Positions 1 through 64,000 of a stretch of DNA of 64,000 nt are shown here, one piece after another (positions within the stretch are counted from its first letter, which is position 1; every line of letters starts with the position of its first letter). The notes beneath the pieces were generated by a model that saw nothing but the letters and a program-made list of their open reading frames with translations, did no database searches and was not told the DNA's origin. A program made the position numbers and the translations under genes. Origin of the DNA: Paragordius varius. Taxonomy: Eukaryota; Animalia; Nematomorpha. The DNA is taken from the NCBI GenBank assembly GCA_964247055.1, contig OZ176054.1, forward strand, positions 1,302,001-1,366,000. Reading direction: 5' to 3'.

Positions 1-3000
1 TCATTACCATCATTAGAAAAGGTGTATTGGACTAGAAGCTTATGTATGCTCTATCGATTAAACATCAAACAAAGATTCGGAATATTGAAAGTTATGATTT
101 CTTGGGAAGGAGTGTGACATAAAACGCCAGACAACGCAATTTCCAATAATTAATTTATTCCATACATCATTCAAAAAACCTGGGCAGACTAGAAGACTAA
201 CAGTAAAATAATGTTCCGTCTCATATGGCATTCATCTTTTACCAGAGCAGGAGCCAAATATGTACAGGCCGATTCAGTTGATTACCTTTAATTGCATGTC
301 CAAATCATTTTCCAAATAAAATATAAATTTCCAACTATTATTTTTATTTAAATGATTTTAATTTTTCGTTACCCTATTTCAAACTCAATAATAGAAAATT
401 CTGATGAAATTTATATATGCCGTTACATTATTTAAAGTGCTCTTGGTAAGAGGCATATAAAGTAAAAAAATACTTTTGTTTTCACTATATCAAAAAATTG
501 TAAATCGTTTATCTTTATTTCACGTAATCAGTCATTGAGCCTTATTATAAAGTATCATATGTTTAAAAAACGAAATGCTTCCTTCTAACTATTAATAACA
601 TTTATAGAAATTAAAAGCTAGTTTGTCCATTGAATTTTATATTTTGGAGTATTCTACGGTTGTTGTCGCCATGTTTATAATATAAGCTAAATTAGTATGC
701 TATTATAATTCAAAATATTGTATTTTATTGCATTTAAATAATCGTTTTAATAAAATCCATCTGAGCTTTCCCTTAGAATATTTGAGGATAATTTTTTACA
801 TGACAACTATATATTTATAAAGAAATGTAAAAAACCTCGTAAATTTTATGGAAAAAGTTTTCACCTGTTACCTCGTTTCCAACATACTTCATAATAGGTT
901 ATACGTTTCAAAAAATTTGTTAATAAACGTGCTAAACATTAATTGAATGGTTTTATTATATAATGTCCAAATGATTTCACTAAAATTTAAGAGCTTATCT
1001 ACGACTACTCCCGTATATTAATGCACCAAACCAAGCAAAGAAAACACGCTCTACGATGATATTTTTAATAAGGGCGGAATTGGTTTTCAATCAACTATAA
1101 TTTAAAACAATTTCTGTAAACTCGCCAAGTTTTTCCGCTCAGGTAAAATTAGGGTCATGACATTTTGTTTAAACGAGTTTTTGAATTCTAAATGATGAAT
1201 AAATAAGTTAACTAAGTCAAGCTTTAAAAATCACTTGCAAAACAATGAATAACCACCTTTAACAATTTAAATTCATTCTTAAAATTTTTTGAAATTTCCT
1301 CGAACACGAATCATCCTTAAGGTAATTTTAGGAAATCATATAAAATATATTTTTATTTCAATTGTTATGCTTTATATATTAATTTTTATGCGCCTCTTTA
1401 TCTGTTCAAGAATGCATTTTGATTCGTGATATATCATTCAAAATAGTAGTGAAAACTCAATGCATGTTAATATGTTTTACATCAATAATTAACATTGGAC
1501 ATAGGAAACAAACCCATGAAACAAAAGCCTGATCCTCCAAAAATATATTTAACTAATCGATGTAAATAGCTCAAACTTTGTGTACAATGATTTAAAAAAT
1601 ATAAAACAAAAAAGTTTTTTTTAAACCAAAAGCTTTTTAATTTATTTTTTTTACTCATAAACCATAATTATATTAAAATAATTTATATTATTTTTAAATT
1701 AGTTTTTTACAATATTTTGAGTTGAAAATTCTGACTATTAAGAGCCATTACATCACATTGATTTAAATGACTTACTACCATTCGAAGATTCAATCTTTTG
1801 CACCATCTAAAAAATTTTGAGTTTAAAGTTGAATTGGGGCCAAAAAATTTCGATAAACACCAAGAGAAATTTTGGGTATTAGACCAATTTTTTATACTAT
1901 TTATGTCCTTCAATGTAATAAATTAAAATGGCACTTAATAGTCAGAGTTGTCTATATTTATAGAACTGGCCACTTATTTTATTTGTGTTACAACCCGTTG
2001 TTTGAAAATAAATGGAATATTCTATACCATCATTACACAATTTTGACCAAGTAATGTTAATTTCAATTTTGAAATGTCTGATGTGATATTGTCATAAAAT
2101 TATTTAAATGTTATACCGACGCGCATAAATATGTGTCTTAAAAGAATTTATCTGGCTATATGTGATTGTCATACACCTCATGTACAAATGTAACAATTTT
2201 GTTCATATTCGATTTCATGGCGCAAGTATAATAACTATAAAATAATAGTTTGTTTCCCAAAATACTGTAATAAATTATCTCTATAATATTAACAAATATT
2301 GTTGTCCGGAAAGTGTGAAATCCACAACCAGCTCAAGTAATAATTATATTAATTTCTGAAAAAAAATCAAGTTAATATTAAATTTTTTTATTTTATATAA
2401 GAACTATATATTGAGACCATTATTAAAACTAAATGTACAGAATGGTGTGGTAGTAGAACTATAGCTAATCCTTATTTGTACTTTAAGTTCGAATCGGGAT
2501 ACAACCCAGACAAAGTTTAAGTTGATATTAAACTAAAACTCTTTAAATTTAAGCTTCTATTCTAATTAAAATAATTAAGCCAAAATCATAAAGCTTAGAT
2601 TTTAAATAAGTTTCATATCAAACTAGTTCGATGCTATTTTTATTTTAGAACATTATATTGAAATATTATGTATATTTGACTTTAAAATAAATCTATTTTT
2701 TTAAATTCACAAACATTGATCAAAAGAAAAAAAATAGTTTTTTCATTACTTTATTTAGTCATTGGACATGTATTGGCTAAATTGTTATGTAGTTCTACGA
2801 ATTGAGTAATATGAAGTATTTTCTAAATTTTTTTATAATTTGGTTCATCAATGTTATACTCGTACAAACTTTTCCTATGGTTTCGATTAGTGCCATATTC
2901 TTAGAAATATTTAAACAGGCCTGGGATCCCCAAAGACCCAATTTGAGTCGGAAGACTGATATTCAGCTATGCTTGAAATTTTAAGAGAATTTTCATGGCT

Positions 3001-3184
3001 GGTTATTTCTTTGTTCATTTTAATGTTTTTATACGCTAAAAGCGATATCTTTATTACATGATAAAATCAGTTACCCTATTAACAGCGCTAAGAACTTAGT
3101 ATTAATGATTTTGCTCTTTGCCAATTTTATTAGCTAATTTTGGGAATAATTTATAGTTTAGTCTAATTTCTTCTCGATTATGGG

Positions 3185-5960
3185 GATCATAATAATAATT
3201 ACATTATATGATATCCCTCTTTTTAGCAGTCAGCCATACGTAAGCTATTTCGCCATAGAACCCTGTATATGGCGTCATCGTGTTTTAGGCTCAGTTTTGC
3301 CATGTCCCTCTTAATTGTTTCTATCCATCGCGTTTTAGGTCGCCCTCTTCCCCTCTTACCTTTCACAATATAATCATCAATCTTTTTACCAATGTAATTA
3401 TTATCTCTTCTTTCTACATGTCCAAACCATCTTAGACGATTTACCATAATTTTTGCGTTACTGGTTTAATTTTCGTACCTCCAATTATGTAGACATTTCT
3501 CTTGTCATTCCTCTTACACCGCACATCAATCTAAGCATTCTTATTGCAAAAACGCTCTGTTCTGATTTCTTTATTGCCCATGTCTGTGATTGTACATCAT
3601 TGTTGGCTATCCAACAGCACTTTTAATCTTACCTCTGACTTTTAGGTCAATATTTTTATCACACAATATATTTGAGAACATTTTATAATTTGCCCAACTA
3701 TTTTGAATTCTTAAATTTATATCAGTTAAAAAACCATCTGTTGCTAAAATCGCTCCTAATGCATTCCTCCAGACTTTTTAATACCCACCCTTCTAAATCC
3801 AATTCTCGTTTTTTCCCACCGAAATTTATAAGTTCCGTTTTCTTTTTATTAACTTTTAAACCGCATCGTAGTAACATATCCCATTTACCCACCAATCCTT
3901 GAAATTCATGCAACTCGTCTGCCAGCACTATTAGGTCGTCTGCATAAAAAATACCAGTATCCATGTTGCCCCATTTTTAAAATTTACTCCATGCATACTA
4001 TAAGTAGTAACGGACCGATTGACCCCTGATAGGCGCTTTGACTTATTTCGATAGGATGTGACACTTCCTGGTATGTTTCAACTTTGGTATGGTGTGACTC
4101 GTACATGCTTTTTAGAATTTTTATGTAACTTTCAGGAACATTTTTTTGCCTTAAGCACCACCATTGTATTCCGTGGTATTCTGTCAAACGCCTTTTCAAC
4201 ACAATTAAAATATCATGCTACTATATGCTTTTCGATTAGCCTTCTTACTGCGTGAATCGGATCAATGGTGGATTTTCCTGGAATAAAACCAAATTGATTA
4301 CCCTCTATACTAACCATTTTTCTCATTCGTTTCTCTAGAACTTTCTCAAATAACATTGTATGCCACATCAAACTTATCCCTCTGTCATTATAGCAATCGT
4401 TAATATATCCTTTACCTTTAAGAATAAGAAAAGTGAAACCCTTCTTCCATTCGGTTGGTATCATACCTGTAGTAACTACATTATTAAAAATATCCGTCAA
4501 AAATTCAATACCTTTCTCTGAAATTATTTTCAAACAGTATATAATAATATCGTCTGGACCTGCAGCCTTATTTATAGACATCTCTTCTAAACCAGCCTGG
4601 ATTTCTTCTTTTGTTATACTTTCAATATGCGCAGATGTATAATCTGGTGTTTAGGGTAAATTTGTCACTGACGCCCAATTCAAAATCCTGGAAATAATCT
4701 TTCCCCCTTTTCAATGTTTTCGCTTCCTCAACGAGTTATTTTCCGTTTTTATCTTTAATAGCGGTCGCGTAGGGGGCAGTCCAGCTTTCGTCTGTGTCTT
4801 AGTCGAACAATTTTAAAAACTTTGTTTAGACCTAGCTTACTGTTTAACTCCTCATATAATGATGCCGTCTTTTCTTTTTTCACCGATCTTACAAGCCTTT
4901 AAAGCTCCTTATTAATCCTTTTACATTTTTCCTTGTCTTCCGCATGGTGGGTTAACCTCCACATTTTAAAAGCTTTACTTTTCTCTCGCGATTTCAGAAT
5001 TATTTTTTCGTCTTTCAGTCATGCCTCATAAACCTGATTTTTACCACCTTTCCTTCCGCACACCTTAACTCCCGCCTCTCTATTGCCACATGAGATTAAA
5101 CACCTCCGAATCGCGGTTCCTGTCTAGCATGCCTACCGTTTCTACAAATCGTTCTTTACTGTTTCTTAAGGAAGCAAATTTAATCACCTTCGGCGCTATA
5201 AACTTTTATTTTTTAACATTTATTATCTGTCATATATTTACACACAAATATATTATGTTGTGTGCTAATCTGCAAGTTAGGTGTGACTTTGCACTCCACA
5301 ACTTAAAAACTCTGGTGGTACCAGAATATAATCGATTTGTGACTTCTTATTTCTACTTTCGTAGGTAGTTAAATAGCTATCCCTTTTAGTAAAAAAGGTG
5401 TTTGTTATAGCTAAGTTAAATTGAGCAAATTTTAATAAACAAGTCTTTTTTTTATAACCCCATAACCTTTTCCGCTGTCCTATTTTGTCCCACAAGGCCA
5501 TTGAAATCACCACAAAATATTATTTCTCTGTCTTACGTTAATGAAGTATTTCTGTGTCTAACAAATCACAAAATTTATCCTTTTCAGGTTTAGTTAACAC
5601 TATCTGAAACGCTTTGTAAAAACCCTTTTATTTAACAGGTCGACACTTATAACTCTACTGTCAGCACGTCTAACATCGATTCTTGAATGGCAAATCATGG
5701 ACACACTATTATGGCGACTCCAGTTATAACCTGAAAACATTTTATAGTTACCCTCTAATGTTTTAGTGCTGTTTCCACGATATCTGTCCTGAATGCACAA
5801 AAAATTACCTTTTTACCCTCATAGTTTCAACTAAATCATATAACTTACTTCTTAACTCAACATTTATACTGGCAAAACACACTCTGCAACCTTCCGTATC
5901 TCTATTGGCCCCTACCTCCGTGCAGCGATTGGCCAGGTCTGGCCTGGACTACAAAAAAAA
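3185..5960 (-). mobile_element. Degenerate near full-length RTE-clade LINE (APE + RT), copy A
   Basis: Minus-strand fragments in the expected order: APE start (RVCFASINV...LCIQD), NTFFTK...SQIDYILV, KAAGPDDI, QFGFIPGKSTIDPIHAVRRLIEK, FYADDL, and the RTE C-terminus RLRWFGHVERR...GKRGRGRPKTRW. Short (ATT)n tail near 3190. Many stops and frameshifts. Confidence 0.9.
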
Positions 5961-6244
5961 CCCATAAAAAACAAAAATATATTAATAAGAATAATTATAA
6001 TGGATAAAATAAACACTAGAATACATACTAACGAATATAAATGTAACCAAAAAATGAAACCAAAAATTTAACCAAAATAAAATAGATAAATTAATATATC
6101 AATAAATAAAAATAAAAAATTATAATGATATTTTTATTCTCAATATATGCGTAAAATAATTTTACCTTTTTATTGGGAAAATTCAAATTAATTATAATTG
6201 ACCTCAAAAAATCATGAAGCAAGGGCCTGGTAAAGTTTAAATTA

Positions 6245-7193
6245 TACTTGAGTTAAAAAATAATATTAATAAAAACACCCCAGTTTGTTCTATATTTTAT
6301 TAATATATTTTTATAATTACCGGATTCATCTATGGATTGTTCTTGCTTTGCATCTAGAAATGCGTAACGTAAATTAACATGTAATAAACATCACTTTTTT
6401 AACATTATTTGCCTAAACTATATTATGGCTATTTTAACTGATACCTTAAAATGAATAAAATAAATGCGATTTAAATGATGTTTTTGGTATTGGGTAAATA
6501 TCTTGTAGGCACAAAAACCGCCATTGTCTTTCTATATGAGTGAAAAACATATAGCTATTTAATCTCTAAGTTAGGACTTTTGACAAAAGAGACACCATTT
6601 ATTACAAAGTCTTCTTAATTTTTTAAGAATATTGCTTTATGTAAGTGTGTAACTTTGTACAAGTATTAACACAATTAAACAATTATTGTTATGATACAAA
6701 TCTAAATCAAAAATAAATTTTTTAAAAGCGATGTTTTATAAACATAGTTTTCTTTTGACATATTACCCATGTTTACTACTAATTTACATGTTTGAACAGC
6801 AAGATTTACCAACTTTGCAGTAACAAACGATATTTCTTAAATTGTAGGTTTATAATACCTGAGCTGGGAACTCGCTTCTTACGGAACACTTTTCGAAGGG
6901 TTCCTAACAAGCTTTCTCCGGGCACCCCGAGTTTCCTCGCCTCGCCATCTAAACAATAATTAATCAGCATTAGGATAAATTAAACTTGCACTCTTAAAAG
7001 CAAGCAAGAAATATTTAAAAAATCTTACCCGGAGGATCCACTCTCCTCTTCCGGAAGAAGCCCCACCGTTTCTTCCACCGGGGACAACAGGCTCGATTCC
7101 TCCTTGAATCAGCTGTTGTCCCCTCATCACTATCGTTCCTTGCAATCACTTCTTCTGCTTCTCTTTCCACACAACAACAACTTAGCGTTAAAA
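6245..7193 (-). pseudogene. Kinase-paralog 5' fragment (most of exon 1, exons 2 and 3), left arm of fold-back A
   Basis: The reverse complement reads [54 protein letters not shown], then gtaag intron, DGEARKLGVPGESLLGTLRKVFRKKRVPSS, intron, DAKQEQSIDES. These are homologous to exons 1-3 of the gene at 21946. The first codons, ATG and promoter are missing. Confidence 0.85.
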
Positions 7194-9833
7194 GTGATGA
7201 GGAGATGTTAGGGATTCTGGAAGGAATCGTAAGGGCTGTCCCCAGTGGAAGAAAAGGTTGAATTTCTTCTGAAAAAAGCAAAAAGGTGTTCCGCCGGGTA
7301 AGACTTTTTAAATTTCTTGCTTGCTTTTAATGCAATTCTAATTCATCCTAATGCTGATTAATTATTGTTTAGATGGCGAGGCTGAGAATGTCGGGGAGCG
7401 TGGGAAGAGCTAGTTAGGAACCTTGAGAAAAGCGTTCGGTAAGAAGCGGCATCTCGGTCTAGTTTCTAAACCTATAAAATTAATTAAACATTTTCTATTA
7501 CATCACTTTTAAAATTATTATCTTTAATTTAGATTTACATCATAAACTTAATTTAATTTGATCAAATATGCTTGAAAGTTTCCTTACACAACTAATATAT
7601 AGAATGCTAAGAAATATTCCTAAAAAATCAAGTAAAATTGTTGATAAATGGTTTTTCTCAAAAGTCTAAACTTAAAGATTAAATTAGATTTAAATGTTTT
7701 TTATTCATAGTAGGGAGAAAACAACGGCGGTTTTGTTTCTACATTATTTTTATTCAATGCCAAATAAACCAAATTAATCTTTTGTTTTATTCATCCCAAC
7801 GTATCTGTTATAAGATAATTTAGTTAAATTGTATTAAATAAAGATATTTTGAACTTTAACGCAGTACAAAATTAAAACATATTTTGCCTGATTACAACAT
7901 CGGTGTGGTATATTACACACTCACAAAAATGTATCCTGATGAAATATATATATTCTGATAGGAAAGTATCAGGATTATCATGGTTTTGGTTTAACCTTTA
8001 CGAGTTATCAAAGAAAGTTATTTACACTTTTGTGTTTGCTCCGTATAAAATTGTAAAAGGTGCGCAATTTTTTCAAATATATGTTTTGGTGAAAGCTAAA
8101 TGCTTAATTTCAAAAGATATCACAAAAAAATATAACATAAACTACATATATAAAGCAAAACGATATTTTTAAGTTTAAATTTCCAGATGTAAGCTCTAAA
8201 AGTCCCAATTTTTTGCTTGTTTTAAAATTACAGTTCTCTTAAAAACAAAATTTCGACATTGTGTTATAATTTCAAATAGGTTATTTTTATCGACTTAATA
8301 TATTTTTTAAAAATGCATACTTTAAAAATTTAATATTTAGCAAAATTTGAAGCGTTTTTAACCATGATGGAAACGATACAAACGGTTGAGATGCTATACC
8401 ATTTATATATATATAATTCGATAACGCCAAACATTTTTATCGCTCAGAATTTTGATTATAATTTTCGCTCCTTTTTAAATAAAAATTGTAGTTTACAAAA
8501 ATTCACCAAAATTTGCAAGCAAACAAACCTTTAGGTTAAAAATTCCATAGTAATGTTCAACATCATTAAACTATTTAAAAAAGGAGTTTTATTATATCTT
8601 AAAGCTTTATGTTTCCATTCTGCTTCAAAATAGTTTGCGCTTCAACAAAATGTCAAAAATTTGTTTATGCAAAAAATAAGAAAACTAATATAAATTAAAA
8701 TTTAAGAAAAAAATTAAGGAATATCATACCTCCCACCTAATGAGTATAGTCGTTAAAACTAATAATTTTTTAAAAAAGGTCATTTCGTTATCATATGCTA
8801 TATATATTAAATTTTATGTAAAAAGAACCATTAGCCTGTATCTTAGGATGCGAGATTTATAGTTTCGCCACTGCACCAAAGGTTGCAATTCTAAGAAGTT
8901 TGACCGATCCAAAACCCAATTTTATGTAACATACGAGTGGAAAATAAAATATTAACCAATTAAAAATAGGCCAATCTTAGTTCTTTACCGCAAAATGAAA
9001 CATTTCATTACAAATTATGTGGTTAGAGAGTACTATACTAAATCTTTTTTTGAAATAAAAGATAATTAGTATATATTTATATAAATTATTTTTTTAATTT
9101 CAAAAAGCAGTTCAAAAGTGGGCGCATAGAGGCGCACTTTTTTTCTAAAAACCCAGTACTATGCTGCGAAAAACAGCCTATCTGGTCACATTACGTTAAG
9201 ATAGTTTTAAATAGTATTTATAAAAAATATTACATGTTTTGCATTGATGTATTATTACATATTAATTTACGTTACGCATTTCTAGATGCAAAGCAAGAAC
9301 AATCCATATATGAATCAAGTAATTATGCAAAAAAATTAATTAATAACAAAATATATAACAAACAGGGGTGTTTTTAAATAATGTTAACTAAATATATTTA
9401 TGCAATAAATTCGATATTCGCCATCATGTTTAAAATTTGATATTTAATAAATTATGCGACACCTTTTTTACCACTTCCTTGTAAGATTCTAAAAAAATTT
9501 TTTTTTATTCAGTTTACTTCAGTACCTATCCGCAAGAGGAGGGCGCTGGTAATTTTTTTGAGCCTGCAAAAACAAGTAGATTACAATTATATTGTGATAT
9601 TTTTTTGGGGAAATAGATACTAAACAATCAAATTTAAATAAATCTTGAATTTTAGAGTATATTAATTTTAACCTTTATTTAGTAGTAAAAAAGAAATCGG
9701 TTAGCATAACTTCATCTCAGTTCAGTTCCGCTAAATCTTGTTAGCAAAAGAACTCATGTTATATATAAAATTATTATATAAATACTTTTTACAATTTATT
9801 ATAAAAATGTCAATATTTTAGCATCCAGTTATC
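7194..9833 (+). pseudogene. Kinase-paralog 5' fragment (part of exon 1, exons 2-5, start of exon 6), right arm of fold-back A
   Basis: Exon homologs at 7194-7297, 7373-7460, 9286-9318, 9513-9575, 9683-9757 and 9822-9833. In-frame stops: TGA in exon 1, TAG in exon 2, TAG at 9742-9744. Homology ends inside exon 6, and no kinase-domain exons follow. Confidence 0.85.
7855..9225. mobile_element. Non-coding insertion, probable non-autonomous transposon, in intron 2 of the right arm
   Basis: Present here and at about 60890-62135, but absent from the same site in copy B (35895 and 38345, empty site aaagata(a/t)tataagttttgc). Flanks aaagatatt / aaaaatatt resemble a duplicated target. No clear TIRs were seen. 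Confidence 0.35.
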
Positions 9834-10519
9834 CTTTTAAAACTCGAAGAAACTGCCAACAAATAATAATTTTAACGATGTATTGATCAAAATCGACCGG
9901 AACAAGCCAGAAGACATAAGTGATTTCGCTACATACAATAGCATCTCTAAAACTAGTAAAGGCACCTAATCGCTAGATCTAATTTTCGGACCGATGTTTT
10001 TCACAAAAGACAATCAGATAGAGATTAATTCAAACAATTATGAATAAAATATCCCTTTCAAAATTAGGCGTCCAAAACATTTACCCTTTTTGGAGTTACC
10101 ATAAATACAAACTTTAGAAAATATAATAAAACTTCCAACTACTAAACTGATTATACAATGATCTAAAATATTCGTTTTCTTTGTATTTACAAAGTGCAAC
10201 AATCCTGATAAAATTAAATTAGATATGGGAATTAAGAATTTTTAAGTGTTACTGGCTTTGGAGCTTATGAGAAGAGTACACTTTTATGCTAATTGCTCCA
10301 CATCAAAAATCATTGTTATACATATTATCTTTTTTTCTCTAGTCCTTGGTGCCTTATTATTTTATTTTTACAAGCGTAGCCATAATTTCTTTATATTTTT
10401 CTTTTATGATTGCCATACAAAGTGAAATATTAATATTTAATTTATCCAAATTGACAACATTTATAAAGATTACTTTTTAAATTTATTTATTATACTATAT
10501 ATTTATTTATTTTTTGTAA

Positions 10520-13340
10520 AGAGGGTAATTGAGAGGGAAGGCAATGGCAAACCACCCTTGTTTTATTACTGCCAAAAAATAGTTTTACTATATGCAATCA
10601 ACGCGACTTTTCAAAGTTGGGTGCTGGAACGTACTTTCATTAACAGAAACCAAACAGGTTATAATTGAAAGGGAAATATAAAGATTGAACTTAGATATAT
10701 TCGGTCTAACAGAAACCAAGCAAAAGGTAGCGCGAAAGCACAAAATGAAAATTATACATTGTTAAGATCGAGGAGAGATGACCAGAAATCAGAAGCCGTT
10801 GCAGTATTAATAAAAAACAACTTAAATAAAAGTCTCATTAGTTATACATACACCCAGAATCATGAGTATGGCTGAATGCTAAGCCACTTAAATATGCTCC
10901 TACGCCAAACGCTCCCAAAGAAGACATAAAGAATTTTAATGCAAAGTTGCAAATAGTTTTGGATGAAACGAAGAAAGGAGATATGATTATCATAGGAGGG
11001 AATTGGAACAGCAAAGTTGGTAGAGGTAGAGTAGATTAAATAGTTGGCCCATATCGATTCGGAGAACGAAACGAGGCTGGGGAGGCACTGATCAATTTTT
11101 GCCAAGAAAATGAGATGATGATAACCAACACATGGTTTCCACAACACAATAGGAGGTTATACACATGGACCTCTCCATGTGGTAATATAATATCCAATAC
11201 ATAATATGTCCTTAAAAATGGAAAAGGAATAAACTCGATACCAGAACAAGCAAAAGCAGCGATTGCTCTAGCGATCATGAGCTTTTAGTAACCAAAATCA
11301 AACTTAAAATAATTAATAATAAGGTAAAACAGACATACATGACACTCGAACATTCCAAATAGTTTTAGAACAAAAACGAAAGATGGATTAGAAAGATTGG
11401 ACACCGAATGTAGCTCAGAACAATTATGGGGAACGATAAAAAATGTTATTAATGAAGTGGCAAAAGAAAAAGTGCAGAGAGTAAAGAGGAAAAATAATAA
11501 ATGGATAGCAAAAAAAGTTTAGAGATTACAGAAAAGCGGAGAAAATCTAAATCAAGAGGTGATAATAAAATGGTTAAATTATATAACAAAGCATTTCAAC
11601 GACAAAGGAAGGATTATGAAAATTATTTAATAACAATGTCTGTAAGTGGGATTAAATAACAAAAAAGGATTAATGCAACCAATGTTCCAGAAACTGAAGC
11701 AAATGACTCACAAACCTTATATATCATCCCAAAAGATTAGAAAAGAGTATGGCACCATATTATGCAAACAAATAGAAGTACGAGAAAAATGAAGGAATAC
11801 ACCCAAAAACTCTATCAGGCTCCTCAAGCAAAGTGTTGCAATTGAAAGAAGATGAACGTGATCCAGATATACTAAGAGAGGAGGTTGAATTAGCTTTAAA
11901 ACAAATCCTAACCACAAAGCGATGGGATTAGACAATATCCCAATAGAGTTCATAAAAGCTTTGCCTGTAGAAACGTTACACAAGTTATGTCAAAAGGTGT
12001 GGGAAACATGTGAGTGGCCAAACGACTGGATATCATCTTTATATATACAAAAAATGAGATGTACTCCAGTGCGAGAACTATCGGAACATATCTCTTATTA
12101 GCCACGCTAGTAAGGTCTTACTAAAGATAATACAAAAGAGGATGCACAGTATCATACAGTCAGAAATACCAGATAATCAAGCCGGATTTATGAAGGGAAA
12201 AAGCACAAGAGATTATATCTTAAACATGAGAAGGATAATGGAGACATCCAAAGAGTTCCAGAAAGAATTATACATGTGTTATGTTGATTACAGAGAAGCC
12301 TTCGATTCATTTTCTATGACTCCTTGTGGGAAACATTAAAGTTAGTAGGGGTATCGTCTCACTTAATAAGATTGATTAGCTCTCTTTATGTAAAACAAAG
12401 AGGGATTATTAGAACATCACCGGGGGACACTACGAAATTCCTATCTTGAAAGGAGTCATGCAAAGGTCTTGCTTATCCCCTTATCTGTTCAATATGTGCG
12501 CACAGAAATGATAATGAGGATGTTAGATGGTAAAAATATTGTAAGAATAGGAGGGATAACAATCAGTAATTTAAGGTTTGCAGACGATACCACTCTTATA
12601 GCTGAAAGTGTAAATGATTTAAAGGAATTGATTGAAGAGATTCGAAACGAAAGTTAGAGTTATGGTCTTAAGCTTAATCCTAACAAAACCAAAATATTAT
12701 GTGCTGGAGAAAAGCCTACAATTATTAGAAGTAGAAATAGAAGTTAAACAGTTAACGTTTTTGGGCGCAATAATTTTAGAGGATGGGTTTTCAACTCCTG
12801 ACATCAGAAAGAGAATAGGATTGGGTAGAGAAGCAATGACCAAATTAAAAAAGATTTGGAAAAACAAAAGCGTAAAAGTTAAAACCAAAAAAGATTACTC
12901 TACTGTTTCGTTCTCCCGGTCACCACATATGGATGTGAGAGTTGGAGTCTCAGAAAAAGGGACAAAGAAAGGCTAATGGCTTTTGAAAGGAGCTGCTGGC
13001 GTAGGATGCTAAGATACACCTGTAAGATAAAATTAAGAATGGAAATCTAACTACAGAAATAAAACCTAAAACAAACATCCTTAAGATAATTCTAAAAAGA
13101 AAGTTAACATATTTTGGTCATATCATGCGATCGAATTCTTTAGAGAAAGATACAATGTTTGGGAAGGTATAAGGGCAAAGGAAACGGGGCCGACCACCGA
13201 TGAGATGGTTGGATACGAAAAAAGAAGAGATTAAAATGACATTAAACGATCTGAATATAAAAGTTAGAAGAAAATGGAATGAAATGGTGTAAACTATATC
13301 CAAAAAGTCGTTTGCGACTTAGCAAAAACCAACCAACCAT
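10520..13340 (+). mobile_element. Degenerate full-length RTE (BovB-like) LINE
   Basis: 5' motif gggaaggcaatggcaaaccacc typical of RTE-BovB; MQSTRLFKVGCWNV APE start at 10592; NTWFPQHNRRLYTWTSP; KAMGLDNIPIE; NQAGFMKGKSTRD; NLRFADDTTLIA; GRPPMRWLD; (CAAC)n tail near 13330. Frameshifted. Confidence 0.85.
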
Positions 13341-13522
13341 AGGAGAACAGATGTAAATTGGTAATAAACTATATTCTATTTTAGAAATCGCAATTATATA
13401 TTTGTTGAAATTAAAGTTTAAACAAGTATCGTTGCTTTTTATCCTTCATACGTCCTTAATAATTTTTATTTTAACTTAAAATACAATAGTTTTATATTAT
13501 ATTACTCAAATCTGAATAATAG

Positions 13523-15290
13523 GATGTCGGTGGTCAAGATAAAATTCGTACCCTTTGGCGACATTACTACACAGGGACCAAGGACTGATTTTTGTAGTTG
13601 ATAGTTCTGATCGAGATAGGATTGATGAATCTAAGCAGGAGCTGCGCATAGTAAATGATCGCGAAATGAAAGACGCCATCATTCTCATTTATGCAAATAA
13701 ACAGGATTTGCCTGACGGTTTGCCTTTTATTAACTCAGCGTTTTTTAAAACATTTTTACAATATTAAATACTTTTTTTCGTTAAAGAGCCATATTATAAT
13801 AAAAGTTATATTTGTATCAAAAATGCAAACGGGCCCATACTTGCTTAAGGGTTTGTCCTTAATTAGCAGTTTAATGTTTTCTCAATTATATGATAAGCGA
13901 ATAATGGGGACCCTTTGGTTCCTAAACATGTTAACTATCACATTCATTCATCAAAAATTTTTTGCCAAATATATTATATTTTTTACCCAAAAAATTTGTT
14001 AGGAAAGTTTGTCGTTATTCTACCTTATTTTTACTAATGTTTTTAAAATATTGCAACAACTTTTCAATTTCAAAATATATTTTGATTCAAAAAATATCGT
14101 TATTTATTAAATGGGTATGATGTCATTGGTTATACATATTTTACGCGATTAAAAGTATAAACGAAACAAAAATATTTGAAGAACAAATTTTTCTAGGAAG
14201 AATTTGAAATGTTTAAGGACGAATTTATCTTTTACTGCGAATGGATGATAAGCAATCCATTTTACCAAAAACTTTTTAAAAAAACATAATTATATTTTCA
14301 TATGTTCCCTTTTATATTTTATGTCCTTAAAATATAGGGACTATATAATTAAATACCTCACAAACACGTATATAACAACTCATATGGTAATGATCAAATA
14401 AAAATTAAATCATAAAAGTATGGTTAATTTTATTAATTTTGTGGGACATTTTATTACAAAGCCACACATTCGCGTTTTCTTTCAACTTTAAGAAATACAG
14501 TCAAACTTTTATATTACCCTTTATACGCTATTTTATCCTTTCAAAGGAGGTAAGCGTGTTATAGCTTTCCATTCCTTTCTGTCTAACTGCTTGTTCGATT
14601 GTTATATTGAGAAAGTCTAGGTTTTCTTGAATAGTCGATTGCCAGGTTTTACGAGGTCTCTTTTGCACAATACAAACAGTTTATTACTGATATATGCGTT
14701 ATAAAATTTATAAGATATATACAGCAGGAATCCCAAATGTTTATAAAATAATAATATTAGCGAAACGAACACAAAATTTAGGGTTTTACGAAACATTATG
14801 GATCTATTTGATTTTGAAAATAATATATTATAGTTTTTGAAGGAATAGCTGAAAAATACTTTTTTAATCTACCACAACATGCTTATTTCGGCGAATACTT
14901 CTATTGTTTAAAAACAGGTTTCTTTAATCTTAAAATAAACCGTTATTCTTAATTCTGGCCAATTTTTTCCATACGATTAAACCATACCCAAAACACTCTT
15001 TTTTGTGATTGGAACTCTTTCATTTAAAGTTACTTTCTTTTATAGATATATTATTTGGAACTAGCTGAATAAACGTAGCTTCTGTATTTAAAATAAGTTG
15101 AAACCAAAATTTTATTAATTTGTATATCTTTATAAATGTAAATTTAGCTATGAAACGCGCTGAACTCAAAGAATAACTCGGCCTTAATCGTATTCGAGAC
15201 AAAGCTTGGTACATTCAACCTGCATGTGCGACAGCTGGAGATGGTCTTTTTGAGGGCTTGACTTGGCTTATTTCTAATCAACGGTTATAA
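13523..15290 (+). pseudogene. ARF6: Unprocessed ARF6 pseudogene fragment (last two coding exons)
   Basis: Exon 13523-13717 reads [19 protein letters not shown], frameshift, [45 protein letters not shown]. Exon 15148-15290 reads [46 protein letters not shown]. This matches the ARF6 C-terminal half. It carries a 1-nt deletion, a codon deletion and an internal TAA. 5' exons were not found. Confidence 0.85.
14540..14690 (-). mobile_element. Short 3' fragment of an RTE-like LINE inside the ARF6 pseudogene intron
   Basis: The minus strand resembles the RTE 3' end (IQENLDFLNITIEQAVR..KEWKAI). Short and degenerate. Confidence 0.35.
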
Positions 15291-15479
15291 CCCCCCTCCT
15301 CTAAAAATGAACATTCTCATCTTGCCTTAAATGTAAGGTGACCAGATTTTTTGAAGGAAAAAGCGGGACAAATCTGAGAAAGGGGGGGGGGTCATTGGGG
15401 GGTACAACCAAAAAATTTTATACAAAAAAATTATTGTAATATTTATTTATTATTAACACAAATACATTATAAATATAAA

Positions 15480-16275
15480 AAAATATGTACCTCACAGGTT
15501 GCTTTTACCTTAATATATTTACATGTTCACGAACAATAGGTGAAGTGATTGTAATATTCTAGAAAAAAATTATAAAGACGAAATCATCACAAAGTGCGCT
15601 GGGTGATGCAAGAAGCGGCACACAACGCTATTCAAACAGCTACTGACCCCTGGATGTGGAAAATATAGATGTTAAAATGCTTGGATATTGTAGAACTGTT
15701 GGTTAGCTCTTTTGCCAGCGATTGAAATATTTATAAAAATGTGATCTCCTAGAATCCTTTTTTTATCACAGGAAAAAGGTCAGAATTCCACAAAAAAGAT
15801 TAGATAATAATTTTATACCATTACTAATCGTATTATAAAGCATCCAGAAAAACAAGGCTCAATGAATAGCCAGAATATAGAAATGTTTTATACAAACAGA
15901 AACGATTATTTGGAAGACAAGACGGTGCACAATGACACTTTTTTTATGAAGTCTCATTATTAAATAAATATATTGAATGAAAACTTATATTATGGACAAC
16001 AGAAAAAAATACGTAGGATGGAAATGGTTAAAATAATCATTTTTAACCAAATTATGTTCCATACAATAATATAATTGTAGAATTTGCATTATCTTTACCT
16101 GAACCGCTATTGAACGCGTTTTTCCATAGTAAATTAAGTAAGGACACGGAATCAAATTTAAATGTTGAATAAAAGCCATTTTATGTGTTCAAATATAATT
16201 TGACAAATTATGAAGACTTATACAATTTTTTAAGTAATTATGTTTATTTTTTAACACAAAAACTTTAAAGAAAAT
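15480..16275 (+). pseudogene. Inverted, deleted and diverged copy of the same hAT transposase
   Basis: Plus-strand blocks are colinear with the minus-strand transposase: tgtacctcacaggtt (15486 vs about 17780), cacaacgctattcaaacagct (15621 vs about 17320), ttggttagct..ttttatcacagga (15700-15772 vs 17085-17160), and gaatttgcattatctttacctg (16080 vs about 16480). Confidence 0.7.
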
Positions 16276-16278
16276 ATT

Positions 16279-18048
16279 TTATTCTTTGGTATATTTTTTG
16301 TTTGAGTGAATGCTTTTTAGCAGATTGTCATCATTTTTTAAAATATTGTAGAAGTCTTCACAAGAATTTGTCAAATTCAGATAAAACGGCCTTTAAAGTT
16401 TTAACATTTAAATTTGATTTTTCCGATGTCCCAGATTTACTGTGGAAAAAACGCGCTCAGTAGCAGCGTTGGTTCCAGGTAAAGATAGTGCGAATTCCAC
16501 AATTTTTAAAATATTATTGTATGTAATATAGGTTGGCTTTAAAATAATGAAATATTTCCAACCATTTCTTTTCTACTGTATATTTTTCTTTGTCCATAAT
16601 TTAAGTTATTATTAGTATATCTTTTAACTAATGATACTTCAGAAAAAAGATCATTTTCGAAAGATTACTTTTTGAGAATTTTTAGTAGCAGATATAATCA
16701 AATGATTTTTGTCCATCGCACCAATTAAATACTGATTTTGATGTTATACAATGAAAATGATCAACAATTGCGTCGTTTAGTCTTCCAATAATCTTTACAG
16801 TTTGTATAAAATATTTTTTATATTGTACAGGATACCTTGGTGATTTATTAAGCCTTGTTTTTTATATTGCGGATGGTTAATGGTATAAAATTATTTTCTA
16901 ACCGTTCTTGACATTGGAATTTCAGGTTACTAACTTCATTGGCTACTTCGATTGCCGAAATTTTGTCACTTTCTATAAATTTAATAACATTTTGAAAGAG
17001 AGAAGCTTGATTATGTAAGAATTCTAACCATATTTTTGAGGAATCACTTTTAAAAAAACTTTTATAAAGTTGTAGGACATTTGTCCTGTGATAAAAAAAG
17101 ATTTTAAAGGATCATACATGTTTAAAATTCTTTCGATAGCTGGCATAAAAGCTAACCAACGAGTTTTACAATATAGAAGCATTTTTTGATATTGAACTTC
17201 TGCATTTTCACAGAATTCTTTAAGCGTTTCAACACGTACCATGTATATAAAAATAGGAATATATTTTAACAACTACATTTTCCACATCTAGGGGTAACAA
17301 ATCAACAGCTGTTTGAATAGCGTTGTGTATAATATGCGCTGCACACCCAACGCCAATAATTTGATTAAGATTATCTGTTAATTTATGAAAATTATTTTTT
17401 GTTCCCCTGCTTGCTTTTCCACCAAAGCTCGTATTAGTTTTGTCAGCGCAATATGCGATAATTTTGTCTTTTAAATTATTTTTTTTAGAATATGCATTAT
17501 TGAAGTAAATATTATTTCGGAATTTTTATGAGGTAGGGAAATTAAATCTAAAATTTTAATTTTTACTCCGGTTTCTGAATCGAAATATCTTATCAAAGCG
17601 GAAAATAATTTTGTTTCATGGTGATTTGATGCATCATAGTACAGGGATAAGAAATTAATTTTTAGCAAATGTTTTTGTATTTCAGAAAATGCATGTGGCG
17701 AAAGGACACTGCACACAATGGCTTCAGCCTTTGTACGGGCCCATGTAAATTTTTTATGGAATAACGTGCGAATAACCTGTGAGGTACAGTCCATAGATCT
17801 AAAGGAATGATTGTAATTAACGGCGTGAAAAGATAACACGCCCTCAGCTATGATGCCGCCATATCTAAACATTTTTTATGTTTCTGTGTTTCCATATGCT
17901 TTGTAATATCATGCTTGTCGCCATGTGCCAGGGTGAATTTCCCCTCGCATATAAGGCATTTAACAGATGATTCATTCTTCGTTTTTTTAATAAAAGGAAA
18001 ATCTTTCATTAATTCATGGTTGAATTTACAACCTCTTTTTGTGCTCAT
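16279..18048 (-). pseudogene. Disrupted hAT transposase
   Basis: ATG at 18048 with a BED-like zinc finger (KCLIC...HMETQKH); LYYDASNHHETKLF (catalytic D region); CAAHIIHNA; KTRWLAF; dimerisation motif VEFALSLPGTNAATERVFS near 16450-16500; stop near 16279. Several frameshifts. Confidence 0.85.
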
Positions 18049-18066
18049 ATTTATAAACTACTATTA

Positions 18067-18295
18067 GTATATAAATATTATATTACCTTAATTTTCTGGT
18101 ATAAACGTGTAAGGTACCGATTTGTGGTAATTTGTCTTTTAAACTACCGATTTGTGGTATTAATTTGGATAATAATGTTGGCAAGTAATAAAAAAATATT
18201 AGTATAATAAATATTATATTACCTTAATTTTCTGGAATAAACGTGTAAGGTATCGATTTGTCTTTTAATCTAGAGATTTGTGGTATTAACTTGGC
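18067..18295. repeat. About 130-bp imperfect tandem duplication in the hAT 5' non-coding region
   Basis: aaatattatattaccttaattttctgg.ataaacgtgtaaggta.cgatttgt occurs near 18073 and again near 18209. Confidence 0.7.
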
Positions 18296-19399
18296 TCTTT
18301 GATAATGATGACAGTAGTAGTAGGAAGGAAAGTGTATAATCATATGATATAAATTCGAAAAAAATAAATATTTTTTAATTAAATAAAAAATTTTTATTCA
18401 AAATTTATATAGATTTTAAAGATATTTAATGATAAAAAATTTAAACAGATAAAAAATTTATTTGTATTAAAAATAATTTTTTTATATAATCGTGAAAAAG
18501 CGGGACATTTTAAAAACGTAACGGGAGGCGGGACAAAGTGTGAAAAGGCGGGACTGTCCCGCCAAAAGCGGGACGTCTGGTCACCTTACTTAAATGTGAT
18601 AAAACAAGAAATACAATTATGCGGTAGATATATCTTAGGATATTTCTGTCCTACACAATCTCACCTAATATATTAATGGAATTTTTATCAACTTTTCAAA
18701 TTCAATCCAATGCTTGTTTGATAAATATCCGGTTTTCACTTTTTTTGTAATATAATGTTAACAAAAAAAATTATTCAAAAATTATTATGTACATGATACC
18801 AAATAATTCCACTTAATTATTGATGAATATGTAAAAATTACTATTTATTTTACATCCATCACACACTGCATTTAAAAATACATATCACTTACTCGCCCAC
18901 AAAACAATTTATCGTTGTAAAATATTCTCACTTAAGGATTGACTTTATTGAATCAGAACTTTGTTGTCTTTATTGTTATAGTATTAGCTAATGTTCATTA
19001 ATACTGCATTCATAATCTATATATTTTAAGGTAAAATATCAAAAAATCTTCCGTTATTTAAAACTAATACAACACGGCTTTCCATAATATAAAATTGCAA
19101 AAATTATTAATATGATACATGTAAAATATATTTTATTTATATTGCAATAAATAAAGGTTTTAACATAGCGAAATGGAAATGTAGACAAATCACCCGCTAC
19201 ATAAGAAATTAAGAGTGACTGAGCTAAACTAAGAGATTAATGTCAATAAGGGATTTATATTTGGAATTTAAAATCTCTTTTAATAGTTGTTAAATAACAC
19301 TACACAACAAATTTTTTTTTAACTGCCATTCTTGTAAATTTAATTATTAAAGTTAATTAGTATATCTGAAAAAAATTAATCTAGCATGAAAGAATTTTT

Positions 19400-20050
19400 T
19401 TATATTAGAGTTTATCGATAATTTTTGGCCCCAAATAAACATTAAACTCGAAATTTCGAAAATTAAAAGGTTTTAGATATGAAGCCATGTATTTTATATC
19501 ATTCGAAAGAGCGCAAAAAACTGCATCTTTTAAATGGTAGTAAGTCATTTATATCAATCGGATGTAAAAATTAGGATTTAAATGGTCGAAATTTTAAATA
19601 CTTAAATAAGTCAAGAATTATCATAGACAAACTAATTTGAAAATCATATAAATTATTTGATTATAATTTTTACGGTTATATTAGTATTTACATTAAAAAA
19701 ATGTTTAAAAAAGCTTTTGGTTTACTTTTTTAATAAAAATTGTTATTATCATAAATATTTTACCTATTGGATACTAAAATGCATAGCTATAACTGTAAAT
19801 TTATTAATAATGGCTATAAAAGATCCCTTAAACTTTGTTTTTATCTTTAAAATTTCGAAATTATTAGCTAGTAAAGAAAATAAATTAGTATTGATGAGAT
19901 GGTTTTAAAAAATAAAAAACTTAAAAATGGCTGTTTTGAGTGACATAAAAGCAATAAAAGTGTTTTAATCAAAAAAACTTTCTTGTATTATTTTTTTAGA
20001 CATTCTTCACCATCTAAACAAAGCTCAGCTATTTTCATCCATTAGTTTTA
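19400..20050 (-). repeat. Dispersed non-coding repeat related, in opposite orientation, to 1550-1870
   Basis: The reverse complement of 19410-19455 resembles 1820-1860 (ttggggccaaaaa.t.tcgataaac). The reverse complement of 19955-20045 resembles 1553-1640. Probably a non-autonomous transposon family; family not identified. Confidence 0.45.
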
Positions 20051-21861
20051 AAAATATAATAATTAAAAAAAATGCTCTCGCTTCGCGCGTTTGTCGGTCT
20101 CTCTGTCCAATATTAACTGTCGATGTAATACATATTAGTATGCATTTTATAGATTTTTTAATACTCTTTCGAATGATATATTAAAAATGGGCATTACTTG
20201 TATATTTTCCAAAAAAAACATTATTTAGTAAAATTTTGATAAAGAGGGCGCATAATCAAAAAAATCAAATTATACAGAATTCTTCCAACGAGTTATAATT
20301 TTTATTTCAGATTTACTGTTAAAATGATACTAAATATCAGAAAATGCAAATAACTCGAATGGCAGAAAAATATGTTTACACTCTACATTTTCTAGTCATT
20401 GTAATAAATAATTTGGTTTATATTGATATCTGCCTTATAACATTTGATTTTATAGTTTTTCCAAAATTAAAGGTCTTTTATGTTTTCCACAGTACTATGG
20501 ATTTTATAAAGTTGTGTAAAACTATGTTTTCTATATTGACAAAATATTATCTTAATTATAGGTAATATCTTACTTGATTTCAAAAAATTTTGCTAAATCT
20601 TACATATCTTGTATATATTGTTGACAAGCACGCCATTTTCTAAGTTTGATGAAAATATGTCCTTTAAAGCGATAATTTATTTGTATAAACAGACAAACGT
20701 TATTAATATGTCGGTTTAATGACCCTAGCTTTTGCTGATAAGCTTAGAGTAAAATGAAACTTGAGTCCATAGTTCTATTATATTATTGATATTTACAAAC
20801 TTGTATACATCTAATAAAATAAATTTATTAAATGCCTATTTTTACAGAAGGGGGAAACTAAATGGCTATTTAATACACGGCGCAATTCTTGACGCATATA
20901 TTAAAGAATAAAAAAATTTTACTTTGATTTTGATCATGGCCAGCTGCTAAATATATGATTAGAATTTTTAAGCGTAAAATAAGAGTTTTATTACATCTGG
21001 ATAAAGTTAAAGTTAAATTTTGGGTGTATTTTTTGTTTTCCGATATAAATTTTTGTTAGAGACAATATCCTTAATAAATCGAAAAACCTTATACACGAAG
21101 AATAAAACAAAGATATGAATGAGCCAACCAGCTGGGCCTCATTCGGCCTTAAGGATATGTAATATGTAGGCTTCAAAATTTGATATTAACAAATAACCAA
21201 AATACACCCATGGTTTGTACAATAATTAAATTTTCACAAAATTCATTTTGGGGGTTTTTATATTTTATTTGAAATTACCGCATAACTTTTGGATGTTTTC
21301 AATATATTTAACGCTAAAAGCACGTCGATTGGCGGGGGATACCCAGCCAGGAAAACCTTCCTTTAAGAGAAAATTATATAAAACAAAAATTAAAAAATTA
21401 TTACTCATAATAAATTCAACCTAAATTGAATCTTTTTTGAAAAAAGGATCAATTTACATTATAAATTACGCCATCCTTTGAATTTCCATTGCGATTTTTA
21501 TTAACTAAAGTTATAAATTTTTACGATAGCATTTGCCATAATTATTATAAACGACCAAATCTTAAAAGGGCCTTTTGTGAAATTATTATTACAGCCATAA
21601 GGAGTTGTTTTACCATATATAGGCGGTTGTAATATTAAGTTTTTTGGACCGACGATGTTTAGTTGAATAAAGAAAATTTGAAAATTTTATTTTATGGCTT
21701 ATAACTTTCGGATTTCTTTTGTTAGATCTAACTAAATTTTTTTTATATTAATGTATGTGAAATAATTTAATCAGGGCCTTTGAAAATACTCTGCATTTTA
21801 GGGCAGCGTTTAAGAGTATAGTTAATTGGGGTTTATATTGATAATGTATTATAGTGTTATT

Positions 21862-21945
21862 CTAAATGACATCATCGTTACATAGCGATGAAGGGTTTAT
21901 ATTAACTTTGATTTGATTGTTGAATCATAAAAGTGTTTTAATATT
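21862..21945 (+). promoter_or_regulatory. Candidate core promoter and short 5' UTR of kinase 1
   Basis: TGACATCA (21867-21874), TATATTAA (21898-21905) and TCAT (21925), then aaaagtgttttaatatt-ATG. The same motifs, at nearly the same spacing, precede kinase 2. Confidence 0.45.
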
Positions 21946-24900
21946 ATGAACTTTAAAACATTTTTAACGATGTGTTGTTGTGGGAGTTGTTGCGTGGAAA
22001 GGAACGATGGTGAGGAGGGGACAACAGCCGATTCTAGGAGGAATCGAGCCTGTTGTCCCCGGTGGAAGAACCGGTGGGGGTTCTTCCAGAAGAGGAGGGT
22101 GAATCCTCCGGGTAAGATTTTTTTAAATATTTCTTGCTTGCTTTTAAGAGTGCAAGTTTAATTTATCCTAATGCTGATTAATTATTATTTAGATGGCGAT
22201 GTGGGGAAACGCGGGGTGCCCCGGAAGAGTTTGTTAGGAGCTTTGCGACAAATATTCCGTAAGAAGCGTCGTCCCCCTCCAGGTATTATAAACCTACAAT
22301 TTTTTAAGAAATGTCGTGTGCTACGGCAAAGTTGGTAAATCTTTTTTACTACCCAATAACTTTTATTACTATTTTTAAACAATAATAAGGATAATTACAT
22401 ATGGATGTCTAAAGTTAATAAAGTTAGCTTGCATAATTCATAAGCGATTAAAATATTGTGTTAAAAAAAACCTTAAAACAGAGAAAATGATTTAAAGTAC
22501 CAGCTTTGTTCCGTTATTCATCAAGTAATTTAAGGTTACGATATGTAAATATTTATAAAAAACGATATCGTTCCAATTAAATAAAAGATAGTCAAATAAA
22601 TTAAAATATTTTTGATTTATGGTAATTTGTTAACCTTTTTTTAGATGCCAAGCAAGAAAAACCAGGAAATGAATCAGGTAATTACAGAAAAATATATTGA
22701 TATTTAAGTATGAAGAATGTTTTGATTAACATGCCAAATATAATCAATTTAAATAAATACGATTCTGACAAAGTTTATTCAAATTAACTTTTAGTTGTTG
22801 TTATTTACAGGCAAATATTTTTTTTATTTAGTTTACCACAGTATTGTAGGGGCGCAAGAGGAGGGCGCTGGTGATTTCGAGCCTGCAAAAACAGGTAGAT
22901 TATAATTATACTTTGGTATTTTTTTGGGCATTATTCTATATATCAATACAATCAAATTTTAATAAATCTTGAATGTTTTAAAAGTATATTATTTTTAACC
23001 TTTATTTAGTTTCATCGCAGTATGGTTCGGCTAAATCTTGTTGGCAAAATGACTCATGTATTATATAAAATTATTATATAAATACTTTTTACAATTGTTT
23101 ATAAAACCGTCAATATTTTAGTATCCAGTTATCATGATGCAGTTGACCCTCCGAAAGCGGTGAGTAAATATTCATCTCTTAAAATTTTTCTTTTCATAAA
23201 CAAAATTAATGAAAAATATCATTACTATCAACATTTTTATATTTATTTTATGGCACAATAAAGATTATCAAAAACTTCCCGCCCGAATATAATGTTTGCA
23301 AAAAACTTGGAAAAGGGTAATTTTTAATTACTTCAAAATATTTTCTAAAATTGTAGTTTAATTACTTAATGATTTTATACTTTTTAGGGGCTTTGGTACT
23401 GTGTTCCTTGCCAAATATCGTAAAGAGTATGACGTAGCATTAAAAAAGATAAAACTCAAGAAGAAACAGCTTAATTACGAAGCGGTCAGTGAAATATTTT
23501 TATTGATGAACCTTACACATCCCAACATTGTCAAATATCTTGGCTCCAGCTTTTATAGACACAGTTTATGGGTAAAGGAGTTATCTAATTGCATGAATTA
23601 ATATTTACAATATGTGTCATTTCTCTTTCTATTAGTGCTTTTTTCATTATGCACAGATCGTCATGGAGAACATTGATGGGGTTACTTTGTGTGATTTGGC
23701 TCGTCAAAAGCTTTGCGAACCTTTACTAGCCTTAATCTGTCATCAGGTTAGTTTTATATTTTGTTACATTAAAATGCTGATTTCGACTATTTATCTTTCA
23801 CACGATTTTAATTAAGCGTATTTTGGATGATTTCCGATTTTAGTGTTTCAAAATATAAAGTTTATCGATGCATGCACTCAATATTGATGTGAATGTATGA
23901 TACCGAACAAATATACTGCTTAAATCTAACAATCTTGTAAAAATATGTATCAGGATTTTTTGGTTTCGGCTTTATGTATAGATATAATTATCATTTATAT
24001 GAAATGAATCGTATATATGAAATAATAAGTCTAACGCATACAATATTGAATGCCAAAGGATTCATAAAAATGTTTAGTTATCACATCTGGCTTTCAAACT
24101 ATAACCAAAGCGATAATCCATGATTGGACCTTAAACGCATATATATTGATGGTTTTTAGGCGAAATTTCTAATAATTTTACATAAAAAATGTACCCTTTT
24201 CAAAAATATTTATCTTCAATGTATAAACTAGCCATTAAATATTCAATCTGGTTTTTCGAACACAATTTCGAAATTTATAATTTTGTTTCGATTACAGTTA
24301 GGACTTCAAGTTGGTCCTTAAACATTTCAGGTTGGTCCTTTAGTCAATGCGTTTTAATTTCTCTCAAACTATCTATAATTTTTTTAACTGATTCTAATTT
24401 TATTGCTCAAATCTTCAAACATGTATCCATTTTAACCGAGTCCGAAAATGTGAGACTTAGGCCTATTAAATTTTAATATATTATAGATATTGTTTTGGTC
24501 TTTAAATATAGTTTATAATATTTTTTAAAAATTTTCTGAAACGATGATCGTAACTTCCACTAAATTTGGGCTATTTTGATATGGGGCAATAACATCGTCA
24601 TCTTTCTTATTGGTAAAGCTCAAAAGTAAAAATAGCAGAAAAATCCTGAAATATTTGTCCATAATATAACATTTCATCAAGATATTTGTGAACCCCGTAA
24701 TATACTGTGTTTGTTTTAATCTATGTTAGGCTAAAACATCATTTTTACGCTACAACAGGTTTTTAATATAAACATCAATTTAAACCTGTAAAACATTATG
24801 GCTATATAAGTGTAGGATATATTAAATAAAGAATTAAGAGTAAATTTAACTAAAAATTAACATGATGTTATATAACTTTTTGCCACTTTTTCATAGATCT

Positions 24901-26168
24901 TGGAAGCCTTATCTCATATTCATTCCAAATATATTTTACATAGAGACATAAAATCTACCAATATCATGATTGATTCCAATGGTACAGTCAAACTCCGTAA
25001 TATATTTAATTAATTGAAAATATATACAACTCTAACCACGACCCCTGGGCCGCATGCGACTCTTAAAATGCTTCTTTGTTACCCTGAACCATATATTAAA
25101 TTTTTTGATATACTTTTTTTAAGTATTAGTATCTGCAGATGCGTCAAGCAGCCATAAAATTTTTATCGGTATTATATGGCGCGTGACCCTTCAAAAATAA
25201 TATTTTTTGCGCACCTTAAATTTTTTGGTGAACACCACTGATATTATAAAAGGCTTAACAAAAATTTGAATATTATAAAATATGCATTTAACTATGATTC
25301 CATAGCAATGTATTATTAACAATGGAACTAAATTTTTTTTATTGTCCACAACAAAAAAATAATTATATAGAAGAATTTACACAATTTTGTTAAATAATAG
25401 TTGATTTTGGACTGGCAAAATTGAGCTACCATCCCTCTGCCAAGATAGTCGGCACACCTTGCTACTTGGCAGAGGAGACCCTTTTTAAGGGTATACAGGA
25501 TCGGAAATCGGATATTTGGGCCCTGGGCATCGTTTGTATTGAGATGGTAGATGGAGAGTTACCCTATGCACATCTCCATCCCAGCCAGGTAATTTTATCA
25601 ATTTTTTTCATAGAGCTGAATTGTAATACAATATGCATTTTAATGGTTGCTTATTTCACACTCTAGTTGGGCAATTTGCAACTCAGTAATGTATGGAAAA
25701 AGGAAAGCAAAAAAAATTATTTATCAACATTTTATTGTTTTTTCAATACACCACTGTTTTGCAAATTCCCCAACTATGCGTGAAATAAGCATCCATTAAA
25801 ATTCATACTGTATCTATGGTTTTTACGGCATAATAAAACATAAAATTAAAATTAGATCATGCATAAGATGATGACTCAAGGCAAACCATTCTGCAACAAG
25901 AGGTGCAGCATTTCCTTTTCAGAATTCATTAACGTCTGCCTGGAGGACCCTCCACTACGTCCACCAGCCTCTGATCTTCTGAAAGTATGTTAATTTTTTA
26001 CATAATCAAACGAAATCTTTTTATGCAATTAAACTCATTTTATATTTGCAATTATTTTTTTAGCATCCTTTTCTCGATTTGGCCGCCTCAAGGGCGTGGC
26101 TCAGCTATATTGTCGCAACAAACAAAGTAAACATATATGGTGATTTTTTACAAAAATATATTAAATAA
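21946..26168 (+). CDS. STE20/PAK-like Ser/Thr kinase paralog 1, about 428 aa, N-terminal Cys cluster, no CRIB domain
   Basis: Hand-built exons, all GT-AG and frame-consistent (1287 nt): 21946-22111, 22193-22282, 22645-22677, 22832-22894, 23010-23057, 23122-23159, 23264-23316, 23388-23571, 23657-23746, 24897-24996, 25401-25588, 25856-25984, 26064-26168. Motifs: [77 protein letters not shown]. The 3' end is uncertain because of a possible extra donor at 26127. Confidence 0.9.
25027..25240. mobile_element. hAT (Charlie-like) MITE remnant in kinase 1 intron 10
   Basis: Right end ggtgaacaccactg (CAGTGGTG-type TIR). Left subterminal ccctgggccgcatgcgactc is typical of Charlie-type elements. The left TIR is degenerate. 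Confidence 0.45.
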
Positions 26169-26699
26169 TTAATGTTTTTATTTATATATACAAAATCAAG
26201 CAAAAAGAAGCGTATAAAATATAATGCTGACCAAATTATTTAGCAACTGCTAAAAATGACCATTATCATTTTGCATAAATATCGGCCTTGATTAGCTTGC
26301 ACATTGCATTTATAGAACTAATGGCTAAAGTATACATATTTCGTTGCCTTTTAAATATAACCAACAAAAAGTCGTTTACTAAAAAAATTATTGCTGTATA
26401 ATATAATGTGAGAAGAAAATTCACTAATGCACCAATTTAACCCAAAATTAAATTATCATTATAGAGAGGCTCTCATATTTATTTCATTTTTGTTATGCAT
26501 GTTAAACGAATTTTTTTTGAATCAACATACCATTTGTTTTGTTTTGCCATTTTTTATTCAAATTCAAACATTGCTATTCCGAACCAAATCCTTATTGAGC
26601 TTTCAGAATCCGAAAAAAATGATAAGCTCTATAAGATAATATACAGTTTAAATTTCTTTTTTTCCTTTTTTATTAAAGGGTAAAAATTGTATTCGGACA

Positions 26700-26820
26700 T
26701 TTAAAGGCCACACTCGCCTTCACAGGGCTGACAGTGATGATTTCGTAGTTTGGGGGTTTGAACTCTAGCACGCACTGTAAGATTCTGGCGCCCTACCTAC
26801 TATACCGTCACGCCTCCTCT
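26700..26820 (-). mobile_element. tRNA-derived SINE or degenerate tRNA-like sequence
   Basis: Minus strand GGAGGCGTGACGGTATAGTAGG...GAGTTCAAACCCC has A-box-like and B-box-like motifs at tRNA spacing in a GC-richer island. A cloverleaf could not be built convincingly. Confidence 0.4.
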
Positions 26821-26991
26821 ACATTAGAAAAAAGAATGCGAATAAACAATATATTAAACAGCTGTCTTGATTATTTTTACTATTTAATGCTTGATGTTTT
26901 ATTTTTATAGGGTAAACTTTAATATAAAATATAATCATAAAATCCGGATATACAATATATGAACCAACTTGTGTATGACCAACTTTAAAGG

Positions 26992-27083
26992 TTTATGGAC
27001 AATCTGGGATAATGTATGTAGTCCTTTAAAAAATAAAATAATTTATGGACAATCTGGGAGTAGTCCTTTAAAAAATAAAATAA
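26992..27083. repeat. Short imperfect tandem duplication (about 40-50 bp)
   Basis: tttatggacaatctggga...gtagtcctttaaaaaataaaataa occurs twice (26992 and 27042). Confidence 0.7.
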
Positions 27084-30000
27084 AGTATGTATGAACTTGA
27101 ATTTTTTCATATATTAGAAACAATAAATCAAGGAACACACTAATAGCTATAATCGACAACAATTACAATAAAGTTATGATCAAATCTTGATACAATCTAA
27201 AACCTTAAGGGTTAGAGAAATGAATAAACTTTGCTAATATCAAAAAGTTAAAATATGCAATCATTAGTGTTGGTTTAGCTATAAAACACCAGCTGTGCTT
27301 ATTTGATACAGATCCCATTTTGATTATCATACAGCAAATGACAAACACACCTGGCTGATTTTGACAAAACTAGCCTCTTTTCTTTGATCATCAATTATTA
27401 TATTAAATTTTGTGTCTGAAAAAATAACATTTGCGGCACTCTTTACTATCACTAGAAAAGGTGTATGTTTGGACTAGAAGCTTATGTATGCTCTATCGAT
27501 TAAACATCAAACAAGGATTCGGAATATTGAAAGTTATGATTTCATGGGAAGGAGTGTGACATAAAACGCATAATTTATTCCATACATCATTCAAAAAACC
27601 TGGATAGGCTAGAAGACTAACAGTAAAATAATGTTCCGTCTCACATGGCATTCAAGTTTTATCAGAGCAGGAGCCAAATATGTAGATGCCCATTTGATTA
27701 CCTTTAATTGCATGTCCAAATCATTTTCCAAATAAAATATAAATTTCCAACTATTATTTTTATTTAGATGATTTTAATTTTTCGTTACCCTATTTCAAAC
27801 TCAATAATAGAAAATTCTGATGAAATTTATATATGCCGTTACATTATTTAAAGTGCTCTTGGTAAGAGGCATATAAATAATTTAAGTAAAAAAACACTTT
27901 TGTTTTCACTATATCAAAAAATTGTAAATCGTTTATCTTTATTTCTTGTAATCAGTCATTGAGCCTTATTATAAAGTATCATATGTTTAAAAAACGAAAT
28001 GCTTCCTTCTAACTATTAATAACATTTATAGAAATTAAAAGCTAGTTTGTCCATTGAATTTTATATTTTGGAGTATTCTACGGTTGTTGTCGCCATGTTT
28101 ATAATATAAGCTAAATTAGTATGCTATTATAATTCAAAATATTGTATTTTATTGTATTTAAATAATCGTTTTAATAAAATCCATTTGAGCTTTCCCTTAG
28201 AATATTTGGGGATTTTTTTACATGACAACTATATATTAAAAAAAAATTAATCAATAAATCGATGTAAAAAACCTGGTAAATTTTATGGAAAAAGTTTTCA
28301 CCTATTACCTCGTTTCCAACATACTTCATAATAGGTTATACGTTTCAAAAAATTTGTTAATAAACGTGCTAAACATTATTTGAATGGTTTTATTATATAA
28401 TGTCCAAATAATTTTACTAAAATTTAAGAGCTTATCTACGAATACTCCCGTATATTAATGCACCAAACCAAGCAAAGAAAACACGCTCTACGATGATATT
28501 TTTAATAAGGGTGGAAATGGTTTTCAGTCAACTATAATTTAAAACAATTTCTGTAAACTCGCCAAGTTTTTCCGCTCAGGTAAAATTAGGGTCATGACAT
28601 TTTGTTTAAACGAGTTTTTGAATTCTAAATGATGAATAAATAAGTTAACTAAGTCAAGGTTTAAAAATCACGTGCAAAACAATGAATAACCACCATTAAC
28701 AATTAAAATTCATTCTTGAAATTTTTTAAAATTTCCTCGAACACGAATCATACTTAAGGTAATTTTAAGAAATCATATAAAATATATTTTTGGAATATTT
28801 CAATTGTTATGCTTTATTAATTTTTATGCGTCCTCTTTATCTGTTCAAGAATGCATTTTGATTCGTGATATATCATTCAAAATAGTAGTGAAAACTTAAT
28901 GCATGTTAATATGTTTTACATTTACATCAATAATTAACAATGGACATAGGAAACAAACCCATGAAACAAAAGCCTGATCCTCATTAAATATATTTAACTA
29001 ATCGATGTAAATAGCTCAAACTTTGTGTACAATGATTTAAAAAATATAAAACAAAAAAGTTTTTTTTAAACCAAAAGCTTTTTAATTTATTTTTTTTACT
29101 CATAAATCATAATTATATTAAAATAATTTATATTATTTTTAAATTAGTTTTTTACAATATTTTGAGTTTATTCTGACTATTAAGAGCCATTACATCACAT
29201 TGATTTAAATGACTTACTACCATTTGAAGATTCAATCTTTTGCACTATCTAAAAAATTTTGAGTTTAAAGTTGAATTGGGGCCAAAAAATTTCGATAAAC
29301 ACCAAGAAAAAATTTTGGGTATTAGACCATTTTTTTATACTATTTATGTCCTTCAATGTAATAAATTAAAATGGCACTTAATAGTCAAAGTTGTCTATAT
29401 TTATCGAACTGGCCACTTATTTTATTAATGTTACAACCCGTTGTTTGAAAATAAATAGAATATTTGATTCTATACCATCTTTACACAATTTTGACCAAGT
29501 AATGTTAATTTCAATTTTGGAAAGACATCTGATGTGTGATATTGTCATAAAATTATAAAAATATTATACCGACGCCCATAAATATGTGTCTCAAAAAGAA
29601 TTTATCTGGCTATATGTGATTGTCATACACCTCAGGTGCAAATGTAACACTTTTGTTCATATTCGAATTCATGGCGCAAGTAATGTAACTATAAAATAAT
29701 AGTTTGTTTCCCAAAATACTGTAATAAAGTATCCCTATAATATTAACAAATATTGTTGTCCGGAAAGTGTAAAATCCACAACCAGCTTAAGTAATAATTA
29801 TATTATTAATTTTTGAAAAAAAATCAAGTTAATATTAAATTTTTTTATTTTATATAAGAACTATATATTGAGACCATTATTCAAAATAACTTTACAGGGT
29901 GGTAGTAGAACTATAGCTAATCCATATTTGTACTTTAAGTTCGAATTGGGTCTATACAACCCACACAAAGTTTAAGTTGATATTAAACTAAAACTGTTTA

Positions 30001-30634
30001 AATTTAAGCTTCTATTCTAATTAAAATTTTATATAAATAAGCCAAATTCATAAAGTTTAGATTTAAAATAAGTTTCATATCAAACTAGTTCGATGCTATT
30101 TTTATTTTAGAACATTATATTGAAACATGTATATTTGACTTTAAAATAAATCTATTTTTTTAATTCACAAACATTGATCAAAAGAGAAAAAATAGTTTTT
30201 TCATTACTTTATTTAGTCATTGGACATGTATTGGCTAAATTGTTATGTAGTTCTACGAAATGAGTAATATGAAGTATTTTCTAAATTTTTTTATAATTTG
30301 ATTCATCAATGTTATACTCGTACAAACTTTTCCTATGGTTTCGATTTGTGCCATATTCTTAGAAATATTTAAACAGGCTTGGGATCCCCAAAGACCCAAT
30401 TTGAGTCGGAAGACTGATATTCAGCTATGCTTGAAATTTTAAGAGAATTTACATGGCTGGTTATTTCTTTGTTCATTTTAATGTTTTTATACGCTAAAAG
30501 CGATATCTATATTACATGATAAAATCAGTTACCCTATTAACAGCGCTAAGAATTTATTAATGATTTTGCTCGTTGCCAATTTTAGCTAATTTTGGGAATA
30601 ATTGATAGTTTAGTCTAACTTCTTCTCGATTATG

Positions 30635-33400
30635 GGGATAATAATAATAATTACATTATATGATTCCCTCTTTCGAGCAGTCACACGTAAGCTATTTCGC
30701 CATCTGTCTATGGCGTCATCGTGTTTTAGGTTCAGTTTTGCCATGTCCCTCTTAATTGTTTCTATCCATCGCGTTTTAGGTCGCCCTCTTCCCCTCTTAC
30801 CTTTCACAATATAATAATCAATCTTTTTACCAATGTAATTATTATCTCTTCTTTCTACATGTCCAAACCATCTTAGACGATTTACCATAATCTTGCGTTA
30901 CTGGTTTAATTTTCGTACCTCCAATTATGTAGACATTTCTCTTGTCATTCCTCATTACACCGCACATTAATCTAAGCATTCTCATTGCAGTAACCTCAAC
31001 ACGCTCTGTTCTGATTTCTTTATTGCCCATGTCTGTGAGTTGTACATCATTGTTGGCTATATAACAGCACTGTTAATCTTACCCCTGACTTTTAGGCCAA
31101 TATTTTTATTGCACAATACATTTGAGAACTTTTTATAATTTGCCCAACTATTTCGAATTCTTAAATTTATATCAGTTAAAGAACCATCTGTTGCTAAAAT
31201 CGCTCCTAATGCATTCCTCCAGACTTTTTAATACCCACCCTTCTAAATGCAATTCTCGTTTTTTCCCACCGAAATTTATAAGTTCCGTTTTCTTTTTATT
31301 AACTTTTAAACCGCATCGTAGTAACATATCCCATTTACCCACCAATCCTTGAAATTCATGCAACTCGTCTGACAGCACTATTAGGTCGTCTGCATAAAAA
31401 ATACCAGTATCCATGTTGCCCCATTTTTAAAATTTACTCCATGCATACTATAAGTAGTAACGGACCGATTTTTGACCCCTGATAGGCGGTTTGACTTATT
31501 TCGATAGGATGTGAAACTTCCTGGTATGTTTTAACTTTGGTATGGTGTGACTCGTACATGCTTTTTAGAATTTTATGTAACTTTCAGGAACATTTTTTTG
31601 CCTTAAGCACCACCATATTCTATTCCGTGGTATTCTGTCAAACGCCTTTTCAATACAATTAAAATACCATGCAACTATATGCTTTTCAATTATACTTCTT
31701 ACTGCGTGAATCGGATCAATGGTGGATTTTCCTGGAATAAAACCAAATTGATTACCCTCTATACTAACCATTTTTCTCATTCGTTTCTCTAGTACTTTCT
31801 CAAATAACTTCATTGTATGCCACATCAAACTTATCCCTCTGTAATTATTGCAATCGCTAACACCTTTATCTTTAATAATAAGAAAAGTGCAACCCTTCTT
31901 CCATTCGGTTGGTATCATACCTGTAGTAACTACATTATTAAAAATATCCCTCAAAAATTCAATACCTTTCTCTGAAATTATTTTCAAACAGTATATAATA
32001 ATATGGTCTGGACCTGCAGCGTTATTTATAGACATCTCTTCTAAACCAGCCTGGATTTCTTCTTTTGTTATACTTTCAATATACGCAGATGTATAATCTG
32101 GTGTTTAGGGTTGTCACTGACGCCCAATTCAAGGTCCTCCCCCTTTTCAATGTTTTCGCTTCCTCAACGAGTTATTTTCCCTTTTTATCTTCAATAGCGG
32201 TCGCGTAGAGGGCAGTCCAGCTTTCGTCTGTGTCTTAGTCGAACAATTATATAAACTTTGTTTAGACCTAGCTTACTCTTTAACTCCTCATATAATGATG
32301 CCGTCTTTTCCTTTTTCACCAATCTTACAAGCCTTTAAAGCTCCTTATTAATCCTTTTACATTTTTCCTTGTCTTCCGCATGGTGGGTTAACCTCCACAT
32401 TTTAAAAGCTTTACTTTTCTCTCGCGATTTCAGAATTATTTTTTCGTCTTTCAGCCATGCCTCTCTATAAACCTGATTTTTACCACCTTTCATTCCACAC
32501 ACCTTAACTCCCGCCTCTCTATTGCCACATGAGATTAAACACTTCCGAATCGCGGTTCCTGTCTAGCATGCCTACCGTTTCTACAAATCGTTCTTTACTG
32601 TTTCTTAAGGAATCAAATTTAATCACCTTCGGCGCTATAAACTTATATTTTTTAACTATTATCTGTCATATATTTACACAAAAAATATATTATGTTGTGT
32701 GCTTATCTGCAAGTTAGGTGTGACTTTGCAGTCCACAACAAACTTAAAAACTCCTGCGGTACCAGAATATAATCGATTTGTGACTTCTTATTTCTACTTT
32801 CGTTGGTAGTTAAATAGCTATCCCTTTTAGTAAAAAAGGTGTTTGTTATAGCTAAGTTATAAAATTGAGCAAATTTTAATAAACTAGACCCTTTTTCATT
32901 TATAACCCCGTAACCTTTTCCGCTGTCCTATTTTGTCCCACATGGCCATTGAAATCACCACAAAATATTATTTCTCTGTCTTTCGTTAATGAAGTCTTTC
33001 TGTGTCTAGCAAATTAATTTATCCTTTTCAGGTTTAGTTAACCCTATCTGAAACGCTTTGTAAAAACCCTCTTATTTAACAGGTCGACACTTATAACTCT
33101 ACTGTCAGCACGTCTAACATCAATTACTTGAGTGGCAAATCATGGACACACTATTATGGTGACCCCAGTTATAACCTGAATAAAACATTTTATAGTTACC
33201 ATCTAATGTTTTAGTGCTGTTTCCACGGTATCTGTCCTGAATGCACAAAAAATTACCTTTTTACCCTCATAGTTTCAACTAAATCATATAACTTACTTCT
33301 TAACTCAACATTTATACTGGCAAAACACACTCTGCAACCTTCCGTATCTCTACTGGCCCCTACCTCCGTGTAGCGATTGGCCAGGTCTGGCCTGGACGCC
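30635..33400 (-). mobile_element. Degenerate RTE LINE, copy B (same insertion as 3185-5960)
   Basis: Same position in the unit, same motifs (YADDL, QFGFIPGKS, RLRWFGHV) and largely the same disruptions. Confidence 0.9.
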
Positions 33401-33965
33401 TTACAAAAAAACCTATAAAAATCAAAAATACAATTAATAAGAATAATTATAATGGATAAAATAAACACTAAAACACATACTAACTAATATTTAAATGTAA
33501 CCAAAAAATGAAACCAAAAATTAAACCAAAATAAAATAGATAAATTAATATATCAATAAATAAAAATAAAAAATTACTCATTTATGATATTTTTATTCTA
33601 TGCGTAAAATGATTTTATTTTTTTATTGAAAATACCCAAATTAATTATAATTGACCTCAAAAAATCATGAAGCAAGGGCCTGGTAAAGTGGATTCTAAAC
33701 ATATCATATCTTAGGTTTTATTGTAACAATTTCTCTTAAATTTGGCGAGTCCATTAAATCTATAAAAGGATGTTAGACGTACCTTTTTGAATAATTATTG
33801 CATCAACGCTTTTCTGCTCATTCTAAATATGCCTCAAATAATAAATGTAATCTGTGGAGTTATTATTAGCTTATTGTTAACTATGTATATTTAGGCTAAT
33901 TCCAATCTTTTTAATCTATTGATCAATGATAAAAATTAAAAATTTCGCAACAAAATTGATTATAC

Positions 33966-35176
33966 CTGGATGGATATTGGTGTAGGATGGTTCTCCATCA
34001 ACCATCTCAATGCAAATGATGCGCAGGGTTTTTGCAGGCTCAAAATAATCACCAGCTCCCTCTTGCGGATAAAAAGTACTGTGGTAAACATATAAAAAAA
34101 GAAAATATTTTCTATAATCTACAGTTAAGGGGTTTATAGTGTCGCTTCATTTATTTAATATTAAACTATTTTACCATAATAGTGAAATGGATAATATCGA
34201 ATTATTTAAATTATACTTGAATATTATTAATAAAACCACCCCAGTTTGTTTTATATTTTATTAATATATTTTTTTAATTACCTGATTCATCTATGGGTTG
34301 TTCTTGCTTTGCATCAAGAAATGCGTAACGTAAATTAACATGTAATAAACATCACTTTTTTAAGATTATTTGCCTAAACTATATTAAGGCTATTTTAACA
34401 GATCCTTTAAAATGAATAAAATAAAAAATGCGATTTAAATGAAGTATTTGGTATTGGGTAAATATCTTGTAGGCACAAAAACCGCCATTGTCTTTCTATA
34501 TGAGTGAAAAACTTATACCCAATTAATCTCTAAGTTAAGACTTTTGAGAAAAGATACACCATTTATTCTAAAGTTTTCTTAATTTTTTAAGAATATTTCT
34601 TTATATAATATTTATTGGTTGTGTGTACTTTGTACAAGCATATTTAACACAATTAAACCATTATGGTTATGATGCAAATCTAAATCAAAAATAAAATTCT
34701 TAAAAGCGATGTTTTATAAAAATGGTTTTCTTTTGACATATTACCCATGTTTACAACTAATTTACATGTTTAAACAGCAAAATTTACCAATACCGTAACA
34801 GAAAATGTTTTTTATCTATTTTATAGGTTTATTACCTGGACCGGGACGACGCTTTTTACGGAACACTTTTCTCAAGGTTGCTAACCAGCTCTTCCCATGC
34901 TCCCCGTCAACCTCGCCATCTAAACAATAATTAATCAGCATTAGGATGAATTAAACTTGCACACTTAAAAACAAGCAAGAAATATTTAAAGAATCTTACC
35001 CGGAGGATCCACTCTCCTCTTCCGGAAGAACCCCCACCGTTTCTTCCACTGGGGACAACAGGCCCGATTCCTCCTCTAATCAGCTGTTGTCCCCTCATCA
35101 CTATGATTCCTCCCAATCACTCTTTCTGCTTCTCCTTCAACACGAAAACTACCACAACAACAACACAGCGTTAAAT
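33966..35176 (-). pseudogene. Internally deleted kinase paralog (exons 1-4 fused to the end of exon 11), left arm of fold-back B
   Basis: Minus strand: exon 1 part, intron, exon 2, exon 3 (34282-34314), exon 4 (34028-34090, YHSTFYPQEGAGDYFEPAKT), running directly into [20 protein letters not shown] (33966-34027) and a gtataa donor. The exon 3 and exon 4 acceptors are mutated to TG. Confidence 0.85.
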
Positions 35177-36760
35177 GTGATGAGGGGACGTCAGGGGATT
35201 CTGGAAAGAATCGTAAGGGCTGCTGTGCCAAGTGGAAGAAACGGTGGGGGTTCTTCCTGGAAGAGGAGAGTAGATCCTCCGGGTAAGATTCTTTAAATAT
35301 TTCTTGCTTGTTTTTAAGTGTGCAAGTTTAATTCATTCTAATGCTGATTAATTATTGTTTAGATGGCGAGGAGAATGTCGGGGGTGGCAAGAGCTGGCTG
35401 GGAACTTAAGAAAAGTGTTCCGTAAGAAGCGGCATCCCGGTCTATGTAATAAACCTATAAAATTAATTACAAACACATTGTCTATTACGGTATTGGTAAA
35501 TTTTGCTGTTCAAACATGTAAATTAGTCTTGTAAACATGAGTGTCAGAAAACCTTTCAAAACCCTTTTAAAAAATTTATCTTTGGTTTAGATTTGCTTCA
35601 TAACCATAATTTAATTAAATTGTACAAAGTTACCTTACACAACTAATAAATAGAATGCTAAGAAGAAATATTATTAAAAAATCAAGAAAACTTGTTGATA
35701 AATGGTTTATCATTCAAAAGTTTAGACTTAGAGATAAATTAGATTTTTATGTTTTTCATTCATATAGGAAAGGCGCGTTTGTACCTACATGATTTTTAGC
35801 TAATATCAAATAAATCAAATTAATCTCATTTTTTGTTTAATTCATCCCAACGTTATCTGTTATAAGATAATTTAGCTAAATTGTATTAAAAAAAGATAAT
35901 ATAAGTTTTGCATTGATGTTTATCACAAGTTTATTTACGTTACGCATTTCTAGATGCAAAGCAAGAACAACCCATAGATGAATCAGATAGTTATAAAATT
36001 ATATTAAGAATAAAATATATAACAAACTGGGGTGTTTTTATTAAAGGATATTTCTAACTTAACTAAATATATGAACACTTCGATTCAATTTGGGGTATCT
36101 AAATACCCAAGACTAAATTTGAATTCGGATTTTTTAAAAACTACTGAAAGAAACGGTCCCAATTTAAATTTATGCTTCTATCCTAATAAAAATTATATAG
36201 ATATGCCGAAATATCTAAATAAAATTTTCTTTTGAAAAAAAAGTTCTATGTCAAACTACTTTGACGCCATTTTCATTTTACAAAAATTTTGCAAAATATC
36301 GTCTTCATTTACTTTGAAGGGTAATATTAAAGCAATTTTTTTATTTAAATTACATCTAACATTGATAGAAATAGAAAAAGCGTTATTCCGTTGTATTTTT
36401 CAATTTTACCATTCCACACATGTCACGTTGACGAAATTTCTACCTCTCGGTTTTTAGCCAATAGGTAATATTAAGTATTTTTAAATAAATTTTTTATATA
36501 TTTCAGTTTATTATTATATAAATGCAATATTTTGCTATGGTTTCGATTTCTTCCATATTTTTGAAACAATTTAATTATACAGGCCTGGAGTATTTAACTA
36601 CTCCATAAAAAAGGTTTGATATTAAATAAATTATGCCACACTATTTTTACCACTTCCTTGTAAGCTTTTAAAAAAATAATTTCTCTTTTATTTAGCTTAC
36701 TACAGTATACATATCCGCAAGAGGAGGGCGCTGGTGATTTTTTTGAGCCTGCAAAAACAA
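34028..36760. repeat. Long inverted repeat (fold-back B) with a 140-bp near-perfect core
   Basis: 34911-35050 is the reverse complement of 35231-35371 except for one extra base and two substitutions. Inner loop is 35102-35176. Outer arms include exon 3 and exon 4 homologs on both sides; a roughly 540-bp insertion lies at 36070-36610. Confidence 0.9.
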
Positions 36761-36920
36761 GTAGATTGTAATTATATTGTAATATTTTTTTTTGAAAATT
36801 ATTTCATATATCTAAACAAACAATTTTAAATAAATGAATTTTAGAGTATATTAATTTCATATGTAATAGTAAACAAGATATCGGTTAGCATAACTTCACC
36901 TCAGTTTAATTCCGCTAAAT
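35177..36920 (+). pseudogene. Kinase-paralog 5' fragment (exon 1 part to exon 5 part), right arm of fold-back B
   Basis: Exon 3 homolog at 35954-35986 (donor mutated to AT), exon 4 at 36696-36760, exon 5 broken at ccgctaaa (about 36918) and joined to an inverted exon 2 fragment. Confidence 0.85.
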
Positions 36921-37239
36921 TTACGGAACGCTTTCTTCAAGCTTTCCAACCAGTTACTCCGACGCTCATCCTCACTCTCATCGCCATCTAAACATTAATT
37001 AATCAGCATTAAGATGAATTAAACTTGCATTAAAAGCAAGCAAGAAATTTAAAAGTCTTACCCGGCAGAACACCCACTTTTTTCTTTGGAAGAAACGCCA
37101 GCTTTTCTTTCACTTGGGACAACAGGCCTTCCGATTCCTCCTAGAATCACCTGTTGTCCCCTAATCACCATCATTCCTCCCAATCACTCTCTCCGCTTCC
37201 CCTTCAACACGACAACTACCACAACAACAACACAGCGTT
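36921..37239 (-). pseudogene. Inverted kinase exon 1-intron 1-exon 2 fragment
   Basis: The reverse complement gives TLCCCCGSCRVEGEAERVIGRNDGD, then ccgg/gtaag intron, then tttag/atggcgatgagagtgag...gcgttccgtaaa. Confidence 0.85.
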
Positions 37240-37383
37240 CCCTCATATATGGAGGTTAATAAACAGCGTCTTAGCTTATGCTTATCATCATTATTTTCAA
37301 ACATAATTTTCGGAAACGTTACTTCAGTGTACTTTCCCACAAACCTATTGTGAGGTGAATGGAAAGCTAATCGATGATTACCT
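37240..37383 (+). repeat. About 145-bp segment duplicated at 39502-39650
   Basis: cctcatatatggaggttaataaacagc.tcttagcttatgcttatcatcat...gtgaatggaaagctaatcgatgattacctc occurs at both sites. Confidence 0.75.
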
Positions 37384-37517
37384 CCAAATCTCAAAAGTGT
37401 CTTTTGTAAAATTAATTATTCCAACATATAGGGATTGATTTTAATATTTAGAAACGGTAATTTGATGTTTCTAGAAATTTGAACTGGTGATTTGAAGCAT
37501 AAAAGTGTTTTTATGTT

Positions 37518-38884
37518 ATGAACTTTGAATTTTTAACGCTGTGTTGCTGTTGTTGTAGTAGTTGTCGTGTTGAAGGGGAAGCGGAAAGAGTGTTTGGGAG
37601 AAATGTTGGTGATGAGGGGACGTCAGGGGATTCTGGAAGAATCGCACGGGCTGTTGTGCCAAGTGGAAGAAAAAGTTGAATTTCTTCCGAAAAAAGCAAG
37701 TGGGTGTTCTGCCGGGTAAAACTTTTTAAATTTTTTGCTTGCTTTTAATGCAAGTTTAATTCATCTGTTGCTTAATTAATGTTTAGATGGCGAGGTTAAG
37801 AGTGAGGGTGAGCGTCGGAGTAGCTGTTTGGGAACCTTGAGAAAAGCGTTCCGTAAGCGGCATCCCGATCTAAGTGATAAACCTATAAAATAAATTACAA
37901 ACACATTGTCTATTACGGTATTGGTAAATTTTACTGTTCAAACATGTAAATTAGTCTTGTAAACATGGGTAATATATCAAAAGAAAAATCATTTTACAAA
38001 GCCCTTTTAAAAAATTTATCTTTGGTTTAGATTTGCTTCATAACCATAATTTAATTAAATATGCTTGTACAAAGTTACCTTACACAACTAATAAATAGAA
38101 TGCTAAGAAATATTCTTAAAAAATCAAGAAAACTTGTTGATAAATGGTTTATCATTTCTCAAAAGTTCAAACTTAGAGATTAAATTGAATATTTATGTTT
38201 TTCATTCATATAGGAAGAAAAACGCTTATGTACCTTCATGATTTTTAGCTAATATCAAATAAATCAAATTAATCTCATTTTTTGTTTTATTCATCCCAAC
38301 ATATCTGTTATAAGATAATTTAGCTAAATTGTATTAAAAAAAAGATATTATAAGTTTTGCTATGATGTTTTATCACAAGTTTATTTACGTTACGCATTTC
38401 TAGATGCAAAGCAAGAACAACCCATAGATGAATCAGATAGTTATAAAAAAATTATATTAAGAATAAAATATATAACAAACTGCGGTCTTTTTATTAATAG
38501 ATATTTCTAACTCAACTAAATATATTAATGTAATAAATTCGATATTCTCCATTTCGCCATCATGTTAAAAAGGTTTGATATTAAATAAATTTTGTCACAC
38601 TATTTTCACCATTTCCTTGTAAAATTTTAAAAAATTAATATCTTTTTTAGTTAGTTTACCACAGTACTTTATGTCCGCAAGAGGAGGGCGCTGGTGATTT
38701 TTTTGAGCCCGCAAAAGTAGATTATAATTATATTGTGATATTTTTTGTTTGGCAATTATTTTATACATCTAAACAATTAAATTTAAATAAATCTTGAATT
38801 TTAGAGTATTTTAATTGTAACCTTTATGTAATAGTAAACAAGAAATCGGTTAGCATAGCTTCACCTCAGTTTAACTCCGCTAAT
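37518..38884 (+). pseudogene. Kinase-paralog 5' fragment with intact ATG (exons 1-4, part of 5), frameshifted
   Basis: ATG at 37518 (MNFEFLTLCCCCCSSCRVEGEAER...). A 1-nt deletion near 37638 leads to TGA at 37677-37679. Exon 3 donor is mutated, and there is a break in exon 5 at about 38884. The block 37880-39207 repeats 35450-37239. Confidence 0.85.
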
Positions 38885-39207
38885 TTACGGAACGTTTTCT
38901 TCAAGCTTTCCAACCAGTTACTCCGACGCTCACCCTCACTCTCGCCATCTAAACATTAATTAATCAGCATTAAGATGAATTAAACTTTCATTAAAAGCAA
39001 ACAAGAAATTTAAAAAGTCTTACTCAACGGAACACCCGCTTGCTTCTTTTGGGAGAAATTCAACCTTTTCTTCCACTTGGCACAGCAGCCCTTGTGATTC
39101 CTTCCAGAATCCCCTGACGTCCTCTCCGTCACCATCATTCCTCCCAATCACTCTCTCCGCTTCCCCTTCAACACGACAACTACCACAACAACAACACAGC
39201 GTTAAAA
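38885..39207 (-). pseudogene. Inverted kinase exon 1-intron 1-exon 2 fragment (second copy)
   Basis: Near-duplicate of 36921-37239, ending in the same fold-back junction cacagcgttaaaa/gtgatgagggg as at 7193, 35176 and 60138. Confidence 0.85.
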
Positions 39208-39274
39208 GTGATGAGGGGACGTCAGGGGATTCTGGAAGGAATCGTAATGGCTGCTGTGCCAAGTGGAAGAAAAG
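39065..39274. repeat. Compact hairpin, about 68-bp stem and 75-nt loop
   Basis: 39065-39132 (cttttcttccacttggcacagcagccc...cccctgacgtcctctccgtcac) is complementary to 39208-39274 (gtgatgaggggacgtcagggg...ggctgctgtgccaagtggaagaaaag) with about five differences. Confidence 0.85.
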
Positions 39275-42049
39275 AATTTTTATGACTTGGGTGAGACGGA
39301 ATAGTCAGAAGGTATACTCTCATTTAACCATCTCACTGTAAATTATAAAAATGAACCCGATGCCAACCATATTACATGAAATCAATATGCCTCAATTGAT
39401 ATCTTGGGAATTTGTTTCAACAAAAATTATTTATCAAATTATGGACTGAATTAATTAATAACAAAAAAATATTAAGTAGAACTTCTTAAAAAACCTCTCT
39501 CCTCTCATATATGGAGGTTAATAAACAGCATCTTAGCTTATGCTTATCATCATGCGCTATCCTATTTTCAAACATAATTTTCGGAACTTCAGTGTACTTT
39601 CCCACAAACTTATTGTGATGGTGAATGGAAAGCTAATCGATGATTACCTCATCTGACAAAATCAGTTAAATTTTCTATAGAGTTTATTGATGTATTTTTT
39701 GCTTTTATGCTAAATATTAAAAAAAATTATTTTTTAGATTATCTAAGAGATAATGACCCGAGCCAAGCCGAAAATCCCTACTTGCAGTCAAAGTTTTATA
39801 CGTTTCATCAATCTGTATTTGGGTAACGCTCAAAGCCGTCCCTAAGTATCCAAATTCATAAAAATATGTAATTGCCAAAAATTCTATTATTAAAACAAAC
39901 ATTTGTTGTGTGTTGTAAAGCCCTTCCTCACCGTAGATGCCATAATTAAATTGTCCAACATTCATAGAATTGGACCTCACAAATAATTTAGTTTCTGCCA
40001 AATTTTATATCTATTAATTAACTTTATAATTAGCTTTGCTATTAAATTGTTTCATATATGTAAATAGAACTAATTGTCCAAAACAATATGACACAATATT
40101 ATATTATCTTGTATTTATATGTTTGGATTTTAGTTTTAAATATATCATATAGACAATTTTTAAAAAATATTACTTAGAACAAAGTGAATTCATTGATAAC
40201 TACTATTAATGTTGACTTGACTAACTGAAATATAAAATTTAGTTTAAAAAGGTAAATTTGACTTTCGTAGTCTTTTTAGTAATCAAATATCTTGATTTGT
40301 ATTGAACTTTTTATCAGTATATTACTGTAACCTGGTGTTATTTAGTAATTAAACTATGGACAATAATATTTATTTAATACACTGTCTAAATAAAATATTT
40401 TATTATTATATGTTATAAACTCCCATGAAGATGTTATGTGCACCGCAAAATTATTATAAAGTCATAATTGATTTCATACAACTGTCGAAATGTACCATAG
40501 AAACTGAAGAAAAACAATCTTCTTAAGATATATTATGTATAAAATAAATAAATTTTAAGCGATATCTACAGGTATTTTGAAGTCATGCAATTATATTTAT
40601 AAATATAATTGATTATTCAAAATCAAATACAGACAAATAAATATAATCTCCTCGTATATAAATTGAGTATTGACTTATCTATGATTTCCGCTTTTCTTAT
40701 TAATAATTTAATTAGTATCAGTGCAATGCAACAAATAATATCCTGATTAATTATATTTTGCCTAATAGGAATCTCATGGTGTTTATGGTTTAGCTTTAGG
40801 CTATAGTTCAGGAACAATATTCACACTTTTGTCCTAAATTTCCATATGAAAAAAATCACAAAAATAACTCATCATATGCTATATAAATTTTGCATCATTC
40901 CAAAAACATACATACACATACACTATATTTGAGGCTATATATTTAAATTTTAATTTTTTTTATTTGAGCTCTGAAATTTTTTTTTGACCCCTCTAAAACG
41001 GGCAAGTAAAAATATATGTATATTGCTTAAAAAATTAATTTATTAGAAAAATATTGTTGAAGCGAAATTAGGTAATTTCAAGCATGGTATTTAAAATAAA
41101 AGAACAATAGTTGATAATTTTTTAAAAGATATCTACAATAATAAGAACTGGTGCCTCAAAATATGATGTACGTAAAAATGTAATTAAATACTAATAATCA
41201 ATAAATTTTGTAATTAATAACAAACTATTTTTATAAACTTAAACTTTTACCAAAAATTATATGATTTTAGGCGCTATTCCCACCTATACGCAATTGCCAC
41301 AAAAGTGGAAATAACTTTCTTGAAACTCTCCAAAAAATCATTATGAAAATTTTTGTGCGCACTGTGTGTACATATTTTCTGTGATTTCGTTATCATACAA
41401 GCCATTTAAAATACATATTCTATGGCAATTACTCATAGGACCAAGGTAAAAGATTAAAATTAAAAATTGGTTGTTAGCTCAAGATAAATTTTAATCTTTT
41501 AAAAGACAAAACAATCTTTATTAAATTCTGTTTTGATTAAATTTTTAAAGTGTATTTTATGATTAAAAGTAAATGTAAATAGTAAAAAACATTAAATATT
41601 ATAAAAACACCTCTTCTGCCATTCTTATTCCTCTGAACATATCTGTTCGATCAGATTGGGCAATTTATTGTACAAGACCCTAACCTTACAATCTTTTGCG
41701 GAAACATCGGAAGAATGTTAAATTCCCAAAATAAAATAGTATAAAAATGGTTTAATTAACTGCATAAGATTCGCTAGGTACTATTTTGTCAACCAATAAT
41801 AATGAGTAACAATATGATAATTTTACTGACTACACTTATCGAAGGCAATTCAAGACCTTTAACAATTGACTCCAATTCTTGGCAAGAATCTGTGGATTTC
41901 ATCGAATGCATTGAAGGATATTAAACTATTGATGTTGATTATTAAAAGATTAAGTCTTTTGCATGGGAACATCAGGTACCCATGATGGCCCTATAAAATC
42001 AAGATAAGTTGGCCTATTATTTTTTGTACAAAAATGTAAAAAATAGAAA

Positions 42050-42430
42050 ATGCATTTAAGCCCATAAAGCTACAACACGAATGTCCAAAAATCTGAGTAA
42101 CCTCGATTAAATATGGAATAACCATTCAATTTTGTAAATTTTTCCTTATCGTTCTTTAAGCTGCGAAGCATGGACACTTATATTAAAACTTATCAAATCT
42201 GGGGTTGGTTGGTGTATGATTTTAGGCATTAACTAGAAAGATAATATGCATCAACTTTACACACATGCGTGCCATAACAAAATTAACGGTATAATATTTT
42301 ATCAATATGGATACGCATCAAACTCTCAAAGCTCCCATTCATGCTTAACTAATGATAAATTAAATGAATAGAATCTTCAATTTAAACATTAATGAACCAT
42401 GTTGGATGGAAAAGAATGGTCGTCCGTATA
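42050..42430 (+). mobile_element. Highly degenerate RTE LINE 3' fragment
   Basis: SCEAWTL at about 42158-42178 resembles the RTE YGCEAWTL motif, and the downstream W..MV resembles the element end. Little else is recognisable. Confidence 0.4.
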
Positions 42431-43199
42431 GCCATAAGTCGAATACTTAAATCGGCTTAGAATATGTAATCACAAAGTATGAATAATTTTCGGCATGTTT
42501 CAAATATGTCACAACCATTTATATCTTTATTCTAAAACTACAAGAAAAATAACTTGATCCAGTCAACATTTATATTACTCAGATCCGCAAAGTTTTATCA
42601 ATCGATTATCCTATATGCCCCTTAATATGATAATGGATCAATGCTTTAATATCCATACATAATAATTGATTAAATAGACTGATATTTGGGAGAATTTAAT
42701 TTATATTGATTAATTTTGATTTTATATTTAGTGTTGCTTTCTGTGTTATTCAATATTTTATTTTTTACTAGCGGCCCTGTTACGCTTCGCTGTGACATGG
42801 TCTCACGGATAATTATTATTAATAATTTGCTATAAATTGAGGAAATATAAAAAATAATAAAAAACATTAAAAGTATGTCTTTAATTATTCTTTTAGGGTT
42901 TTTGCATAGGCTATATTGGTTACTGAAATTGACCATATTTAAACTGTTATTTAATGTTAATATTCAACTATCATTGGTTTATTTTGAGATTTTCCTTTTA
43001 CGAAATCATGGTTAAGAGTTTTATTTTGAAACTTTTCACATAGCTGGGATCAAGGGATATAAAAGTAAATCATTTGTGATCCCTTTTTAAAGGAAAGAAT
43101 GATATTATACAAATTCCCCAGAAATGTGTTTAACTGCTTAGGTTTTTAAAAATTAGCTCCAAAACCACGTCATTTTTATATGGTGGCTCAGTTCTAAAC

Positions 43200-44660
43200 C
43201 GGTAGTCCCCTATAGACTTATATGGCTGAGTTAAATTGTTTGCCTTTGTAGGGCAAATATTTGAATCATCTTTGATACCATGGGCTATTCGAAAAAATAC
43301 CACAACACTAAATAATCTTTATATGATGGCGTATGTTTACGAGCATAAAGGTCCCAAATTAACGGCTAATAAGCTCAATCTTAATTTTTATCTAGTTACG
43401 GGTAATATTTTAAGCTTTTAATGAGTTCATCTGACTTCTTAAATTTTCTGTAAAATAGCGCCAAAACAATATATTTTATATAGTCGCGCAGCTACCAGAG
43501 GCAGCTATAAAAAAAGCATTGGGCAAAATTTTTGCCTTTATATGGGGAATATCTGGAATTATCATGGATACATATGTTTTTATTAGTCTCTTAAGTTTTC
43601 TGAAAAAATGGCTCCAAAAGCTGCTGTATATGATGACGCAGTTTTACGCGGGTATTCCCCAACCAGAGGCGAAACAAAAACGCTCGATTGCCTTAATTGG
43701 GGTAATACCTAGAATCATTATTGATTTCGTATGCTCTCATGGGATTTTCGGAAAATTGATCAAAACCAAAAAGTCATTCTATGGTGGCGCATTTTCCAGG
43801 GGAAGGGCCTATTTAAAATAACACCACTCTACTAAAATATTTGTTTTTTAAGGGGTAATAAATATTTTAGGCCCTTATTGAACTTACATATTCTCATAGG
43901 TTTTCTGAAATTTGGCTCCAAAGTCACGCTGTATCGATATGGTGGAGGCCAATATAAAATGTACTTCGATAATAATTTTGCCTTTATACGTAATACGTGG
44001 AATCATCATTTATTCAATATGTTCTTAATAGTTTTTGGAAGATAGGCTTTAACTGAATATTATTTCAATGATAGCGCATTTTTAAGGGCGTAAAGGGCCT
44101 ATTTAAGCGCTAATTTAAAAAAACCGCTCGACTTAAATATTGCCTTTTTAGGAAAAAAATTTCAGGCCCTTATTAAACTTATGTGGCCTGATAAGTATTC
44201 TGAAAATCTACTTCTAAACAACGAAATTGCGATATAGAGGCGCAGTTTTAGGCTGTTAGCTTTTTTGCCAGAGGCTGATACAATAAAAGCTTGATCAAAA
44301 TATTGACTCTGAGATCATGATTGATTCCATATCCTCTTATTAGTTGTTGTAATAATTGTCTCAAAATAAAAAATCATACTATGGTAGCGCATTTTTCTGG
44401 GCATGAAAGGCCTAATTAACGGCTAATTTTAAAAAACCGTACGACCTAAATTTTTTCCTTGTTACGGGTAATATTTGAAGAACCTATTGCACTCATATTG
44501 CCTGATAGGTTTTCTGTAATTCAGCCCTAAAGCACCCTATATCGATATGACGGGGCAGTTTTTAGCGAGTATTTGTTTGCCCAGCAGGCAATATAAAAAA
44601 CGCACGACTTAAATTTTTGCCATTTAACAGGGAACACTTGGAACATTGAATTTTTAGGGT
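43200..44660. repeat. Degenerate tandem array with a unit of roughly 300 bp
   Basis: The motif atg(a/g)t(a/g)gcg(c/t)at.tt...aa(a/g)ggcc.a.tta recurs near 43322, 43781, 44069 and 44381. The motifs ggtaatatt, ttttctg(a/t)aa and tatcgatat also recur. Confidence 0.45.
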
Positions 44661-45064
44661 TTCATACCTTAGGCCAAAAATAGATTAAAAAAATTTTTTT
44701 GTAGACTTTAAAAACGGCATTATACGGGTCGAGCGGGTAAAAAGAGGGCCTAAAATTAAAAGTCGAGCTGACTATGTTCGGCCCAATCGTAAAAAAGAAA
44801 AAAAACATATTTGAAATCGAATGGTCCAACATGTTTTCCGGAAAATTGTCTTAAAGACACGATTTTTGTAGACTTTTGTTTTCAAAAAAACCGTTTTTAC
44901 ACGGGGTGGGCCCAAACTGGGGGTCTAATTCACAAAAACAAAGCATATGGGGCATTTTTTAATGATTATATTTTTTCGACATTTGGATTTAAATGGGTCT
45001 ACCGGTTCCGGATGATAACAAAGCCACCACTTTCCATTTTGATAAATATATAGATTCTAAAATG

Positions 45065-46182
45065 CTGATTGTATCCAGTAAAAATGGTTCGATGTCGTAT
45101 CTATGTATGGCCCATAGATACCGTTCAACATGACATTCTCTGGAAGCCCCCTAAACAAATAGGAGTTTCCGATCACTTAATTAAACTAATTAAATCCATA
45201 TACTCCAACTCCTACAATCACTTAACACCCCGCATGGCCCGACCTCTTGGAGTCCAATGAACATAGCTCTGCGTCAAGGCTGCATTTTATCCCCCATGTT
45301 GTTCAACATATATTTGGAATGTATCATGAGGGATCTAAATCTGCCAGGAATAAAAATAGGGGGTCACACTCTGACGACTCTTCACTACGCAGACGACACG
45401 GTTATCTTAGCAAATTCACAAACAAACCTCGAAAACAGTCTCCAAACTTTTATAAATGTATGCAAAAGATACAATCTTACATTAAACCTCAACAAAACTA
45501 AAATATTGCATATAAACTCCCCTCATTCCTATGACTCGCTTCGGATTAATAACGAAACAATTCAAGTAGTCAACGAATACACATACCTTGAAAGCATCAT
45601 AACAACTCAAGCTCCAGTTCTCAAGAAATAAGAAGACGCATAGCTATCGCCAAATGCGCTCTAGTCTCACACTACAAGATATGGAAATCTCATGACATAA
45701 CCCTTAAAACAAAAATCCGACTAATAAACGCATTAATATTTCCTATCATGTTTTACGGATGTGAAAGCTGGACTATCAAAATTGAAGACGAAAAAAAAAT
45801 AAACGCTTTTGAAATGTTTTGCTGGATAAAAATACTTGGTATAACATGGAAGGACAAAATAAAGAACATCGACATTGTAAATAAAATTAACGCATTAACA
45901 ACGCTTCGGGGTAAAATGATAAAACAAAAATTCGGTTACTTTGGACATATTATTCAGGGCAATTCTTTGGAAAAGGATATTAGGTTAGGAAAAGTTAATG
46001 GTAAGAGAGGAAGAGGACGCAGACGTATTCGCTGGTTAGACGAATCTTATCACTTTCCAAATTGTCACTGCAAAAACTATCTCAAAAAGCTCACGACAGA
46101 ACCGAATGGAGGAAGTTTTCCTACAAAATCGCTAATGATCGATAACCGACTACAAGCTCAACAACAACAACAACAACAACTT
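45065..46182 (+). mobile_element. 5'-truncated RTE (BovB-like) LINE
   Basis: LRQGCILSPMLFNIY, LHYADDTVILA, FYGCESWTIK, FGYFGHII..SLEKDIRLGKVNGKRGRGRRRIRWLD, then a (CAA)7 tail at about 46160-46181. Confidence 0.85.
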
Positions 46183-46445
46183 GTAACCAAATACATTTTA
46201 GTTTAAGACATTACTTCATACGTCTAAAATGCAATACCCACCTCTTAAATTATAAACCATTGTAAATTTGGATATATTATATGGTTCATACAGTTAGAAC
46301 TGCATTTTAGTATAAATCAGCCTAATAATCAACATAAAAAATGCATGATATGATACACACTTTTATATAATTTTACAACTTTTTCCCTAAATACTAACAA
46401 GTTGTTTAAATTAGGGTTATTCTTCGTATGTGTGACTTTGTTTAT

Positions 46446-46531
46446 CTAAATGACATCATAATATATCTAACGATCAAAGCCTTATATAAAACCTTGCTTT
46501 GATTGTTGAATCATAAAAGTGTTTTAATATT
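46446..46531 (+). promoter_or_regulatory. Candidate core promoter and short 5' UTR of kinase 2
   Basis: TGACATCA (46451-46458), TATATAAA (46483-46490) and TCAT (46511, 28 nt after the TATA), then aaaagtgttttaatatt-ATG identical to kinase 1. Confidence 0.45.
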
Positions 46532-49500
46532 ATGAACTTTAAAACATTTTTAACGTTATGTTGTTGTTGTGGGAGTTGTTGTGTGAAAGGGGAAGCCGAA
46601 GGAGTGGTTGGAAGGAAAGATGGGGATGAGAGGACGTTAGCGGGAAGGACCAAGGGCGGTTGTCCCAAAGGGAAGAAAAGGCTAAGTTTCTTCCCAAAGA
46701 AGAAAGGGGATGTTTCGCCGGGTAATTCTAAATATTTATAACATATTTACCTCATCTAACTGCGAATACATTAAAACATGATTAATGTTTAGATGGTGCT
46801 GAAAATTCTGGCGAGCATCGGCGCAGCTGGGTGAAAAGCCTTAAGGAGGTGTTTAGAAAGAAGCGGCATCGCGGTACAGGTGATAATTTGAATAAAACAT
46901 TTTTAACCGTTTTTTACCAAATCATTTTTAAAATTACTATATTCAAATATAGTTTAAGACACCTCTATTAGTTATAACTATTTGGGCGCTTCGATTTTTG
47001 TTTTCACCAAAGCAACAAATCTTAAATCCATAACTTAAGATATTTGCACATGGATGTATTAAGTTACTTTAGATAACTTATGTAGAGTAATATATATTTG
47101 AAATAAAAACGCCTAATAAAGAAAGACAATTTAATGCATAAGTTTTTTCACCTCTCAATTAAGTGTTAACTTTCGATAATGTTTTAAAATTTGCATACAT
47201 TTAAAAACTTTCACTCAACTCTTTTTAGATAATAAACCATTTTTCAGTCACAATTTTCTTCGACTAAACGTAACAAACATTTTTACATCTAAACGCAACA
47301 TGTTTTCAATCAAATAAACATTTTTAATCAAAGACAACTAAAAAAATGTTGAGTGTAGACAGAAAAATGTTGCGTTTGCCGGAAAAAATGTTTCTTTTGG
47401 CTGAAAAATGATATCTTTACACATATGATGTTTTTTAAGATGGTAATTTGCGTTATTTTTAGATGCGAAGCAAGAAAAATCCGAAGATGAATCAGGTCAC
47501 AAATATTTTATATTTTTTAAAGCATATTAAAATTTTACATATTATATATGATCAATAAAATAATTAAAATATTTTGGTTATGTTCCATTTCGCCATTATG
47601 GTTAAAAAGTTTGATTATAAACAAATAATGGGGGACTATTTTGTCACCTAATTGTAAGATAATTATACAAACACATTTTTTTATATAGTCCACAGTATCT
47701 TGTCTCCGCCAGACGCTGGTGATTTCGTTGAGCCTCCAAAAACAAGTATATATTTACGATAATTTTTAAAGCAAAACATAATATAATAGGATAAAATGTA
47801 CTAGTGTCGGAACTCAAAGAGGGATGTTTTCTCAACAAAAAATATAAAATTATATAATTAGTGTGTTGATGGGTCTACTAATTTGCAAGTAAAATCTATT
47901 TAAAACACCCTTTTCCAAGTGGGTCTTAAAAGCCATATCCCTCGATTATTACTTGCACTACGATGATTGATTTCCAAATTTAATAATAAAATATGAATTT
48001 ATTTTTAAAACAGGTTGGGTCCGGTAAAAAGCTAAATAATATTTTAAATAAAAATAAAAAAGACAAAATTCGGCCGGGAATTATTTAGGTCAAAATAATA
48101 TTTAACAAGTAAAAAATCTATTCTTATAAAATAACATTGAGTTAATCCGGATAATAGTTCTATTGCTGAACACACTTTAGACTATGTCACTCAATTATCG
48201 CATATGTACACATAATTTTTGAATTACTTAATTTTAATTTTTTATTACAACTTAACTCCATTTTGAGTTCGGAAACTGTACATTTTATTATTAAAAAGTT
48301 TAATATAAAAAGTAAGGCAAGTTAAAATTTTCGAAGTATATTATAATAATTATAATGGTTTAGTTTTAAATTTGCTTGGAATTAATCTTATAATTCAAGC
48401 AGTTTGTAAATAGTTCTCTATTGGAAAAGCAAAAGCTATTCTTAGCTTTGGCTCCTCTAAAAGTTATTGCCCTGAAAACTCATGTATCAGATATAATTAT
48501 TACAGGAATATTTCTCACAATTTATTAATATCAATATTTTAGCTCCTAATCATGATGCAGTCGATCCACAACAAAAAGAGGTGGGTATGAATTATATGAA
48601 ACTTTAATAGATTTGAATTAATTCGATTTTTGAATTTTATTTTTAGAAAACCATTTAACAATTTTCATATATTATTTTGGCATAATTAAGATTACCAAAG
48701 ACATCCCGTCCAAATTTAATGTTTGCGAAAAACTTGGAGAAGGGTATTAATTTTTTATAAATACTGTTAGAAAAGCATAGTATTACTAAACTATATATTT
48801 ATTATTTAGGGCATATGGATCTGTGTTCTTGGCCAAATATCATAAATCTACGGTAGCATTAAAAAAGATTAAACTTAAGGACAAACAACTTGATGACGAT
48901 ACGATCAATGAAATATTTATACTTAAGAATCTAAAACATCCCAACATTGTCGAATATATTAGCTCCAGTTTTTCGGGTGACAGTTTATGGGTAAGCAGTT
49001 ATTTTTTTTCCTGAATCAAAATTTGAAATATGTGTCTTTCTCTCTTTAGTACTTTGCTTCTTTGATTTTGTACAGATCATTATGGAGAACATCGATGGGG
49101 TTACTTTGTGGGATTTGGCTCGTCGGAAGCTTTGGGAATCTTTAATAGCCCAAATCTGTCATCAGGTTTTTAAATCCTTGTTACATTAGGCAATCAGATT
49201 CTAAATGATCTTTATTTTTCACATTTTTTACATGTTTATTTGAATTAAATATGATGTATGCTGCACTTTAACATTGATGTAAAAGTATTCATACATAGTG
49301 GAAACAAGAATATTCTGCTTAAAAATATTATTTCTGGTAGAAAGAGCAGGGATCTCATGGTGCTTTTTATTTGGACCATATAATTCAACTTAATATGTTC
49401 ACTTATGAATTATTTTTGATACAAATGATTGAATTTTGTTAACATCCCAAAGCAATTTTAGTATCATGCACTATAAAAATTTTAAATTGCTGGATTAAAG

Positions 49501-51203
49501 ATTAAAAATTATTTTAAAAAGCACCGTTTAATTTTATAATGCGTAATTCTTTCATTTTGACCCTTTGCAATTTAAATTTTTAATCATATAAAAACGCATT
49601 TAATGGTTTATTAAAGCATGACTCATTCAAAAGCCTTTATATATGATGTAATAACACCTCTTCTACATAATTGATGCAGAAATCTGTCCTCTGAAATTTT
49701 AATTAGATTTGTTCACCTTCAAAAAGTTAAATATATACTATCTTTCTTATAAAATTAATGTTGATTATACCGTTTCCATCACCATATATGTTTCAAAAAT
49801 TTTACAATATTTGGAAAATATGCTTTTAAATTTTTTAGTATTATAATTTAGTTGTTAAAATTATCACAAAAGAGAGTAAAAGATTTTTCCCGCATCCAAA
49901 AATGTGAGAATTTCGGAGTGGACTATAAATATTGATATATATTATAGTTATTATTTAGCTTTTTAAGTTGAGATAACTTTCATTAATTTTTTATAGAACG
50001 AAGAACTTTTGGTATAATTTTTTATGGGTAATACAATTTAAACCATGAGGATAATACATATTACTATAAGAATATTCTAATTATTTAATTTTTCCCATAA
50101 CTGTGTCTGTTTTACTCTATATTCAATTTTAAACAGCGTTATAATATATTTGAAAGTGTCAATGTAAATTATTACAGTTTTTTCCATATTTTTTTGTCAA
50201 CCCTGTTGTTTATAGATCTTGAAAGCGTTATCATTCATTCATTCCAGAAGTGTTATTCATAGGGATATCAAATCTACCAATATCATGATTGATACCAATG
50301 GCACAGTCAAACTGAGTAATATATTTAAATTTCATAACCCAAAATATTATCAAAGTTATTCAATTTATAGGAAAAAATATTAATAAGCCTTAAATTGAAT
50401 AATCTGTATTATTTAGCCATAAATGTATTATTAGTAAAAAATTGAATTTTTTTGTTGTTCCCATCACATTATCTTTCATACAAAAATTAATCACAAACAT
50501 GTTTCTATATATATATCATAATAGTAGATTTTGGTGTATCCATCTATGATAACAATACCTCTGTCAGGGTGGCAGGCACTGCCTGTTATCTGGCAGAAGA
50601 AACGTATTTTTCAGGACTGATCTCTAATAAAGCTGATATATGGGCCCTGGGCATCATTTGTATTGAAATGGTTTGCGGAGAGCCCCCTTATAAGCATCTC
50701 AATGCTAGCCAGGTGTTAATATTATTGATTTGTTCACATGTGTATTTTATTTTTCTGTGTAAGTTTATTTTTTTAACATCCTTCCTGGCGATAACTTTAT
50801 ATTTGAGATTTCAATAAATTTATTTATATTTGTATACACTTTCGTCGTTACCGCACAAATAATGGATTTTAGAAGCATAATATTTGATCATTGGTAATTT
50901 TTAATTATATGCTAATTAATAACATATATAATTATAATTCTTAGATCAAGCAAACAATGATAGCCCAGGGCAAGCCATGGATTCCGCCCACTAGCCAGGT
51001 TTTCTACGAATTCATAGCTTCTTGCTTGGAGAATGTGGCGAAACGACCGTCCGCCTCTAAACTACTAGGGGTATGTAAATTTATTACAATGCTATTGAAA
51101 TTAATTCATTCATCATTTTTGCAATGTGTTTTAGCATCCTTATCTTGAAATAGCCGCCCCAACAGTATGGCTTGCTAACACTGTGGCAACATATAAGGTA
51201 TGA
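46532..51203 (+). CDS. STE20/PAK-like Ser/Thr kinase paralog 2, about 421 aa, N-terminal Cys cluster, no CRIB domain
   Basis: Exons (1266 nt, same intron positions and phases as paralog 1): 46532-46721, 46793-46879, 47463-47495, 47689-47745, 48430-48483 (weak acceptor, skippable in frame), 48543-48580, 48691-48743, 48810-48990, 49076-49165, 50216-50315, 50525-50712, 50945-51070, 51135-51203. Motifs: [74 protein letters not shown]. Possible extra donor at 51198. Confidence 0.9.
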
Positions 51204-52755
51204 TTACTGTAACAATTAAAATGAATTGTCATTTTTACAAAAAATATACTAAAAATTATGTCTCATATCTATAATTATACTTGGCAAGTAAAAAGAGAAG
51301 CAAATAAGCATAGATCTATTATGTTATTATTCTTAAATTGGCTGTATTGCAATGTAAAATATATGAAACCAATCTTTCCAAATATTTCATATCCGTATTT
51401 GATTACGACATTTACGCTCTTTTTTTTAAAATATGAATAATACACATTTAATAAAAATACCATTGCTATTTTTAATGAGCGAAATTTAATTTACCATAAT
51501 ATAGAGGCCAAGCTTATGTTTACAACATTTTCATATTTTATTTGTCGTGTAGTAAATTTGATTTGTACCATCATACCATAAAGTAAACTCTCGTAGCTTT
51601 ATCCTTCCCTTAGTGAAATTTAACGTTACCTTTCAAATTACTTGCATGATGTTAAAATGAAAAATATATAGTTTTTTGAATAGTTATTATTCAAGTTAAT
51701 TGTAGAAATCTTGTTGAATTTTGAAAAAATTTGAAACAATAAAGTAAGAAAAATACTTTTATATAAGGAGTACTAAAGTATAAAAATAGTAAAAACTACG
51801 GTGATAAGCAAATTTAACAATAGGACAATTATGTGTGAGGACCGACTTGAAAAGTTTAAGGACCATTTAAAGTGTTTATAGATAATCTTTAAAAAATGGT
51901 ATATGAACTATTCTTGTAAGAAAACTTAAATTCTCTGATCACGAATGTTTCATATATTAGAAACAATAAATCGGGAAACTCACTACATGTTATGACAGAA
52001 CCAAACAATTACAATAAAGTTATAAAAGAACCTTACAATCTAAAAGCTTAACGGTTATGGAAATGAAGAAACTTAACTATCATCAAAAAATTTAAGTTAC
52101 CAGCTGTAATCATTAGTTAAAGCCGGTTTAGCTAAAAGACAACTAAAAAGGCGTCGATTAATTTGATGACCCCATTTTATTGATCAAACGACAAATACAC
52201 CTGGCTGATTTCGACAAAACTAGCCTCTTTTCTTGGACATCAATTATTATATTGAATTTTGTGTCTGAAATAATAACATTTGCGGCACTCATTGCCATCA
52301 CTAGATAAAGGCTGTAGAAAATTATTGTTTGGATTAGAAGCTAATGTATGCTCTATCGATTAAACATCAAACAAGGATTCAGAATATTGAAATTTATGAT
52401 TTCATGGGAAGGATTGTAGCATACACCAGACAACACTTTTTAAAATTATCCATTTATACCAGTCAATCAAAAAAGCCGGGACGGCCATCAGACATAACAG
52501 TAAATATAGTGTTCGTTCTCACACGGCATTTATCTTTTACCAGAGAAGGAGTCAAATATGTAGATTCCGATACATAATGCACTAAAATAAATAGTTGATT
52601 ACCTTTAATTAAATGTCCAAAACAATTTCCCTTTTTGGATTTATCTTAATCATTTTCCAAATAAAATATAATTTTTCCAACTATATTTTTGATTAAATGA
52701 TCTCAAATTTTCGTTACCCTATTTTAAACTCAACGTATAAAAGAAAATCCTGATG

Positions 52756-52757
<2 letters not shown>

Positions 52758-52787
<30 letters not shown>
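52758..52787. repeat. (AT)n microsatellite
   Basis: About 15 AT units; only a short tatatat is present at the equivalent sites in copies A and B. Confidence 0.9.
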
Positions 52788-52791
<4 letters not shown>

Positions 52792-55679
52792 ACATTATTT
52801 AGAGTCTTGGTAAGAGGCATATAAGTATTTAAGAACAAAAAACTTTTGTGCTAATTTCACCATATCAAAAAATTGTAAATCGTTTATCTTTATTTCACGT
52901 AATCCGTCATTTAGCCTTACAATAAAGCATAATATGTTTAAAAAACGTGCTTCATTCTTAAAAACTATCAATAACATATGTAGCAATTAAAAAGCTAGCT
53001 TGTCTATTGAATTTTATATTTTTATTTGTGAAAAGTGCTAAATTGTTGGAATTTTCTACAGTTGTTATCGCCATGTTTAATAATATAAGCCAAATAAAAA
53101 AGAAAGTTAATTAAAATTCAAAATATTGTATTTTATCGCTTTTAATAATCGTTTTACTATAATCCAGGATTTTTAGCATTCTATTAGATTTATATTTGAT
53201 GATATTTTTTTACATGACAACCATAAAATAACCTTAATAAAGACTAAAAAATTAATCAATAGATCGATGTAAAATACCTCGTGAATTTTATGGAAAAAGT
53301 CACAAAGTCTTTTACGCCTTTTCCAACATACTTGATAATAACAGATAATACGTTTCAAAAAATTTGTTAATATTACTAAACGCGTTAAACATTAATTGAA
53401 AGATTTTATTATATAATGGTTAAATAATTTTACTAAATTTAAGAGCGCGACTACTCCCGTATATTAATGTGGAACCAAACCAAGCAAATAAAACACGTTA
53501 TACGATGATATTTTGAATAAGGGTGTGACTATAAATGGTTTTCAGTCAACTATAATCTAAAACAATTTTTTTAAACTCGCCAAGTTTTTTACCCTCAGGT
53601 AAATTTAGCGTCATGACATTTTGTTTAACAGAGTTTTAAAATTCTAAATGATGAGTAAATAAGTTAATTTAGTCAAGCTTTAAAAATCACTTGCTAAACA
53701 ATGAATTAACACCTTTAACGAGTTAAAATCATTATTGAAATTTGAAATTTCGTCAAGAATCACCCTTAAGTCAATAGGAAATATAAAATATATTTTTGGA
53801 ATATTTTAATTGTTCTTCATTATTTTAATTTTAATGCGCCATCTTTATCTTCAAAAATGTTTTTTTAAATATGTAACAAATGGCGAATATCATTCAAAAG
53901 AGTAGTGAATCTCAATGCATGCTTAAATGTTTTACATCAATAATTAACATTGGATAGGAAATAAACCCATGAATCGCCTGATCGTCAATAAATATATTTA
54001 ACTAATCGTTGTAAATAGCTCAAACTTGTGTACAATGAATGTTTAAAAAAGATAAAACAAAAAAGTTTTTTTAAACCAAAAGCTTTTGAATTATTTTTTA
54101 TTTTTTTATTTAGAAACCATAATTACATTAAAATAATTTGTATATTTTTAAATTATTTTGTTTGTGAATCTTTATGAGTTGAAAATTCTGACCATATAGA
54201 TCCAAACTTTTACATCACATTAATTAAATGACTTACTACCATTCGTAAGATTCAATCTTTTGCACTATCTAAAAAATTTCTAATTTAAAGTTGAATATTT
54301 CAATAAACACTAAGAAAAACCATTTTTTTATAATATTTATGTACTTCAATGTAATAAATTGAAAAATGGCACTTAAAATTCAAAGTTATTGTCTATATTT
54401 ATAGAACTGGCCACTTATTTTATTAGTGTTACAACTTGTTGTTTGAAAATAAATAGAATATTTGATTCTATACCATCATTTTACAATTTTGACCAAGTAA
54501 TGTTAATTTCAATTTTGAAATAACAACTGATCTGATATTGTCATAAAATTATATAAATATTATACCGACGCCCATAAATATGTGTCTTAAAAAGATATCT
54601 GGCTATATGTGATTGTCAAACACCTCAGGTGCAAATGCAACACTTTTGATCATCGTTCAAATTGATGGCGCAAGTAATGTAACTTTAAAATAATAGTTTG
54701 TTTCTCAAAATACTGTAAATATCAAAACCCGATAATATTAACAAATGTATTCAGTAAAGTGTGAAATCCACAACCAGCTCAAGTAATAACTATATTATTA
54801 ATTTTTGAAAAAAATCAAGTTAATATTAAATTATTTTATATAAGAACTAATCTGTCAGAGTAAATTAATCAAGATAGTGATATGAGCAACTTAAAATATA
54901 TATAGTCAATTGAGACCATTATTAAAACTAAATGTACAGAATGGTGGTGGTAGAACTATTGCAAATTCTTATTTGAACTTTGAATTTGAATCGGGGCATC
55001 TAGAGAACCCAGACAAAATTTAAATTGATATTAAACTAAAACTGTTAAATTTACATTTAAGCTTCTATTCTATTTAAAATTTTATATAAATAAGCCAATA
55101 AAGTTTAGATTTAAAATAAGTTTCATTTATTTTAGAACATTATAGTAAAATATCGTGTTTATTTTAGAACATCATAGTAAATATCGTGTATATTTGATTT
55201 TAAAATAACTCTATTTTTTTAAATTCACAAACATTGATCAAAACAGAAAAAATAGTTTTTTCATTACTTTATTTAGTTAATGGACATGTATTGGCTAAAT
55301 TGTTATGCATTCTACAAAATGAGTAATATCCAGTATTTTGTAATTTTTTTTATAATTTGGTGCAGTTATACTAGTACAAACTTTTCCTATGGTTTCGATT
55401 TGTGCCATATTCTTAGAAATATTTAAACAGGCCTGGGATCCCCAAAGACCCAATTTGAGTCGGATCGTCATGGTTGGTTAGTTCATATAATTAAATAATA
55501 TTATTGTTTATTTTAATGTCTTTATGCGCTAAAAGCGATATCTTTATTACGCGATAAAATCGTTACCCTATTGACAGCGCTAATAATTTAGTATTAATGA
55601 TTTCGCTCTTTCCAAATTTTATTAGCTAATTTTGGGAATAATTTATAGTTCAGTCTAACTTCTTAAATACTCGATTATG

Positions 55680-58360
55680 GGGATAATAATAATAATTACA
55701 TTATATGATATAACTCTTTCGATACGTAAGCTATTCCGCCATATAACCCTGTCTATGGCGTAATCGTGTTTTTCAGTTTTGCCATGTCCCTCTTAATTGT
55801 TTCTATACATCGCGTTTTAGGTCGCCCTCTTCCCCTCTTACCTTTCACAATATAATCATCAATCTTTTTACCAATGTAATTATTATCACTTCCGTACCTT
55901 CTATTATGTATACATTTATCACCTTGTCCATCCTCGTTACACCGCACATCAATCTAAGCATTCTTATTTCAGTAACCTCAAAGTGCCTCTGTTCTGATTT
56001 CTTTATTGCCCATGTCTGTGAGTTGTACAACATTGTTGGCTATACAACAGCACTGTAAATCTTACCCGTGACTTTTAGGTTAATATTTTTATCTCACAGT
56101 ACATTTGAGAACTTTTCATAATTTGCCCAACTATTTCGAATTCTTAGATTTATATCATGCGTTAAAAACCATCTGTTGCTAAAATCGCTCCTAATTGCAT
56201 TCCTCCTGACTTTTTAATACACACCCTTTTCTAAATCCATTTCTCGTTTTTTTCCACCCAAATTTATGAGTTCCGTTTTTTTATTTTCTTTTAAACCGCA
56301 TCGTCGTAACACATCAATCCATTTACCCACCAATCCTTTCAATTCATGCAACTCGTCTGACAGCACTATTAGGTCGTATGCATAAAAAATACCAGTCCCC
56401 ACTTCTTTTGAAATTTACTCCATGCATATTATAAGAACGAACTGCTGACCCCTGATAGGCGCCTTGCTTTATTTCAATATGATCTGACACTGTGTTTTAA
56501 TTTTGTGGTGTGACTCGTACCTGCTTTTTAGAGTTTTCATGTAACTTTCAGGAACGTTTTTTCGTCTTAAGCTCGACCATGTTGTATTCCGTGGTATTCT
56601 ATCAAAAGCGTTTTCAATTTCGATTGAAATACCTGCAACTCCTCTTTCTTTTCTATATTCTTCTCAATTAGCCTTCTTACTGCGTGAATCGGATCTATAG
56701 AGGACTTTCCTGGAATTAAACCTAAATGCTTACCGCCTACACCAACCATTTTTCTCATTCATTTCTCTAGTATTTCGCAAATAACTTTATTGTATGCGAC
56801 ATCAATCTTAACCCTCTGTAATTATTAGAATCATTATTATATCTTTTACCCTTGAAAATGGGAACAGTGAAACTCTCCTTCCATTCACTTGGTATCACAC
56901 CTGTAGTAACTACATTATAAAAAATATCCATCTCAAATTCAACACCTTTCTCTGACATTATTTTACAACAGTTTATGTTAATATTGTCTGGACCTGCAGC
57001 CTTATTTATAGGCATCTCTTCGAAACCAACCTAGACTTCGTCTTTTGTTATACTTTATATGCGCAGATATATAAACTGGTGTTCCGGGTAAATTTGTTTC
57101 ACTGACGCCCAATTCAAGGTCCTGGAAATATTCTTTCCACCTCTTCAAAAATTTTCCCTTCCTCAACGAGTATTTTGCCGTTTTTGTCTTTAAAAGCTGT
57201 CGCGTAAGGGGGCAAGTCCAGCTTTCTTCTGTGTCTTTATCGAGCAATTTTATAAACTTTGTTTCTCCTCATATAATGATGGCATCTTTTCTTTTTTAAC
57301 CAATCTTACAAGCCTTTTAAGTTTCTTATTAATCCTTTTATATTTTTTCTTGTCGTCTGCATGGTAGGTAAACCTCCACACTTTAAAAGCCTTACTTTTC
57401 TCTCGCGATTTCAGAATTATTTTTTCGTCTTTCAGATGCCTCTCTATCCTGATTTCTACCACCTTTCATTCACCTTAACTCCCGCCTCTCTATTGCCACC
57501 TGAGACCAAACACTTTCTGGCTCGCTGTTCCTGTCTAGTATGCCTACCGTTTCTACATCTTTATTTACTGTTTCTTAAGGAATCCCATTTAATTACCCTC
57601 GGCGCTATAAGCTTATGTTTTTTAGCATTTCTTATCTGTCATATATTTACACATAATTAAATTATGTTGTGTGCTAATCTGCAAGTTAGGTGTGACTTTG
57701 CAGTCCACAACAAACTTAAAGACTCTCGCGGTACCAGAATATAATCGATATGTGACTTCTTATTTCCACTTTCGTAGGTAATTAAATGGGTATCCCTTTT
57801 AGTAAAAAAGGTATATGTTATAGCAAAGTTATAAGATTGGGCAAATCTTAATAAATTAGCCCCTTTTTCATTTGTAACCTCGTAGCCTTCCATTGAAATC
57901 ACCACAAGATATTATTTCTCTGTCTTTCGTTAATACAGTCTTTCTGGGTCTAACAAATCACAAAATTTATCTTTTTCCGGTTTAGTCAACCCTATCTGGG
58001 AGCATAAACGCTTGGTAAAAACCCTATTATATAACAATAGATCGACACTTATAATTCTACTGTCAGCTCGTCTAACTCAATTACTTGATTGGCAAATCTT
58101 GGACATATTATGGCGACCCCACTGTAACCATCCGTAGAACCTGAATAAAACATTTTATAGTTACCCTCTAACGTCTTAGTGCCGTTTCCACGGTATCTGT
58201 CCTGAATGCACAAAAAATTACTTTTTTTACCCTCATAGATTAAATTATATAACTAACTTTTTAACGAAACAACATATATACTGGCAAAACACACTCTACA
58301 ACATTCCTTATCCATATTGGCCCCTACCTCGGTGCAACGACTAGCCAGATATGTCCTGGA
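55680..58360 (-). mobile_element. Degenerate RTE LINE, copy C
   Basis: Orthologous position in the unit. KAAGPDNI, TYTFFTKRD..ITYESGNKKSHIDYILV; the catalytic YADD is changed to YAYD. Confidence 0.9.
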
Positions 58361-58927
58361 CGCTTTACAAAAAACACCCATAAAAAACAAAAATACAATT
58401 AATAAGAATAGTAAAAATAGATAAAATAAACACTAAAATATATACTGACTAATATTTAAATGTAGCCAAAAAATAAAACCAAAAAATTTAACCAAACTAA
58501 AATAGGTAAATAAATATATCAATAAATAAAAATGAACAATTACTATTAATGATATTTTATTCTCAATATATCCGTAAAATAATTTTATTTTTTTGTTGGA
58601 AAAACCTAAATTAAATTATAATTGACCTCAAAAAATCATGAAGCACAAGGGCCTGAGCGGATTCTAGACATATCATATCTTAGGTTTTATTGTAACAATT
58701 TTTCAATTTGGCGAGTTCATTAGATTTATAAAAGGATGTTAGACGTACCATTTTAAATAATTATTGCATCAACGCTTTTCTGCTCATTCTAAATATGCCT
58801 CAAATAATAAATATAATCTGTGGAGTTATAGTTTATTGTTTATTATGTATATTTAAGCAAATTCCAATCTTTTTAATTTATTGATCAATGATAAAAATTT
58901 AAAATTTCGCAACAAAATTGATTATAC

Positions 58928-60138
58928 CTGGATGGATATTGGTGTGGGATGGTTCTTCATCAACCATCTCAATGCAAATGATGCGCAGGGTTTTTGCAGG
59001 CTCAAAATAATCACCAGCTCCCTCTTGCGGATAAAAAGTACTGTGGTAAACTACATAAAAAAAGAAGATATTTTCTATAATCTACAATTAAGAGGTTTAT
59101 AGTGTCGCTTCATTTATTTAATATCAAACTATTTTACCACAATAGTGAAATGGATAATATCGAATTATTTAAATTATACTTGAGTTAAAAAATATTGTTA
59201 ATAAAAACACCCCAGTTTGTTTTATATTTTATTAATATATATTTTTAATTACCGGATTCATCTATGGATTGTTCTTGTTTTGCATCTAGATATGCGTAAC
59301 GTAAATTAACTTGTAATAAACATCACTTTTTTAACACTATTTGGCTAACCTATATTAAGGCTTTATTAACATATACTTTAAAATGAATAAAAAAATGCGA
59401 TTTAAATGCTGTATTTGGTATTCGGTAAGTATCTTGTAGGCACAAAAACCGCCTATGTCTTTCTATATGAGTGAAAAACATATACCTAATTGATCTCTAA
59501 GTTAGGGCTTTTGAGAAAAGAGACACCATTTATTACAAAGTCTCCTTAATTTTTTAAGAATATTTCTTTATATAATATTTATTAGTTGTGTGTAACTTTG
59601 TACAAGCATATTTAACACAATTAAACAATTATTGTGATGCAAATCTAAATCAAAAATAAAATTTTTAAAAGCTTTTATAAAAATGGTTTTATTTTGACAT
59701 ATTACCCATGTTTACAACTAATTTACATGTTTGAACAGCAAAATTTACTAATACCGTAACAGAAAATGTTTTTTATTTATATATAGGTTTATTACCTGGA
59801 CCGGGATCCCGCTTCTTACTTAACACCTTCTTCAGGCTTCTCGCCCAGCTGCGCCACTCACCATCACTTTCAGCCTCGCCATCTATATAATTAATCAGCA
59901 TTAGGATGAATTAAACTTGCACTCTTAAAAGCAAGCAAGAAATATATAAAGAATCTTACCCGGCGGATCCACTCTCCTCTTCCGGAAGAAATTTTCCATT
60001 TTCTTCCACTGGGGACAACAGGCCTTCCGATTCCTCCTAGAATCACCTGATGCCCCCTCATCACCATCATTCTCCCAATCACTCTTTCCGCTTTTCCTTC
60101 AACATGAAAACTACCACAACAACAACACAGCGTTAAAT
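58928..60138 (-). pseudogene. Internally deleted kinase paralog (exons 1-4 fused to the end of exon 11), left arm of fold-back C
   Basis: Same exon 4/exon 11 fusion as 33966-34090 (58928-59051). Exon 3, exon 4 and intron 1 splice signals are retained here. Confidence 0.85.
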
Positions 60139-62290
60139 GTGATGAGAGGACGTCAGGGGATTCTGGAAGGAATCGTAAAGGCTGCTGTACCAAGTGGAAG
60201 AAAAGGTTGATTTTCTTCCGAAAAAAGCAAGTGGGTGTTGCCCCGGGTAAGACTTTTTAAATTTCTTGCTTGCTTTTAATGCAAGTTTAATTCATCTCAA
60301 TGCTGATTAATTAATGTTTAGATGGCGCGGTTGAGAGTGAGGGAGAGCGTAGGAGTAGCTGGTTGGGAAGCTTGAGAAAAGCGTTCGGTAAGAAGCGGCA
60401 TCTCGGTCAAGGTAATAAACCTATAAAATAAATTAAACATTTTCTGTTGCGGTATTGGTAAATTTTACTGTTCAAACATGTAAATTAGTCTAGTAAACAT
60501 GGGTAATATATAAACAAAACATCACTTTTAAATATCTTTGGTTTTACATCATAACCATAATTTAATTTGATTAAATATGCTTGGACAAAGTTTTCTTACG
60601 CAACTAATAAATAGAATGCTAAGAAATATTCTTAAAAAATCAAGAAAAATTGTTGATAAATGGTTTATTTATCATTTCTCAAAAGTCTAAACTTAGAGAT
60701 TAAATAAGATTTAAATGTTTTTCATTCATAGTAGGAAGAAAACAACGGCGGGTTTGTATCTACATTATTTTTATTTAATGCCAAATAAATCAAATTAATC
60801 TTTTGTTTTGTACATCCCAACGTATCTGTTATAAGATAATTTAGTTAAATTGTATTAAAAAAAGATATTTTGAACTTTGACGCAGTACAAAATTAAATAT
60901 TTTGTCTGCTTTACAAGATCGGTGTGGTATATTACACAGTCACAAAAAAGTATCTTGATGAAATATATATATTCTGATAGGAAAGTATCAGGATTATCAT
61001 GGTTTTGGTTTTAACCATCAAAGAAAGTTATTTACACTTTTGTGATAAGTGCTTGGTATAAAATTGTGCGCAATTTTTTCAAATATATTTTTTGGTGAAG
61101 GTTAAATGCTTTATTTCAAAAGATATAACAAAAAAATTTAACATAAACTACATATATAAAGCAAAAAAATATTTTTAAATTTAAATTTCCAGATGTGGAC
61201 TCTAAAAGTCCCAATTTTTTGCTTCTTTTAAAATGTACAGTTCTTTTAAAAACAAAATTTCGACATTGTGTAATAATTTCAAATAGCTAAATTTTGATAT
61301 CGAATTATATTTTTGCATACTTTAAAAATTTAATATTTAGCAAAATTTGAAGCGTTTTTGACCATGACGGAAACGATACAAACGGTTGAGATGCTATACC
61401 ATTTATATATATAATTCGATAATGCTAAACATCTTTATCGCTCAGAATTTTGATTAAAATTTTTGCTCGTTTTTAAATAAAAATTGTATTTTTTTACAAA
61501 ATTCACCGAAATTTGCAAGCAAACAAACCTTTAAGTTAAAAATTCTCAACCTATAGTAATGTTCACCATCATTAAACTATTTATGCGCTTCAACAAAATA
61601 TCTCAAATTTGTTTATGCAAAAAATAAGAAAACTAATATAAATTAAAGTTTAAGAAAAAAATTAAGGATATCATACCTCCCACCTAATGAGTACAGTCGT
61701 TAAAACTAAAAATTTTTTAAAAAGGCAATTTCATTATCATATCCTATATATAATAAATTTTATGTAATATGTAGGAATAACAATTTTCTATATAATTTTC
61801 CGTTTGATAATTATAACAAAAAAACTTTCTAAACCTGCTCAAACATTTATTAAAATATCATTATTAATTTTGTTAACTCTAAATTTTGAGGCACCTATTT
61901 TTGCGGAAGCCCTGAGAAAAAGAGCCATTAGCCTGAATCTTAAGATGCGAGATTTATAGTTTCGCCCTGCACGATTGCAATTCTAAGAGGTTTGACCGAT
62001 CCAAAACCCAATTTTATGTAACATACGAGTGGAAAATAAAATATTAGCCAATTAAAAATAGGCCAATCTTAGTTCTTTACCGCAAAATGAAACATCTTAC
62101 AAATTATATGGTTATATTTACAGAGAGTACTATACCATGTTTAAAATTTGATATTTAATAAACTATGCGACACCTTTTCTACCACTTCCTTGTAAGATTC
62201 TAAAAAATAATTTCTTTTTTTATTTAGTTTACTACAGTACCTATCCGCAAGAGGAGGGCGGTGGTAATTTTGAGCTTGCAAAAACAAGTA
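58990..62290. repeat. Imperfect long inverted repeat (fold-back C)
   Basis: Inner closure is ccctcatcac (60055-60064) with gtgatgag (60139-). Arms pair 59400-60064 with 60139-60890; exon 4 homologs near 59000 and 62228-62285 pair across the insertion. Confidence 0.85.
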
Positions 62291-62545
62291 GATTATAATT
62301 ATATTGTGATATTTTTTGTTTGGGAATTGTTTTAATATTAAACAATTAAATTTAAATAAATCTTGAATTTTAGAGTATATTTTTAACCTTTATTTAATAG
62401 TAAAAAAGAAATCGGTTAGCATAACTTCATCTCAGTTCGGTTCCGCTAAATCTTGTTGGAACTCATGTAATATATAAAATTACTATATAAATACTTTTTA
62501 CAATTTATTATAAAAATGTCAATATTTTAGCATCCAGTTATCCTT
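60139..62545 (+). pseudogene. Kinase-paralog 5' fragment, right arm of fold-back C (exon 3 deleted)
   Basis: Exon 1 part, exon 2 (from 60322), exon 4 (62228-62285), shortened exon 5, and the same exon 6 breakpoint (catccagttatcc) as 9822-9833. Confidence 0.85.
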
Positions 62546-63489
62546 TTGAAACTCGAGGAAGCCGCCAACAAATAATAATTTAAACGATGTATTGATCAAA
62601 ATCGACCGGAACAAGCCAGAAGACATAAGTGATTTCGCTACATACAATAGCATCTCTAAAACTAGTAAAGGCACCTAATCGCTAGATCTAATTTTCGGAC
62701 CGACTGTTTTTCACAAAAGACAATCAGTTAGAGATTAATGCAAACAATTATGAATAAAATAAATAATTGATTCCCTTTCAAAATTAGGTGTCCAAAACAT
62801 TTATCCTTTTTGGAGTTATCATAAATACAAACTTAATAAAATATAATAAAACTTCCAACTACTAAACTGATTATCAATGAACTAAAATGTTCGTTTTCTT
62901 TGTATTTACAAAATAAAATGCAACAATCCTGATAAAATTAAATATTTAGATATGGGAATTAAGAATTTTTAAGTGTTTTTGGCTTTGGAGCTTATGAGAA
63001 GAGTACACTTTGGTGCTAATTGCTCCATGAAAATCAACATTAAAACTATCAAAAATATATATACTCTTAAAATTTATTTCATGCATTAAATCATGTGACT
63101 GAAAGCGACAAGACATTCAAGGAGAGTAACATTAATTTACATTATTATATGCTATAAATATATTTAAAAATCTGTTTCCTTTTCGTAATTATTAATCTTT
63201 TTTTGTTTTGTAAAGTTTTCTTTTGTATGCTAAATATGTAATTTAAATAGTAATATAATTCATAATTCATCAAAAATCATTGTTTAAATATTATCTTTTT
63301 TTCTCTAGGCTTTGGTGCCTTATTATTTTATTTTTACTAGCGTAGCCATAATTTCTTTATATTTTTCTTTTATGATTGCTATAAAAAGCGAAATATTAAT
63401 ATTTATAATTTATCCAAATTGACAACATTTATAAAACTAATTTTTAATTTTATTTATTATCCTAGATATTTATTTTTTTTGTAAAGAGG

Positions 63490-64000
63490 GTAAGTGAGAG
63501 GGAAGGCAATGGCAAACCACCCTCGTTTATTACTTCCAAAAAATAGTTTTACTATATGCAATTAACGCGACTTTTCAAAGTTGGGTGCTGGAACGTACGT
63601 TCATTAACAGAAACCAAACAGGTTATAATTCAAAGGGAAATGGAAAGATTGAACTTAGATATACTGGGTCTAACGGAAACCAATCAAAAAGGTAGCGCGA
63701 AAGCACAAAACAAAAATTATACATTGTTAAGATCGGGGAGAGATGACCAGAAATCAGAAGGCGTTGCAGTATCAAATAAACAAAATAAATAAAAGTCTCA
63801 TTAGTTATACACCATAACCCAGAATCATAAGTATTAGGGTGGATGCTAAGTTACTGAAATTTACATACATAGTAGTCTGTGCTCCTACGTCAAAGAAGAC
63901 ATAGAGGATTTTGATGCAAAGTTGTAAATAGTTTTTGATGAAACGAAGAAAGGAGATATGATTATCATAGGAGGGCATTGGAACAGCAAAGTTGGTAGAG
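63490..64000 (+). mobile_element. 5' end of the RTE (BovB-like) LINE, orthologous to 10520-13340
   Basis: gggaaggcaatggcaaacc motif and MQLTRLFKVGCWNVRSLTETKQ...LDILGLTET APE start; cut by the window end. Confidence 0.85.

Follow-up and report, generated by a model that had tools for sequence, protein, structure and literature searches.

Palindrome B, a fold-back of kinase-gene fragments in the Paragordius varius genome, contains a stem of about 140 bp that is real, well above chance and without equal among the six fold-backs compared. Within it we demonstrate a tract, its direction and its relative age: sequence of the left arm (B_L) has replaced that of the right arm (B_R) in this copy, and most probably this is a neutral, recent and short conversion or template-switch tract within a pseudogenic palindrome. 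The 64,000-nt stretch analyzed here (hereafter the window) covers C5:1302001-1366000 within a 110.5-Mb genome with a GC content of ~30%.

A unit of 25–27 kb occurs in three copies inside the window, each with a degenerate LINE (RVT_1 match) and a fold-back, namely A at ~6800–7500, B with its core at 34800–35480 and C at 59770–60440. Two Ser/Thr kinase genes, K1 (starting at 21946) and K2 (starting at ~46440), sit between the units on the plus strand; both are intact-looking, with downstream exons matching Pkinase when the exons were translated and domain-scanned one by one. Further fragments, D and E, occupy 36979–39288, and fold-backs F and G belong to a paralogous cluster at C5:1.62 Mb. The fold-back arms correspond to the 5′ end of the kinase family, comprising part of exon 1, the 80-nt intron 1, exon 2, intron 2 and the 36-nt exon 3. 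The family has this segment in more than 20 copies, all of them in kinase clusters on C5 apart from one on C3. The junction between left and right copies is identical in fold-backs A, B, C, E, F, and G, indicating that the inverted duplication arose once and later spread through segmental duplication.

Units A and B were 96–99% identical over their LINE-bearing 6 kb (1–6236 versus 27440–33689) and only 84% identical over the fold-back part (6236–7501 versus 34205–35488), with a break in the alignment and a 516-nt offset at 6236/33689–34205; the two parts of the unit thus differ in age or history. Among the fragments of the cluster, only D_R (37240–37800) retained the family ATG and ~40–100 nt of upstream sequence, making it the one most likely to own a promoter. 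It formed an 88% inverted pair with E_L, whose region spans 38940–39140 (37639–37766 versus 38973–39100, with a loop of ~1.2 kb), and the right arm of fold-back E (39141–39288) ended at AGTGGAAGAAAAG, the short block at which the B tract starts. The arrangement of B, D and E was mirrored in the L031/L032 cluster (C5:1612000-1631999), which held two tandem fold-backs with a period of 1585 bp plus a kinase-domain fragment, F_L and G_L being identical across the aligned segment. At L010 (C5:1133326-1136663, with a duplicate in L011), the 5′ ends of two kinases, one of class II and one of class I (the two sequence classes are defined below), stood head-to-head ~820 nt apart, so divergent pairing of family members extends beyond the tight fold-backs.

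The whole of palindrome B spans 34202–36066, with arms at 34202–35105 and 35175–36066, each of ~930 nt. In B_L, read on the minus strand, the stem arm at 34911–35050, the donor, was delimited by pairwise alignment and by family alignments with GT/AG boundaries, and consists of the end of exon 1 (35050–35000), intron 1 (34999–34920) and the first 9 nt of exon 2 (34919–34911). Its counterpart in B_R, the recipient, lies on the plus strand at 35231–35371 (end of exon 1, 35231–35282; intron 1, 35283–35362; start of exon 2, 35363–35371) and was identified by alignment, triplet test, trees and diagnostic sites. Toward the center of the palindrome, both arms continue into unconverted exon 1 sequence: that of B_L (35051–35105, minus strand) is of the K1-like class and differed from its B_R counterpart at 13 of 39 sites, while that of B_R (35175–35230, plus strand) is of class II and resembles A_R and C_R, with 3/42 differences from C_R against 13/39 from B_L. 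The spacer of ~70 nt between them (35106–35174, minus strand) is present in the left copy only according to the alignment to K1 and K2, and is a remnant of the Cys-cluster coding start with which exon 1 begins, its translation opening with LTLCCCCGSF. Just beyond the tract, exon 1 of B_L carried an AWCAGCTGWT-type word (35081–35090); A_L has one too, and K1 reads CAGCCG at this place.

Both B arms are dead kinase-gene fragments. B_L has an in-frame TAG at 35076–35078 and lacks an ATG, B_R is frameshifted, and alignment to K1 and K2 showed that fold-back B lacks the family upstream region and with it the native promoter and start codon.

A global alignment of 34911–35050 (140 nt, reverse-complemented) with 35231–35371 (141 nt) reproduced the pairing given in the preliminary description, with one 1-nt indel and two substitutions. 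Relative to B_L, the right arm has one additional T (35258), A in place of G (35272) and T in place of C (35337), which leaves perfectly paired stretches of 27, 13, 64, and 34 bp. Differences between the arms numbered 2/140 sites within the tract, compared with 39/202 in the arm sequence beside it (Fisher P = 9e-8). In sliding windows, their identity was 0.96–1.0 in the tract and mostly 0.5–0.84 outside it, although two better-conserved stretches occurred beyond the tract, in intron 2 near 34811/35472 and in exon 3. At exon 3 (34290–34330 and 35950–35990), B_L has two bases in common with B_R, D_R and K1 that A_L and C_L do not share, and a second, very short exchange between the arms, at these two sites only, is possible on this pattern. 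As had been claimed, the arms of A and C are more different from each other than those of B, with 21/135 and 20/132 differing sites, respectively, in the same columns. Over the tract columns, arm identity was 84.4% in A, 98.6% in B, 84.8% in C, 89.2% in D, 92.6% in F and 75.4% in G.

The stem had also been described as covering the coding end of exon 1, yet only 52 nt of it are exon 1. The remainder is the entire 80-nt intron 1 and 9 nt of exon 2, so that 57% of the stem is intron; the longest perfect run, of 64 nt, is intronic over 54 nt. Intron 1 itself is well conserved between arms (84–93%; 34920–34999 and 35283–35362, also 6950–7030, 22112–22195, and 59890–59970), while exon 2 beside it is less so (59–78% between arms, but 86.5% in G); K2 and G_R have an unrelated intron in this position. 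Frequent homogenization, fast-evolving exons or an embedded element may be responsible for the strong conservation of intron 1. No Rfam match was obtained at gathering thresholds in the whole window, and a search of 34000–36300 gave a single chance-level match (E = 0.65), hence the conserved intron is not accounted for by a known small-RNA gene.

The end of exon 1 and intron 1 fall into two sequence classes across the family. Class I contains K1, five to six other family genes, A_L, B_L and part of C_L; class II contains K2, A_R, C_R, D, E, and F. K1, through its exon 1, intron 1 and exon 2 (21946–22343, plus strand), represents the intact class I gene of the type carried by A_L and B_L. The three fold-backs of the window differ in state: class I sequence occupies one arm of A, part of the left arm of C and both arms of B. 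Along B_R, 10 consecutive class-diagnostic sites (35195–35223) were of the right-arm-like class II, the following 21 (35242–35320) were of class I and the same as in B_L, and past 35371 the arm was again of mixed class. With B_L and C_R as parents, a triplet test found 34 consecutive B_L-like sites in B_R lying between C_R-like ones (permutation P < 5e-5). The per-arm phylogeny that had been suggested was carried out as a partitioned IQ-TREE analysis: the tract united B_L and B_R (UFboot 94) inside class I, while on the flanks B_R grouped among class II copies, apart from B_L. Diagnostic runs, triplet test and trees agree that one arm of B was overwritten by the other, as first proposed, and B alone shows such a near-perfect tract, the other five fold-backs having arms that are 75–93% identical. 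A GENECONV-style permutation over 91 sequence pairs was set aside and replaced by these three analyses: at least 25 pairs reached the minimum P because intron 1 is conserved family-wide.

Of the two strings put forward earlier as shared by the B arms and absent from those of A and C, one proved specific to B and the other only in part what it had seemed. CTTGTTTTTAAGTGTG was found in the window in the two B arms only, and a 23-mer that includes it has exactly two occurrences in the 110-Mb genome, one per B arm. GATTCTTTAAAT, although missing from A and C as stated, is shared with the family genes L009, L010, and L015-17 and so is not confined to B; it is the ancestral class I state. Two T's in TGTTTTTAAGTGTG are carried by both B arms and by no other copy. 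Genome-wide, the best matches to the B_R tract were B_L (98%) and A_L (94%), with all others at 91% or below. That the best match is B_L, and that B-specific bases are shared, implies that B_L was copied onto B_R after gaining mutations of its own, and that there was no third donor. The sequence class of B_L runs unbroken into its own flanks. The comparison confirmed left to right as the direction of transfer, and its placement after B had diverged from its sister fold-backs A and C.

Each tract edge falls inside a block that the two classes share unchanged, AGTGGAAGAAA at one edge and the 3′ splice site with ATGGCGAGG at the other, which would fit homology-guided resolution. Three states of B_R (T 35258, A 35272, and T 35337) were missing from all 20 other aligned copies and none is class II; they correspond to a post-event divergence of ~1.4%, indicating that the event is recent. 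This divergence is of about the same order as that of the youngest duplication in the window, between the LINE-bearing parts of units A and B. All three post-event changes fall on the right arm, a bias that is not significant with n = 3. With respect to GC-biased conversion, the converted sites comprised 9 AT-to-GC against 5 GC-to-AT changes, from one event only.

Exchange was also seen elsewhere in the kinase family. A_L (6801–7141, minus strand) and K1 (21999–22343, plus strand) differed at only 2/39 and 7/140 sites over exon 1 and intron 1 (7/140 being the value for the tract columns), against 54/171 (~32%) farther out, a pattern suggestive of ectopic exchange, across 15 kb, between this arm and the intact gene. 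C_L and D_L were class mosaics. These mosaic patterns indicate that sequence exchange is common in the family, independently of hairpins.

Several other origins were considered for the near-identity of the B arms. Assemblers are known to struggle with palindromes whose spacers are short, and reads from one arm could have corrected the other during assembly or polishing, the true arms being as unlike as those in A and C. Such an artefact is very unlikely here: the classes differ by ~15% plus several indels, which is excessive for mis-mapped reads that span unique flanks; the tract edges are sharp and lie inside pre-existing identity blocks; the three private differences of B_R persist; and the adjacent arm sequence was not homogenized. 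Still less probable is an origin of both tracts from outside the palindrome, either by a third, unseen family copy that overwrote each B arm independently or by a mobile foldback-type element whose arms are maintained by transposition. The family does provide more than 20 copies of the segment, with frequent exchange among them, but no other genomic copy exceeded 94% identity to the tract and two B-specific bases are found in the B arms only. As for a mobile element, the copies are limited to kinase clusters, consist of kinase exons and introns, share one junction and follow segmental duplication. A foldback transposon or MITE, which would have dispersed copies with TIRs and target-site duplications and a sequence unrelated to the host gene, was rejected on these grounds.

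A functional origin deserves more weight but is still unlikely. The fold-back would be a working hpRNA/endo-siRNA locus that restrains the kinase family, and homogenization, following an updating of the left arm from a class I kinase gene, would have been favored because it restored a Dicer substrate. In its favor, folding of the region, as had been proposed, predicted a structure of −432 kcal/mol for the 681-nt B RNA (z = −32.6), and long hairpins were predicted for A (−321 kcal/mol) and C (−343 kcal/mol) as well if transcribed, all with z < −26. A_L and B_L carry K1-class exon 1, and A_L shares 15 perfect 21-mers with exon 1 of K1. Piwi-domain loci and double RNase III loci number two each in the genome, making RNAi possible; a search for the RdRP family gave no match, and neither did its positive controls. 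The interleaving of amplified genes with fold-backs of their own exons also resembles the hpRNA/target clusters of D. simulans (PMC10317233). Against this, most of the B stem and of its longest perfect run is intronic, as detailed above, and intron 1 is sense-oriented in the downstream arm whichever strand is transcribed; splicing could thus strip out most of the duplex. None of the 31–32 exon-derived 21-mers of each B arm matched perfectly any of the family genes compared (K1, L014-17, L009, L010b, K2, and L010a), the minimum being 1 mismatch to class I genes and 4–6 to K2 and L010a, with medians of 2–5. Exact matches of the exonic stem portion reached at most 16 nt in a gene and 18 nt in A_L. 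A native promoter and an ATG are missing from the fold-back, both of its arms are dead by the stop codon and missing ATG of B_L and the frameshift of B_R, and the imperfect arms of the five sister fold-backs (75–93%) argue that there is no general upkeep of pairing. Overall, the sequence evidence weakly disfavors the stem as a functional Dicer substrate. An extended form, in which the fold-backs would suppress an amplifying kinase family through hairpins that update themselves, is improbable. In such a system, conversion from an active class I gene would refresh one arm (A_L, B_L and partly C_L) and arm-to-arm transfer, completed in B only, would restore the perfect duplex, so that the hairpin tracks its target. 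If true, this would be a case outside Drosophila of an arms race between hpRNA and target, in which tracking operates by gene conversion. The locus would gain importance only if small RNAs derived from these stems proved to control the kinase family.

The neutral origin favored above can be outlined as follows. Long ago, the 5′ end of a Ser/Thr-kinase gene of the tandemly amplified family was duplicated once in head-to-head inverted orientation, and several copies descend from that event, B among them. After B had split from A and C, ~80–140 nt of B_L was copied non-reciprocally onto B_R, within 35231–35371 and at a minimum over 35242–35320. The tract arms are 180 nt apart. Intrachromosomal gene conversion over a short tract may have been the route, or else the replication template may have switched between the close arms; the sequence does not tell these two processes apart. 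B_R afterwards acquired one insertion and two transitions. We infer that the event was a neutral by-product of inverted-repeat mechanics and was not selected. Transcription across both arms, should it occur, would yield an RNA that folds into a long hairpin whose perfect runs, intronic for the most part, reach 64 bp. The case is clean and datable: an imperfect inverted repeat became a near-perfect hairpin in one step. It bears on the possible origin or repair of hairpin-RNA loci and proto-miRNAs in the absence of selection on every base pair.

Drosophila hpRNA loci are born from inverted duplications of their target genes, and some of their clusters are interleaved with paralogues (PMC10317233, PMC10292708). 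B likewise derives from a nearby gene that is amplified in tandem and was partly duplicated in inverted orientation; it is located in a multi-copy cluster interleaved with intact paralogues, and its predicted stems, and the RNA duplex that they would form, are long. Unlike in the Drosophila loci, the B stem lacks perfect target complementarity, full siRNA-target complementarity being absent for the family genes compared, and its best part is intronic. Moreover, hpRNAs are defined by a transcript, Dicer-dependent small RNAs, fully complementary siRNAs and target de-repression, and for B the transcript, the small RNAs and the de-repression are hypothetical. Arm-to-arm gene conversion in palindromes is known from the primate Y and the mammalian X (10.1101/800185, PMC8600007). 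As in those palindromes, transfer in B was non-reciprocal and took place between the inverted arms of one palindrome, and the arms are sisters inside the tract although the arms of the sister palindromes diverged earlier. However, the Y and X arms exceed 10 kb with >99% identity, compared with ~0.9 kb for the B arms and ~0.1 kb for the tract, and those palindromes are continuously maintained and contain expressed genes, whereas B shows a single patch in dead gene fragments. Replication template switching also homogenizes imperfect inverted repeats, a process known as quasipalindrome correction (PMC8794818, PMC8604942). Published events of this kind mostly involve tens of bases, against 80–140 nt in B. 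As in quasipalindrome correction, the arms of B are close to each other, ~21 sites and indels were gained together, an imperfect repeat became near-perfect and a better hairpin resulted, presumably without selection. With its inverted arms, discrete tract, phylogenetic incongruence and shared copy-specific derived bases, the B tract is a clear and ordinary case of a known DNA-copying process.

Follow-up and report, generated by a model that had tools for sequence, protein, structure and literature searches.

Layout of the kinase-fragment cluster and its parent family

Six copies of the 5' part of a kinase gene lie side by side at 33949-39274 of the window (the whole stretch of DNA analysed, 64,000 nucleotides), arranged as a long antisense arm (L1), a long sense arm (R1), a short antisense arm (s1), a spacer, a second long sense arm (R2), a second short antisense arm (s2) and a sense stub (Table 1). 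All six fragments were present in the order and orientation given by the original prediction, and matched one another with BLAST E-values ranging from 1e-43 down to 0. The boundaries it had proposed were reproduced for R1, s2 and the stub, but L1 starts at 33949 and not at 33966, s1 ends at 37241 instead of 37239, and the homology of R2, whose ATG does lie at 37518, begins earlier, at 37492. The arms differ from one another by 11-23%. Introns 1-4 are kept in place in all of them, indicating DNA, rather than mRNA, as the template from which the arms were copied, and an origin as a processed (retro)pseudogene was therefore rejected.

Table 1 Features of the cluster and its downstream flank (positions in the window).
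Feature	Position	Strand	Content
L1, long antisense arm	33949..35176	-	Kinase exons 1-4 and a late-exon piece; exon 1 35175-35000 (from about codon 6), intron 1 34999-34920, exon 2 34919-34836, exon 3 34314-34282, exon 4 34088-34028
R1, long sense arm	35177..36920	+	Starts inside exon 1 at the common palindrome centre; exon 1 35177-35282, intron 1 35283-35362, exon 2 35363-45, exon 3 35954-86, exon 4 36696-761, exon 5 36867-920, broken there
Interspersed repeat, high-copy, 532 bp	36076..36607	.	Inserted in intron 3 of R1
s1, short antisense arm	36921..37241	-	Exon 2, intron 1, exon 1; R sequence type
Spacer, centre of hairpin 2	37242..37491	+	Downstream-flank copy and kinase upstream sequence
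R2, long sense arm	37492..38884	+	Exons 1-5, broken in exon 5 where R1 is
s2, second short antisense arm	38885..39207	-	87% identical to s1
Stub	39208..39274	+	First 66 nt of an R-type arm
Downstream flank segment	39504..39650	+	Duplicated into the spacer (37242-37384)
C-terminal kinase exon remnant, degenerate	39753..39869	+	43% identical over 40 aa, with one in-frame stop

Exon 4 of L1 is joined to part of a late kinase-domain exon (34028-33949, ~80 nt at the end of the arm) and its exon 1 carries an in-frame stop, while the reading frame of R1 is shifted and its intron 3 is interrupted by the interspersed repeat, for which a first-look search returned 3628 candidates genome-wide and which is absent both from R2 and from the paralogous locus described below. 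R2 is the only arm with a complete start of exon 1, its homology running from 27 nt before the ATG, and this exon is open. R2 shows indels relative to the kinase gene frame, and the greater part of the promoter-proximal region that is conserved among the kinase genes is absent upstream of it. The spacer preceding R2 is composite, its first part (37242-37384) being an 88% copy of the downstream flank and the following one (37384-37459) matching the region ~325-390 bp upstream of intact kinase genes, and it is missing from the paralogous locus. The degenerate C-terminal exon further downstream, a weak match (E = 1e-4 against the window), suggests that the R copy used to be a complete gene. Searches of the cluster against Rfam detected no known RNA family at E <= 1.

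Exon-by-exon searches identified the source of the fragments as a STE20/MST3/PAK-like kinase, with Pkinase as the Pfam match of the kinase exons and STK24/MST4/PAK as their best PDB matches (exons were searched singly; the one join made, of exons 1 and 2, served to print reading frames). The genome holds nine full kinase genes. Eight of them lie on chromosome C5, together with the cluster, where they alternate with six fold-backs, and the ninth is an intact, solitary gene on contig C3. The window spans three tandem units with one fold-back in each, and extra short arms occur in only two of the six fold-backs. Those of the simple type (fold-backs A and C) keep an R arm unbroken through exon 5, indicating that the junction between exon 5 and the inverted exon 2 is a derived one. 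Exons 1-2, the segment re-copied in the cluster, are the most divergent part of otherwise near-identical kinase genes. Protein-level positive selection as the cause of this divergence was rejected for exon 2, since pS (0.39) exceeds pN (0.16) and is ten times the divergence of introns. Such a pS between genes whose introns differ by 2-4%, together with an abrupt identity tract at ~38600 (see below), indicates that the kinase family is a gene-conversion mosaic.

Shared junctions and putative origin

A paralogous locus lies 280 kb away, at C5:1.62 Mb, in inverted orientation and collinear with the cluster including its flanks. The junctions of the cluster recur in this second locus at 4-20% divergence, and the breakpoint joining exon 5 to the inverted exon 2 is identical at 36920/1 (where R1 meets s1), at 38884/5 and twice in the paralogous locus. 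Both junctions in the cluster are thus one copied junction and not, as had been predicted, the product of repeated new inversions, whereas the predicted internal duplication of about 2 kb was borne out by a module repeated 2.2 times, each repeat ending at the exon 5/inverted exon 2 join. CCGCT and TCTT are found in both source sequences around this breakpoint, and the product is one base off a clean join. The centre junction at 35176/35177, which is also that of the stub, is common to the paralogous locus and was seen in five other fold-backs in all. Direct copies of the module are 86-87% alike in the cluster and nearly identical, and so recent, in the paralogous locus, with 2.2 copies at each. 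From ~38600 the cluster is 95-100% identical to the paralogous locus, s2 being 98-99% identical to its short arms, and this tract adjoins sequence that is 70-90% identical; because identity shifts so abruptly along the locus, simple orthology dating of the tandem copies was dropped. The short arms belong to the R sequence type, and the L arms group with the intact genes next to them.

We consider that the cluster is probably a nest of non-functional STE20-like kinase fragments, generated at the DNA level in a heavily recombining and gene-converting tandem array. The first three steps of its proposed origin are suggested by the common junctions and the identity patterns. An old head-to-head kinase duplication would have produced a fold-back of L (-) and R (+) arms with an asymmetric centre inside exon 1, and amplification of this kinase and fold-back unit (~25-30 kb) would have yielded the six fold-backs and the eight kinase genes of C5. 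Then, in a common ancestor with the locus at C5:1.62 Mb, exon 5 of an R arm may have been joined to an inverted exon 2, through a template switch of the fold-back type or through a tandem duplication that included the palindrome centre. Since the short (-) arm and the L arm form direct repeats flanking R, unequal crossing-over could easily copy the module of R plus short arm (~1.6-2 kb), leading to 2.2 copies at both loci; the R type of the short arms fits one inversion, or a centre-spanning duplication, followed by such module copying. R1 would have received its repeat, and the second centre its spacer, at a later stage. Gene conversion presumably replaced L-arm sequence with that of the intact kinase genes nearby, local arm-to-arm conversion giving rise to the near-perfect ~140 bp core of L1:R1, and a recent exchange with the paralogous locus may account for the sequence from ~38600 rightwards. 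It should be considered that simple unequal crossing-over leaves the spacer and the full 5' end of R2 unexplained, and that the order of events, blurred by conversion-smeared identity patterns, is not secure. Other observations sit uneasily with a nest of debris: each round of unit amplification left the fold-back beside kinase genes, two loci still have the multi-hairpin layout, an ATG and part of the upstream sequence are retained in R2, and the exon frames of the paralogous R-type arms are still open.

Predicted folding and the hairpin-RNA alternative

The cluster might instead be, or recently have been, a hairpin RNA (hpRNA) locus, whose transcript would be diced into endo-siRNAs acting on the amplified kinase family through its mRNA or, via the conserved intron 1, its nascent pre-mRNA, with more arm pairs providing a higher dose; we regard this as unlikely. 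In its favour, any transcript crossing the cluster would fold into long and stable hairpins. The three predicted local stems were recovered, hairpins 1-3 folding at z = -32.6, -39.6 and -13.0 versus dinucleotide shuffles, and the computed fold of the whole 5.3 kb kept L1:R1 (298 pairs), s1:R2 (288) and s2:stub (76) while adding a long-range L1:R2 stem of 597 pairs, an alternative pairing of the kind that had been anticipated. The core of L1:R1 includes perfect runs of 64, 34 and 27 bp. Against it, outside this core and leaving aside the stub, which pairs with 39065-39126 in s2 (62 nt, 94% complementary), the arm pairs are just 76-89% complementary, and despite this the RNA stems look continuous via G:U pairs. 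Moreover, the fold energies of the plus and minus strands differ by <=5%, so that neither strand folds clearly better and this comparison gave no sign of strand-specific RNA-level selection. Intron 1 was also considered as a mirtron-like hairpin and rejected, its fold being no better than that of shuffles (z = 0.25 to 1.6).

Sequence runs shared with intact genes and the evolution of the stems argue in the same direction. In an exact-run search of the nine intact kinase genes, siRNA-length perfect complementarity to kinase mRNAs did not emerge as a property of the arms: s1, s2 and the stub share no exact run of at least 20 nt with any of them, R1/R2 yielded a single match (25-26 nt, in exon 4), and the runs of 22-32 nt in L1/R1 lie in intron 1. 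Relative to the paralogue, the s1/R2 stem has accumulated 50 lineage-specific changes against 3 co-varying sites and the s2/R2 stem 30 against 0, so these stems are eroding by unpaired changes and, apart from a local homogenisation of L1/R1, compensatory evolution was not seen. When arm-to-arm likeness was set against orthology, L1/R1 gave 22 against 4 sites relative to the paralogous pair, and the s/R stems 3 against 3 and 0 against 12; similarly, the arms of fold-backs A, C and F were not more alike within a locus than between loci. Taken together, the co-variation, strand-asymmetry and exact-match tests lean towards instability driven by palindromes or repeats, which the original prediction had offered as its own alternative. 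The stop, the frameshifts, the unpaired stem changes and the near-equal strand folds appear to be signs of neutral decay, and no pairing kept by selection or aimed at present kinase mRNAs is apparent at the sequence level, where the evidence leans against a working hairpin-RNA suppressor.

Further points favour the hpRNA reading: the arms come from the 5' exons of a family of genes co-amplified and strictly alternating with the fold-backs, the L arms track the neighbouring intact genes, the re-copied exons 1-2 are the most divergent part of these genes, and genes for at least one Dicer and two Piwi-domain proteins are present in the genome. The layout also resembles the D. simulans hp-tHMG cluster, in which 13 tandem hpRNAs are interleaved with paralogues in ~27 kb (PMC10317233). 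Like this locus and the Nmy/Tmy loci directed at the Dox family (PMC10317233, PMC10292708, bioRxiv 10.1101/2021.08.05.454923), the array combines inverted repeats made of coding-gene-family pieces, tandem multiplication, interleaved full and truncated paralogues and a fast turnover of copy number. However, the defining features of the Drosophila loci are siRNAs that depend on Dicer-2 and a primary transcript, whereas the hairpins of the present cluster are predicted from its DNA sequence; and the arms of those loci are near-perfect, with siRNAs fully complementary to the targets, in contrast to the mostly 76-89% complementarity and almost complete lack of exonic matches of >=20 nt found here. 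The missing promoter-proximal region upstream of R2 and the equal copy number (2.2) of both loci also speak against this reading, as does the excess of synonymous divergence in exon 2 over intron divergence, a pattern suggesting old variants introduced by conversion rather than escape mutations. Elsewhere, endo-siRNAs from structured precursors dominate the small RNAs of Mnemiopsis, which has no miRNAs (PMC6211395).

Should the hairpins be transcribed and diced, hpRNA-type control of amplified gene families would extend to another lineage. It is more doubtful still that the whole kinase/fold-back array constitutes a conflict system between hairpin RNAs and target genes, with the cluster as its most elaborate member. 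If it did, the hypervariable kinase exons 1-2 and the re-copying of the same segment would be the two sides of an arms race, the siRNAs from the fold-backs could be aimed at the unusually conserved intron 1 in nascent transcripts, and the system would be the first of its kind outside flies and plants.

Other explanations and related rearrangements

Palindromes are a known class of assembly artefact, and the alternating structure could in principle derive from long reads that were chimeric or folded back, or from haplotypes that had been collapsed or duplicated. Artefactual palindromes, however, are near-identical, and here the 11-23% divergence between arms is accompanied by different indels, a repeat insertion and a spacer. 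The recurrence of the diverged junctions in the second locus, and of the centre in five other fold-backs, makes an artefact very improbable, and this explanation was rejected. A transposable element, Foldback-like or gene-capturing, that carried the kinase fragments and built the hairpins is scarcely more credible. LINE fragments abound in the region, which also contains the high-copy repeat of 530 bp, but this repeat lies inside one arm only, is absent from the paralogue and is a later insertion. Transposon-like ends were looked for at the cluster borders and, as with Rfam matches, none were seen. A genome search found the fragment copies confined to the C5 kinase array and not dispersed, C3 adding only its one intact gene, and gene order and introns are preserved in the arms, as is native upstream sequence in R2; transposon capture was rejected on the confinement of the copies and the one-arm insertion of the repeat. 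It is likewise highly improbable that a short N-terminal peptide, with a Cys cluster and a basic patch, is still produced from the sense arms and acts as a kinase decoy or regulator. R2 has an ATG and an open exon 1, and the paralogous R-type exons are open and stop-free, but R1 and L1 are disrupted by frameshifts and a stop, indels relative to the gene frame occur in R2, and the peptide matches no Pfam family.

The preferred reading, a DNA-level nest of fragments, brings the cluster close to two classes of rearrangement. Template-switch events, such as duplication-inverted triplication-duplication and fold-back inverted duplications, are known from human genetics, and they share with the cluster a direct duplicate with an inverted part-copy inside it, a nearby older inverted repeat and short similarity at the junction. 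Unlike them, the cluster is old, fixed and diverged, lies in an invertebrate gene array, was apparently multiplied by unequal crossing-over and shows imperfect microhomology at its junction. On this reading it would be a clear case from nature of a single inverted duplication in a tandem gene array seeding further rearrangement: a short inverted copy beyond a long arm creates direct repeats with the opposite arm, so that hairpin modules can multiply without selection, while gene conversion turns the array into a mosaic that misleads simple dating. Arm-to-arm gene conversion is also known from the ampliconic palindromes of mammalian sex chromosomes. The cluster resembles these in its head-to-head copies around a short spacer and in the local homogenisation of its arms (the 22 against 4 sites of L1/R1), but its arms are short (1-2 kb), consist of truncated pseudogenes and are mostly not homogenised (77% overall).

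Layout and predicted folding of the cluster

The cluster (fold-back B) is best read as a nest of gene fragments duplicated both in inverted orientation and in tandem within a recombining array, a known kind of structure, and its interest comes from its context, the array of kinase genes and fold-backs. The fragment order and orientation claimed in the original prediction were borne out when window positions 33000-40000 were scanned for repeats and aligned with themselves, gaps allowed, and each fragment was placed exon by exon along the intact gene at 21946-26129 (see table). Introns are kept in every fragment, indicating that the copies were made from DNA. The parent gene encodes a protein kinase (Pfam Pkinase at positions 12-67, 107-139 and 139-201 in an exon-by-exon search) whose nearest solved structures are STK24/MST3, MST4, STK25 and the PAKs. 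The duplicated part, exons 1-2, encodes a basic, Cys-rich N-terminus, for which the Pfam search by exon found no matching family.

The three local hairpins, formed by L1:R1 (34911-35371), s1:R2 (36921-37856) and s2:stub (39065-39274), had predicted RNA folds much more stable than those of shuffled sequence (z values of -32.6, -39.6 and -13.0). In the computed fold of the whole 5.3 kb RNA, all three local stems persisted and an extra long-range stem formed between the long arms L1 and R2. Two more small palindromes (76% and 72% arms) were found in the window, one of them within a kinase 1 intron.

Features of the cluster and of the surrounding window (window positions)
Feature	Position	Strand	Content
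L1, long antisense arm	33949-35176	-	exons 1-4; exon 4 fused with part of a late kinase exon
R1, long sense arm	35177-36920	+	exon 1 to a break within exon 5
s1, short arm	36921-37241	-	exon 2, intron 1, exon 1
Spacer	37242-37491	+	downstream-flank copy and upstream kinase sequence
R2, long sense arm	37492-38884	+	exon 1 (ATG at 37518) to an exon 5 break identical to that of R1
s2, short arm	38885-39207	-	as s1 (exon 2, intron 1, exon 1)
Stub	39208-39274	+	first 66 nt of an R-type arm
Intron 1 copies in the cluster (examples)	34920-34999, 35283-35362, 37716-37786		
Fold-back A	6298-7480		remaining R arm at 9279-9833
Fold-back B			the cluster under study
Fold-back C	58954-60430 and 62215-62542		
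K2	46532-51200		intact kinase gene
Broken non-LTR reverse-transcriptase ORFs	30610-32035, 4213-4581, 45257-46206	-, -, +	
Small palindromes	25626-25813, 15940-16648		
Interspersed repeat (~530 bp)	36076-36607		also at 2542-2924, 29997-30382, 55323-55436

The kinase and fold-back array

The window comprises three tandem units of 25-27 kb, each containing a fold-back derived from the 5' part of the kinase gene, and two of the three carry an intact kinase gene (K1, K2) 12-15 kb downstream. Remains of non-LTR reverse-transcriptase ORFs make up a large share of each unit, and the ~530-bp interspersed repeat has thousands of genomic copies (85-90% identity), in some of which the first ~80 nt recur inverted at the opposite end. 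A search of the whole genome (110,561,105 bases, 44 sequences) found nine intact kinase paralogues, eight on the contig of the window (C5) and one alone on contig C3, and the eight strictly alternate with six fold-back loci in three blocks. These blocks lie at 1.116-1.181, 1.296-1.365 and 1.608-1.637 Mb, in opposite orientations; the ninth gene (C3:12.396 Mb) is without a fold-back. Since the pairing of a long antisense (L) with a long sense (R) arm is present at all six loci, it would be older than the amplification of the units. Extra short arms were found only in B and in its paralogue E (C5:1,620,500-1,624,000), while A, C and the two loci near 1.13 and 1.16 Mb each consist of one L-R pair, with an R arm that continues unbroken through exon 5. 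The latter two are 99.9% identical to one another, and in them a ~835 bp spacer between the arms (L031 2995-3830; L032 2924-3759) replaces the shared centre junction.

An assembly artefact was rejected as the source of the alternating arms, which in B differ by 11-23% and have private indels. Moreover, R1 alone holds a 532-bp high-copy repeat (36076-36607), a spacer is also present, and E, when reverse-complemented, aligns collinearly with B and its flanks and has the same order of arms. E repeats both the breakpoint of B between exon 5 and inverted exon 2 (twice) and its centre junction, where ...CAGCGTTAAA meets GTGATGAGG..., which is common to B, E and fold-backs A and C.

Comparison of K1 with its paralogue at 1.18 Mb (L017) revealed introns differing by 2-4% and an exon 2 (22193-22282) differing by 22%, with pS = 0.39 and pN = 0.16. 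Several old exon-2 variants have been shuffled among genes and arms, the N-terminus of the family thus being a conversion mosaic. Intron 1 (22112-22192 in K1) was 92-100% identical in nearly all K1-type genes and in all arm types, compared to 70-94% for the exons flanking it and 52-94% for the remaining introns of those arms. A conversion hot spot or a functional element could explain this. Identity between B and E is 70-90% as far as ~38600, where it jumps abruptly to 95-100% until at least 41000, the high-identity tract extending into the non-kinase flank. The 38600-41000 tract seems to reflect a recent exchange between these two loci, 280 kb apart. The array as a whole is thus a conversion mosaic, which makes dating from a single tree unsafe.

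Origin of the short arms and modules

The junction of exon 5 with exon 2 would derive from one event, common to B and E, and would then have been copied inside each locus. The structural reading of the original prediction is therefore largely right, but the repeated new inversions that it invoked are replaced by one junction, copied. Both sequences flanking this junction contain CCGCT and TCTT and would fit, if not cleanly, a switch guided by microhomology. In sequence, the short arms belong with the R type and differ from the present-day L type; either an R-type copy was inverted, or a tandem duplication crossed the centre before the L arms were overwritten, both routes fitting this pattern. 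In the tree, the L arms cluster with neighbouring intact genes, A_L, B1_L, F_L and G_L falling with the K1 type and E1_L with the K2 type (support 100/99).

A short (-) arm beyond R would form, together with L, direct repeats flanking R, between which unequal crossing-over could duplicate or delete the module consisting of R and a short arm. The two modules of B are 86-87% alike; those of E (L030, C5:1617001-1626000) are identical across ~1.26 kb, a sign that duplication or conversion was very recent there. Intron 2 is 94% identical between R1 and R2, and 88% between either of them and E. Module identity and the intron 2 pattern together indicate that copying or homogenisation probably took place separately in B and E. 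The full exon 1 start of R2, its upstream remnant and the spacer do not follow from simple unequal crossing-over. The weak trace of a C-terminal kinase exon found at 39753-39869 may mean that R was a whole gene in the past.

The hairpin-RNA reading

The likeness to hairpin RNA (hpRNA) loci noted in the original prediction has its closest described counterpart in the tandem hpRNAs of Drosophila simulans, where hp-tHMG comprises 13 hairpins in ~27 kb, interleaved with amplified paralogues (PMC10317233). The ctenophore Mnemiopsis lacks miRNAs, its small RNAs being mostly endo-siRNAs, and its unique endo-siRNA clusters show secondary structure, like those of Drosophila (PMC6211395). The genome studied here encodes Dicer (at least one locus) and Piwi-domain genes (at least two loci), both counts being lower bounds from a six-frame scan, and a hypothetical transcript spanning an arm pair of B would probably be diced.

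That B may itself be a hairpin-RNA locus is nevertheless mildly disfavoured by its sequence. When compared to the paralogous pair, the s1/R2 stem showed 50 lineage-specific differences, 3 arm-covarying sites and 3 following orthology, the corresponding values for s2/R2 being 30, 0 and 12. Arm-to-arm homogenisation was detected only in L1/R1 (22 vs 4 sites), and would account for their ~140 bp core, in which the arms match without interruption over 64, 34 and 27 bp. Folding of B revealed no strand asymmetry of note. No exact runs of at least 20 nt were found between s1, s2 or the stub and any of the nine intact genes; R1 and R2 share with intact genes one run of 25-26 nt, within exon 4, and the L1/R1 exact runs of 22-32 nt with intact genes are in intron 1. 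Upstream, R2 retains 27 nt before the ATG and a distal piece, the proximal region common to K1 and K2 being mostly missing. There were no matches to Rfam families in B, and a fold test found no structure of its own in intron 1. Taken together, the stem, strand, targeting, promoter and other RNA tests lean towards neutral decay of the cluster.
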